A stretch of DNA of 64,000 nucleotides from Macrostomum lignano (GCA_002269645.1 NIVC01000971.1:1-64000), one strand, 5' to 3'. Positions 1 through 64,000 are shown, counted from the first letter of the stretch. Made by a program: numbers and translations. Notes: generated by a model from the sequence alone, not told the origin.

Positions 1-895
1 AATGAACATTGGCTCTGCCTCCTACTAAAAGCAATCACGATTTTGTACTGAAAAAAGAAAACATATTTTTCGGTAAAACCTCCCTGCTAAAGTTTTCAAA
101 ACCTAAGGTTCCTTTGCATTCCTTGCATGAAGCTCTGCCTGCTACCTGAGACAATTTTTATTGTTCAAAATTTGTGACACACTCGAAGATAGAAAACCTA
201 TGCCAGAGCGCTCCTCTGAAGGAATAAATTGTTTTTACAACTTTTGGCCAAGCCGACTGTCAGTCAATTAAAGCAAGAGCCCGTGCGAATACAATTTCAG
301 CTCAAAGCTGTGCTGCAGTTGTAAAATTGGTAGTGAAGCAGAGCTCGTAAACCTTATGCTTGGCATTCCTTCGTTAAAATGTTGCGTTTTACAAGGCATT
401 TTAACTTCTCCTAGTCTGGAATTCTTCTCTGCTTTTGGTACACTGGGGGAGGACGAGGTGACATGAAAATAATTTAGTTAGAGCGCCATGGTTGAGGGAA
501 GCGTCTAGCTCAACAGACTTTCATGCGCTGGGTGGCTTCTTGTCGACCCAAATACAATGCATCATGCTTTACACACCAATTAAAGAGCCAATTAATTAGG
601 GCTTAGGAATTTTTTCACACCAAAATTATTTACTGCGCAGTTTTTTATGGCACAAAGGGATTCGAAGAAAGGCGACGCCGCGGCCGACTGATCTAAGAGA
701 GACTTTATTCTTGCCGACATGAGCCACTTGCTGCTTTTATCAATATACATTCTGACACTATTTTCTAGCATTCACGCCCCCACTGCAATAAACAGGTTGA
801 TGCTTAACATACACACTGTGTTTCTGTGTTCGTTTAATCAACCGATTGTCACCTTTACTCACAGACTCTCAAAAACAGCATTTTAATCCGCTTAC

Positions 896-1094
896 TGACG
901 CAGGCTCGGCCACTGCTGATGCGGCCGAAGCCGCAGCCGCTTCCTCCAGCACCGCGGCACGACCGACAGGCGAAGCCCCAGGCTCGCCCGAAGCTGTTGC
1001 AGCACTCCTCCCGGCTGATAAACACGGATGTGAGCTGGCCAGAGCAGGAGCCCGAGGCGGACTGGACATTGCTGTCAGGGGCCTTTGTCCACCA
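896..1094 (-). CDS. FBN: Fibrillin-like gene, exon 6 (hybrid/TB domain); apparent 2-bp frameshift; gene continues past the window start
   Basis: Reads SCSGQLTSVFISREECCNSFGRAWGFACRSC...GRACV, resembling fibrillin hybrid-1 (CxGQL...CC..GRAWG.C..C). Donor GTAAGC at 895. Acceptor at 1094 or 1121. Confidence 0.75.
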
Positions 1095-1249
1095 CTGGGA
1101 ATGGGTATTTTGAGTACAGATCTGGTTTGAAATGCGATACTCTTAGGTCCAACTGTTATTTAAATCTAACTTACCCAAACAACCGTAATAACATGCTTTC
1201 TACATGGGTTGCTATCAGAGTTGTTAAGTAGTCCTTGCTATATCCTAAC

Positions 1250-2160
1250 CCATAGTCCTAACCCTAAACCTGACCTAAACTCTAGTCCTATACCCTAAAC
1301 TTGGCCTAAACTCTAGCCCTATACCCTAAACTTGACCTAAACCCTAGCCCTATACCCTAAACTTGACCTAAACTCTAGCCGTAACCCTAAACTTGACCTA
1401 AACCCTAGCCCTATATCCTAAACTTGACCTAAACCCTAGCCCTATACCCTAAACTTGACCTAAACCCTAGCCCTATACCCTAAACTTGACCTAAACCCTA
1501 GCCCTATATCCTAAACTTGACCTAAACTCTAGCCGTAACCCTAAACTTGACCTAAACCCTAGCCCTATACCCTAAACTTGACCTAAACCCTAGCCCTATA
1601 ACCTAAACTTGACCTAAACTCTAGCCGTAACCCTAAACTTGACCTAAACCCTAGCCCTATACCCTAAACTTGACCTAAACCCTAGCCCTATAACCTAAAC
1701 TTGACCTAAACTCTAGCCGTAACCCTAAACCTGACCTAAACTCTAGCCCTATACCCTAAACTTGACCTAAACTCTAGCCGTAACCCTAAACTTGACCTAA
1801 ACCCTAGCCCTATACCCTAAACTTGACCTAAACCCTAGCCCTATAACCTAAACTTGACCTAAACTCTAGCCGTAACCCTAAACCTGACCTAAACTCTAGC
1901 CCTATACCCTAAACTTGACCTAAACTCTAGCCGTAACCCTAAACCTGACCTAAACTCTAGCCGTAACCCTAAACCTGACCTAAACTCTAGCCGTAACCCT
2001 AAACCTGTCCTAAACTCTAGCCGTAACCCTAAACCTGACCTAAACCCTAGCCCTATACCCTAAACTTGACCTAAACCCTAGCCCTATACCCTAAACTTGA
2101 CCTAAACTCTAAAACCCAATACTTTAAACCTCACCAACCCTAGCCCTATACCCTAAAAAC
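1250..2160. repeat. 31-bp minisatellite built from CCCTAA-like motifs
   Basis: Tandem unit ccctaaacttgacctaaaccctagccctata and variants, about 28 copies. Confidence 0.95.
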
Positions 2161-2351
2161 CTAAATCGTTTATTTTTATCACTAGAAATCGACAACCGTT
2201 TCTCGACTTCTGCACTTTCACTATGCATACAAAGTAGGAAGTACTGTGTTATTTTATAAATTAATTTCTTATGTTTTAGAATTACGTAGCATTAAAAAGG
2301 GTTTGAACTCTGTAAAATAATGCCCTGAGAAAAGACCGTTTTATTTAAATA

Positions 2352-2994
2352 CGAGGGTTGTCCCAGAAATAGCGGGAAAAACTTATACAGAGGCTGATTG
2401 TGATATTCGAATTTGATGCAACTTGCGTCATAAGTAGAAAAAAATCCAATGGTTGTTTTGCTTTTTAAATGGGGTAAAAATGTCAATTCATTAAAAAGTT
2501 ATGCCTATAATTAGAACAAGAGGTAGGGGGTAGAGCTACGAGTACACCAAGTCGAGGGTCTGCAAAGTCGGTCACGCAGCATCGCCATCGCCCTTGACTG
2601 ATGACTTTTCGACGAAGTCACCTCTCAGCCTGTAGCCTGCAGCTGTTCTGCTTCTGCTTCTGCTTCAGATTAGCTTCTGCTTTTTTCGAGGGCTTATGTG
2701 CTCTTTTGTTTCTCTTCAGCTTCATCGTTTGCTTTTGTTTTCGAATCGATGTTCTGACTAAGCATCAAAAGTTTAGTCTATGGCCAGCATAGTAGGCTCG
2801 ACTTGGTGTAACTCTACCCCCTACCCCTTGTTCTAATTATAGGCATAACTTTTGAATGAATTGACATTTTTACCCCATTTAAAAAGCAAAACAACCATTG
2901 GATTTTTTTCTACTTATGACGCAAGTTGCATCAAATTCGAGTATCACAGTCAGCTTCTATACTGGTTTTTCCCACTATTTCGGGACAACCCTCG
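2352..2994. mobile_element. Tc1/mariner-type non-autonomous element (MITE)
   Basis: About 200-bp inverted arms starting CGAGGGTTGTCCC and ending GGGACAACCCTCG, flanked by TA on both sides (2350-51, 2995-96). Confidence 0.85.
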
Positions 2995-3133
2995 TACATT
3001 AGAGGGATATGATATCAAGCGTATCATACCAGCTTCACATTTCGGTAGTCATAAAGCTACATATAACTTCCTTTCTCGCTCCTCCCTAACAACCAGATAT
3101 AAAACAATGTGCAGCATGATTCTCTAAACCAAC

Positions 3134-3226
3134 CGTCACAGGAGGGGCCGCTGAAGCCATCGTTGCAACTGCAGACGCCAGTGGAGAGGCAGCGTCCATT
3201 ACCGGAGCAGTAGTTTGGGCAGGTGG
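3134..3226 (-). CDS. FBN: Fibrillin-like gene, exon 5 (EGF3)
   Basis: 93-bp phase 1-1 exon, TCPNYCSGNGRCLSTGVCSCNDGFSGPSCD. Confidence 0.85.
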
Positions 3227-3302
3227 CTGCAAAAAAGCACATCATGGAGGCATTAAGAATGAGAGTCTATGGCACAAAGTGACACTATAATAGACAACAT
3301 AC

Positions 3303-3398
3303 CAAACTGGCAGGCGCTGCCACTGAACCCTGGTGCGCACTGGCATCTGCCCCCAGCAACACAACGGCCCCCGTTCTCGCATGGCCTCGGACAGGAAG
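3303..3398 (-). CDS. FBN: Fibrillin-like gene, exon 4 (EGF2)
   Basis: 96-bp phase 1-1 exon, SCPRPCENGGRCVAGGRCQCAPGFSGSACQF, with six EGF cysteines. Confidence 0.85.
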
Positions 3399-4204
3399 CT
3401 ATACCGACGGCTGGAAAGATAAATGCAAAAACTGCAGTTGAATCAACTTACAATTTACCCTAAGAGTAACGCAAGGCAGGGATTACGCTATGGAACGCAT
3501 TAGAGGGAAAGGTAAGCGAAAGTAGGAATGAAGTATTCGTACTTCCTGCCGCAGTTGGCGTTGCTGAAACAGCTGTTGCTAGCATCAGCAGAGCCAGAGC
3601 TAGTCCTGTCGGCTTCTTCGCTTTCATTTGTGAAGACAATTTTCTTGAACAGGAGTTCTTTTACTAATAAGTGTGCCTTTACGCTGCCGTTACAACTTGG
3701 CAAAGAAACCTAAAGTGAAGGCGTTTCTGCTGCCGCGAGCCGCTCGCACAGCCACTATTTATAGCGATCTCATCGGGCCGCTAAGTATTAGTAAAGCTAA
3801 AAAGCAATCTGCACCCAAGCAGGGGCGGGGCTGTGCAAGTAGTGCTTCAGCCTAGACTTAATCGGGCGCAGAATTAAGCGCATCGAGCAGTCAGCAACTA
3901 TTTTCAGAAATGCACTGACTGCAGGACAGACAGGTCATCTTCTGTGCACTCTGGTGCTGCTGCTGAATTCCAAACTAGGCAGCGGTGCAAAGCGAGAGCT
4001 GCTAATTGCATCTGCTAGGGTGCAAGGTCAACCTTCTGACTGACAGACATGCGGAAAGGAGCAAGCTATTCTATCAATTTAGATTTGCTTTGGATTTCGA
4101 ATTTTAAGCACGAGTTACATGAAAATTTGGTATCTATTTCACCTTGTAGGATATCCAGATATGTGTAACGCTGCTTGTGCTAGTAATATTATCATAATCA
4201 CTTT

Positions 4205-4310
4205 TGGTTAGAGCGTGGGACTCACGACTGAAAGGTCGGGGTTCGATTCTCGACCCACTTGGAACAATTTGTGTCCTTGGGCAAGACATTTAACTCTGCA
4301 TTGCTTCAGT
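4205..4310 (+). mobile_element. Truncated tRNA-derived SINE (family B)
   Basis: B-box GGTTCGATTCT followed by tgtgtccttgggcaagacatttaac; homologous to 21417-21760. Confidence 0.7.
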
Positions 4311-4406
4311 TCAAAATATTTTTTTAGTCAAGATAAACTGTTATTAGAGTTGGTTATTAAACTCATTTTTGAAAAAAACATGCAAAATTTAAAGTTGAGA
4401 ACTCAC

Positions 4407-4532
4407 CATCGCTCCCACCGCTGCCGCCACTGCTGCGACCGTCGCAGCTGTACTGCACTACACTGTCAGGGCAGAAGCACAGGTTGGGCCCGATGCACTG
4501 CCCACCTGAGCCGCAACCGCTGTCGCAGACTG
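4407..4532 (-). CDS. FBN: Fibrillin-like gene, exon 3 (EGF1)
   Basis: Reads PVCDSGCGSGGQCIGPNLCFCPDSVVQYSCDG, resembling fibrillin EGF1 (C..PNxCxCP). Phase 1-1, AG/GTGAGT. Confidence 0.85.
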
Positions 4533-4581
4533 CTGCAAAGTTGGTAAGAAGAAAAACACAGAAATTAACTTCTTTAGCTCC

Positions 4582-5480
4582 ATATTTCCGACATTTCATA
4601 TCTCCGACACTTCACATCTCCGACATTTCATATCTCCGACATTTCATATCTCCGACACTTCACATCTCCGACATTTCATATCTCCGACATTTCATATCTC
4701 CGACACTTCACATCTCCGACATTTCATATCTCCGACATTTCATATCTCTGACATTTCATATCTCCGACACTTCATTTCTCCGACATTTCATATCTCCGAC
4801 ACTTCATTTCTCCGACACTTCATTTCTCCGACACTTCACATCTCCGATACTTCACATCTCCGACACTTCATATCTCCGACACTTCACATCTCCCACACTT
4901 CATATCTCCGACACTTCATTTCTCCCACACTTCATATCTCGACACTTCATTTCTCCGACACTTCATTTCTCCGACACTTCACATCTCCGACACTTCACAT
5001 CTCCGACACTTCACATCTCCGACACTTCACATCTCCGACACTTCACATCTCCGACACTTCATATCTCCGAAACCTCATATTTCCGACACTTCACATCTCC
5101 GACACTTCACATCTCCGACACTTCATATCTCCGAAACCTCATATTTCCGACACTTCATATTTCCGACACAATATCTTCGAGACCTCATGTCTCCGACACT
5201 TCATATCTCCGACATTTCATGTCTCCGACACTTCACACCTCCCACACTTCATATCTCCGACACTTCATATCTCCGACACTTCATATCTCCGACACTTCAT
5301 ATCTCCGACACTTCATATCTCCAACATTTCATATCTCCGACACCTCATATCTCCGGCACTTCATATCTCCGACACTTCATATCTCCGACATTTCACATCT
5401 CCGACACTTTATATCTCTGATATTTCATATTTCATATCTCCGACAAGCGTAACGGAGATGTGAAGTTTCGGAGATATAAA
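4582..5480. repeat. 16-bp minisatellite (ctccgacacttcatat), probably a foldback element arm
   Basis: About 54 tandem copies, with an inverted copy of the motif at 5455-5478. Confidence 0.9.
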
Positions 5481-6414
5481 AGAGCCCCAGTTTTTTCGAG
5501 CTTCAATGGAGGCAGCTCAGTGACGCCAAGCAAATTAAAAAGCGCCAATAAAGAGCGACTTGAACTTTAAAAATAAGGACAGTCTGTCGCATAAGGACAT
5601 GCCAAAAATGCTAGTTTGCATTATATTTAGATATTGCGTCGCATATGCCATGCTCTAGATGAATTTGCCTGCTGCTCCGTACATGCAGCAGATTCCTCAG
5701 TGCGTGTATCAGCACAAAAGCATATAAGCTTATTCGCATTTGCCAATTTTCCATTTATCATTTCCGACTTTCATTAGCATGGGCAATAATTGATCTGTCT
5801 GAACTACTGTGACTGATATATAGCTTTAGCTTCGCTTCCATAAGCCTTGGTCGATGCTTCAAGCCTATAGGCAAACATCGAAACCATTTTGGAGCTCGGA
5901 GCAAACAAGTCAGGCCGAGTGCCGTTTAGAAAATTGCGGGCCCTTGCTTCCTGAAATTAAAAAACTCAGCCGAACTGCCCCCCTTCCCATGACGGCCCGG
6001 TTTGGCTTGGCTTGGCCAGAGGGTTTGAGGGCCGGCTTTTTGCAGCGAAATTGACGAAAAAGAATGACCTAAGTTGGGGGGGGGGGTGAAGTTTACCCTG
6101 CGCCAACCAAAGCTAATTAAGGAGGAAATTTTCAAAATCGACAACCTTGCCATTTTTGATCCATGCCCCCCCACCCGCCTACGCGATCGCAAAAAATCGT
6201 TTGCTACTTTCTTTGCCTCCACGCATCATATGAAATACGAAGGCTGGTCAGTTTGCTGAATAAAAAATACTGACGAGTGCTGGCCCCCAACTGCGACAAT
6301 GATTACTTCTGCTGCATACTTGGCTAGGTATGAAATTAAATGTGGAGTGTCAGCTCGCAGTGCTGATACAACTGAATACACAAAATAACTCTAAACAAAG
6401 TAACAACAACTCAC

Positions 6415-6503
6415 GAATCGAGCATTTGTTAGTCGTTGAGTCCCTGAGCCAGCCGGGGCAGCAAACCGTGTTCGATCCGATGACGCACAGGTTGTCCCCA
6501 TCG
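6415..6503 (-). CDS. FBN: Fibrillin-like gene, exon 2 (FUN N-terminal domain)
   Basis: Reads DGDNLCVIGSNTVCCPGWLRDSTTNKCSI, matching the fibrillin/LTBP NxC..CCPGW..C motif. Acceptor ttcacAG, donor GTGAGT. Confidence 0.85.
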
Positions 6504-7077
6504 CTGTGAAATAAATAGATGGTCGAGGATAATAGTTGTCCATGGTGCAGTTATCTTGAAGACAGAAATTTTACAGCTGAAGTAGAAGAGCACTGTACTA
6601 GATTGGGGATGAGAAAGATGCGACATGAGAGGGGAGGGGGAGAGAGGAGACTGGAAAGGAGGGGAGATAAGAGATGGGAGATAAGATTAGAGAGAAGAGG
6701 GGAGTAGATGGAGAGAGAGGAGAGGGGAGAGGAGTGGAGAGTAGATACGAGTAAAGAGAGCTGAGAAGAGCCACAAGCTGTGAGCTGTGATTGCTACTGA
6801 GAAGTTTCAAAGAATCCGAAGGCCAGATAGAGAGGCTTCGCGGGCCGGAGTTAGCCGACTCCTGCTCTGGAGAACGCACAGCGCTGAATGGGGTTCAGCC
6901 ATAGACAAATTCGGTAAGGGCGTACTGAATGCACTGGCGATACCACAAATATGCGTTCTTTACGTCCTACATGAAATGAATATGAAAACCTGATTAGACT
7001 TTCGGTATCACGGTAAAATTCACGGAAGAGATAGATAATGTGGGCAAAATATTCAACAAGTTCCTTTAAAATCTCAC

Positions 7078-7151
7078 CTAGCCACACCGGAGGCCAGAAC
7101 TAGCACGATGAAGCAGGCAAAATGAATCAGCTGTTGGGACTTGAGCGGCAT
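7078..7151 (-). CDS. FBN: Fibrillin-like gene, exon 1 (signal peptide)
   Basis: ATG at 7151 gives MPLKSQQLIHFACFIVLVLASGVA (hydrophobic signal-like), then phase-2 donor AG|GTGAGA, matching the phase of the next exon. Confidence 0.75.
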
Positions 7152-8961
7152 GGTTAATTAAGCTCAAAGTTTCCCTATTTGGTTCTTTCTTCTGGTTGAT
7201 TTTCGTTAGTTAAAATTGATCGATTGGTGAGTTCGAGTCCTGCCGGTTGAGTCCTGACTTCCCGCGCGCTCAGGGCCGCGGTTTTATTTATCCAGGAAAA
7301 TTGAATTCGCGAAGGGATAAATCGGGTTCCTCCAAGGCAGCAATTTCGCTCTAGAGATATCCCTATAAGAGCAACTCAATTGGTGCAGTGTCTCGAATTG
7401 AATTCTCGCTAATCCTGTTGCCGGGGACGAGAGCAGCTCAATGATTTCACTTCAAACTTGGCCAAAACTGCCTGGATGCTGCAGCAAGCTGGCCAGACAC
7501 TCGAGAGCAATAAACAAAACTAAAGTGGTCTCAATTCTCCACACTAGCGCTGCTGTTGTTATACTGCAGAAGGCCTCGACTGCCAACTAAGTGTCCTTAA
7601 AGACACATTCCGAGGGGCTAGAGACACGAAACTCAAGCACAGCGGAGGATCTGTGCGCCTAGAAATGCCAGAGAATATTTTCTGAGAATGATGCTTATAG
7701 AAAGTCGAATCTCACGCAGACTCTGTTCTCACTCACTTGCTCACAACTCGTTGTCTAAAGAATTTTTTGCTGCTCGGAAAGTGAGCATAAGAGCGTGTTG
7801 ATGTATAATTAGGATTGCTTTTCTATTTTATGGCTGCGTGCCATTGGGGGTTTTTTTCTTTCCTCGAACTGCACAGACAGCTAAAGAAGAATGACTGACT
7901 TGGGGGTTCACCATCGTTTTTTTCTGTCTACCCAGCAGCCCCCCCTCCAGCCGCCACTGCCGTGTTTGGCTATTCTCGGGCAGCGAGGCCGAGGCTCTGG
8001 ATGGTAAAAAAACCTTCGACCAATCTGCGACTGCCGCAAAAGCGCGTCTATGCAGCTCAGTGCAGGGGCTGCCAACGCTAGAGTACAGTCCATATTGGCC
8101 GCACATGCAGCGGTGGACGAAAATGGTAAACGCTAAAAATAGAATAGTATCCGAGTGTGTAATATCTTCAAGCCTTATTTTGGGCTTAGTACCATATAAG
8201 CGTTTTTTATAAGTGTTGCGTCTGCATTGGTTGTTAAGTCTAAGTCTAAAAGTAGTCACATTAATTAATCCAAATTAATGTCTGCAGATTCGAAAGGATC
8301 ACCTTTTCCATCTTCGTGTTTAAATAGTTTAGCATAGTTTAGCTCCATCGGGGATCCGTGTTACGGTACAGAACTGTATTGAGCTAAATAAAGTGAAGGG
8401 CCAGTCTTTCTCGAAAGCAACTTACGATCAGCCATAGACGTAAGTTGGGGAGGAAGTGCTTATGACTTTCACAGCCCCGAATCAGAAAAAAATAAAAATT
8501 TTCATTTGCCTACTACAGATCATTTTATTTGATATTAAAATGCATCGCATTTAAATAAAAGCAAACTATAACATTCCAGCACGACATTTAGAAACGGACG
8601 GATTCTACAACAACAATATGATTCGAGTTTCCATACTAATTTTTGGTCTTTTATTACTTGCATGCTTCACGCAGTTATAAATGCTCAAGCGTGCAAAGGC
8701 ATGAAGAGAGCACATCAAATGTATTTAAAAGTGTACACCAATTGTAAGTTCAACAAGTGGGTTTTTGCCAAGCCAGACATGGGGATCGAGAGCCATACGA
8801 TAAAAATATAAGACACAATTTTATTTGTGTTATTAATCAAGCCTATACCCCTCGACGTGTGACAAAATTTTGACGGTGGTCTCTATTTTTAGTAGTCTTA
8901 CCGTACATCGACCATAGACAACGCGGTTTTTGTACTCCTTTAAAAACTGGTAATCCCCGTT

Positions 8962-9819
8962 GGGGGGTCGCCATCACAAGCTCGAAAAATCACATCGTCG
9001 AAACAGGGCTCCATCACAAGCTCGAAAAGTCATAAGCTCGAAAAGTCACATCGTCGAAAATTGATTTAGCAACCATCACAAGCTCGAAAACTCACAAGCT
9101 CGAAAACTCACATCGTCGAAAAGTTTAGCAAACATCATCACAAGCTCGAAAAGGCACAAGCTCTAACCCTAACCCCAAGGCACTAACCCTAACCCTAAGG
9201 CACCAGTACCCTAGCCTAACCCTGAACCATAACCCTAACCCCAAACCCTAACTTAAAGGCACTAGTTCTAACCCCGACCCTAACCCTAAACCCTAACCCT
9301 AAGGCCCAAGTTCAACCCCAACCCTAAACTTAACCCTAAGCCCTAACCCTAAGGCACAAGCTCTAACCCTAACCCTATTCAAGCTTGTGATTGTGGTTGC
9401 TAACCTTTTCGACGATGTGACTTTTCGAGCTTATGATGGTGGTTGCTAGACTTTTCGACGATATGATTTTTCGAGCTTATGACTTTTCGAGCTTGTGATG
9501 GTGGTTGCTCAACTTTTCGACGATGTGATTTTTCGAGCTTATGACTTTTCGAGCTTGTGATGGTGGCTGCTAAATCAGTTTTCGACGATGTGATTTTTCG
9601 AGCTTGTGATGGTGGTTGCTAAATCAGTTTTCGACGATGTGATTTTTCGAGCTTGTGACTTTTCGAGCTTGTGATGGTGGTTGCTAAATCAGTTTTCGAG
9701 CTTGTGATGGTGGTTGCTAAACTTTTCGACGATATGATTTTTCGAGCTAATGACTTTTCGAGCTTGTGATGGTGGTTGCTTTTCGACGATGTGATTTTTC
9801 GAGCTTGTGATGGGCCCCC
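8962..9819. mobile_element. Foldback element with repetitive arms and a telomere-like core
   Basis: Left arm repeats cacaagctcgaaaa/catcgtcgaaaa; right arm repeats their reverse complement; centre 9161-9378 is degenerate (CCCTAA)n. Confidence 0.8.
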
Positions 9820-10767
9820 TTATAAACTGCCTCCCCCGGTTCTACAACAAGCAGGCAAATATAAACGTTCAATAAAAGGTCATTCTGTTAACCAGGTTTT
9901 TCGCGTCGTTTTCTGCTAACGAATGAATAGATTATAGTCTATTCTACTATGAAGCGATGCCAGTAGGCTTGATTCGTGTGACAATGAGCGAAATCACGAA
10001 TGGCGTAGCTATTAGTGCGTGCATCGTATCATTTTGGAGGGGTTTTTAGGGGTCCACCAGTGAAGCCAAATTGCTGCACGCTTCAAATGTCTATGGCCAA
10101 ACCACACTGAGCGAAACACTTCAGAAAAAATCCAAGTAAGCCAGAATCTCAACTCAGTCAATAGGCCTGCGAACAAAAGTGGATAGCAAGCATGTAGTAC
10201 ACCTCCTGTTGAAGAATGGATCATTTCGGTCTATTCGGTCCAGAAGGGATCACTTCGGTCAAAGTAGCGGCGTTGTTTTTCCAAATCCTCTGTCTCCAAA
10301 GCACAGAACGGTTTCATGGAGCCACCTAACTTGATGAACATTGGTGCGGCGGCGGCTTTGAATTGAAGATTGGCCGTTCCGAAACGTTGATCCACGATGA
10401 TATTGATTCCACAGACACTAAGTAGATAGCGGAATAGGCCAGACTGGATGTTGAATATCGGCTGTCGCTGGATCGCAGGGGTAGCTCTTGCTTGACAGAA
10501 CCTCGCTAAACTTACGAAGCACCAATTTTATTGCACTAGAACAGACCGGCGCATTGTCCAATTGCATAAGATCCATTTCATTGATCTCAGCTGAGGAGCT
10601 TCAACTTCATCGGCGTACAATTGAATGAGATCGTCAATCATGCATTGCATTGCGGTTGTTGAATCCAAAATGAAAGCCATTTGCCTTTGGTCGCAGTCGC
10701 GCGTTGAGCCTAAGCTAGCTATGAACCTTCTGCTATTTGACTTACAACTTCATGTCTACACTTTCTA

Positions 10768-11200
10768 TTTTGGACCATAGATATTTCGAGCGTGCAGTAA
10801 TGTAGCAGTAAAGAACGGATACAAGTGCACGAGTAGCCGTTCTTCACCGATATTGTATGATTTTGAAGGCGTTTGGACCATAGATATTTCGAGTGTGCAG
10901 TAATGTAACAGTAAAGAACGGATACAAGTGCACGAGTAGCCGTTCTTCACCGATATTGTATGATTTTGAAGGCGTTTGGACCATAGATATTTCGAGTGTG
11001 CAGTAATGTAACAGTAAAGAACGGATACAAGTGCACGAGTAGCCGTTCTTCACCGATATTGTATGATTTTGAAGGCGTTTGGACCATAGATATTTCGAGT
11101 GTGCAGTAATGTAACAGTAAAGAACGGATACAAGTGCACGAGTAGCCGTTCTTCACCGATATTGTATGATTTTGAAGGCGTTTGGACCATAGATATTTAA
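10768..11200. repeat. 103-bp tandem repeat, about 4 copies
   Basis: Near-identical ORF-track peptides recur at a 103-bp offset (10844, 10947); units are almost identical. Confidence 0.95.
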
Positions 11201-12053
11201 AGCGTGCAGCAATCAGTTTGGGTCAGCGTGCACCAATGATGCATTGCTTAACGCTGCCTCACAAACCAAAACCCCTTTGGACTGTGGATTTTGGCCATAG
11301 ACTATAATTTGAACAGCGAATTCAATTTCGTTAATTTACAGCGAATGAAGAACCTGCCAACTGATTCTCTTAATGGACGAGTAACTAGCACCGAAATGGA
11401 CTTCATTTCTCTGCCGAATGCAAAGGACCACCGCGTAAATGACGGCAATCTTGATGCGTTTATTTGGTTCTTGGAAGATCCAACTAACGACGCCTTGTCG
11501 TTGCATGACATAAAACTGCCGGATCTACCAGAGGATGCAACTGTGTCGGGTTGACCATCTTGATTAGCATTGAAATCGATTCGCTTCCCAAGAGTACACA
11601 AGACCAGATGCAGCAACATGCCAAGGCATTCGTGGACATAATCAGAAGCCAAATTGAACTGTACCATCGCCTATGGTGAAAATTACAAACACAGCGTTAA
11701 GCAATGCATTCTCCACTGAAACAATCGTTAGTAGACTAACTCATAGTAACAGGGTCTGACAACCACAGTGCTGATCAAATCATGTGCAGCCTCGTGACAA
11801 AATTATGTTGTCAGAGAAGACAAATTCATCATAGCAACATTGAGCAACACTGAAAGTAATGTGTGTAGATATTGGCGTCTACATTAGGATGTTTAATCAA
11901 TTCATACCGATGGTAATATTTATTTTTTATTAAAATTGAACATTAGAACTCATGGTTATATACTAATAGTAGTTAATATCAATAAAAATATTAACATAAT
12001 ACGTATATATGCATCGTTAAAAACCGCTGCAGTTCTTCTTCTAGAAACTTTTT

Positions 12054-12603
12054 TTAGGAATCGCTTTCACTGTCGCTGTCCACGTGAAAGTCCGCATTTT
12101 TAAAGTACTCCGGGTCGATCTTGGCCAGCCGAACTCGCCACTCAGCTCGGCTGAGTGTCAGGCAGAACTCCCGAGCCGCCGCAGTCTGGCTCGCGTCAAT
12201 CACTGGCAGGCCGCAGCAGTGTTTTGTATCGTCCAACTGAGCGTAGAACCTCTCCAGCTTGCTGGGCAGAGGCGTGCGCGCTCGTCTGCGCCGATTGCTG
12301 CGACTTCTTTGCCGGCGCCGCAAACTGGCATCCTCAGTGGCGACTGGCTGTTGCTGTTCCACATTGGCGAAGGTCTTGGCGCGTTCCAGCTCGACAGCTG
12401 CGACTGCTACAGCTAGGTCACTGCTGGATGCTACAGTTGAAGGGTTGGCGGTCAGCTGGCGCCGGTGCTGCATCGGCGCCTCGATGATGCTGGCTGGCTC
12501 TGCTGGCGTCTCAGCAGCAGCAGAACTTGGTGGGGAAGATGGGCGAACCTCGACCGGTCTGTCCGGTCTGTGGTGGCCGCTTTTTGGCGCCGGGCCTAGG
12601 AAC
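12054..12603 (-). CDS. Uncharacterised protein, exon 2
   Basis: Acceptor ccgcAG|G then FLGPAPKSG..., open to TAA at 12054-56; GC-rich, with a C-terminal globular-looking segment (LERFYAQLDD..EWRVRLAKIDPEYF). Confidence 0.6.
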
Positions 12604-12715
12604 CTGCGGCAGCATTTTTAGATACTTGTGATGTTTTGTGACAAATCAAGAACCATGCAAAAGTAAAGAAGCACCATGTCAAAAAATAAGCGTTATGTAA
12701 AAAGACGTGTCTTGT

Positions 12716-13325
12716 GGAGAATTGCTGAGATGTCAATTAGGCTTACGGGGGGATTGCTAAGATGTCAAGGCTTGTTGGGAGAATTGCTGAGATGTCAAGG
12801 CTTGTTGGGAGAATTGCTGAGATGTCAAGGCTTGTTGGGAGAATTGCTGAGATGTCAAGGCTTATGGGAGAATTGCTGAGATGTCAAGGATTTCGGGAGA
12901 ATTGCTGAGATGTCAAGGATTTCGGGAGAATTGCTGAGATGTCAAGGATTTCGGGAGAATTGCTGAGGTGTCAAGGATTTCGGGAGAATTGCTGAGATGT
13001 CAAGGATTTCGGGAGAATTGCTGAGATGTCAAGGATTTCGGGAGAATTGCTGAGGTGTCAAGGATTTCGGGAGAATTGCTGAGATGTCAAGGATTTCGGG
13101 AGAATTGCTGAGGTGTCAAGGATTTCGGGAGAATTGCTGAGATGTCAAGGATTTCAAGAGAATTGCTGAGGTGTCAAGGCTTATGGGGAGAATTGCTGAG
13201 ATGTCAAGGATTTCAAGAGAATTTCTGAGATGTCAAGGCTTATGGGGAGAATTGCTGAGATGTCAAGGATTTCGGCAGAATTGCTGAGATGTCAAGGATT
13301 TCGAGAGAATTGCTGAGATGTCAAG
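12716..13325. repeat. 29/30-bp minisatellite
   Basis: Tandem gagaattgctgagatgtcaaggatttcgg / ...gcttgttgg, about 20 copies. Confidence 0.95.
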
Positions 13326-14067
13326 GCTGAGGTCAGAAGGTACTCGTACAATGGTATAAAATAAATCATATATCAGAATCGGACAGAATCGTAAGGATCG
13401 CTTGGGACTTTTTAGTTGTTCTCATAAAAGAGTCTGAGAATGCCATGGTGCCAGTAATCTTGCCATTCGATTATCGTTGGTTTGAAAGTAATGACTCCAT
13501 GGAGTCTGCTTTAAAATTATTCCCCAAAACCACTTTAGCCGTTAGCGTCACAAACTGTGCTTGCTGTGTGTATTTGACTTTTAACCAACAGCGCAAGAGT
13601 CTAAATTGAAACGCCACAGTTTAATGTACAACTGAATTGGTTGTTCTAAGTTACCACCTTTTGAGCTGTGGTAGAAATATGTGTAAGTATGAGAAAAATG
13701 GGTAAGTTGCTCAAGGAGGGAGGGATTGCAGAGAGATGCCAAAGGCTGATGCTGATAGGCTACAAAGCTTGATGTCAGTATGTTTTCTCTGATTTTTTGA
13801 AATCTATAAATGTAAGAACAATAGCTGCGCTGTACAAAGGCATTTACAAATTCTTAAATCTTATTTCTTCATTTGTTGCTGAGCAATAAAAAAGATTTAG
13901 CCCAGGGTCGGCAAACGTTTTATCTCAAAGGCCAGATACAAAATCTAGATCATTAGGAAGGGAATGAGAAGAGAGGAAAGAAGACAGAAGACAGAAGAGG
14001 AGAGTAGAGAGAAGATGAGAGATAAGAGGAAAGGGGAGGACAGAAGAGGACAGAAGAGAGGAGAGGA

Positions 14068-14860
14068 CCGACCGTGATCTGCCAAACCGGTCACAACGGG
14101 AGGCTGCGCGTCACTAGAAGAGCCTTCTCCCGACCGGGGATCCCGCCCGCAGGCTCCTGGAGAGCCAAGTCAGGCCCCGACTCCGCTACAGGGCCCATGA
14201 AGTCACCATCGCCACGCGGCGCTCGGACTTTGGATCGCCTAGGATCAGAAATCTGGCGGTTCATCAAGCAACTGCCAGCCCACATCTGCCTTAACCTCCA
14301 GTGGGTACCTGGCCACGCGGGCATCCAAGGCAACGAGGACGCAGACCAGACCGCCCGCCAGGCGCTCGAAATAGATCAAGGCCCCGCGACTGCCAGAAGC
14401 GAAGCAGCGACATGCGTCGCCACCAGGACCCTCCTGCGGACCTGGCGGAATACCCGCAAAAGGACTCATCCGCTCCGCAGCGACACTCCGGGACACGATG
14501 ACCTGGACCGCTGGGGCCAGGTCATCAGACTCATCATTAGCCAGCTACGCACTCTCTGCACCTCGATCATCAAAGACTCGGCCTACCGCTTTGGCCTAGC
14601 CATGGATGATAGATGCCCAGCGTGCGGGGAACATGATAGCGCAGTTCACCTCCTCATCGACTGCTAGAACTATTAACCGATGCGTAGCCAAATCTGGGGA
14701 GGTGGCTGAATCGGCATCGACTACATCTTCAGAGGAGACGCAAGCCTCATTTGCCGCTACCTTCGCAGTGTGGGCCGCACGGACCCGCCCATTGACGATC
14801 CTGGCGGACCGACGGCCCCTGCCCCCTTGCCCGCGGGCGAGGACAGGCGGGAGTGAAGCG
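14068..14860 (+). mobile_element. 5'-truncated LINE fragment with RNase H and CCHC knuckle
   Basis: Contains LQWVPGHAGIQGNEDADQTARQA (LINE RNase H) and RCPACGEHDSAVHLLIDC; GA-rich tracts on both sides. Confidence 0.85.
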
Positions 14861-15021
14861 AGAGAGAGAGAGAGGAGAGAGGATAGGTAAGGAGAGGACA
14901 GATGAGGAGAGAGAAAAGGAGAGGAGAGAGGAGAAGACACAAACCCTGAGCGGACCGGATTTCTATTGTGAATTAAGTTTCAAAGGACCCGAGGTCGGAT
15001 TCGGTTAATTTTCTTACTTAC

Positions 15022-15209
15022 TTAATCGACAGCGCCTCGCGGTCGGAGGGGCGCTTTTTGACTGACTTCAGTAGCTTGGCAGTTTCCGACTTCTGTTGCT
15101 CGATATGCGCCAATCTGGACGCCTGTTGGCGGTAGAGTTCTTCGACCCGACTTCGATAAGCCGCATCTAGGCGGCTGTTCAGGGCCTGCACATTCTTGCT
15201 AGAGGCCAT
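15022..15209 (-). CDS. Uncharacterised protein, exon 1
   Basis: MASSKNVQALNSRLDAAYRSRVEELY...LSI, then phase-2 donor AA|GTAAGT that joins in frame to 12603. Confidence 0.6.
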
Positions 15210-15945
15210 GTTAGGCGCTGTATTCGGTCAGGTTTTACAGCACAAGGCGGAGCGCATCTCATATTAAAAGCTGAGTAGATCGACAGCGCTATGCGTTGCT
15301 TTTATTTATATTGCTACAAATGTGAGGAACGGCAGACAGACGAGGGTCTTGAGTTGAAGAATATGAGCATTTCAGCCCAATAGAGTGTGCAACAGAAAAG
15401 GAGTGATAAATGAAACTGCGCATACAAGTGCTGCTCAGTCACAGTCTCTAGCTAAATTAATTTAATGGAAAAGTAGCGAGCAAGTGCCAGACTGTATACT
15501 CAGACCCATTTCGAAGAAACAGCATTAAGACCATCAGTAGAGCTGGCATTTTCTTATAGAGAAAACGCGCTGTCATCTATCATACTGGTCCCTAATGGTG
15601 GCTATACAGTCGTATAAAGGCACAAATGCATTGAGCACAGCGGCGGTTTAGGAGTTGCAGTTTTACACGAAGCAACACAATTACGACCTACATCGGATGA
15701 AGGGGTATATTAAAGCTAACCATTGCAGCTACTTAAGGTGCATTGTGCTTACACGAGCAAGCTCGACCCGAGCCGCTTATACAAAAAACTTTCGAGTTTC
15801 AATCCTTGAATTGTAATGCTTGCAAAGGTAAACAAACTTCGACAAAGCAATAGTTGAGTTAAAACGCGGAGCTTCACTGGTTCGTATAGTGTCCTTTGTC
15901 AGCTTATACTTGTAATAGATAACTACGTGTACCTAGAATTCTTAA

Positions 15946-16306
15946 TTTTTTTTTACAGGCAGGGGGGTTGTGTGCACCCTGGCGCACTTTAAGCGACATG
16001 GGCACACAACCGGCGAGAGGCTTTACTGCCCATTCCGCCGACTCCCCTGAGCAGGCATACAAGCGCGCGGATACGTACGCAGGCACACACTCACACAGGA
16101 GTGTACAGCGGCCCTAACTTTATATTATCGTTAGGCATGTACACTTCACTGCGCCTTGGGGGGGTTGGCTCTCAAGGCCGTTAATTGCACGAGCAGAGCC
16201 AAGCCGAGATTCCAATTCAGCCCCAGATTAATGTGACTGCACTTGGAATCGAGCCTGGGTGGCTGGCACACCAGAGCAGCTGCGCTACCGCTGGGCTACG
16301 GCCCCC
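15946..16306 (-). mobile_element. tRNA-derived SINE (family A), copy 1
   Basis: Minus-strand head GGGGGCCGTAGCCCAGCGG (A box) and GGCTCGATTCC (B box), A-rich tail; homologous to 18404 and 60410. Confidence 0.85.
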
Positions 16307-16795
16307 GAATTCTTAACTTAGTGGAAAAACCATAAATACAGTTCAAAAGCATCATAAACATGCTCAACATTAGTAAAAACCTGAACGGCCCACCACATTC
16401 CTAACTAAAGCATTTACACTTTACAGTTTACAGAGCATTAAAAAAGAGTAAAAACTGTCTACCATTTCTGATCTATTTTTAGATAATTAAATTATGAACA
16501 GACCTGTACAGTCATTTTTAACAATTTATTTGTTTAAATTTGTTTAAAACAATATATTTGTTTGATTGGCAGACATATCAAAACAGGTCAGAAAACATAT
16601 GAAAACTTCAAAGCTAGGTAAGTTTCATTTTTATTTAATAATAATATGGTTACTAGCTCGAAAAGTTCTATGCAAAACGCACAGTTAACTAGACATGTTT
16701 CGAAAAATTAACACTTCCATTTTTCATACAGCATGTCAACACGTGTCCAAAGTGGGTAACACTTGTGTGCCTTACAATTAATAAACTAGCCAATG

Positions 16796-17209
16796 TCACG
16801 CAATGGAATCCTTGCGATACATGAGCACTACACACACATCCGGTGGCAGCTCGCCCTCATCCAGGTAGTCGGACAGTTCAACCTTTTCCCAAGCGAGAAA
16901 ATCTCCAACGCGATCCAGAAACTCGGACTATACGTCCGGATTTCGATCTTCGTAGGCATGCAGAATCAACGGCGACTGGCCCTCCTTGCAGAATATATCT
17001 CGCAAGCTGTCACTGAGCAATTCCACGTACTCGAATTGGTATAGACAGTCCGACATAACCAGCAGGTGGACGGGAAAATGATGCAGCGGCGGAGGCTGGC
17101 CCCAAACGTAGACATCGGCTACAACTGAACAATTGTCCAGCATGTGCGCATTCTGGGCCAGGTTCACGGCCAGCTGGGGTATCACGCCGGGCAGGTCTGT
17201 GAGAATCGA
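16796..17209 (-). CDS. METTL21-family methyltransferase, exon 2 (in-frame TAG at 16928-16930)
   Basis: Reads SILTDLPGVIPQLAVN..VYVWG..LLVMSDCLY..AYEDRNPDV*SEFLDRVGDFLAWEKVEL..VVLMYRK; the frame continues 43 codons past the TAG. Confidence 0.8.
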
Positions 17210-18403
17210 CTGCAGATTAGACCAAATGGAAATACAATACCGTCAGACATGAAATTATTAATTGTAATAAGTTGGCAAGTTCAGAGCTCGGGCACTGGTG
17301 TTGTAATCGCATTTAGCTGACAGGGCGGTTTAGGTAGGGCTTATGAATTACGGGTTTAGGTTTGGGTCTAGAAATTAGGAGTTTACTCGTAGGATAAGCT
17401 TTAGGTTAGATAGATAGAAAGACGCTGAAGAGTCAAAGACACTTAACGCTCACACGCTCGTGAAAAAAGTTCAGAGGGCCAAGAAGTGGCCTCAAGCGGG
17501 GTGAGGTAGATGGCCTGAAGGTCGCTAACAAAGGTCTTTAGAAGTGTCTCAGTGCGCGCATGTCCGCGACGGTATGGGTCGCATAGCGGATTGAGCACGA
17601 CGACCGCAAGGTCGTCATTTAGGTTAAGGGGAGGCTCGGCAGTCAATAGTTATAGATGCCCAATAAATGATATATAGATAGAACAGTGATTTTCAGTAAT
17701 GAAGCCAACCAAACAAAAGACTTATTAGAAAGCTTAATATCAACATTTGAATATGATTGCAATTTCTAACAACTTCAACGCGTTTCGCACGCCATGGTGC
17801 ATCGTCAGGATTTTATTAGAACGGTTTGAGAAATTGAGAGCGATTGATTAAATATTGGTTTTGCAACGTACACAGGTAAGGAGGGTAAGATTGAAAACAA
17901 TTGATTACAACTTGGCTTTAACAACATACATAGGTAGGTAGGAGAGAGAATTATAGATTGAGATTGAAAGTTGAAGTTGTTAGAAATTGCAATCATATTC
18001 AAATGTTGATATTAAGCTTTCTATTTATTCTTCTCGCCAAGCGAGCGACTCTACCAGCAAAGACTTATTAGGTTTTTTTTCTACCGTATTTCACCCAAAG
18101 GTCAAGAACATTTTTAGTCTGTGTGTATGGGCTCTGACTGATGGATTTCACACCCATTGTTAGCCTGGTAGAAGATCGTTAAATACCCTTGAACCTCAAG
18201 CAACAAAATGCAGAGCTTAAACATGTAGTCAGCTCTGCTAAATATATAGCAAATGGAGATTGACAGTGAGATGAAAAATCATAACTGCTCATTGCATTAA
18301 AATGTACAGCATTCATCAGTTCACCAGTTTAACTATACACTATACTGTTTGACAGATCTTTTTTAAACTCGGATCATATCTGATGCTTTTTTAATCGATG
18401 CCG

Positions 18404-18752
18404 GGGGCGGTGTGCACCCTGGCGCACTTTAAGCGACATTGTCACACAACCGGCGAGAGGCATTACTGCCTATTCCGCAGACTCCCCTGAGCAGGCGCAC
18501 AAGCGCGCGGATACGTACGCAGTCATACGCACAGGCACACACTCACACAGGAGTGTACAGCGGCCCTAACTTTATATTATCGTTAGGCATGTACACTTCA
18601 CTGCGCCTTGGGGGTAGAGTCTCAAGGTTGTTAATTGCACGAGCAGAGCCAAGCTCAGATTCCAGTTCAGCCCCAAAATAATGTGACTGCACTTGGAATG
18701 GAGCCTGGGCCGCCGACACATCAGAGCGACGCGCTGGACCACTAGGTTACAC
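18404..18752 (-). mobile_element. tRNA-derived SINE (family A), copy 2, in the methyltransferase intron
   Basis: High similarity to 15946-16306. Confidence 0.85.
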
Positions 18753-18832
18753 CCTTCACATATTAGATGGTTGTATCTCGTTTTACTGTTAACAACAGAG
18801 AAAAGAATAGTTAATTATACAAATAGAAATAC

Positions 18833-19102
18833 CTTGCAGCCAAGCATAGCCAATTGCATGCCAACTAATCCAGTGCCGCTGCCCAGCTCCAGCGCCGTCA
18901 TGCTGCTGAAACTCTCGCTGCCCGGCTGCGGCACCGCTCTGGCCATCACGGCGGCCCGAATGCGGTCGGTGAATTCGGGCACAAGCAGCAGCCGGCTGAG
19001 CACCAGGCCGCAGTCCCAGGCCACGCCGCCAATGCCAGAGGACAGGCCAGTCTGCGACAGAGTCAGACTGTAGCCATCGACTGTTTCAATCAGCAGATCC
19101 AT
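18833..19102 (-). CDS. METTL21-family (Methyltransf_16) lysine methyltransferase, exon 1
   Basis: Contains GIGGVAWDCGLVLSR and ALELGSGTGLVG (SAM motif I); donor AAG|GTATTT. Confidence 0.9.
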
Positions 19103-19271
19103 TATTCAATTAAAGCGTCTCAGGTTGCTGCTGGTCAAGTAGCCTAGAACTGTTTAAGCCTACGATGCTGCTGCATGACTCGGAGTCTGCATGCATTTAT
19201 TGAACTCGTTATTAGTAGATGCGTACAGTATTGGCGCGTTTGCATGTGCCCAGGAGTCAGTGGAATGGTGT

Positions 19272-19950
19272 ACCCTTGAAATGATGCACCTGATATCTAC
19301 CTGATGCAGCCCTGCTCATATTATAATGTTCTGTAATCTGTGTAACCCATCAAGCTGCGTCAACCCTTGAAATGATGCACCCGATATCTACCTGATGCAG
19401 CCCTGCTCATATTATAATGTTCTGTAATTTGTGTAACCCATCAAGCTGTGTCAACCCTTGAAATGATGCACCCGATATCTACCTGATGCAGCCCTGCTCA
19501 TATTATAATGTTCTGTAATCTGTGTAACCCATCAAGCTGCGTCAACCCTTGAAATGATGCACCTGATATCTACCTGATGCAGCCCTGCTCATATTATAAT
19601 GTTCTGTAATCTGTGTAACCAATCAAGCTGCGTCAACCCTTGAATGATGCACCTGATATCTACCTGATGCAGCCCTGCTCATATTATACTGTTCTGTAAT
19701 CTGCGTAACCCATCAAGCTGTGTCAACCCTTGAAATGGTGCACCTGATATCTACCTGATGCAGCCCTGCTCATTATACTGTTCTGTAATTTGTGTAACCC
19801 ATCAAGCTGTGTCAACCCTTGAAATGGTGCACCTGATATCTACCTGATGCAGCCCTGCTCATATTATAATGTTCTGTAATCTGCGTAACCCATCAAGCTG
19901 TGTCAACCCTTGAAATGATGCACCTGATATCTACCTGATGCAGCCCTGCT
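19272..19950. repeat. 91-bp tandem repeat, about 7.5 copies
   Basis: acccttgaaatgatgcacc... recurs at 19272, 19363 and onward. Confidence 0.95.
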
Positions 19951-20237
19951 CGCGACTGTTAACCGCTTGACCAGCCCTCTAACTCTAAGCCAAACAAGCC
20001 AACTTCCGAACGAAACAAAAACACGAAACTGTTCATTAAAATATTCATTAAAAATAATTCAAGTATCCCGGGCACTGCCGGCAGAAGTCCTTAATTTATT
20101 TAAAGCATAATATAATGAGAACCGTGAAAGCTATATAATAATAAATGCACAGAAATAATACACGCTTTTCGAAAGAAGTAAAACACTTTGGGTTCCTAAC
20201 ACTTTGGGTGAGGAATTGGCAATGAAAAGTGCAATCG

Positions 20238-21260
20238 CTACTGGCTACCCGAGTGATTTGCAGCCCATCGCTGCTTGACTTGCATAAGCCGGCTGTTCAA
20301 CTCGCCGAGCCGCTGTCGATGCGCCGAGATCGCGTCAGAATTGGCAGAGCCATCCTCCGACATCATCGCTTTGGCCAGTTTTAATGCACTCTCAGTGGCA
20401 TCCAGAACATCATCAGGCGTTGCCTTAGAAACGGCCGTGTCAGCGGCTGTGCCAACATCTAGCCTAGCCCGGAGCCGGCTCAGCCTATCCAGGTAAGCGG
20501 ACAAGCGACCATCCCGATTCTCTGATGATCCGCTGTCGACGATTCTCAACTGAAGCGTCGGAGCGTCTTCGTCCTCAGCCAGTCGCCGACGCGACGACTC
20601 CAGCAAGCTGCGCAGACGCCGAAGTCTGGCCAGCTCGGCCTCCTGGCCAGTGAGCAGCCGCTCGTGTAGCGCCCGCCTACGCTGCAGCAGATCCAACAGT
20701 CTGGCCTGACGCTCTGCCAGGAGACGCAGACTAGCTAGACGCCTATCCAGCCTGCGCTGCTCCTGCTGTCCAGCAAGCGTTGAAGCAGCCGCGGCAGCGG
20801 CAGACTCAATAGTAGTAGAGTCTGGCAAAGCTGAACTAGATGATAAATCGAATTCCTGAGCCGATTTGGCTTCAGCTAGCCAAGTCTTGGCCATAGACAG
20901 CGTCCGCTCCGGGTCGTCCAGGTGAACGCGAAGTCGCCTACACTGCTCGGCCAGAACCGCCGATCGTCCTGCTAGGCGCCCGCGTTCAACCAGCACTTGG
21001 CGGTGGAGATTGCGCACCCGTTGAAGCTCCGAGTACAAGGAGGTCGAGCTCTCCAAAGCATCGCAGTTCTGCTCGTCGCTGTCCGATTCAAAGTTGTCGC
21101 AGGCGTTGCTGGAATCAGACGAGAACAGTCGATCGGCAAGGCCGACAAGCGCCCGGTCTAAGGCGGCCTCAGCTTCGGTTAATGGGGCAGCTGGGCGAGC
21201 GCACAGCAGCGTAGGCGCCGGGCTGCCTTGTAGCAGCAGCCGCGAATGCAAGTTTCGCAC
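20238..21260 (-). CDS. Coiled-coil protein of unknown function, exon 2
   Basis: Acceptor ttgcAG|GTG, about 340 open codons rich in L/R/E/A heptads, TAG stop. Confidence 0.75.
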   Translation of the reverse strand: MRNLHSRLLLQGSPAPTLLCARPAAPLTEAEAALDRALVGLADRLFSSDSSNACDNFESDSDEQNCDALESSTSLYSELQRVRNLHRQVLVERGRLAGRSAVLAEQCRRLRVHLDDPERTLSMAKTWLAEAKSAQEFDLSSSSALPDSTTIESAAAAAASTLAGQQEQRRLDRRLASLRLLAERQARLLDLLQRRRALHERLLTGQEAELARLRRLRSLLESSRRRLAEDEDAPTLQLRIVDSGSSENRDGRLSAYLDRLSRLRARLDVGTAADTAVSKATPDDVLDATESALKLAKAMMSEDGSANSDAISAHRQRLGELNSRLMQVKQRWAANHSGSQ

Positions 21261-21416
21261 CTGCAATGTGTTTCGGTTATTAGCTGCCGAAGTTACAAAA
21301 CAACTACTATTCCACTAAATACAATTTAGGAACGTCGTACTTCTTAACAGCAGTTTCAAAACTTAAAACGGTTAGACCTACTCTCAATTTGTTTGATTAA
21401 TCTTTATAGCCTAGTG

Positions 21417-21760
21417 GGGGTTTTAGCCTAGTAGATAGAGCGTGGAATGCACGACTGAAAGGTCGATGGTTCGATTCTCGACCTTACTCGGAACAATTTG
21501 TGTCATTGAACACGCTTAACTCTGCATTGTTTCAATTCACCCAGCTGTAAAATGGGTGCCATAATTAGCTGGGGTAATTGAGGCTGTGTGTGGCGACCCC
21601 CCAGTCCTTGGGCTGAACAGCCGTACGCAGCCTTCAGATGCGCCGCGCAATAGCTGCGGCTGAGCTGTCGGTTGCACATCTGGCGCCATTGGGGCAGGTT
21701 TAATCAATATTGATTAATTATTATTATTATTATTAATTATTATTGACTATGACTATTTAT
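21417..21760 (+). mobile_element. tRNA-derived SINE (family B) with CORE-like segment and (ATT)n tail
   Basis: A box TAGCCTAGTAG, B box GGTTCGATTCT, central ...ccagctgtaaaatggg, 3' (TTA)n. Confidence 0.75.
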
Positions 21761-21933
21761 TGGCTTACTTTGTTATTATCATCATCTTAATACAAAAGCA
21801 TTCAAAGGATGCCAAATCAAAAGCCTGCTGACGAATTTGATTAAAAATCAGATTTAACAATTGCCTCAATTTTTTTAAACTGCCTAATAGGTAGAATAAT
21901 AAGAAAAATTACTAAATTCAAAATAGAATTCAC

Positions 21934-22347
21934 CTGTTCGGAAAAGCTATTTAGCGCCTCATGATAGTCGCGCTCCACAATTAGCTCTTCCTCTTGCCGC
22001 TCATTGCACTGATCTTCGCCACCAGCCAGAGTAGCAGTGGTTGCCAGGGCGGAAGCTGGCAACTCCTCAGCGCTCTTCAATGCCTTTAACTGACGCTCAA
22101 GTCGCACAGAATGCGCCAGTTCCAGCAGGCCAAACAGGGAACGCCTGGCGATGTTGGCAGCAACTGTAGCTGAGCCAATACTGTCACGTCCCAAGTTGGC
22201 AGCCCGCCAGACAAGTGGCAACTCATCAATACTGCGCCGCAGATGGCTGTCAGAATGTTCAGCGTCATAGGCGCTGGAGAGAACAGCTACCTGACTGGCT
22301 GATACAGACACACCAACCGATTCCATGAAATGCAGGAAACTCTCCAT
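21934..22347 (-). CDS. Coiled-coil protein of unknown function, exon 1
   Basis: ATG at 22347, 138 codons, phase-0 donor CAG|GTGAAT. Confidence 0.7.
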
Positions 22348-23589
22348 TGAAGCCAGCAGTATATCGCTTCCATTTTATGAAAAAAACACGATTGAATGAT
22401 AAGGACAGGCTTTTTAAGCTAGTTTAGAATATATAGGCCTAGATACTTTACCAGAACAACAGCATGACATGTTTTATAAGAATCTAATTTCACTAAGGTT
22501 GTCTATTGTCTATTGACACTTTAATAATACTTTTTAATGCTATTTTAAGAAGTCATGTTGAAACTTTTGAATAGACTCACTGATGAAATGAGAAATTTGA
22601 CTATAGGCAAATCTTGGCAAGAAATTCTTGATGGAAAGAACTTGACAAACAAGCGAAGCTATATGTTTGGCTTCTCTTTAAGTCCATTAAAATAAGTCTT
22701 CTATGATTTAATAAAAAAGTATTTATAGAAAGTAAATAGTATTTTTCAGCTAGGTCTTAAATTAAGATTACTAGTGACCGAAATTTAGGACATTTCATCC
22801 AATTTTCTTGGTATTATAACAAGAAGTATTCTTAGTTATATATATAAGAGTTTTTTAACAAATGAAATAGACATTTGACTTACAGATTTAATTTATTCAA
22901 AGCAGAAAAAATATTTTTTAACATTTGGTCACTTTGCCACTTAAATGGAAAGATAGTGGTCTGTTCGTAAAAACAACCACCCTAACCATTGCTATGTATT
23001 GGAGCAGTGTATGACATATTCTGCATTCAATACAAATAACCCCCTTGTTAGGCTGCAATTAAATTTTAATGATTCTCCTGGAACAGGGGGTTGGGCTAAG
23101 TGTACATAGCATAACAATGTATAATGTAAACAGAGGCTATGGATAGCTAGGACTGTGTTGAGATTCAATACTTGTAGGTTTTATTATTGGTACCTTTCAA
23201 TAAGGCAGCCTTGTATATTAGTTAGGCAATACAATTCAATGAATAAACTTGTGAGTCTCTTACTGTAGGCTTGCCAGTAAATATACACTCAATATTTCAA
23301 TGCTTTAAATTAGAAAATTTCAAACACTATATATTCTTTGAGTTTTAAACTCTGAGAAGAGAGATTTATAGTTCTAGAAAGATCTTACAACACTGAGTTT
23401 GGGGATAAAAGTTGTTTGTTTTAAATAATAAAAAAGCACAGCATTAAAGAAACTATTTCCATACTTAGTCTTAGCTTTCTTCAAAGATTGTAGTCATTTT
23501 TGCAATAGGTCAGACATTAGAGTCAAAGATAAAGTTGGGCAGTTGCATACACACATTCAAACCAGCTATCATTTAGGTAATTTCAATAA

Positions 23590-24830
23590 TGGAGATTGAC
23601 AGAAGGGAGAGAAAAGGGGAATAAGGTAGGAATGAAAAGGGAGAGAGAAGAGAAAAGAAGAAAAAAGAGAAAGTAGAAGGTAGAAAGGAGAGATATGAAG
23701 GTAGAGAGAGAAGAGAGAACAGAGAGAAAAGAAATGAGAAAAAAGTAGCCTAGAAAGTAGAAAAAAGAAACTAGAAAGGAAAGAGAAGAGAGTAAAGATA
23801 AGAGTGTAGAGGTAGAGATGAGTTAAGAACTCAATTTAAGTCTTGATTGGCTGCAATGATAAAGATAAGCCGAATATTAATTAAATTGATGAATTTTAGC
23901 TTAAAGGAGATGATATATGGTGGATTGCAGTTTAATGGAGAGGATTTTTTATATCTATTTCACAAATAGGATTTTGATAGATTTCTGTTTTATATAAAGG
24001 ATTAAAGGGTAAAATGAAAGGGAATAGAGGAAAGAAAAGAGGAAATAAGAAATAAAAGATTTGATAAGAAAGAACATAAGAAGAGAGAGTGAAAGGGAGC
24101 AAATAGCCTAGGGCCTAGAGAAAAAAGGGAATGGAGACAAAGAAGAGATAATAGAGTCAAAAAGAGAGAGAAAAAGAAAAGAGATAGAAAAAATAGAAAA
24201 TATGAGGAATAAGAATTCTCTCTAAGAAGGTAGAGAGAATATAGGATATAATGACTAAATGCATATTATAGGCCTAGGCCTATGATTAGGATAATAGTAG
24301 GGCTTAGCTAAATTTAAGATATAAAATCCTAGCTAGGGGGGCCTATTCTAATAATATAATAAATAAACAAAACCTATTAATGAGTAAAAGTAATACAATA
24401 GGTTAGATCTATTCAAAGGTTAGCAAACATTTATCTAAAGGCCTAGATAAGAAATTCAAATGATACTTGCAGGCTAGATGAGAGTAGAAGAGAAGGAATA
24501 GAATCATAGATAAAAAGCAAGAAATAGGATAAGGGAAAAGATAAATGAGAAAAAGGGAGGAAAGAGAGAAGAAAAGAAAAGGGGAGAGGAAAAGGGAAGG
24601 GGTAAAAGAAGAAGAAGGAAAGAGGAGAAGGTGAAGAGGGAAGAAAGGAGAAAAAGGGAAGGGAAAGAAAGAAAGGAGGAAAAGGAAAAATGAGAGAAGG
24701 AAGAGAAACAATAAAAAAGGAAAGAGGAAAAAAGAAAGAGAAGGAAAGCCTAGGAAGAAGAAGGAAGGAATAGGAAGAGAAACAATAAAAAAGGAAAGAG
24801 AAAAAAAGAAAGAGCTGAGCAGAGACAAAA
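23590..24830. repeat. Purine-rich (GA/AAG) low-complexity tracts
   Basis: Long A/G-only stretches, especially 23590-23820 and 24480-24830. Confidence 0.8.
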
Positions 24831-25386
24831 GGCAATCCTACACTTCCGTTTGGTAAATTATTTTAACATTTGAATTCGTACCACCAAGTCAAATGACATT
24901 GATTGGCAATGTGTCTATGGCCAAAAGTTTGAGCAAACAGAGTTTAAGGGGGTGTCAGTTTAAAGGAAGCTGTTGCTTGTGAGCTGCTTGTTTTTTGAGC
25001 TTCAATTTCTCATATCTTCCTGTCTTCAGTGCCATGGCTGGGCGACCTGCAGCACCCGGGTTCATCATCCTGTTAAACGAGGTTCAAAACATCGCCAAGC
25101 TACTCAATCTCAACATGTCACTATGGGATCTGCACATCATCACCCAGGACACGCTGTCTACAATGCAGTGGGGCTATTGTCCATTTGGGGCTATCCTGTA
25201 CTGGATTGGACATTATTATCCATTGTAGACACCTTAATGACCTGCAGCCACTCTAAGTGACTATGCACTCTAACAGACTGCTACCATGTTCCACTGTTTC
25301 AGTTTTGTTTGGTTACATTGTTATTTAACACGCCTGTTCAAAATTCAGTGTCAAAATAATTTACCAAACGGAAGTGTAGGATTGCC
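24831..25386. mobile_element. MULE-like non-autonomous element
   Basis: TIR GGCAATCCTACACTTCCGTTTGGTAAATTATTT with its reverse complement at 25354-25386; 9-bp flanks gagacaaaa/aagacaaaa. Confidence 0.75.
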
Positions 25387-25635
25387 AAGACAAAAACCTT
25401 GAGCAAGCCAAATTGCTTTTATAAAGTTTCAAAGGACCTGACGACCAGATAGAAAGGCTTTGAGAGCTACGTAGTTGCAGACCAGAGTTTGATAACCTTT
25501 AGTCAAAGGCCCATATACTTATAATTATATAGAATAGGGCCTATAGATAATGAATTTCAAAGAAACTATTTATACTGGGTTTAACATCATTAAACGTTAG
25601 GCCTATAGAAAAAATTAGATATAGGGGGCCTAAAT

Positions 25636-26687
25636 CAAGGACTTCTAGACTAACAGGACGTAAAACTCAAAGATCGTGCAATTTTTTGGAGGCCACGATT
25701 TCCTGGAAAAAATACACTGCGAAGATAGGAAAAAATCAGTTTTTCGTCACAAAATCTGTGATTGTATTTGATCTGGGGCAGTGAAGACTACCATTCTTTT
25801 AATTTAACATGCACAATATGTTACTCTATTATATTTTCATATAGCTGTGTAGTGAAGTTTTCATTTTCATATTGTTTTCACTTTATTTCATAAGCCCAAA
25901 GTTGCAAACTCACAAGTGGCATTAGCCAAATATCAAATTCAAGAAAAGAAAAGCTATTCAAATTTGTAATATAATAATATTTTTAGCCTTTAAAATAAAA
26001 GTTATAAAAGGACTAATCAATGTTTTTTCTTATAGATACCTAGTAAAAATGGTTAGGGTCTATTTTTGTGATTGTCTATTCTTCTTAAATCTTAGTCCTA
26101 AATATAGGCTTGGCTTAAAAACTGATAATACAGCTTTCTCAAGCCTAGGTAACCAACCATATGAAACTATTTATTGGTAATCTATATATAATAAAAAAAT
26201 CTAAATTTATACTAATCTCTAAGTCATTGTCTAAATTTAATTACTTATTAGGCTAGATAGTGTAGTGATAGGTCTAGTTCTAGTAGGCCTACGAATTAGT
26301 ATAGTTACTAAACCTACAATAATAGCTTAAGACTAAGAGTACCTACATGCAATGTTTTTATACTTTAATTTTAAAAAGAACAATACAAAAAGTTTGGCTA
26401 ATGCCACTTGTGAGTTTGCAACTTTGGGCTTATGAAATAAAGTGAAAACAATATGAAAATGAAAACTTCACTACACAGCTATATGAAAATATAATAGAGT
26501 AACATATTGTGCATGTTAAATTAAAAGAATGGTAGTCTTCACTGCCCCAGATCAAATACAATCACAGATTTTGTGACGAAAAACTGATTTTTTCCTATCT
26601 TCGCAGTGTATTTTTTCCAGGAAATCGTGGCCTCCAAAAAATTGCACGATCTTTGAGTTTTACGTCCTGTTGGTCTAGAAGTCCTTG
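25636..26687. mobile_element. hAT-type MITE with about 295-bp TIRs
   Basis: Termini CAAGGACTTCTAGAC...GTCTAGAAGTCCTTG; perfect 8-bp TSD gcctaaat. Confidence 0.9.
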
Positions 26688-27462
26688 GCCTAAATTTGTC
26701 TTTAAATATAGATATGCAGGCCTACACAACAGCATTTATCAGCCTGTTCTAAATAGCCAAATACAAGGAAAGCTCAGAGTACGAGCGGCCACAAAATTTG
26801 TTTGAATACTTTGTCTGAACTGAATGATTAATGAATGTCTTGATTTAAGACTTGAGTTTACTGGACTGCAGAGCAAACAATAGGCCTACTCCAGTCTCAG
26901 TCGATTGACAATGACAATATCTATCTCAGGACGCGAGGTCTGACTCTGAGGACGGGGGGGGGAATAAAGGTGGTTATTACTTATTTGAGGGGTCAAGGGA
27001 CCTTTCTTTCTTTTGCTAGTAGACTAATAGTCGTAGTAGCCTACGATCAATGAGAATAGTGGCTCAGGCTGAACAGCCTGTTTGGCCAAAACGAGTTAAT
27101 CTGTATATTTTTATTTTCTGATAATCTTTGTTGAATAAACGAATATTTTCTATGAAACTATTGAACTTGAATTTGTTGGCATTGTAATCAAAATTGTATG
27201 CTCTTTTCGGCCGAGTTCCCATCGGTGCCAGAAATTCCGGAAATGCAAGTCGATTTAGACAAATTAGGGGTGCGATGGGAACTCCAGCTGCTGAGTTCCT
27301 CAGGCTCAGGGGTAGCTGTGGTCGTGGCTGAGTGGTCAAAGATAATGCTGTCCTTCAGAATGCAGGGCACACAGGATTTTTTTGCCAAAATTGTTTTTTA
27401 GTAGTTCGCTGCACTAAAACCGCTATAATTTGCCGAGAAAGGCCCTGAGACTTCCAGACTTG

Positions 27463-27985
27463 ATTACAACAACAACAAAATACGCTGTCAGGATGGCAAA
27501 AGTCAGTGTCACAGGGCGCGCTTCATGGCTTGGGCGCGAACAAAGGCCGCGCCACCGGCAGTGTCCGGGGCGCCGGCGTCAGCCAGCAGACAGTCGACAT
27601 AACGCCGAGTTCGCGCTTGACCTCGCCGGTAGGGTGCCTGCAGCGTGAGCAGCAGCACCTATAGCCTGCACCGGCTGTGGGCAGTACGACTCGGCGCGGA
27701 TGAGATGGCCTGCGAGCTGGAGTTGCCGACGGCGCAGTAGATCACTTGGACGTGGCAGGCCAGCGCGACGATAGTGCCGCGTTGATGACTCGCTCGACGC
27801 CGATGTTGAAGGCGGCGCGCAGCAGGCCAGCGTGCGCCGCATCGACTTGCTGTTCGAGTGAGTCCGTCAGCGTCCAGGTCTCGGCGTTGTACAGCAGGAC
27901 GGTCTCGATAACCGCCTGGAACAGGTCCGTGTCGCAGGTCCTCGCGAGCGTCTGGAACCAGACCGCCGAGGTAGACGAACTGCTG
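27463..27985 (-). mobile_element. RTE-type LINE 3' fragment
   Basis: Encodes LFQAVIETVLLYNAETWTLTD..LLRRRQLQLAGH; (TTG)n tail; same family as the copies at 31.7 and 37.5 kb. Confidence 0.8.
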
Positions 27986-29825
27986 ACTTGATTAGCTAGA
28001 ACTAAATGTAGTCTGAAACCTATCTTGGTTTTAAATCGCTCTGGATTAGATCAATGAAAATGCAATCCAAGGTCACGAAGTCTTTGGAGAAAAAATGATT
28101 TAGCTAGTATACTTCGCTCGATTTACACGCGTCAAATGGTGTTGATTATTACGGCAAAAGTTTATTTTGAAGATTGGCTTCACGCAAAACTAAATATAAT
28201 AAGTTGTACGCAATTAACTTTTGGCTTGCCAGCTTGGTCAGGCTTCGAGTATAATAAAAATGGGGGGCTGTGTTAATTGGTGTGGGTCGAGATTTTATAA
28301 TTTCCGATAGAGTCATGGCCAAGACTCAGAAAACGACATGCATATATACGCTATAACAGTAGATGCGTAGCAGATCTAAAAGCTTCGTGCATGGGATGTA
28401 GCAGTCACTCAGATAAACTTTCAATTTACTTGCCAGAATCTGTCAACCATACACGTTCGTGAACGCCGTTTAACCGTTACACATAGCTGTAATTTACAAT
28501 CACTTAAATCCCCGAAGCTTCTATAACTGCATGAGCTGCTCGAAAAATGGGGAGCAGACAGAAATACAACGGGCTCAGCAGGGCAGAATCGCCTCTGGTA
28601 AGACGATTCCGTCTACAGCCTGCAACGCACCATCTCTACCGCTGCGCATAATGCCACGCCAGAGAATGTACATTTGTCCGCTCGAGTGAAAGCAGGCAAC
28701 GAAACCTACAAGCAGTGGATGCCCTGGATGAACACAGAAACAAGCATGCAGACGCCGCCATTCCCACTGCTATAGGCCGTCTGACGCAGTCTGAGATGTC
28801 ATTTTCAGCATGAAGGATAGTTTCGTCAGTTAGACAGCCATGCAGCTTTACATGTAGCACCAACTGACATTGTGGAGCTTTCCCAACTGTCACGTTCGCA
28901 ACCGGCAAAGCGCAGGATTTGGACGAGTGGACTAGATAGTGACGTTCGGTCGTTTCTCTTTGTATGATACATGTACACACGTACAAATGTACACGAACTG
29001 AAATGGCGTGTTTTTTTGAGGACATGCGATTTTGCAGCATTTCTTGCAGCGAGGCATGTACACTTCAGCTCCAAGCCCTATAAATGTATTTATGTACATT
29101 AGGCGCGTTGTTTCAGGCGGTCGAAGCACGTTGACGAGTTAAATGCGGCAAACGTTGAACTGCTGAGATGTTTTAGAAGATCAGCAACCTGCAGTGAGTA
29201 GCCAACTGCTGACTATTGCAGGTACATTTACTCTTAGGAAGTACATGATTTACATGAATACTGATATATTTTATCATCTGCTACTACCCATGGTTACTAC
29301 CCAAATTACTACCTAAATCCAATAGATTCTGTCCGGAGCAAGCCATGATATGCCTATTGCGACTCTCTTTGATTTTTGTACGAGTACATCTCTCGTACAC
29401 TGTAGATTCTTAATATATTTATATGAAAAATATATAGCGAATAGCTAGCAAATTAAGGCTAAATCATAAACCAAAAAACTAAAACTAGTCCATTCTCATA
29501 GCTTTAGGTGGAAAAACAATTAAACAACTAATTAACTGGCCGAAATTGATTCAACATTAGTGCATGCAATTGATGAATTAATTATCTACTCGAATTACAT
29601 GCAATATCAAAAATATCAATCAAATCAACAACATGAATAAAACCGCGTTTCATATTTAGCTAATGCTTCAATCAGGCCCAGCTAAAGTATAGGTGGCTGT
29701 TATTGGCTACGAACAAAACTACGCGCTTGGCTGCTGTTTCAAAAAATACTCCGTTCAGCAATCCGTCGCATACGAGTACGTCGGCCCACGTTTTCGACAT
29801 CTTATCGACGTCTCTGGCAAACGGA

Positions 29826-30145
29826 CAGGGGCGTCGCCACGTGGGGGGGGCAGGGGGAAATGTCCCCCCAGTAAAAGATCTGGGGGGACATGCCAATGCT
29901 TTTCCCCCTCACCCCACCTTGTGACCGACCCGTTATGGAAATCAATAATTTTGCTGCAGGGCGACAAAACATAGCGCCTGCGGCACTAAAATGAGCGCCT
30001 GCGGCTCTAAAATGAGTGACTGCGGCGCTAAAATAATTGCTAAAAACACCGATTCTGAAAATAATGTACATGTAGGATAGTCATGTACATGCATATGTAG
30101 AATTCTTGGTTTTGACCCCCCATAAAATCCATGGCGACGCCCCTG
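29826..30145. mobile_element. hAT-type MITE
   Basis: TIR CAGGGGCGTCGCCA / TGGCGACGCCCCTG; 8-bp flanks caaacgga/caaacggg. Confidence 0.8.
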
Positions 30146-30580
30146 CAAACGGGTACCTTTACATTACACCGATGCTCAGTCGACGAAGGCCGTCGAGTCG
30201 TTAGCCAGAGTGATGTAAACAGACCCATTTTCCAGCAACATCCATTGCCGCTGGAACGTTGCACATGTATAATTTAGCTAGAATAATTGACAATAATATA
30301 TTGTTGCATATGTTGTATTCGAATAGTTAAGTCGGCCGGCACCTGGAATACAATGTGTATACATGTACTGTTACGTAAGCGTCGTGTGTAATGGTTTTGA
30401 TATTATTGCCACCCACTAGAAGATAAATTATACTTCTCAAATATAAACTAGACACAAATTTTTTTTACTAACTAGTGATTTATGAACTAAGGAAATTTTA
30501 CCTATTTGATAATAAATATGATGCGCGCTTATTGCAATACGGTCACTCTTCTGTCAACCAACCGATATGAATCGGCTCGA

Positions 30581-30968
30581 TCAGAACCTCGCCAGCTCCT
30601 GCTCAGCAGCTGCCAACTTCTCCATCCGGTCTGCCAGGTGTCGCCTCTTTGCGCTAATCAGGGGATTCTCCTCGCGCAGCTTGTCGAACAGCGGCTGCGG
30701 CTCCGTGACGAGGACGATGAGCGACTCGCGCAGCTTTTCAGACATCTTGTGCAGCATGTAGTGCATGACTGCCAGGGTGATGGTGTCCTGCAGGCGCCTC
30801 ACAGCAACTCGAATGTACGCCTCGGCTCCTTCCAGCACTCGCTGAGTGTTGCGCTCGACGATGTCCTGCATTGTCGCGGCCGGCTTCTCCGAGCTGATCG
30901 AAGCCTCCCCGCTCTTGCCTCCCGACTCCGGCTTGCGGTGCTGCAGGCGGAGCTTCTCGTTGTACGGC
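30581..30968 (-). CDS. Mx: Mx-like GTPase, last exon (GED); acceptor approximate
   Basis: Reads AYIRVAVRRLQDTITLAVMHYML...LREENPLISAKRRHLADRMEKLAAAEQELARF*, a typical GTPase effector domain. Confidence 0.8.
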
Positions 30969-31699
30969 CTGCAGTGGTGGCGATGGCGGAGACGGTTCTG
31001 TTCAGCGAAGTGAGACCCAGGATTCTCTCACATTGGATTTAAGACTGCAGAGATTATGCAGAGCCCGATTGCTGTTGGGGGCAAAGCCATGGATCAAGCC
31101 ATAAGGGGCAGAGCAGCTCGATCAGCGGTAAACGCATCTGACACTCCTGGTTCGATTCCGTGAGCCACCACTTAGCGGGCATTGCATTTAATACCGTTAC
31201 AGTCTGCAGAGACCAATTTACAAACGAACAAGCCATTTATGAATATTTCATTATCGCGTTTTGATATCAGAATATACGTTGTGATTTAACCTCAATAGAT
31301 TGTTATAGCTTTTCAGATATTGTAAGCTGCTCGTAGAGTAACTGAGAAGAATTATTGCACCGGTTGCTACGAGTACCAGCTGGACCAGCTGGACAGCTGC
31401 TTGAATTGGATTTGCAGCTATTGGGCCAGATGATGTTGGTCTATACCCGATCTGACAAGACAGCATGCAGTGTATCTTTTGTATTCCTAGCGCTGCACTC
31501 GTATGCTAAAATTTAGCGACGAATGCAGGTGGTTAAAGGACAAGTCGCGTTGTGGCAATAAAATTTGATGTCCACATCTGATCTTGCATCTACGATATGC
31601 ATCTGCGTGTTCGAGCGTATACAGCGCTGATATGCAGCACAGGCAGAGATTATTAAAGGCATTTCGTCAGCACCTATGTATGTGTATTTTACTGCCATA

Positions 31700-32370
31700 A
31701 GCGGATGCTGGATGGCCTGACGGCAGCAGCAACGCGAGTCGGCCTCATGCTGAACGCGCGGAAGACGGTATAGTCTTCATGGTGCCCTCCGACCTGCCTG
31801 CCGAGATCAACTATCGACACGCTGCCGGGGAGGCAATCATGCTTACCCGCTACCAGCGGTTCCTGTACCTCGGCGTTCTCGTGCCGGGCATTGCCGACGA
31901 CGTGATGAGACGACGAGGACTAAGCCTGGGCCGCGTTTCGTTCTGTACGCTCCGTGCTACATTCTGTGGCCCTGGATGAAGGGCTCAGGGCTCGGCTGTT
32001 TCAGGCAGTCGTTGAGACTATCTTGTTGTTACAACGCCGAAACGTGGACCCTGACGGACGCCTTGGAGAGGCAGCTGGACGCAGCGCATGCGGCCATGCT
32101 GCGTGCGGAGTTCGGAGTGCGCAACGGTCCAGGTAGAGAGACCAACGCCACGCTCTACACAAGGGCACTCCTGGATGCGGCCCTCTGACCTGCTGCGCGG
32201 GCGACATCTTCGACTGGCAGGCCACGTCATGGCCGGTTGGAGGCCCTCTGTCCTGAGCCGACCATCAAAGTACTGCTGTTCAAGCTGCAGGGACCACGCA
32301 GGCGAGGCCAAGGGCGAACGGCGAGATGCCCTGACAGGCTTTTGACCGATGCTTGGGCCCGGGACCAAGC
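31700..32370 (+). mobile_element. Degenerate RTE LINE fragment in an Mx intron (antisense)
   Basis: Contains RLFQAVVETILL.YNAETWTLTDALERQLDAAH with frameshifts. Confidence 0.8.
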
Positions 32371-32625
32371 TGGAGGTTTTTTAGGGCTATGACCCAGAGA
32401 CGCGCTCTCTGACTTCTCCACCCTTCTGGCTACTGTGTGACTGGCGGGTGAAGTATTTTGTTGTTTTACTGCATTCAATTACTACATGTGAACAAAAACA
32501 TCCGATATGTGCATGTAAAGTACTTTAAATTCAATATCCAATTTGACTTACAGTGTGTTGGATAAAGTTACAAGTCAAGAATTCAAGCAGATAAAACAAA
32601 AATGCATTCATAAATCTGCACTTAC

Positions 32626-32986
32626 TTGTCCTTTTCCAGCAGGAAAATTCTGTCCTGCGTGAAGACGAACTCCTCCTCCGTGAAGATGTTCCTGATTTGC
32701 TCCCTGGCAAGATCTACCTGCCCGGTTCTGATGCCCTCGCACACCTCCTTGATGAACTGGTTGAACGTTGGATAGTCGCCGAAGACAAGATCGGCGAGGG
32801 TTCGCATTGTCTCGTCGACCTCCTGATTGACAGAGACCAAGAAGTTGCTGCAGGGCTCCCGGACCAGCTTGAGAAAGTGGTTGCGCACGAGCCGCTCCAC
32901 CACAGGGTACACGTTGTCGAATCCTGGCAGCTCGCAGCCCCTCTGCTCCTCGATGTCCTTCTTGGCCGCCTCCCACATCGCAGTAA
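32626..32986 (-). CDS. Mx: Mx-like GTPase, exon 5 (stalk)
   Basis: Contains RGCELPGF and EEFVFTQD (Mx stalk motifs); phase-1 acceptor, donor AA|GTAAGT. Confidence 0.85.
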
Positions 32987-32987
32987 C

Positions 32988-33845
32988 TGCGTAAACGGGA
33001 ATGGCATTGCAACTGATAGGGAGTCTGAGCTGTAATGTCACTGTGTCAACGGGAATGGCATTGCAACTGATAGGGATTCTGTGCTGTAATGTCACTGTGT
33101 CAACGGGAATGGCATTGCAACTGATAGGGATTCTGTGCTGTAATGTCACTGTGTCAACGGGAATGGCATTGCAACTGATAGGGATTCTGTGCTGTAATGT
33201 CACTGTGTAAACGGGAATAGCATTGTAATTGATAGGGACTCTGTGCTGTAATGTCACTGTGTAAACGGGAATAGCATTGCAACTGATAGGGATTCTGTGT
33301 TGTAATGTCTCTGTGTAAACGGGAATAGCATTGCAACTGATAGGGATTCTGTGTTGTAATGTCACTGTGTAAACGGGAATAGCATTGCAACTGATAGGGA
33401 TTCTGTGTTGTAATGTCACTGTGTAAACGGGAATAGCATTGCAACTGATAGGGATTCTGTGCTGTAATGTCACTGTGTAAACGGGAATGGCATTGCAACT
33501 GATAGGGATTCTGTGTTGTAATGTCACTGTGTGAACGGGAATAGCATTGCAACTGATAGGGATTCTGTGTTGTAATGTCACTGTGTAAACGGGAATGGCA
33601 TTGCAACTGATAGGGATTCTGTGTTGTAATGTCACTGTGTGAACGGGAATAGCATTGCAACTGATAGGGATTCTGTGTTGTAATGTCACTGTGTAAACGG
33701 GAATAGCATTGCAACTGATAGGGATTCTGTGTTGTAATGTCTCTGTGTAAACAGGAATAGCACTGTAATTGATAGGGATTCTGTGCTGTAATTTCACTGT
33801 GTAAACGGGAATAGCATTGCAACTGATAGGGACTCTGTGCTGTAC
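32988..33845. repeat. 54-bp minisatellite, about 16 copies, abutting the Mx exon 5 acceptor
   Basis: Unit translates as LQHRIPISCNAIPVYTVT in the 391-aa ORF 32622-33797. Confidence 0.95.
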
Positions 33846-34154
33846 TGTATGTCAACTGAATTTAGTCTAGCTCTGCTATCACTAATTCTATATTTACTGC
33901 GAAATAGAAGGAGTACATCTCAAGAACCTCTAAAAGTTCCGGTGTTTTGTATTTTAAACAAAGCAGCACGAAATATCTCTTTGCGCTTGCAGATACGGGT
34001 CTTCAAATCATTAGCCATTTAATGCGGCTGTTGCATGTACGTCCTGATTACTAACATAATAACTTAATCATGTTTTGGAATTCTTCATCCGATTTCTCAT
34101 AACTGCATCTCATATGCCGACAAACTCATATCGATAAGAGCGTATCGGTCTTAC

Positions 34155-34392
34155 CGTCACTGCGATCTGAGAAGGCGCACTGCTCAATCTCGTCAGCCAG
34201 TGTCTCCCAGTGCTTGCGGCAGCGACCAAACAGCCTGTCTGGCTCGTGACGATGCGTTCCAGTGGAAACATTGGCGAAATCTGTTGCAAATTTGTTGAGC
34301 ATCCTTGCTAGAAGGCCTTTCATTTCGTCATTGTGTTCAGGAGGACCTTCACCGATGGATTCCAGTTGTTTGCATATATCCTCTCTTTTCAC
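34155..34392 (-). CDS. Mx: Mx-like GTPase, exon 4
   Basis: Reads VKREDICKQLESIGEGPP...AFSDRSD; phase-1 donor G|GTAAGA. Confidence 0.8.
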
Positions 34393-34488
34393 CTTTCAAA
34401 AACAAAATGATTTTTGTTATGGATCAAACCTAACCATTTTTAAAGTACACCGTAGTCATACTGCTAAAATTACCAAAACAGTATATAC

Positions 34489-34972
34489 CTGGATCTCTCT
34501 CATCAGCTCAGGGATGTTGTGTTTGATGGCGTCGTAGAGCTCGCTGCTCAGCTTCACCGCCAGAGTCTTGGTTCCATACTCGAATTTGTCCAGCGCCCTG
34601 AAGTGCCGATGGGTCCGGAAGAACACTTCCTCCTCCCTGGCCGCCTGCTGCAGGCTCATGTTGTCCTTCAGCTGCTGCGGTGTTCGGCACCTCACGGAGA
34701 CGTAGCCCTTCTTCAACGGAATCTTCCGGTTTTGCATGAGCGCCATGACTTCTGATTCAGAGCCCGGGTTGACCAGGTCAGGACAGGTGAGAACTCCGAT
34801 TGTTCGCTTCGATTCCGGGTCGACCTCTTTGGCTAGGGAGAGAGCCTCAACTGTCTCGATGTCTACGTGGCACGGGATGACAACCAGTATGATGACTTCT
34901 GGCTTTTGTATATAACTCATGATGAGAGATTTCGTTATGCCCGCCACGGCATATCCAGAATCGGCGGAGAAT
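34489..34972 (-). CDS. Mx: Mx-like GTPase, exon 3
   Basis: Contains IILVVIPCHVDIETVEALSLAKEVDPESKRTIGVLTCPDLV (G4 region) and KGYVSVRCR; donor CAG|GTATAT. Confidence 0.9.
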
Positions 34973-35063
34973 CTGTTTAGTATTTTGTGCATACAACATT
35001 GCAATTAAAACATGCGAGTGTTCGGCTAGATGTACATGTAGATAAAAATGAAAAGTTACTCAC

Positions 35064-35255
35064 CGAGCAATCCCCGGCAGATCAATAAGCGTCAAGTCGG
35101 GCGACTCGGGGCTCTCAACCCAAAGCTCAATGATGTGCTCAGATATCTCCCCAGGAGAACTTGTCATCTCATTTTGAGCCTCTCTGATTGCCTGTCCAAT
35201 CTCGGGCGATGCGTTGAGGTTCTTTTCTTTATTCTGTCCTGACTTTGTTTGGTAT
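35064..35255 (-). CDS. Mx: Mx-like GTPase, exon 2
   Basis: Reads ...ESPESPDLTLIDLPGIAR (G3 motif); AG/GTGAGT, phase 2-2. Confidence 0.9.
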
Positions 35256-35441
35256 CTGGAGAGAACAAAGACATTTCTTATGCTTCAGTTTTACTGACGG
35301 ATGGATTCATTCTGCTAAAACAAAATGACCCATAACTGTCGTGCTGTTCTGCTGGGTGGTCTGCTCGTTAGTACACATTATTCTACAGAGTACGTACATA
35401 CATGTATTATGCTTCCAATATATCAGAATAAAAAGCTTTAC

Positions 35442-35956
35442 TTAATCCGTGCCGACCATCCAGGCTCGTCCCTGCTCCGCATGCTGAGCATTAGAGGGCA
35501 CCGGGTTACAATGCCTGTTCCGCGTGGAAGCTCAACGCCCGAAATGGCCTCGAGGACGGAAGACTTGCCGACGGACTGGTCGCCCACAACTGCGATCGCT
35601 GGTAGCCGAATATCCCTCTGCAAGCCTTGAGCTCGAAGACAGTCGATGGCATCCAGGCAAGGCTTTAGGCATTCTCGGAACGCCTTTCCCAGCTCAGGAG
35701 AGAACGCGCCGTCTTCAGCGGCTGCCTGGTCAGATGACGGAATTGGTCGCGATTCTTGTCCGCCGTATTCAGCACTGCTGCCAATGCTGCTTCCTCCGTC
35801 GATGCCCGAATCGCCATAAATTGATGCGGAGCTTCTGGAGCCAAAACCTTTTCCATCCCTATCCACTTGCAATTTTTGATGCGACGAAGCCTGGCTTCCA
35901 CTTCGAAAGGCTTGCGACTCTGTTTGCATTATGGGAACAGTGCCGGCCAGAAACAT
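35442..35956 (-). CDS. Mx: Mx-like dynamin GTPase, exon 1 (start codon uncertain)
   Basis: Contains [38 protein letters not shown] (G1/G2 motifs); donor AA|GTAAAG. Confidence 0.9.
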
Positions 35957-37529
35957 GTATCTAAAGAGCGATGCCAGTGCAGCCTTGTTCTGTCTTTAAA
36001 TATACAAGATAGATGTACAAGATTTTGTGGCGAGCACTGTACTGCACTGCACCTGCATGCTGTTTACTGCAATTTTATTCTGTGTTTACAGAGCAGCCAG
36101 AGTTTTTATCTCATCTATAAATCAAGAGCGTAAAAACAAGTACGATGGCAAAGTTGCAAAGTTGCACAAAAATTGCACGTCTTTACAACACGTCGTCGGT
36201 ATATATGTAAGATGCATGCAAAAGCCATATCATTTTATTTTGATCTTTGTCAAGGATGTCAATTAATATTTGTGGCTGAAAATACGTTCCACATAGTCAC
36301 GTCTATTACGATGCATCTTTTAATAGCGTTCGACTACTGTAGGTTGTCGACGCCAGCCTTCCAGCAGAACTTGGAATCAATTACTGACGCAATATTTGTT
36401 GGCATGCATCGTCAGCTACTGTATCACTTAAAGATTTTACCGCGCATTTGCTGCTTCATGAAGCAGAACTGGTGAAAGTCGGCAATGATACCTGAACCCA
36501 ACGCTCTGATCTATAGGATAAATAGGTTTGCATGCAAAATGGGGACTTCGATCGTTCCAGAGGGAGAAGATCACCGACGCATTAGATAGAACACCGCGGG
36601 TGCATTCAAACTATGCTGTGAACATATCGCACACGGTGTGCCCGTCCAATTCCGCGATTTCATAGCCTTCTCGTGTGGGTAAGCGTAATTTTAGAGCCTC
36701 AGTGTACCGTCTCTACTCACTGCAGTTCTCAAATGCAATTTTTTAATAGTTTATTTATTGAACCTAGGCTTAAACATGGCCAAACTTTGATCTGTGGCAT
36801 TCCGACCTTACAAGAAATTACATGTTACATGTAAATGATTCAACTAAATGATTCAAATTACATGTTACATGTAAATGATTCCGTCGACTCGACATAGATT
36901 CGTAGTCTGAACGTCGAATTCAGGTCGAATTTGAAAAATGTTTAAGTTTAGTCAAAAGTGTTTTTAAATGAGGTAGAAACTAAAAAAAACTCATTATTTA
37001 ATTTATTTCTTTTTCTTCAAATAGTCAAAACTGCATCGAAATCTAGTCAGTTTTGTGACGTCGACATCATGTCGAGAATCGAAAGTGTTTCGACGAATGT
37101 TCTAGTCACGGAATTTTGCCGTTAAGTAGGCATATTTAAAATCTGTGAAAGAGGAATAATTGGCAATAATTTTTGTAATATTATTGCATTTTTGGACCCC
37201 TTCTATATTTACTTTCAAAATACTAATATTTTTTGTATATAAATTTTGTTTTTTCACAGACTTTTAAACAAGTTTTTCCTTTGCGCGTGCGAATTATCAC
37301 ATGCAAATAATAATTATAACGCATGAGACTTTGGTTCCGCGTCAAATTCCGTGTTGATGTTTTGCACCTACATTTCAATGCGGAATTTAATGTGGAATTT
37401 TCATAAGCCTGTTCAATGCGGAATTCATTGTGTGGAACTGGGGTACCGGCTGGACCCTCTGCTACATCTATGTATGCGGACCAACGAGGCCGTGGATGAG
37501 TTGGAGCGCTGAACGGACCGAGGCTGCAG

Positions 37530-39925
37530 CAGAGCTGTCGCTGCATCTCCATGTCTGATCGGCTGCTTCAGGTCGACGCCTAGCTTCGTGGCCGAAACGC
37601 TTGTCTGTTCTGCATGGGTGAAGGAGACGGCACACCGTGACAGTGACTAGCCCTTCCTCGGAAGGAAATGACCACTAATCCTCCACTAAATGTGGTTCAG
37701 TAGATCTGAGCGGTCGCTGTTTGTGACACCGCGTGCGAAGGGCAACCACCGGAGCGCTGGATGACTTTTGTAGGGGCAGGAAAGGGTGTCGGCCAACACC
37801 CGCTTTCGCAAGCCAACCGGTTGGCTCGCGACCTTCGTGGGCTGCAAGCGGAGGCGGAGGAATGCGCGCGGCCGGAATGCGACGGAAAAGCAGGCACAGC
37901 TCGATCATGTGCTTGTGCGTCTTTGTGAGCGCCGCCGTGCTGTCAACTGTCGCACCATCACGCCACTGGCTCTCCGGTCTGATCATCGGCTCCTCGTCTG
38001 CGACCTGCATGTACGCGATTTGCTTCACCGTCCGCGAAAGCGGCCAGCACAGCGCTACTACCGTGTGCGCAAGGAGACCCGAGGCTTGTCGCCATTTCAC
38101 TAGCGCCTTCGTCAGCGCGCTTGGCGACAGGTGCGGGCCCGCCGTGTACACGGAGGTGTCGCGGTTAGAGCCGCGGCAGAGCAAGCAGTCCAGCAGATGC
38201 GACCGGCCCAACGTAGGCAGCCGGTCTGGCAGGATGACCCTATGATTTGACAAGCGACGGCAGAGCTGGAGAGGCTCCGTCTGAGCAGGCGGCCAACTAT
38301 CGAGGCCGAGGAGGCTCTGGCGGCTGTCTACCTGCAGCGGCAGCAGTCCGCTGTCGATGACGCCATCCAAGCCGTCTCTGCCGCAGGGCCCGATGCCAGA
38401 GGGCGCGTGGCCTGGTCCGTCATCAACGTTCTGACGGGGCTGAAGCGGCGCATCCCGCTCAACCTGGCTGACGACACTCCGGATAAGCGCAGAAATGAGC
38501 TGCGCGAGTTTTTCACCGCCATCGTCCACGCGCCGTCGCCCCCGCTGCCAAACGATCTGAGGCTGCCGCCGGGGACGCCATTGCTGGCAGAGGAGAGTTT
38601 TGATGTAGCCCCAGTCAGCACAGCCCGACGATGTGATGCTCGCCCTGAGGACTCCGGACGGCAATGCGCTGGGTCCGGACGAGGTGCCCATCGAGGTGCT
38701 GCGACTCTACTGTGTGGCAGCGAGGTCGCCAGTGTTATGAGCCGCGTGCTTTACGGTGAAGTGGCACCCAACGAATGGACCATGGCGTACATCGTCGCTA
38801 TTCCGAAGAAGCTGGGCACCACACGGCTTCAGGAGCACCGAAGTATCTGCCTGCAGTCCTGTGCTGCGAAGCTATTCAACCGGATTCTGCTATCGCGGTT
38901 GCAGCCCATGCTGGATCCATATCTACGTCCTGAGCAGAACGGGTTACGGCCCCATCGCAGCACAGTGACGCAGATCCTTGCTCTTCGCCGAGTCATCGAG
39001 AAGGCGCGGACACGCCAGTTGATCCTGATTGTTATCTTCACAGATTTCAACAAGAAGGCATTCGACTCGGTCGTCAGGTCTGTTCTCCCAAAGTTGCTCA
39101 GTGCGTACAACGTGCCAGAGCTTTTGCTTTTATGGTTCTGTAGCACGACACGAGCCTGTCGGATTTCTTTAAGACATTCTCTGGGGTGCTTCAGGCAGAT
39201 ACGCTTGCGCCGTTCCTGTTCGTCCTGGTGCTTGACTGGGTGCTGCAGACCGCTCTCCCTTCTAACGACGACGGCTTCCTGCTGCAGCCACGCATGGGGG
39301 GGGGGCGACGCCAACTGGAGAGGCGGCTCGGCGTGCTTTGCTACGCCAACGATCTCGCCCTGTTGTCTCGACCCTTGAGGGCGCCCAGCGCCAGCTGAAC
39401 CGGCTGGTGAGCGTGTGGTGAGCGGCGGCCTGGTGGTCAACACGCAGAAAACTGTCGTGCTCTGCGTGCCGGACGACATCGAAGCTGCAATTTTCTGCCG
39501 AGGCGCTGATGGACAGGTGAGGAAGCTTCTGCACTGTCAGCAATTCTACCTCGGCGGTCTGGTGCCTCACGTTCAAGACGATCTGCGGACTTTTTTGGGC
39601 AGCCTTCAGTTCTGTGAGGGCAGTCCTCCAGTCCGAGGCCCTGCCTGACCGCCAGAGGTTGGCGCTGTTCCAGTCGGTGATCGAGACAGTCCTGATGTAC
39701 AACCCTGAGACCAGGACGCTGACGGATTTGCTCAAATAGCAGGTCGATGCGGCGCGCATGCTGGCCTGCTGCGGGCCGCCTTCAAGATCTGCTAAGAGCA
39801 CGTCACCAGCAAACTGTTACGCCGTCGGCGGACTCTAGCTGGCAGGCCATATCATCTGAGCCGAGTCCTAAGCTGCCCGCAACTGGTGTAGGGACGTGCT
39901 GCTGCTGACGTTGTTGTTGTTGTTG
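37530..39925 (+). mobile_element. Degenerate RTE-type LINE (APE C-terminus, RT, 3' domain)
   Basis: Contains QLDHVLV..SDHRLL (endonuclease end), IPKK..KLFNRIL..EQNGLRPHRST..KAFDSV and CYANDL (RT); many frameshifts; (GTT)n tail. Confidence 0.9.
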
Positions 39926-41928
39926 CTAGCTCAAACCTTCGACCTCCATTGCTGCAGCTCCTTCTTCAGTACTCCAGGGACGCCCTCTCGTTGGTCAATA
40001 AATCCGATGCATTGGTCCATGGTCCATAGGTCCTTCTGCTTCTCTTAAGGGCCCAGTGTAGCACGCTGATGGACCTTTGGTTCGGCCTCTTGTTTTTCCA
40101 AGCCGGACTCTTGCCGGGGAGCTTCTCGGTTGCTAGCTGTCGGACTGAATGGCTTATGCCACCCCCGGTTGCTATTCCTTTGGCTGGCTGTTGGGTTGGG
40201 GTTACGGCCCAGCAGCTTCTCACCTATAGTCTCCACTCGCCTTTCAGCAACTCATGGAGTATCCCTATTACTTCCAACACGTTCGTTTGATGCTGCTGAA
40301 ACGCCAACCGAGGTTAGACTCAATCATAGAATTTCAGCACCAGAACTTCCCGGCCGGTGCCTCTCACTCCAACAACCCTGCCGCCACTCCAGGATAATAC
40401 CGGTGTTAGAAAAGTGGCTGGAAGGGCTTCCAGTCAATCCGGCGACAGACGATCCGACGACAGATATTTAAATCAACGTCGTATAACAGAATATATACGG
40501 ATTAGTTGAGCTATCATTTTTAGCTCTTTATTATTACTTATTAATACTTAAATAAATAAATAACAATTACTTAAACAATAATTGTTGCAGTTATATTTTT
40601 ACAGCTGTACGTATTGTCGCAAATACAATATATACATTTAAAACAATATTGATACAGTCATACAAATTTGCTTTCCAAGCAGATTAAATTGATACAATTG
40701 TACCTTCAGAAAGAAATTAAACTGGAAAGAGGATGTGAACTTAAGCGCGATTTGGAAGCCGTGAGTCCAGCAACCAAACCGCTGCGAAATTCTCACTATT
40801 CAGACCCAAAATAGACAAGAAAAGCGTAATTGATCTTTCTTCCACCCCGGCCGCTTCCGCATGGGATAAATGGGGAAAAATGGGGATTTCATGTGAACTT
40901 AAGGCTCTGAAATGGAAGCGGTGGTCGATTGAGCCGGTTTCTCTATCGGATCTCTCTACTGGACCGACAATGAGACACGAATCGTTGAAAACCGCATCTC
41001 TCTATCATTTGGTCTCCCTGAATGGGATAAATGGGGAAAAATGGGGATTTCATGTGAACTTAAGGCTCTGAAATGGAAGCGGTGGTCGATTGAGCCGGTT
41101 TCTCTATCGGATCTCTCTACTGGACCGACAATGAGACACGAATCGTTGAAAACCGCATCTCTCTATCATTTGGTCTCCCTGAATGGGATAAATGGGGAAA
41201 AATGGGGATTTCATGTGAACTTAAGGCTCTGAAATGGAAGCGGTGGCCGATTGAGCCGGTTTCTCTATCGGATCTCTCTACTGGACCGACAATGAGACAA
41301 GAATCGTTGAAAGCCGCATCTCTCTTGCGTTGATGATTTTTACGTTCTATATTTCGAGTACTGATGGGATTCTACATTAGTAGGCAAGATAGGCTGACAG
41401 AGATGCCGAGGGTGCTGTGCGTTTGTAATCATATGCCTAAATCTTATGGACCTAATATTGAAATCCTCATCATATCGAGGCAGCCTCATTATATCCCGCA
41501 CCCATATGTGCACGTAATTCTCGGCTAGCCAATATCATTTTATAATGAGTGTTCTTCACTTTTTATTGCCCTGACACCTTGAACTTTCTTTTTGCTGGGC
41601 AACGAGAATTTAAGTATCGATTACGCAATCTGAATCCCGCACCCATTTGTGCACTGCATGTACATTTGCATTGCCGACGCTGAGTGTGTTAATAATACTG
41701 CGATAACATTATAAAAGTGATGAAGTTTTTGGGCAGAAAGGTATTTTATATGTCAAAAAAGCTTGTCAGTAGCCTTCAAGACAGCATGCTGGACTTTAAA
41801 GTACGTGACCATTAGCCATTTATATTTCGAAATCTATGCGTGCAATAATTTGGTGATGCACATTTTCTGATCGACTCTTGCGGCTCATTGTTTCCTCCAC
41901 TTTTCAATCTATGTAACTTAGCTTTGTC

Positions 41929-43850
41929 ATGGACTGGGCATGCCATCGATGTGGTAAACAGTTCAGCACTGAATTCAACCTCAAGAAACATCAGCAGACA
42001 ACCAGGTGTTCGGTTTTAAAGGAAGCGACTTCCTTTGGCTCCTGCAAGTCATTCGCAGATGTGAGAGATGCGCTGCAGCGTTCTCCAACCAAGGTCAAAA
42101 GTTTTTAAACCCGAATCTTTTTCCTGAACTTTTGGCAAGCGCTTTGAGAAAGTCGTCGGAATGTCTCGAGAGAACTTCAACAGCTTCAGAAGCCTCATCT
42201 CTGGCTCAGTACGCACTGGATTTGTCTAAGTCAAGAGAACAGAGTATTTCTTTACCTGAAAAAACTCCGCTATGGCGTCAGCTTTGAAGCCATAGGAAAC
42301 GATTTCAACATTTCTGCGCGCCACGCTTGTGAAGTCTTTTGGGAGGTGGCCAAGGATCACTAAATCAACGACCCTTTTCAACCAAGGCTACTGTCATGTG
42401 CTCCGATTGAGACGATCCTGGGACGATTTTTTGCAGGTGTTTTTGAACGATACGTTCGGGATAAGCAGCTTGTTTTGTTTATTGGTGACCATACATACTT
42501 TTTCATCGGTAAAGGCGGCCAGCACCGTCTGCAGAAACGCACATACTATGCTCCGAAGAGTAGCAACGTTTTAAAGAAACTGGTCGTAGTGAATGCGACT
42601 GGCATGGTAGTTTACGCAGCACCGCTCAGCGGATCCATATCTTTTGCCCTCAGTGATGGAAATCTGGCGGCCTACCAGATAGAGATGGAGCGAGAGCATC
42701 TCATTCCAGCTGCACTAACAAAACTACTCTGTGCCAATGTGCCTGGGTATCGAGTCGTGGCGATATTTGACCGCGGTTACAGTCACCACGCTGCACTGAT
42801 TCATCGGGCAAGAGTTTCCGCGATCTGATTGAATCAAATAGTCGAGGAAACACGCTGCTATAGTTTCCTCTCGGACCCGGCGATCCAATACTTAATGATC
42901 GGTTTTGCTACGTAAAGAATCCAGTCTCGGCTGAGGATCGTCCCCTTCACGGAAAACTGACTGCTATTGAGTCAAATACCAGTAGGCTGGCTACGCTTTT
43001 CCGCTTTTCTGTTGAGTGCGCGTTCGCCGCAGTCAAGCAGAACACAGGTGTATTAATGAGCGGCATGAGCCATACCAGTGGCAGCAGCCAGCTGAATTCA
43101 GTACATCTAGTCAGCTAGATGTCATTATCGACAACTGTATTGCCAAATACAACCGCTCGCACATTGGATTCCCACTGAATAAAACGCTACCAAAGTCATG
43201 GAATGACAGCTCACTTTTTTAGTTTGGTCAGAATTTTACCAGGCGCATGTTTCTCAGCAATGAATTCGATCCGATTGAAGGTGTGAACTATCTGTGTGAC
43301 GTGACCCGAACTCCTATCGAAGGGTCGAGGCGCTGGTCACCAGTCGATGTGCTAGATCCAGAGTCCACAGGCTTTCCTCGAATTGAGATAGACAACCTTC
43401 AGGAAGTAAGTGTGGGACCATTTCATGTACAGCAGTCTGAAAGCTGTATCCAAAACATCCAGGTGCAACACACGCTTGAGAATTTCGACGGTGATACGAG
43501 CTACGTGGTTAGAGCTTGAAGACCTGGCATCGCAGCTACCTCAATCGATGCGCTGCTGGAAATTCCGGCAATAACAGCAGCCAAGGAACTGGCAAAAGAA
43601 ATTCGGCAACTGGCAACCGTCGTGGATATTTATGTCCGTTGTGTTTTCGAGGCACACATCTCGAACATATCGAGTCCTTCTTCGCCTGAGCGATTTACCG
43701 AATGGAAACCCTTTTGGATTCCACGATGCCGGTCTAAGGAGGCTACATGCCTACTACTCCTCGTCCAAAGTGGGTAGCCGAACAGCTGGCTGTGACTGCC
43801 ATGTAATGACAGTTCTTTTGGTCCTAGGTCATTATGCCTACCACCCAGAT
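41929..43850 (+). pseudogene. Decayed transposase: zinc finger, HTH_Tnp_4-like, DDE_Tnp_4-like, SWIM-like
   Basis: Motifs in order: CHRCGKQF..LKKHQQTTRC; LYLKKLRYGVSFEAIGNDFNIS; FIGDHT..SDGN..IFDRGY; LTAIESNTSRLATLFRFSVE; KVGSRTAGCDCHV. Several frameshifts and stops. Confidence 0.8.
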
Positions 43851-44029
43851 TCCTTTCGCCAACGATATCCTGAGCGCCGCTTCGTTGATACACAGCTTCC
43901 TAAAAGCCTCAACACTAATCTTTACACCTCTCTACCTGCTGAGGAAAATGTTAGAACAGAGCCTCGTCAAGAGCATCGTTCAGGAGCAAAGGATGCCAAA
44001 CAAACATCATCAAGAAGTTCAGAGCCGCA

Positions 44030-44836
44030 GCCTTTCTGTGGACTAAGAAATAGCGGAGCAGACTGCTATGCCAATTCTGCCATTCAGCTTCTTTACTGGA
44101 TGGAGCAGAAGGGCCCATTAATGAGACGGGACATAGCTAGCGACTTGCAAAGATCTCTACAGCTACTTTTTGATCAAATGCTAGCTTTAAAAAATACTTC
44201 TGCCGCAGAAGTACAAGGAATTATCAGGCGCATCTTGCCCGGCAGATTTGCTGCTGGTGAGCAGCACTGCTTTCTGGAATTCTTGGAAGCCCTGCTTTCG
44301 ACTCTCTCTCGGTCGCTAATGGCGCCCTTGCAGATGTTACTGCGCTCCGTAATTGTCGACGTTGTGGCTACAACGCAGCCTCGATTCAAACAGGAACAAT
44401 CAGTGAACAAATTCTTTACGTTCCTCTCTCAGAGTGCAGCAGGGCTCCGATTAGCCTTTAAGATCTTTTGGAAGAGCGACTGCGACCACGCATTTCGCAG
44501 TGCGGCCAATTAGGATGCGAAGGCTTGATTGAAGAGCAGATTATTCTATCAGCGGCCAAGTTTGCAATTATTTACTTCAGCAGGACACCAGAAAACTATA
44601 ACGCCGAAAAAGTCAACACCCAAATACGGTACTCACCAAGATCTGAGAGTAATTCCGACTTCGGCAGCCCTGTGATAGTGATAGGCAGATCTCTCCGTCG
44701 CGGGCACTACACTACCAGTGTTTGGCATGACAATGCATGCTGGTTGATTGACGATTCCAGAATTGTGCCCAACTGCAATCCGTTTCTCCGGGATGCACAA
44801 AATATCGTTGCTGTAGTTGTGCAAAAGAAAGACTGA
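44030..44836 (+). CDS. Compact USP (peptidase C19) deubiquitinase-like domain; one frame change near 44470-44510
   Basis: Cys box GLRNSGADCYANSAIQLL, QHCFLEFL box, His box GHYTTSVWHDNACWLIDDSRI. Confidence 0.8.
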
Positions 44837-46643
44837 TCGTGCTTTCACCAGATCGTAGACCCGAGCTAGACAAGTTTTAGTTTATCCTTGCGATGCACTC
44901 CAAGATTCTAAAGATTTATTCCTACCTATGAACTTTTGCTTGCCACTACTTGCTCTGTTACATGTACTTTTGCTTGTTAATATTTGCTCATGCACTTTTG
45001 GTTCCTATTATTTGCAAATGCACTGTATCATACAGTACTAAAATCGTGCATTTTAATATTTCATTAAACCTGTTCAGAAAAGTCTAATAAAGATACTTAA
45101 AAAGATATTTTAACGTTAAATACAATAACAGAAATTATTAAAACATTCTTCAACATAAAGACTCAAGGCAGCTTTACCGGCCTGCTTCATCGGTCAGATT
45201 CTCATTGTCGGTCCAGTAGAGAGATCCGATCGAGAAACCGGCTCAATCGGCCACCGCTTCCATTTCAGAGCCTTAAGTTCACATGAAATCCCCATTTTTC
45301 CCCATTTATCCCATTCAGGGAGACCAAATGATAGAGAGATGCGGTTTTCAACGATTCGTGTCTCATTGTCGGTCCAGTAGAGAGATCCGATAGAGAAACC
45401 GGCTCAATCGACCACCGCTTCCATTTCAGAGCCTTAAGTTCACATGAAATCCCCATTTTTCCCCATTTATCCCATGCGGAAGCGGCCGGGGTGGAAGAAA
45501 GATCAATTACGCTTTTCTTGTCTATTTTGGGTCTGAATAGTGAGAATTTCGCAGCGGTTTGGTTGCTGGACTCACGGCTTCCAAATCGCGCTTAAGTTCA
45601 CATCCTCTTAGCAAAATCAATCGATCTAGAAAAATTAGCTGGCAATACACAATACACAAGCAAGCTTATTTTTCACAGGGATATAGCTTTGTAGCATGTG
45701 CAGGCAGGCAGTTCGGGCACCATTTTGCACTCCGTGACCCCCACCCAGCCTATCCACTTCCCTCTGCTCGAGCACATCCCAACGCGCACTCAATGAACCG
45801 GAAATCTGTGACCAGACAATAAATATACAGGCACAGCCACATTCTATTTTTCCACCTTTTTGAGTGGCTAACTAACACTCGAAATAACCAGAGAGAATTG
45901 CTCGCTACAAGCTTTTTTTGAAAAATAACATTTTGAAAATCAACAGCTACGTACAGCTGTAAAAATAAAACTGCAACAATTATAGTTTAAGTTATTGTTA
46001 TTTAATTGTTTAAGTATTAATAAGTTATAATAAAGAGCTAACAATAATAGCTCAACTAATCCGTATATATTCTGATTATACGTTGATTTAATATTTGTCG
46101 CCGGATTGACTGTCGCCGGATCGTCTTGTCGCCGGATTGACTGGATACCGCTGGAAATTAGCAGGGTAGCGGATCTCAGATCTCTAAAAGGAAGGCCCGC
46201 AGAATCGCCTCAGCTGCCCGCCTCTGAGGAGGGTTAGAGACTAAATTAGCGATTAGTCTGGCAAGATACACGTGCACTGCACTACAGTCTCAGAGCAGTC
46301 TGCTGTACGTGTGGTCTAAGTTTTGTCTAAAATTTAGTCTTAAGCTCCTTGTGACGTTATTAGCGTGGTGGCCTCGAGAACGAGCGGAGGCAAATAAATA
46401 TAGCAGAGGCGGAATTGTAGCGGTAGCACTTGGCGGTAAATTGGATCGGCGTTATTACTAACGTTGGCTGCAGATTTGGTTTTTTGTTACGTCTTGTACT
46501 TTGATTAACAATACACTGGCGGCTGCGCAACAATAGAATAAATAGCTTAAGTAGTAGAAGTGGCGTGGCTAGAACTATGGAGGAGAGAAGGCAAATGACT
46601 AAACAAAGGCAGTCAGAGCCTACAAGCTACACAGACTCGCAAG

Positions 46644-47809
46644 TAGGGATGTCGATTCCCCGGGGAATTTTCTTATCGGGAACCCGGGGAATTTACTGTC
46701 ATTCCCCGGGGACCCCGGGGACCCCGGGGAAAAGAAAAAATAAGTACAAAACGGCGGATAACTTAGATCTTACGTCATTAAGGGGCATTTTTTAAACTTT
46801 GATTAAAGCTTTGGATGCACTACATGTTCAAGGCGCAAGGGTAAAAACTTTAAGCAATGTTTGTTTAAAACTGTATTTGACAACGTGGGGGTACGTGGCA
46901 TCACCAAATCGTGCGCGCACCTTTATCAGAAAGAGTCCAGACTCCGGAGGCGGAAAATGCATACTTACTCAGCAGCTACACTCGTGGGAGGATAATTAAT
47001 GAATGAGACTGTTTTTATAATCGGAATTTTAATTTCTTGCAGATGCATGTAAATCACCATTTTGTCCTGTCTAATAGGGAGTATTTTGTTATTGTATGAC
47101 ACCCCCCCCCCCCCTATGCGTCAGTGACTGACGCAGGACACAGCGCTGTGCCTGCGTCAAATGCCTCAAGCCGTCAACGCAGACCAACACAATAGTCAGT
47201 AAGGCTTCTTTTTCCTGACGGGTTTCTACGCTCCTACGTGCAATTTGCTTGATTGAAAGACTCATAGTGAAAAAAAACATTCAAACGGGTCGCTTTCATA
47301 AGACCGAAATTTCACAACGCCGAAAATTCTGCATGCTCCTTATTGTATTAAGTTTTCTACGATGTGAATTTTCGGTCTTATGAAGTTTCGGTCTTGTGAA
47401 GTATGGTGTTTCGGCGTTGTGAAATTTCGGTCTTATGAAGTTTCGGTCTTGTGAAGTTTCGGTCTTGTGAAGTATGGTGTTTCGGCGTTGTGAAATTTCG
47501 GTCTTATGAAGTTTCGGTCTTGTGAAGTATGGTGTTTCGGCGTTGTGAAATTTCGGTCTTATGAACCCCCCCCCCCATTCAAACGTGCGTTGTGTTTGAA
47601 ATAATACATTGAAATAAGCAGTTTTGCAATAAAAAAGCATAGACAGAGTTTCAATCAGCTTTCTGTGAATGATTTTCTTATTTAAATGGCAAAAATTAAG
47701 TTAAAAATGTTTTTTTTCTCCCCGGGGTTCCCGGTCCAATTCCCCGGGGAGTATTCCCCGACAAGCTCCCCGGGGCCCCGGGGAGCACTCCCCGGGGTCG
47801 ACATCCCTA
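46644..47809. mobile_element. hAT-type non-autonomous element
   Basis: TIR TAGGGATGTCGA / TCGACATCCCTA; perfect 8-bp TSD ctcgcaag; ccccgggg subterminal motifs. Confidence 0.92.
47288..47576. mobile_element. MULE-like foldback MITE nested in the hAT element
   Basis: Inverted ttcataagaccgaaatttcacaacgccg arms with 16-bp sub-repeats; flanking duplication attcaaacg. Confidence 0.8.
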
Positions 47810-50800
47810 CTCGCAAGGGAACGAGAGGCTAACAAGTCTAACAGGCGAAGGCCCCAGACGGGGTGGCGGCGGAGTTACACTGTAAAGTCTAAACAGTAGG
47901 GCAGACAGGAGCGCCCGGAGCGAGAGGCGGAGCGAGAAGAAAGGGACGAAAGTGAAAAGGCCCCGAGCGCACAGCCAGACAGAACTTAATAAGGACCGGA
48001 CTGGGGGGTGGCGCGCGAGAGAAATTAGTATAATTAATGCGGCGTATTTCTATTGGCTGACTGCGAAAAACAGGAACAGAAATTATTGATCACGCGCGCT
48101 GTACGCAGGGTTTACAATTGTACGCAGTTGAATAAAATTCTTAGGGCAACTACTTTAAGCAGACGTTAGAATACAAAACCGGCAAAATTAAAGATCGGTA
48201 CCATATGTTGAAACGGCCCTTGGCGGGGCCACTGAAACTGACAACGTCACAGCTCCACAGAAAATTTCAACCCAAAACTCAAGAATAAACCGCATTGTAC
48301 TAGTAGACTCAGAACGAGTGCAAAAACATATAGCTACCAAACGGCCAAATTAGTGTTGTAGTAAGGAAGCTGCGACTAGTTACATGACATGCACATGTAC
48401 CAACCTGCTGGGGTAGTGAGGTAGATAGTGATAGATGAATTGCAAGTGCACCAGATCAGGTAGTCTGACTTTCACCACTCTCAGACGTGCCGGTCGACCT
48501 TCTGCCTCGATCTCGTTGTATGCACTTCGCTACGAAGTAAGATCGAATGATAAACATGAATCGACTGTTGCATGGTCTGCATCAAATTTTAGAATCATTC
48601 TTACATGAGTGATCAATGCGGCGAGTTTCCGAGTATTGGTTTAAAACTTAAAATAAGACATGGTTATATTATATTAGAAATTTCTGCCTTTTATTTCTTT
48701 TTTTACTTAAAATGATGCCCTGTAGGTTAAGACACACCGTTAGTAAACAGCCGTATTAAAACAAGCATATTTATTTCGGCAAAAGCAACAGACAAAATTA
48801 CTTGGTTAAGAGTACACATTGGTACATTATAGCTAAATGGTTTTAACTGTGTTATAAAAACTAACATTGTTTTTAACTCGTTCATTATTGTTTAACCTGA
48901 CAAAATACATCATTAGGCCTATTATCATCGTTCCTTAAATTTGTAATTTGCAGCTCTTACCATCTCGTTACACTGCAGCGGACAATTTACACTTACAAGT
49001 AATAAAACTGAACTAAAATCTCAATTTTGTTTTGACTGAGTTTTTTTAATTTTCATTGATTTGATATTATTACTACCTACTACTTACTAGGTGGTAGGTA
49101 GGTCGTAAAATGCTTGTTGGTAGCCTAAACTGAAAAAAATCTAGCAGATAAACTAAAGTTTTTTGAAAATTAAAAAAATCTGAATTTTACTAGTTTGGCT
49201 AGGCTTCCTAAGACTGTAGGCCTTACCAACCACAAGGCTAGGTGTAGTCTTTAAGCCTGGATGTCAAACAGCACAATTCTAGGGCCTATTATTAGGTTTT
49301 TAAAGAAAAAAAGGCCTAGCCCTACCCTTAGGGGCCTATATAGGCCTATGATATAAGATATTGTGGATGGATAGCAGGATAGGTCAGAGTCTGTAGAGAC
49401 AAGGCCAAGGGTGAATGATACAGATCCTAGTCATTTTGTCAACTGGCGTTTCATCAATTGGCCATTTTGTCAACTTGGTTTTATCACTAGTCATTTTGTC
49501 AACTAGCCAATGAAGCTATCTCAAACCTTGGTCACTTTGTCAGTTTTTTTAACTTCATCTGCCAGCAAACAAAACTTCTTAAAAATAGGCCTATAACTAT
49601 ATAACTTATAAAGCTATTTTTTATAATGAGATATTGCAAGTCCTGCAAAGAGTTATCATGAGATATCTTTTTTGTATATGTAATTTTGTTTATTATAACA
49701 TTTAAAAGAAGTTTTATATTAAATTTAATATCTATTAAAAAGTTTTATGATAGTGAAATTGAGTGAATCAAAAAGCAAAGTAGTTTGAAGTTGAATATGA
49801 TTGTGATTAGCCAATTGTTGTGAGCATTATTATGATCCCTGGCCCCACTACTATCACACATTTGCTATCCTATTGTAGAGTTTGTTCATAATAAAAAATA
49901 TTAATATATAAGTCAAGTCAACATTTGGTTAGGTCTTTTAAGTAATAATTTTTTAGATACATTTGGGACTAGCTACCCTGGATTTCCTAGATAGGCCCTT
50001 AGCTACCCTTGATACACACTAGAATATATACTAGTAAGGAATTTTTTGTTTTTATACTTATTGCATACCATGCTTGCTAACTATGTGCCATGTATGCCAT
50101 TGTCAATAATTAACAATAAGCCTATAAATTATTTTTATAGGCTTTTGCATGCCATTATGCCATATACCCAAATATATACCAGTGCATGCCATTTTTTTAG
50201 CCAAACCAAATGCATTTCTAGCATGATGTATGCCTTCTAGAATATGGAGTGTATCTAGTAATGCTACTCAACTAAGAATTAAAAGGTTAAGATAGTGGGG
50301 GCTTAAGTTAAGATGAATTAAGCCAATAAAGAAGCCACTAGTATCTGCCACTATCAAAGAAGGCTAGATGACAAAAGAGGCTTCTTGCAAACCAATTCAT
50401 AAATAGGCCATTGCCCTTGCAAAAGATCTTGGTGAGGTTTGAACTTTTGTTACTTTAGTTACTTAAATAAAATAAAATAAAATAAAATAAGGAAAAGAAG
50501 AAAGAAAGTGGTGAGAAGGGAAAAAAAGACGAAAAAGAAGAGAAGAAAAGATAGAAAAAGGAAAAGGGAAAAGAGGATGTTTGCCTTTGGCCTCAAGCAG
50601 TCTTTGTAGCTTAAGCAATAACAATTTATATAATGGCTCAGGTTAGTGGGCCTCCAACTAAAAGACATGGCTAAATAGTCAAAGTTGTTGCCTATGTAGT
50701 TTTATTGCAGTAGGTCAAAAGGCCATATTAGGCACATATTTGTGTAGAGTGTAGCATTGGTCTCACCATCTAAACTAATATGCACTCCAAATACCACATG

Positions 50801-52467
50801 CAACATGGTTGCATATGCAGAATCTAGCTGTATCCCAATGGACTATCAATGTCTAGGTCTTGGCATTGTACAATAGTTATGGAAAGTTTACTAGATGTGG
50901 ATATGGATATAGATAGGCTATGGGAAACTTTTAGAAATGAAGCTATAGATATAGGAAAATTTGGTTATGGTGGAACTATTAAAAAAGAATGATAAACATA
51001 TCAAATATTAAATGCATTCAGTTGTTTCCATGGGTTTAGATAAAGAATAAGCTATTATCACTCAAGTAAAAAATATATTTGTACCAAAATTATATAATTG
51101 CCTCTTCTTTTTTTGTTTGTAAAAAGCCAATAGTTAAATGAATTTTATAGAAAAATTCTTACTTAAGTAATATATAATTAGTAAAGGGTCTTAAAATAAA
51201 AATGCATTATTTATATAGTGAAAAATTTTGTTATTTATCTCAAAGAGTTTTTTAGTGCTATATGCATAAATCTATGGAATGACCTATTCTGAACTTCTGA
51301 ACACCTTGATATATAATGCTAGCTATCTACAGAGAGCATTGCAAGCATTTGACTATTTGAAACTCTTGCTTAAACAATAGAATTGAATACAAAACATTCC
51401 AAAAGGAAATTCAAAAGTTAAGACAAAGAAGTAGTTGGTTCTTTCTTAAATCAAGTTGTTATTCAATTGTGTTAACTACAAACTTTCTTGATATTTGATA
51501 TTGAGGTTTGTATAATATGTATTAAAATGCTTATAAAATAGGCCTGCATAACATAATTTGTAAAGATGTCTAGTAACTATAAGAGATATGGTAAGGAAAA
51601 ATGATATTTATAATAAATTGAAAACTTATAGAAGTAGATTAGCATGCTGCATTTAAAAATCTTATAATTGTAGCATTTGCCTTTTATTTTTACTATGACT
51701 TAAAAATACAAAAAATAACTTAGATTATCATTTGCATCAATACAAATATAACAATGAAATATATAGTAGGTACTCAATATTGCCATGTTGTTCTAAAGTG
51801 CAGAAATAATTAAAAGTTGAATTTAAACATGTGTAACAATTAGAATAGTAATAGTCACATTGTTAACTTTTCCAATAATTAATGAATATTTCATGGTATA
51901 TATGGTGCATTTTTTGTAATAATCAATAATTTAGGAAAATTAAAAAAAAATTAGGAAAACCTTTTTTTCAGAAGGCACTTTGTCTTTAAAGCTAATGCCA
52001 TGAGCAATAAATATTATTTGGATTATTGGCTAACACACTTAATGAACCCCATAGCCAAATATATAGCATATATAAGGTTATACTTTAATATTGTAATGTA
52101 AGGTTTACATTATGACTTCATACCTATAATGCTTAACAAAGTTTTCTCACAAGGCAATGTGTCAAGATAATATAATAATGGTGTTAATATCAAAATCTTT
52201 GCAGACTTTTAATGCTAAAAATCATTGAATCATCAATCATACATTTGAAATATTTTAAACACCTTGAAAAGGTTTGCCAACTGTGTTCAAACCTAGCCTG
52301 AATCTAAGGTTTTTTATGAAGAATTTTCTTTTCTTATATAACAGCTGCAGATACGTCAGCTTTCCTTTCTTTGTCTAACTTTCTCTAACTAATACTTTAT
52401 CTAATACTGAATAAATTGCTGAGCAGTAAAATAAAAAATAAGCATCAATAAGCGATTATACTTCAAA

Positions 52468-52743
52468 ATGAGTCAACAGTCAACAATATCTATAACACTA
52501 GCGCCCAATGCCACTGAGCTCCGCCTAGTGCTAATACCTGTTGATCGCAGCCGAAATAGTGAACGAGCGCTTGCCTGGTATGCCGGCAATCTGGCCCAGC
52601 GCCGCGACCAGGTGCTGTTTGTGAACGTGTCCGAGCCGCCTGAGGTTAGCAGCGCTACTCAGACTGGCCTGGCTGGCGCTCAGGATGTCTACCAGCGGGC
52701 TATTGGCAGCGCTATTGAGAAGGGCCGCGAGCTGGCTGAGCAG
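52468..52743 (+). CDS. Universal stress protein (UspA domain), exon 1
   Basis: Reads RLVLIPVDRSRNSERALAWY..VLFVNV; donor CAG|GTAAAC. Confidence 0.88.
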
Positions 52744-52859
52744 GTAAACTGCTGTTTGTAATTGCTGAGTCTTGTGCAGCTTAGCTTGACTATCTTTTTG
52801 GCATTTCATCAAAGACTAGAAATCAAACAATAGCATGCATTGTTTTTAGTGCATTTGAC

Positions 52860-53345
52860 GATATAGATAGATAGATTGATTGATTAGATAGATAGATTAG
52901 ATAGATAGATACATAGATAAATAGATAGATAGATAGATAGATACGTAGGTAGGTAGATGGAGATTGACAGACAGACACAGACGGACAGGCAGACAAAGAC
53001 AGACGGACAGGCAGACAGACACAGACGGACAGGCAGACAAAGACAGACGGACAGGCAGACAGACACAGACGGACAGGCAGACAAACAGACGCAGACGGAC
53101 AGGCAGGTAGGCAGACACAGACGGACAGGCAGGCAGACACAGACGGAAAGGCAGACAGGCAGACACAGACGGACAGGCAGACAGACACTGACGGACAGGC
53201 AGACAGAGACAGACGGACAGACAGACGGACAGGCAGACACAGACAGACAGGTAGGCACACAGACGGACAGGCAGACATAGACGGACAGGAAGACAGACAC
53301 AGACGGACAGGCAGACACAGATGGACAAGAGGACAGACAGGCAGT
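52860..53345. repeat. (ATAG)n and compound (GACA/GACG)n microsatellite in the Usp intron
   Basis: Directly visible simple repeats. Confidence 0.95.
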
Positions 53346-53376
53346 GCACCCAATAAATGCTAAACTGCTTGCGCAG

Positions 53377-53682
53377 GTGCGCCGCCGCTGGATGGAATTC
53401 GGCATGCACCGGGCCTTCAAGGAGCCGAGATTCCTGGAGCGCCTATCGAAAGACCCCGGCCCGGCCATCTGCCAGGTGGCCAAAGACGAGGGCGTCAACC
53501 TCATAGTGATTGGCAGCAGAGGCATGAGCCGGCTGAAGCGAACATTCCTCGGCTCCGTATCCGAGTATGTGCTGCACCACGCCAAGGTGCCAATTGCTAT
53601 TGTGCCGCCGCCCAAGCAGCAGAGCCTTGAAGCTATTCGCCAGGCTAGTCAGGATACTGCCTCTGGTGACGGCCAAGAGTGA
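53377..53682 (+). CDS. Universal stress protein (UspA domain), exon 2
   Basis: Reads DPGPAICQVAKDEGVNLIVIGSRGMSRLKRTFLGSVSEYVLHHAKVPIAIVP (Usp ATP-binding motif); acceptor gcgcAG. Confidence 0.92.
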   Translation: MRRRWMEFGMHRAFKEPRFLERLSKDPGPAICQVAKDEGVNLIVIGSRGMSRLKRTFLGSVSEYVLHHAKVPIAIVPPPKQQSLEAIRQASQDTASGDGQE

Positions 53683-53908
53683 GCAGCCTAATGATTATTT
53701 TGAGCATGGTTGGCTGGCTTTGGGTGCGAGACATGGCCTTTGGAGTAAACGGAGAAGCAATTAATAAGAAAGAACACTACAGTGACACTAAACACTCACA
53801 GAATGTACAGCGGACTCTGGCTTTCTAATCGTCTGGCATAACCATATATTGGTACCAGAAAGAAAGGGTTGTACAGATATTTTGGTATCACTAATTAGAT
53901 GACGAGGC

Positions 53909-54302
53909 ATTTGCTTATGTTTAGATAAGTATATAGTTACTCACAATGTTTACCCACACTGTCCAGGGGGATTAGTGATATTTTGTAGGCAAGCCCAACC
54001 GGCTAAATTCTGTCCACTAGGCCAAAACACTCAGTGGCATAATTTGACGCGAGTATCAAAAGCGCAAACTTGTTTGAGCTATAAAACAAAGACAAAAAGA
54101 TAAACAGTTGGACACAGTTTAAGGACATGGACTAAAGTTCCATTCTCTATGATTTAAATTTTTATGCTTTAGCTCTGTTTTGAATTTATGACACATTTTA
54201 TAAAATCGCGGCATTGAGGCGAACAATTTACTATTCTAATATAATTTATTTTCTATGCTATACTTTTAGGATTAACCAGGATTTTTCGCGCAATTTTTTG
54301 TT
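53909..54302. repeat. 394-bp direct duplication, left copy (right copy 56484-56877)
   Basis: Both copies run atttgcttatgtttagataag...gcgcaattttttgtt and abut the LINE ends. Confidence 0.92.
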
Positions 54303-56511
<2,209 letters not shown>

Positions 56512-57360
56512 TTACTCACAATGTTTACCCACACTGTCCAGGGGGATTAGTGATATTTTGTAGGCAAGCCCAACCGGCTAAATTCTGTCCACTAGGCCAA
56601 AACACTCAGTGGCATAATTTGACGCGAGTATCAAAAGCGCAAACTTGTTTGAGCTATAAAACAAAGACAAAAAGATAAACAGTTGGACACAGTTTAAGGA
56701 CATGGACTAAAGTTCCATTCTCTATGATTTAAATTTTTATGCTTTAGCTCTGTTTTGAATTTATGACACATTTTATAAAATCGCGGCATTGAGGCGAACA
56801 ATTTACTATTCTAATATAATTTATTTTCTATGCTATACTTTTAGGATTAACCAGGATTTTTCGCGCAATTTTTTGTTTCTGTGCTCGTTTGAGAGCTGTA
56901 GTTCTTGATTTGAGTCAACGTTGCTCAAACGAATATTCATTCAACTTGTTTTTTACAATTCGACGAAGATATTACTCGTATATTTTACTGATTCTCGGTA
57001 AATATTAAATAATAAGCAACTATATTGTTTATACTTTTTTATTAGGACATAGTTAAGTTAGTCTTTTTGAATGCTGATATTATCTTTTTTCAGAATTTTC
57101 TTTTCTAGTCTACAAAAATTATAGCTTTCTGTTGTGCTCACAGATGCCAGAATGACTGGATTTGTCGCTTGATTAAAGTTGTGAAAAAGCACAGCGTCTA
57201 CTCTTTTCAGTAGCTTGTCTATGCATTGTCACTAAATTATGTGGCGAAAGAAAACTTTCTTTCCTCAAGGTTTATGGCCTCAGGAAGCATATGGGATTAA
57301 GAATGAACAGCAAGCATTTAACTACACAAGTGGACGCAAGACGGACGAAACTCAGCCTAG

Positions 57361-57797
57361 AGGATAGGCCCAATCTAGCTCAGCCAATGAGAGAGCAGTA
57401 AGGAGAAAGGGTCAAAGTCAGACGGACGAAACTCAGTCTAGATGGCAGGCCCAATCCGGCTCAGCCAATGAGAGAGCAGTAAGGAGAGAGGCCAAAGTCA
57501 GATGCAAGCCGTAAGAGGAAAGCCCAACTGTTTATCGGCCGGACTGGAGCGTCTGCCCTTTAATTTACTATTATAATAGCAAAGGAGGATAGGCCCAATC
57601 TAGCTCAGCCAATGAGAGAGCAGTAAGGAGAAAGGGTCAAAGTCAGACGGACGAAACTCAGTCTAGATGGCAGGCCCGATCCGGCTCAGCCAATGAGAGC
57701 AGTAAGGAGAGAGGCCAAAGTCAGATGCAAGCCGTAAGAGGAAAGCCCAGCTGTTTATCGGCCTGACTGGAGCGCCTGCCCTTTAATTAACTATTAT
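57361..57797. repeat. Tandem duplication, period about 225 bp, with internal sub-repeats
   Basis: gaggataggcccaatctagctcagccaatgagag... starts at about 57361 and 57586. Confidence 0.85.
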
Positions 57798-58419
57798 AGA
57801 GGCAAAAAGCACTAATTTAGATAGCTCGTAGAGTAGATAAGCGCATCGTTTGCGAGTGACATAATCCAGTTATTCTAGAATCTGTGGTTATGCGTCACAT
57901 CTATCAATTGTGCTTTTTCCTAAAGAGTTTTATTTAGTTGTTGACTGTGATTTCTCTAGCTGTTCTAGTCTAACTTGTGCTTTTATATACATACATGTTG
58001 TTTTGCACCTGTCCTATCAGCACAGCACGCGGTTTTTTAATCAATTCTAGCTTCACTGAAATTTCATAATCCGGCTTTCGTTTTGTTTGTTTGTTCTTTT
58101 GTAATGCAGTGAACTGTTTCTTTTAACGTTGTCGTGCACATATACGAGAAATAATTTATATGGCAACGAATTTTAGTCTTTTTTTCTGATCCTCAAAGCT
58201 ATAGTTTGTGTTTTGTGTACCTTACTTTTCTATTCAGTCAGCCAATTTCCGTAATTACGTTTGTAATTAGATTCCTTTTCCGCTCACTAAGCCTCTTTTA
58301 GTTTGTTGGAAATAATTTCCAATTATTACTTCTGGGATTAGCTATTGTCAGCTTTTAAGCTCTCGTCTTATAGACCCAGTGCCCTCCTTAGTCGGTCGTT
58401 TTTCGTTGAAATAAGTTTA

Positions 58420-59480
58420 AGTAAATGGATGAGTCACCTTCTGTACCCCTGAGATCTATTTGAGGTTCCCCTTTTGTACCCCTAGGATCTATCTGAGGTT
58501 CCCCTTTGTACCCCTAAGATCTATCTGAGGTTCCCCTTTTGTACCCCTAAGATCTATCTGAGGTTCCCCTTTTGTACCCCTGAGATCTATCTGAGGTTCC
58601 CCTTCTGTAACCCTGAGATCTGTCTGAGGTTCTCTTCTGTACCCCTGAGATCTGTCTGAGGTTCCCTTCTGTACCCCTGAGATCTGTCTGAGTTCCCCTT
58701 CTGTAACCCTGAGATCTGTCTGAGGTTCCCTTCTGTACCCCTGAGATCTGTCTGAGGTTCCCTTCTGTACCCCTGAGATCTGTCTGAGTTCCCCTTCTGT
58801 AACCCTGAGATCTGTCTGAGGTTCCCTTCTGTACCCCTGAGATCTGTCTGAGGTTCCCTTCTGTACCCCTGAGATCTGTCTGAGGTTCCCTTCTGTACCC
58901 CTGAGATCTGTCTGAGGTTCCCTTCTGTACCCCTGAGATCTGTCTGAGGTTCCCTTCTGTACCCCTGAGATCTGTCTAAGGTTCCCCTTCTGTACCCCTG
59001 AGATCTGTCTGAGGTTCCCTTCTGTACCCCTGAGATCTGTCTGAGGTTCCCTTCTGTACCCCTGAGATCTGTCTGAGGTTCCCTTCTGTACCCCTGAGAT
59101 CTGTCTGAGGTTCCCTTCTGTACCCCTGAGATCTGTCTAAGGTTCCCCTTCTGTACCCCTGAGATCTGTCTGAGGTTCCCCTTCTGAACCCTTGAGATCT
59201 GTCTGAGGTTCCCCTTCTGTACCCCTGAGATCTGTCTGAGGTTCCCCTTCTGTACCCCTGAGATCTGTCTGAGGTTCCCCTTCTGTACCCCTGAGATCTG
59301 TCTGAGGTTCCCCTTCTGTACCCCTGAGATCTGTCTGAGGTTCCCTTCTGTACCCCTGAGATCTGTCTGAGGTTCCCCTTCTGTACCCCTGAGATCTGTC
59401 TGAGGTTCCCCTTCTGTACCCTTGAGATCCACCTGAAGTTTCCTTCTGTAACCCTGGGATCTGTCTGAAGTTTTACTGAG
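58420..59480. repeat. 32/33-bp minisatellite upstream of XRN2
   Basis: Tandem gaggttcccttctgtacccctgagatctgtct, about 32 copies. Confidence 0.95.
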
Positions 59481-59616
59481 ATTCCAAGGTTCCATGCAGT
59501 TAGAACAATTTATTTATCTAATATTCATGCTGCCAGAATCGCACTAACAGACAAGAGATCAGTCGCACAGTCAGTAATTAGTTCAGCATTAACTCAGCAG
59601 CTTCAGCCAGCTAATC

Positions 59617-60223
59617 ATGGGAGTACCAGCCTTCTTTCGCTGGCTAAGCCGCAAATTCCCATCAATTGTGGTGCACTGCGTCGAAGAGAAACAGCGCGAA
59701 GTGGACGGCGAGACCGTGCCAGTTGACACCAGCCGGCCTAACCCGAACAACTATGAGTTCGACAATTTGTATTTGGACATGAACGGCATCATCCATCCGT
59801 GCACTCATCCTGAGGATAAGCCGGCGCCGCGTAACGAAGCCGAAATGTTTGCCGCCATCTTCGAATACATGGATAGAATATTTGCTATTGTTAGGCCTAG
59901 GCGTGTTATCTATATGGCTATTGACGGAGTGGCGCCGCGCGCTAAAATGAATCAGCAACGTTCGCGCCGATTCCGCGCGGCCAAGGAGGCCAGGGAGAAA
60001 GCGATTGAGCTAGATCGGCTGCGATCGGAGCTCACAGCCCAGGGTATGACCCTGCCGCCGCCTAAAGCGCCTGAGGAGCATTTTGATAGCAATTGTATCA
60101 CGCCTGGCACTCCGTTTATGGCGCGTCTGGCTGTGGCGCTGCGGTATTACATTCACGACAGGCTGCACAACGATCCGGGCTGGCGCAATCTGCAGGTCTT
60201 CCTTTCTGACGCAAATGTGCCCG
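59617..60223 (+). CDS. XRN2: 5'-3' exoribonuclease 2, exon 1
   Basis: Reads [66 protein letters not shown]; donor G|GTACAG. Confidence 0.97.
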
Positions 60224-60409
60224 GTACAGATGGCTCTTTGCGAGTTGATTTTTTCTCTTAGAAATACCTAAGGTAGCAGCGTAATATAACTATGTCCTAA
60301 TCTGCTACTTTGTTAGTAGAGCAGTAGGATAAAAACCATTAGATAGTCCTGTGTGAGCGGGTGTATAGTATTGTAGGCAGGCATCACAGATACTTTAATA
60401 TTAATGTAT

Positions 60410-60745
60410 TTATTTATTGAAGCGCACTTTAAGCGACATTGTCACACAACCGGCGAGAGGCATTACTGCCCATTCCGCCGACTCCCCTGAGCAGGCACTC
60501 AAGCGCGCGGATGCGTACGCAGTCATACGCACAGGCACACACACAGGACTGGAGTGTACAGCAGCCCTAACTTTATTTACCGTTAGGCATGTACACTTCA
60601 CTGTGCCTTGGGGCTGGCTTGTAGCAGAGCCAAGCCGAGATTCCAATTTATCCCCAAATTAGTATGACTGCGGCACTGGGGATCGAGCCTGGGCCGCTGG
60701 CACATCAGTGCGCCGCGCTTGACCACTGGGCTACGGCCGCCCCCC
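60410..60745 (-). mobile_element. tRNA-derived SINE (family A), copy 3, in XRN2 intron 1
   Basis: Homologous to 15946-16306, with an A-box/B-box-like head on the minus strand. Confidence 0.85.
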
Positions 60746-60802
60746 GTCCCCTCTAATAAAAATTTAGCTATATTGTAGTCTCACACAATGCTCTCCGCAC
60801 AG

Positions 60803-61308
60803 GCGAAGGCGAGCACAAGATCATGGACTTTATTCGGCGCCAGCGCGCCCAGCCGGCGCACGATCCGAACACGCGCCACTGCCTTTGTGGCGCCGATGCC
60901 GACCTGATCATGCTGGGCCTGGCCACTCACGAGCCGCACTTCACCATCATTCGCGAGGAGTTTGTGCCCAACAAGCCGAGACCGTGCGACCTGTGCGGCC
61001 AGCTGGGCCACGAGGCCAAGGACTGCCAGGGCCTGGCCAGGGACCAAGCAGCTGCCGAGGCGCCGCCAGTTATGGCCTCTGAGGCCGATTTCATCTTCAT
61101 TCGTCTGCACGTATTGCGCGAGTATCTGCAGCGCGAATTAAAAATGGACGGCCTACCGTTTGCTTACGATTTTGAACGGGCGCTTGACGATTGGGTATTT
61201 ATGTGCTTCTTTGTTGGCAACGACTTCCTGCCGCATCTGCCTAGTTTAGAGATTCGCGAGGGTGCCATTGATCGGCTGGTTGGAATCTACAAGAGAGCTG
61301 TCTATCAG
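60803..61308 (+). CDS. XRN2: XRN2 exon 2
   Basis: Contains GEGEHKIMDFIR, CGADADLIMLGLATHE, the zinc knuckle CDLCGQLGHEAKDC and FFVGNDFLPHLPSLEIREGAID. Confidence 0.96.
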
Positions 61309-61596
61309 GTGAGGCTCACTGTACTGTGCTGGTCTCCACAGTATGAAAATTTTATTCATTCATCTGTACCAAGGATCGGCGAACTCCTGCCCTCGGGATC
61401 CTTTGCCCGCCAATACTGTACGCCCTGACCAAGAGTCTTGGCAAATTTACTGCTGCGCCAGACTTCGCCCGAACCCTACTTCCATAATTTTAGCTACGTA
61501 AAACTACTAGCATAATAGTAGTATCTGATAAAATTGCAACTAATATTTTAGTATAAAACTTAATCATGTATATGATAAAAATTTGCTTTAACACAG

Positions 61597-61959
61597 ACAG
61601 GCGGCTGGGTCACGGACTCCGGCCACGTGCACCTGGACCGGGTGCAGCTCATTATGCGCGAGCTCGGCCAGATGGAGGACGAAATATTCAAACGCCGGCG
61701 CAGCTCCGAGATGAATTTTCGTCGACGTCGCAAAGCCGACAAGCAGGCCAAACTGCGGCACACAATGATGGAGAGGGGCATGGCTGCTCCGCTTGGCAGT
61801 GGCCGGTCTAGCGGCGCTGCAGACCAACAGCTGTCGTCTGGACAGGCCATACGGGCCCTGATGCGGGAGAGCCAGATGGAGTCGCTTCAGGCTGAGCGGG
61901 ACCGGCAGCAGCAGCAGCAGCAGCCGGACTCTGATGAGGAGGCCGATGCTAGAGATGAG
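61597..61959 (+). CDS. XRN2: XRN2 exon 3
   Basis: Reads TGGWVTDSGHVHLDRVQLIM..EDEIFKRR..DARDE; donor GTATGA. Confidence 0.9.
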
Positions 61960-61995
61960 GTATGATTGAATTTGGGGTTTATATGCTTTGGATAC

Positions 61996-62102
61996 TGTCA
62001 TTTGACTGTCAATGCCATTAGATTGTCAGTGTCATTTGATTGTCATGTGTCATTTGATTGTCAGTGTCATTTGATTGTCAGTGTCATTTGATTGACAGTG
62101 TC
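61996..62102. repeat. 17-bp tandem repeat in XRN2 intron 3
   Basis: tgtcatttgattgtcag, about 6 copies. Confidence 0.85.
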
Positions 62103-62345
62103 TATAAAAAGGCCTCCTTGTGTTCAAAAGAACAACCATGTACACTATAAGATGGCCAATAAATTTCATCACGTAACTGGCTTTTACACCCTTATTATCC
62201 ATCATCACTCCTCATGTTTGCACTGGCGTTAAATACGAGTAAGTGAATGTTCTGTTTGCAGTGACAGTATGTTATCATATACCTAGATTAGGCTTACCAA
62301 CTAAGACCATAGGCTTTTATTAATGCCCAAACATCACCAACGCAG

Positions 62346-63671
62346 GTCCGCCTGTGGGAGGACGGCTGGCGGCACCGCTATTATAGCAGCAAATTCGGGG
62401 TGGCACCGCAGGATAGTCGCGATTTCCCGCTGCTAGTTGCCAGCCACTACGTCAGGGGCCTGTGCTGGGTGCTGCGCTACTATTACCAGGGCTGCGCCTC
62501 CTGGACCTGGTACTTCCCCTATCACTATTCCCCATTCGCTTCCGACTTCACCAACGTGGCTAGCGTCGATGTGGACTTTGACAAGACTCCAACTGAGCCC
62601 TTCAAGCCGCTGGAGCAGCTCATGGCTGTGTTCCCCGCTGCTAGCGGCTCCCACGTGCCGCCATCTTGGCGCGGACTAATGAGCGATCCCGACTCGCCTA
62701 TTATCGACTTTTATCCCATCGACTTCCGCGTCGATCTCAACGGTAAAAAATTTGCCTGGATGGGCGTCGCTCTGTTGCCATTTGTTGACGAGGCGCGCCT
62801 GTTGAAAACGCTGGAGTCAGTTTATCCCAGCCTCCTGCCAGACGAGGTCGAGCGCAACGTGCGCGGACCCGATCGACTGTTTGTTCGATCGACGCACCCA
62901 GCCGCCGCTCTCATCCAGCGCTTGTATGCTGCCGGCAAGAAGGCTCAGGTGGAAGACATTGAGACCAATGCCGATGCCAGCCTCACCAGCGGCGTTGGCG
63001 GCATCTACAAGCCGGATAAGCTGGCCTATCAGCCTGGCGATGATGTGCCTTCGCCAATTGCTCTGCCACAGTTCAAAACTCTGGCGCAATGCCAGGTGGC
63101 CTCCTGTCGCTATTCGGATCCCGTGTTCCCGCGCGGCCACGTGTTCCCAGCCCGTCCGCTGCCGGGCGCCCGGCCACCGCCGGCCACTCTTCGGCCGGAG
63201 GACCTGGAGCCCGGCCGGCAGTGGACGCCGAATCTTGGCCCGGGCCCCAACGGCGGTCACCGGCCGCGACAGTCGTTCGACTCTGCCGGGCCGATGCGCC
63301 GGATGGCATCGGCTGAGCTGGGCTCCGCTGAGCGATTCAACACCAGCCGGTATGGCGCTGTGCCTCCGCCTCAGCTGATGCAGCAGCAGCACAGAATGCA
63401 GCCTTCGGGTCGGTCTGTGCCGAATTTGCATCACCAGCACAATCAGTGGCCTGGCCAGTCGCCTTACCCGTCTCAGCAGCAGCAGCAGCACTATCAGCGG
63501 CAATTCCAGCAGCCACGGCATCAATTCTATCAGCAGCAGCAGCAGCAGTACCAGGGCCCGTATCCGCCGCAATACCAAACTGACTGGAGAAGTGGCAGAG
63601 GCGGCGGCAGAGGTGGTGGCTACAGCGGCGGCGGGGGCGGTCGGGAGTCGCGCCGCTACCAGCCTTACTAA
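62346..63671 (+). CDS. XRN2: XRN2 exon 4 (last)
   Basis: Reads VRLWEDGWRHRYY..YVRGLCWVLRYYYQGCASWTWYFPYHYSPFASD..DLNGKKFAWMGVALLPFVDE; TAA stop. Confidence 0.96.
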   Translation, partial: VRLWEDGWRHRYYSSKFGVAPQDSRDFPLLVASHYVRGLCWVLRYYYQGCASWTWYFPYHYSPFASDFTNVASVDVDFDKTPTEPFKPLEQLMAVFPAASGSHVPPSWRGLMSDPDSPIIDFYPIDFRVDLNGKKFAWMGVALLPFVDEARLLKTLESVYPSLLPDEVERNVRGPDRLFVRSTHPAAALIQRLYAAGKKAQVEDIETNADASLTSGVGGIYKPDKLAYQPGDDVPSPIALPQFKTLAQCQVASCRYSDPVFPRGHVFPARPLPGARPPPATLRPEDLEPGRQWTPNLGPGPNGGHRPRQSFDSAGPMRRMASAELGSAERFNTSRYGAVPPPQLMQQQHRMQPSGRSVPNLHHQHNQWPGQSPYPSQQQQQHYQRQFQQPRHQFYQQQQQQYQGPYPPQYQTDWRSGRGGGRGGGYSGGGGGRESRRYQPY

Positions 63672-63754
63672 CTGATTTCTGACTTTGCTTTTTTTGCTTT
63701 CAGGGTCCTGTATGTGCATATATTGGAGTGCATTTGCAGTGCCGCAACATACGT

Positions 63755-63912
63755 GCGCAACCTTGGGAATCACTCGGCCGTTTCTATTGGCAACACACGC
63801 ATGTAAGTCGCTATTGGCTGAGAGCAGTCACGTGACTACTATTCCGTCCAGTAGCAACTTACATGTGTGCGTTGCCAATAGAAACGGCCGGGTGAATCCC
63901 TAGGTTGCGCCC
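63755..63912. repeat. Inverted repeat / small MITE just downstream of the XRN2 stop
   Basis: Arms gcgcaacc..cggccgtttctattggcaacacacgcatgtaagt (63755-63810) and near reverse complement (63857-63912). Confidence 0.8.
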
Positions 63913-64000
63913 AAGCATGTGCCGCAACCAATGATGCATCAATATAATACAACTATGGGCTTTGGATATTGCGACTGACTGAGCGGTCAGAGAGTACACG

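Follow-up and report, generated by a model that had tools for sequence, protein, structure and literature searches.

Spy and ISL2EU transposons are sister clades in published trees (PMC4122938; Han et al., 2014). Elements of the ISL2EU type duplicate AT within the target A|AT|T and combine a THAP finger with a second open reading frame (ORF) for a YqaJ exonuclease (PMC4482050). Spy elements occur in invertebrates and insert precisely at AAA|TTT, leaving no target-site duplication. They possess terminal inverted repeats (TIRs) of very variable length and a single long ORF with an N-terminal helix-turn-helix (HTH), and their published transposases, of about 580-700 aa, are not reported to include a protease domain (PMC4122938, PMC11304231). 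Primers for cvSpy and cgSpy given in the same literature read AAA|GAGCC and AAA|GGGCC, and a 963-aa Hydra Spy ORF is listed there without comment.

Here we describe a locus of the flatworm Macrostomum lignano that very probably holds a decayed transposon of the PHIS (PIF/Harbinger-ISL2EU-Spy) superfamily whose transposase has a conserved, built-in ubiquitin-specific protease module (USP, peptidase C19). The locus lies in a stretch of 64,000 nucleotides (NIVC01000971.1:1-64000), hereafter the window. As a check of the host, the XRN2 of the window was found to be 99% identical to a Macrostomum lignano protein.

Structure of the element and its insertion site

An initial annotation of the window had placed a DNA transposon with a USP-fused transposase at 40729-45607, between long TIRs and with one co-oriented broken frame leading from a zinc finger to the USP His box. 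All of the features described are present. The element itself spans exactly 40729-45607 and reads GAGGATGTG...CACATCCTC; its inverted repeat arms (40727-41150 and 45186-45609) are 424 nt long and match at 98%. The remnants of a C2H2 finger, HTH_Tnp_4, a DDE core, a Cys/His finger and a USP follow one another in a single broken frame on the plus strand (Table 1). With at least six frame changes and five in-frame stops, the window copy is inactive; it derives by decay from an autonomous M. lignano DNA transposon of the cut-and-paste type. The long inverted repeats consist of arrayed 161-bp units, in each of which the terminal motif ATGTSAACTTAAG is repeated, and these repeated motifs probably represent multiple binding sites for the DNA-binding domains of the transposase.

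Table 1. Features of the element and its surroundings, in window coordinates.
Feature	Position	Strand	Remarks
Older host repeat hosting the insertion	40425..46145	.	own inverted ends 40487-40613 / 45948-46074, 94%
Host AAA	40726..40728	.	directly 5' of element; from empty-site alignment and flank survey
Left TIR	40729..41325	+	terminal motif GAGGATGTGAACTTAAG, unique stretch, then 2.9 copies of 161-bp subrepeat
161-bp subrepeat array, 2.9 copies	40861-41325		left arm; each unit repeats motif ATGTGAACTTAAG
Start codon (MDWACHRCGKQF), C2H2 finger and conserved FLNPNLFPELLA segment	41929..42137	+	FLNPNLFPELLA segment shifted to another frame here
C2H2 zinc finger	41941-42009	+	Pfam zf-C2H2, E=1.4e-5
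HTH_Tnp_4 helix-turn-helix DNA-binding domain	42223..42339	+	Pfam 34 bits, cut-off 27, obtained on window piece 42148-42363
DDE catalytic core	42475..43040	+	frame changes at 42783 and 43040, stop at 42861
DDE first D in LFIGDHTY	42475-42498	+	
DDE second D in AIFDRGYS	42760-42783	+	
DDE E in FSVECAF	43005-43040	+	
Conserved post-DDE transposase region	43041..43751	+	stop 43220, 7-bp insertion near 43500, stop 43572; also found in USP-less relatives
Degenerate Cys/His finger YYSSSKVGSRTAGCDCHV...	43752..43835	+	
Linker, poorly conserved, predicted disordered	43836..44036	+	NG86 pN 0.58, families B vs C
USP (peptidase C19) catalytic domain	44037..44833	+	frame change near 44305, stop 44459
USP Cys box GLRNSGADCYANSAIQ	44040-44087	+	
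QHCFLEF box of USP	44256-44288	+	
USP zinc-ribbon pairs CxxC and Cx4C	44351-44371, 44495-44524	+	
USP His box	44684-44725	+	CHY (3 residues) deleted in window copy
WLIDD of USP	44741-44767	+	
Right TIR	45186..45607	-	98% complementary to left arm; end = ...CACATCCTC
Host TTA	45608..45610	.	directly 3' of element; from empty-site alignment

The element is inserted into an older host repeat, other copies of which supply the empty site. Seven paralogous empty sites read AGAAATTAGC, and the joined flanks of the window copy give GGAAA|TTAGC. According to the empty-site alignment, the AAA and TTA bordering the element form an intact target, AAA|TTA, with duplication absent. Across the M. lignano genome, AAA precedes 253 of 293 element termini; among 30 termini that were inspected, 26 have AAA/TTT flanks and none shows direct repeats. 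The right flank of the window copy is TTA. The element ends read GAGGATGTG, GGGGATGTC and GGGGATGTG, and the 293 termini include those of short non-autonomous derivatives. Since a reversed control pattern matched 0 times against the 293 termini, the signal of the element is far beyond chance. The element integrates between host AAA and TTT/TTA and does not duplicate its target, which is the Spy-type signature.

The USP domain and its possible role

The finger remnant and the USP Cys box share a single uninterrupted frame (43575-44513), as the initial annotation had stated, but its length is 312 codons from stop to stop and not 293. Pfam UCH (cut-off 23.9 bits) recognizes this window ORF alone (E=7e-8, 32.8 bits) and, as had been expected for the frame-corrected protein, the read-through protein (54.5 bits, E=1.7e-14). 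The concern that the domain might not match C19 is contradicted by these scores. A profile of the transposon USP matches USP21 and USP2 (E=4.5e-17). An AlphaFold model of the domain (pLDDT 85.7, pTM 0.86) was compared with the PDB by Foldseek, and all 50 top matches are USP catalytic domains (TM 0.63-0.74, E down to 4e-16), with TM 0.68-0.74 for the best of them and about 0.7 for USP2. In an alignment of eight lineages (19-39% identity) the Cys box, the His box, the Asp/Asn and most of the zinc-ribbon Cys are conserved. By Pfam UCH, catalytic boxes and predicted fold, the domain is a USP of peptidase family C19. It resembles the minimal cellular USPs (USP2, USP21, USP12/46) in its fold with catalytic triad and zinc-ribbon fingers and in its compact size of ~270-280 residues. 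Unlike them it is attached to a transposase, and with identities of 14-18% no clear cellular parent emerged among the USPs compared.

We posit that the USP may be a cis-acting deubiquitinase that is tethered to the transposition complex. It might strip ubiquitin from the transposase itself and thereby lengthen the life of the transposase, or alternatively act on chromatin or repair factors at donor and target breaks. The initial annotation had suggested that the enzyme might serve to evade host silencing or degradation. That ubiquitin removal protects or activates the transposition complex is a proposal which we advance tentatively, and the remaining weight would fall on other substrates or other ubiquitin-like modifiers. 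It is rather unlikely that the USP-fold domain acts not on ubiquitin but on another such modifier (SUMO, NEDD8, ISG15-like) or cuts the transposase polyprotein itself. USP-fold enzymes with other specificities do exist, USP18-ISG15 structures rank near the top of the structural comparison, Cys takes the place of the usual Asp in the DA-x-EF box of the M. lignano families, and Ulp1 SUMO proteases are carried by other transposases, namely by P0129 and by Ginger1 and Mutator (PMC2836005). However, the best sequence and structure matches are the ordinary ubiquitin-specific USP2, 21, 15, 12/46 and 4, and the linker contains neither a ubiquitin-like domain nor a conserved Gly-Gly site. Distant USP-fused relatives (P0024, P0035) have DA-x-EF where the M. 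lignano families have HC-x-x-EF, a replacement that could alter tail recognition.

Placement of the transposase

The transposase very probably belongs to the PHIS superfamily of IS5-related DDE transposases. DDE_Tnp_4 reaches 14.1 bits (E=0.037) on the window read-through, which is under the cut-off, 32.4 bits on the relative P0008 (cut-off 24.8) and 49-73 bits on remoter matches. The catalytic spacing is D(93)D(80-81)E in the M. lignano element and D(92-94)D(74-102)E in relatives. In a 30-sequence alignment R368 and E372 are invariant and D291 is nearly so, while D197 is aligned in most rows and lies outside the nearly invariant columns. Residues 1-700 of the transposase model as one compact fold (pLDDT 86.2), of which residues 677-700 are disordered; the best fold match is Tn5 (E=0.018), with no solved structure among the relatives.

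The finger closing the transposase part reads C-x4-C-x2-G-x-R-x2-G-C-C-x-H in relatives and S-S-S-K...G-C-D-C/S-H in the M. lignano lineage, where the first two Cys are replaced by Ser and two of the four ligands are gone. It had been called SWIM-like, an identity that the analysis does not support: in the finger regions of three proteins no Pfam match to SWIM was obtained at E up to 5, the CxCxnCxH signature is absent, and the predicted strands-then-helix layout resembles SWIM only loosely.

PIF/Harbinger proper was also rejected, given that the element shows no 3-bp TTA/TAA duplication and no second ORF with Myb/SANT. The superfamily assignment of the initial annotation, PIF/Harbinger-ISL2EU, holds at the level of PHIS, but not for ISL2EU. 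The integration signature is of the Spy type (AAA|TTW, no target-site duplication) and the features specific to ISL2EU are all absent. An ISL2EU member that happens to carry a USP is improbable. Beyond superfamily and the combination of HTH and DDE transposase, which the element shares with ISL2EU, such a reading could draw on the fact that HTH_Tnp_4 and DDE_Tnp_4-type motifs are common to ISL2EU, PIF/Harbinger and Spy, and on the sister position of Spy and ISL2EU (PMC4122938). Against it, AAA|TTW without duplication is found in place of the AT duplication in A|AT|T, the finger is C2H2 and not THAP, and no second ORF of at least 150 aa, and hence no YqaJ gene, is present: between the repeats and outside the repeat arrays, L032 and L033 contain only one ORF of this size each.

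With Spy the element has in common the precise insertion without duplication, the single long ORF with N-terminal HTH, the very variable TIR length, TIRs that begin G-R-G directly after the host AAA, and an invertebrate host. It is unlike Spy in having subrepeats, which are described as missing from the long TIRs of published Spy elements, and in its host phylum, as flatworms are absent from the reported Spy hosts. The published D(79-80)D(44-62)E spacing does not fit as written, although the published triad may use other residues, and the same is true of the published 5'-GGANNNNG-3' terminus, with which the M. lignano ends share the G-R-G style only. The putative Spy membership is based on the hallmark target site and the single long ORF, with two published Spy descriptors unmatched. 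The 963-aa Hydra ORF might conceal the same USP fusion.

Retention of the fusion and comparison with other transposon-borne proteases

At least 52 DNA matches to the element are present in the M. lignano genome, among them many decayed copies, and the USP part is kept in many 5'-truncated ones. An open frame of 995 codons occurs at no fewer than 12 places and one of 1022 codons at a single place. Two sister families with the architecture of the window copy have intact single ORFs (P0002, 978 aa, with catalytic residues C723, H938 and D952/D953; P0003, 988 aa). From N- to C-terminus, the element's one ORF specifies the C2H2 finger, HTH_Tnp_4, the DDE core with an extensive conserved C-terminal transposase region that closes with the Cys/His finger, a disordered linker and the compact USP. 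One of the sister families, B, has at least 12 open copies with intact USP, at about 99.9% identity between copies. Over 2988 nt, six of these ORFs vary at 6 positions, and their differing flanks identify them as independent insertions.

USP-fused relatives with 25-31% identity were found in ocean metagenomes and sequencing-run assemblies. The search for intact copies and for the same fusion elsewhere, as proposed with the initial annotation, succeeded on both counts. Transposase and Pfam UCH (37.5-55 bits on relatives, cut-off 23.9) occur together in P0012 (1048 aa), P0024 (955 aa), P0035 (1119 aa, from Tara Oceans and other samples), P0048 and P0085. In P0071 the C-terminal region of the transposase is joined to a USP according to profiles built in this analysis. 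The USP is a conserved part of the transposase, intact in the sister family and in distant marine and sequencing-run relatives. Between families B and C, the NG86 pN rises from 0.21 in the DDE core through 0.38 in the USP to 0.58 in the linker, with synonymous sites saturated at about 0.82; the protein sequence of the USP is more constrained than that of the linker but less so than that of the DDE core.

Retention of the USP as a catalytically inert, ubiquitin-binding or structural module is quite improbable. Inactive USP-like domains do occur in cellular proteins, but all lineages compared here, at 19-39% identity, have preserved the oxyanion Asn along with the catalytic Cys, the His of G-H-Y/F/W and the Asp/Asn. 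A one-off capture, with a fragment of a host USP gene as functionless passenger, is hardly credible. DNA transposons do transduplicate host fragments and the USP is broken in the window copy, yet three families, with only 29-39% identity to one another in the USP, carry it in frame with their transposase, no fewer than 13 open copies have it intact, and its pN is well under that of the linker. Distant relatives carry it with the catalytic residues always conserved, and the intact copies have differing flanks, which argues against assembly duplicates of one locus. The suspicion that other copies would lack the USP is therefore contradicted by other copies, sister families and distant relatives alike. 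A non-mobile host gene family, in which a domesticated transposase was fused to a USP, has precedent in domesticated PIF/Harbinger transposases such as ALP1 (PMC4671723), but can be dismissed with near confidence in view of the long inverted repeats, the genome-wide termini with their short non-autonomous derivatives, the near-identical copies at different sites, the paralogous empty site and the many decayed copies.

For the enzyme family as a whole the USP is dispensable, as shown by the relatives P0005-P0008 and P0014, which lack it although their ORFs appear complete. In the transposase tree the USP-bearing lineages are scattered (6 changes), and against the M. lignano-type profile cellular USPs outscore the USP of P0012 (39.9 vs 13.8 bits). 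The fusion may therefore go back to a single ancient event or to repeated capture of USPs by transposase lineages. More speculatively, and with some doubt, the conserved USP-bearing transposases may form a widespread, mainly marine clade of scarless DDE transposons, in which a catalytically active USP is integral and needed for efficient transposition, via deubiquitination of the transposase or via an action on chromatin or repair factors at blunt breaks, with one family still mobile in M. lignano. Should that family indeed be mobile, the role of the USP would be directly testable in a laboratory flatworm.

The initial annotation named no earlier C19/USP fusion. However, a Trichomonas vaginalis protein (XP_001314237.1) with a pfam01609 transposase domain and Peptidase C19 is mentioned in one sentence of Bao, Kapitonov and Jurka (2010; PMC2836005), citing Gladyshev and Arkhipova (2009), so that a transposase-C19 fusion is not wholly unrecorded. 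That protein likewise joins a DDE transposase, of a related (IS5-like) type, to a C19 ubiquitin hydrolase; unlike the M. lignano element it is from a protist, and the mention covers neither the structure, copies and target site of an element nor conservation (PMC2836005). It is the only earlier DDE transposase-C19 record found, and was compared through this published mention. Ginger1 (C-terminal OTU or Ulp1) and the Mutator-like KI-MULEs (Ulp1) also pair a DDE transposase with a cysteine protease from the ubiquitin/SUMO system, either carried along or fused, usually at the C-terminal end, and are alike in the idea that a modifier pathway is engaged during transposition. Their proteases are C85 OTU and C48 Ulp1, not C19 USP, and their transposases belong to other superfamilies. 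Helitrons and Helentrons, although they are rolling-circle elements with RepHel proteins and differ in protease fold and active-site layout, provide further deubiquitinases encoded by transposons in the form of OTU and VTD domains (PMC9741609). Activity on ubiquitin chains has been shown for the VTD domains, which are suggested to protect transposition proteins from the proteasome (PMC9741609).

The window element and its families in the Macrostomum lignano genome

Inverted repeats, each 424 nt long and 98% identical to each other, delimit the element under study, and its left arm holds 2.9 copies of a 161-bp unit, in each of which the terminal motif ATGTGAACTTAAG is repeated. One broken coding frame on the + strand contains, in this order, a C2H2 finger, an HTH_Tnp_4 domain (34 bits, cut-off 27), the D, D and E motifs of a DDE transposase, a long conserved region with YYSSSKVGSRTAGCDCHV at its end, and a peptidase C19 deubiquitinase (USP; Pfam UCH). 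YYSSSKVGSRTAGCDCHV and the USP Cys box share an open stretch of 312 codons and the His box is reached past one further frame change, which bears out the initial annotation in its claim of a transposase and a USP joined in one co-oriented frame. Lesions were mapped against a read-through reference assembled from other copies. Besides frame changes and in-frame stops, the window copy carries small deletions, one of them within the His box, and it is dead. An alternative open frame of protein-like appearance was rejected because the homologue P0001, encoded at locus L031, conserves the other frame.

Coordinates of features in the window, in other parts of the M. lignano assembly (G000) and in loci of relatives
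Feature	Location	Strand	Detail
Element under study	window 40729-45607
161-bp units, left arm	window 40861-41325
Frame changes	window near 42100-42190, 42783, 43040, 43500, 44305		first a pair; 43500 a 7-bp insertion
In-frame stops	window 42361, 42861, 43220, 43572, 44459
Rejected alternative frame	window 43520-43777
Older host repeat	window 40425-40728, 45608-46145		about 840 bp
XRN2 gene	window 59593-63671
Mx-like dynamin GTPase exons	window 34456-35995, 32622-33851	-
Non-LTR retrotransposon fragments	window 38251-39816, 14026-14667
Non-LTR retrotransposon fragment	window 54614-56511	-
Coding-looking minisatellites	window 4373-5463, 58489-59513
Family-A derivative L034	G000:C3474:49000-56500		ORF 3299-4720
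Closely spaced terminus pairs (examples)	G000: C486:108770-109097, C665:334249-334502, C471:134889-135381
Separate C2H2-finger ORF, marine relatives	L046 1568-2932, L049 202-1944

A DNA search of the 764-Mb eukaryotic assembly (5269 contigs) recovered at least 52 related stretches with 91-96% identity, two of them full-length and many others 5'-truncated but with the USP part retained. With a finger-plus-USP query, a six-frame protein search matched 105 places, with an open frame of 995 codons in at least 12 of them and of 1022 codons in one. Intact copies, which the initial annotation had proposed to look for, are present in two sister families of the window copy's family A: in families B and C, a single uninterrupted ORF runs from the C2H2 finger through the end of the USP (P0002, 978 aa, and P0003, 988 aa, respectively). 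The fusion is more than a one-off capture, as the USP part recurs in other copies, in families B and C and in relatives elsewhere. Among six family-B ORFs, 6 of 2988 positions vary and three of the sequences are identical, and the flanks of these near-identical copies differ; they therefore represent recent independent insertions. This one family has very recent copies and looks currently active in M. lignano.

Long inverted repeats of 161-bp units are common to families A, B and C. The same period is found in the fetched loci L032 and L033 and in the window, with unit sequences that differ except for the terminal-motif copy. Members of one family differ in unit number, and the elements are 3.5 to 8.8 kb long. 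The family-A derivative L034, whose right arm has far more units than the window copy, lacks the entire DDE core owing to an in-frame deletion and retains an open 473-codon frame of HTH, finger and USP, possibly yielding a transposase-less USP product. Short non-autonomous (MITE-like) derivatives also exist, visible as pairs of family termini only 250-500 bp apart.

The window element is nested in an older repeat with inverted ends of its own (127 nt, 94%) and GC-rich subterminal motifs (repeats of TCAATCCGGCGACA); at least 40 related copies of this older repeat occur in the genome. Adjoining it, the retrotransposon fragment at 38-40 kb forms a 60% G+C island; this and the other non-LTR fragments contain reverse transcriptase and RNase H frames. 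The XRN2 gene shows 99% identity to an M. lignano protein, which identifies this free-living flatworm as the host. The open frame of the downstream Mx-like exon continues into a 54-bp minisatellite (QHRIPISCNAIPVYTVTL, about 20 copies), and the long coding-looking minisatellites have several open frames (HISDTSYLRHFISPTL..., GTEGNLRQISGVQK...).

Transposase and USP domains and their relatives

Transposase residues 1-700 are modelled as a single compact unit (pLDDT 86.2), from which a disordered tail extends toward the USP. No solved structure was significantly similar to the transposase part, the best match being Tn5 (E=0.018). The Cys/His finger at its C-terminal end reads C-x4-C-x2-G-x-R-x2-G-C-C-x-H in USP-less relatives, with Ser at the first two positions in the M. 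lignano families. This finger had been described as SWIM-like; as the finger region gave no match to a SWIM model, we reject that identity.

Across eight lineages with 19-39% identity, the USP domain conserves the Cys box with its oxyanion Asn, the x-x-EF box, the His box G-H-Y/F/W and the Asp after it. Two zinc-ribbon cysteine pairs are retained in most of these lineages, the first being missing in the metagenomic proteins P0024 and P0035. A profile of the transposon USP domains matches USP21 and USP2 (E=4.5e-17), then USP15, 18, 12/46, 4 and 36, and the best 50 PDB matches of the AlphaFold model (pLDDT 85.7, pTM 0.86) are USP catalytic domains throughout (TM 0.63-0.74). The USP at the transposase C-terminus is conserved and apparently catalytically competent. 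When family B is compared with family C, the nonsynonymous proportion is lowest in the finger region (0.20) and DDE core (0.21), higher in the USP (0.38) and highest in the linker joining finger and USP (0.58); proportions are given rather than dN/dS because synonymous sites are saturated between families, and family-B copies are too alike to inform on selection.

Outside M. lignano, a word-indexed protein search returned one match (P0001) for the read-through protein and none for the intact P0002, while an exhaustive HMMER search with P0002 gave 131 matches among 1.84 billion representatives. Transposase-plus-UCH proteins were found in ENA, Logan and Tara Oceans assemblies, including P0012 (1048 aa, 20 cluster members), P0035 (1119 aa, 19 contigs), P0024 (955 aa), P0048 (1639 aa) and P0085 (cluster members up to 1380 aa); in P0071 (cluster members up to 1010 aa), the join of transposase C-terminus and USP was recognized by profiles built in this analysis rather than by Pfam. 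P0001/L031 and P0009 are two halves of one family with 61% identity to that of the window, and P0005-P0008 and P0014 end a few residues past the finger, without a USP. In the marine relatives L046 and L049, the C2H2-finger part is called as an ORF of its own just upstream of the transposase-USP ORF, perhaps owing to an intron or a gene split in these lineages.

In the transposase-part tree, USP-bearing rows lie scattered within a single clade of 23 rows, and none falls in the larger clade of ordinary DDE_Tnp_4 proteins. Gain and loss of the fusion on this tree need six changes, with many of the USP-less rows being fragments. Scored against the M. lignano-type USP profile, most other fused USPs exceed cellular USPs; P0012 does not. 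A single origin and several captures would both be compatible with the tree and the profile scores. In the larger clade, P0129 (JGI metagenome protein, 930 aa) combines a DDE_Tnp_4 (PIF-like) transposase with a C-terminal Ulp1/C48 domain, so that in the same superfamily a protease for ubiquitin-like modifiers has been fused in parallel.

Possible role of the tethered USP

We posit that the C2H2 and HTH domains would bind the repeated ATGTSAACTTAAG motifs of the 161-bp arrays, and that the DDE core would perform cutting and joining. The tethered USP would strip ubiquitin in cis, although the data are also compatible with other modifiers. Its simplest target would be the transposase or its complex, which would then be shielded from proteasomal turnover, a protection already suggested for the VTD domains of Helitrons (PMC9741609). 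Alternatively, the USP may act on chromatin marks or on repair factors at breaks, a role that Bao et al. proposed for OTU and Ulp1 (PMC2836005). The data do not favour either option. M. lignano is reportedly a genetically tractable laboratory model (Wudarski et al. 2017), and its currently active-looking family offers a direct experimental handle on the role of the USP.

Target site and comparison with known elements

Joined across the element, the window flanks read ...CTGGAAA|TTAGC..., and seven other copies of the surrounding older repeat have the empty site ...CTAGAAATTAGC... at the equivalent place. No base is duplicated or lost, and the window element was therefore inserted between AAA and TTA. 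Across the genome, GRGGATGTSAACTTAAGMRY has 293 matching termini, compared with 0 for the reversed control, and AAA stands immediately before 253 of them; AAA/TTT flanks occur at 26 of 30 inspected termini in fetched loci, with a direct repeat in no pair. The element is a TIR-bounded, duplication-free cut-and-paste transposon. No inverted repeats were found on the metagenome contigs of relatives, probably because these assemblies end within repeats, and the target-site rule is therefore shown for the M. lignano genome and one end of L031 only.

Such duplication-free AAA|TTT-type insertion defines Spy elements (PMC4122938), whose published ends AAA|GAGCC and AAA|GGGCC resemble those in M. lignano. 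The published GGANNNNG terminus is not matched as written, and the spacing is D(93)D(80) compared with the published D(79-80)D(44-62)E. The DDE and HTH motifs had been assigned to PIF/Harbinger-ISL2EU transposases, but the AT duplication, THAP and YqaJ ORF of ISL2EU are all absent, as are the TTA duplication and Myb ORF of PIF/Harbinger (PMC4482050), and Spy-type insertion without duplication is found instead. We call the element Spy-like within the PIF/Harbinger-ISL2EU-Spy (PHIS) superfamily, a placement by features and target site. Peptide ends derived from published primers had no match among the relatives found. The no-duplication signature would extend to flatworms, which are absent from the hosts in two Spy surveys. 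Because insertion by Spy-type transposases produces no duplication, these enzymes are under development for gene transfer (PMC11304231). A naturally occurring version that carries a self-protecting domain may be of interest for applications.

Known transposon cargo includes proteases of the ubiquitin/SUMO system (Ulp1, OTU, VTD). In the present element the cargo belongs to USP, the third large class of deubiquitinases; it forms part of the transposase and is kept across very distant lineages. In the literature searched, with Repbase and Dfam outside the search, no report of a USP-bearing Spy, ISL2EU or Harbinger element was found. One sentence in Bao, Kapitonov and Jurka (2010; PMC2836005) mentions a Trichomonas protein with a pfam01609 transposase domain and Peptidase C19. 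One published Spy, from Hydra, is listed with an ORF of 963 aa and no remark on its domains, and our results suggest that published long Spy ORFs merit re-inspection for a USP domain. What is new is the combination of Spy-like integration, a USP-fused transposase, TIRs built of subrepeats, a flatworm host and signs of recent activity.
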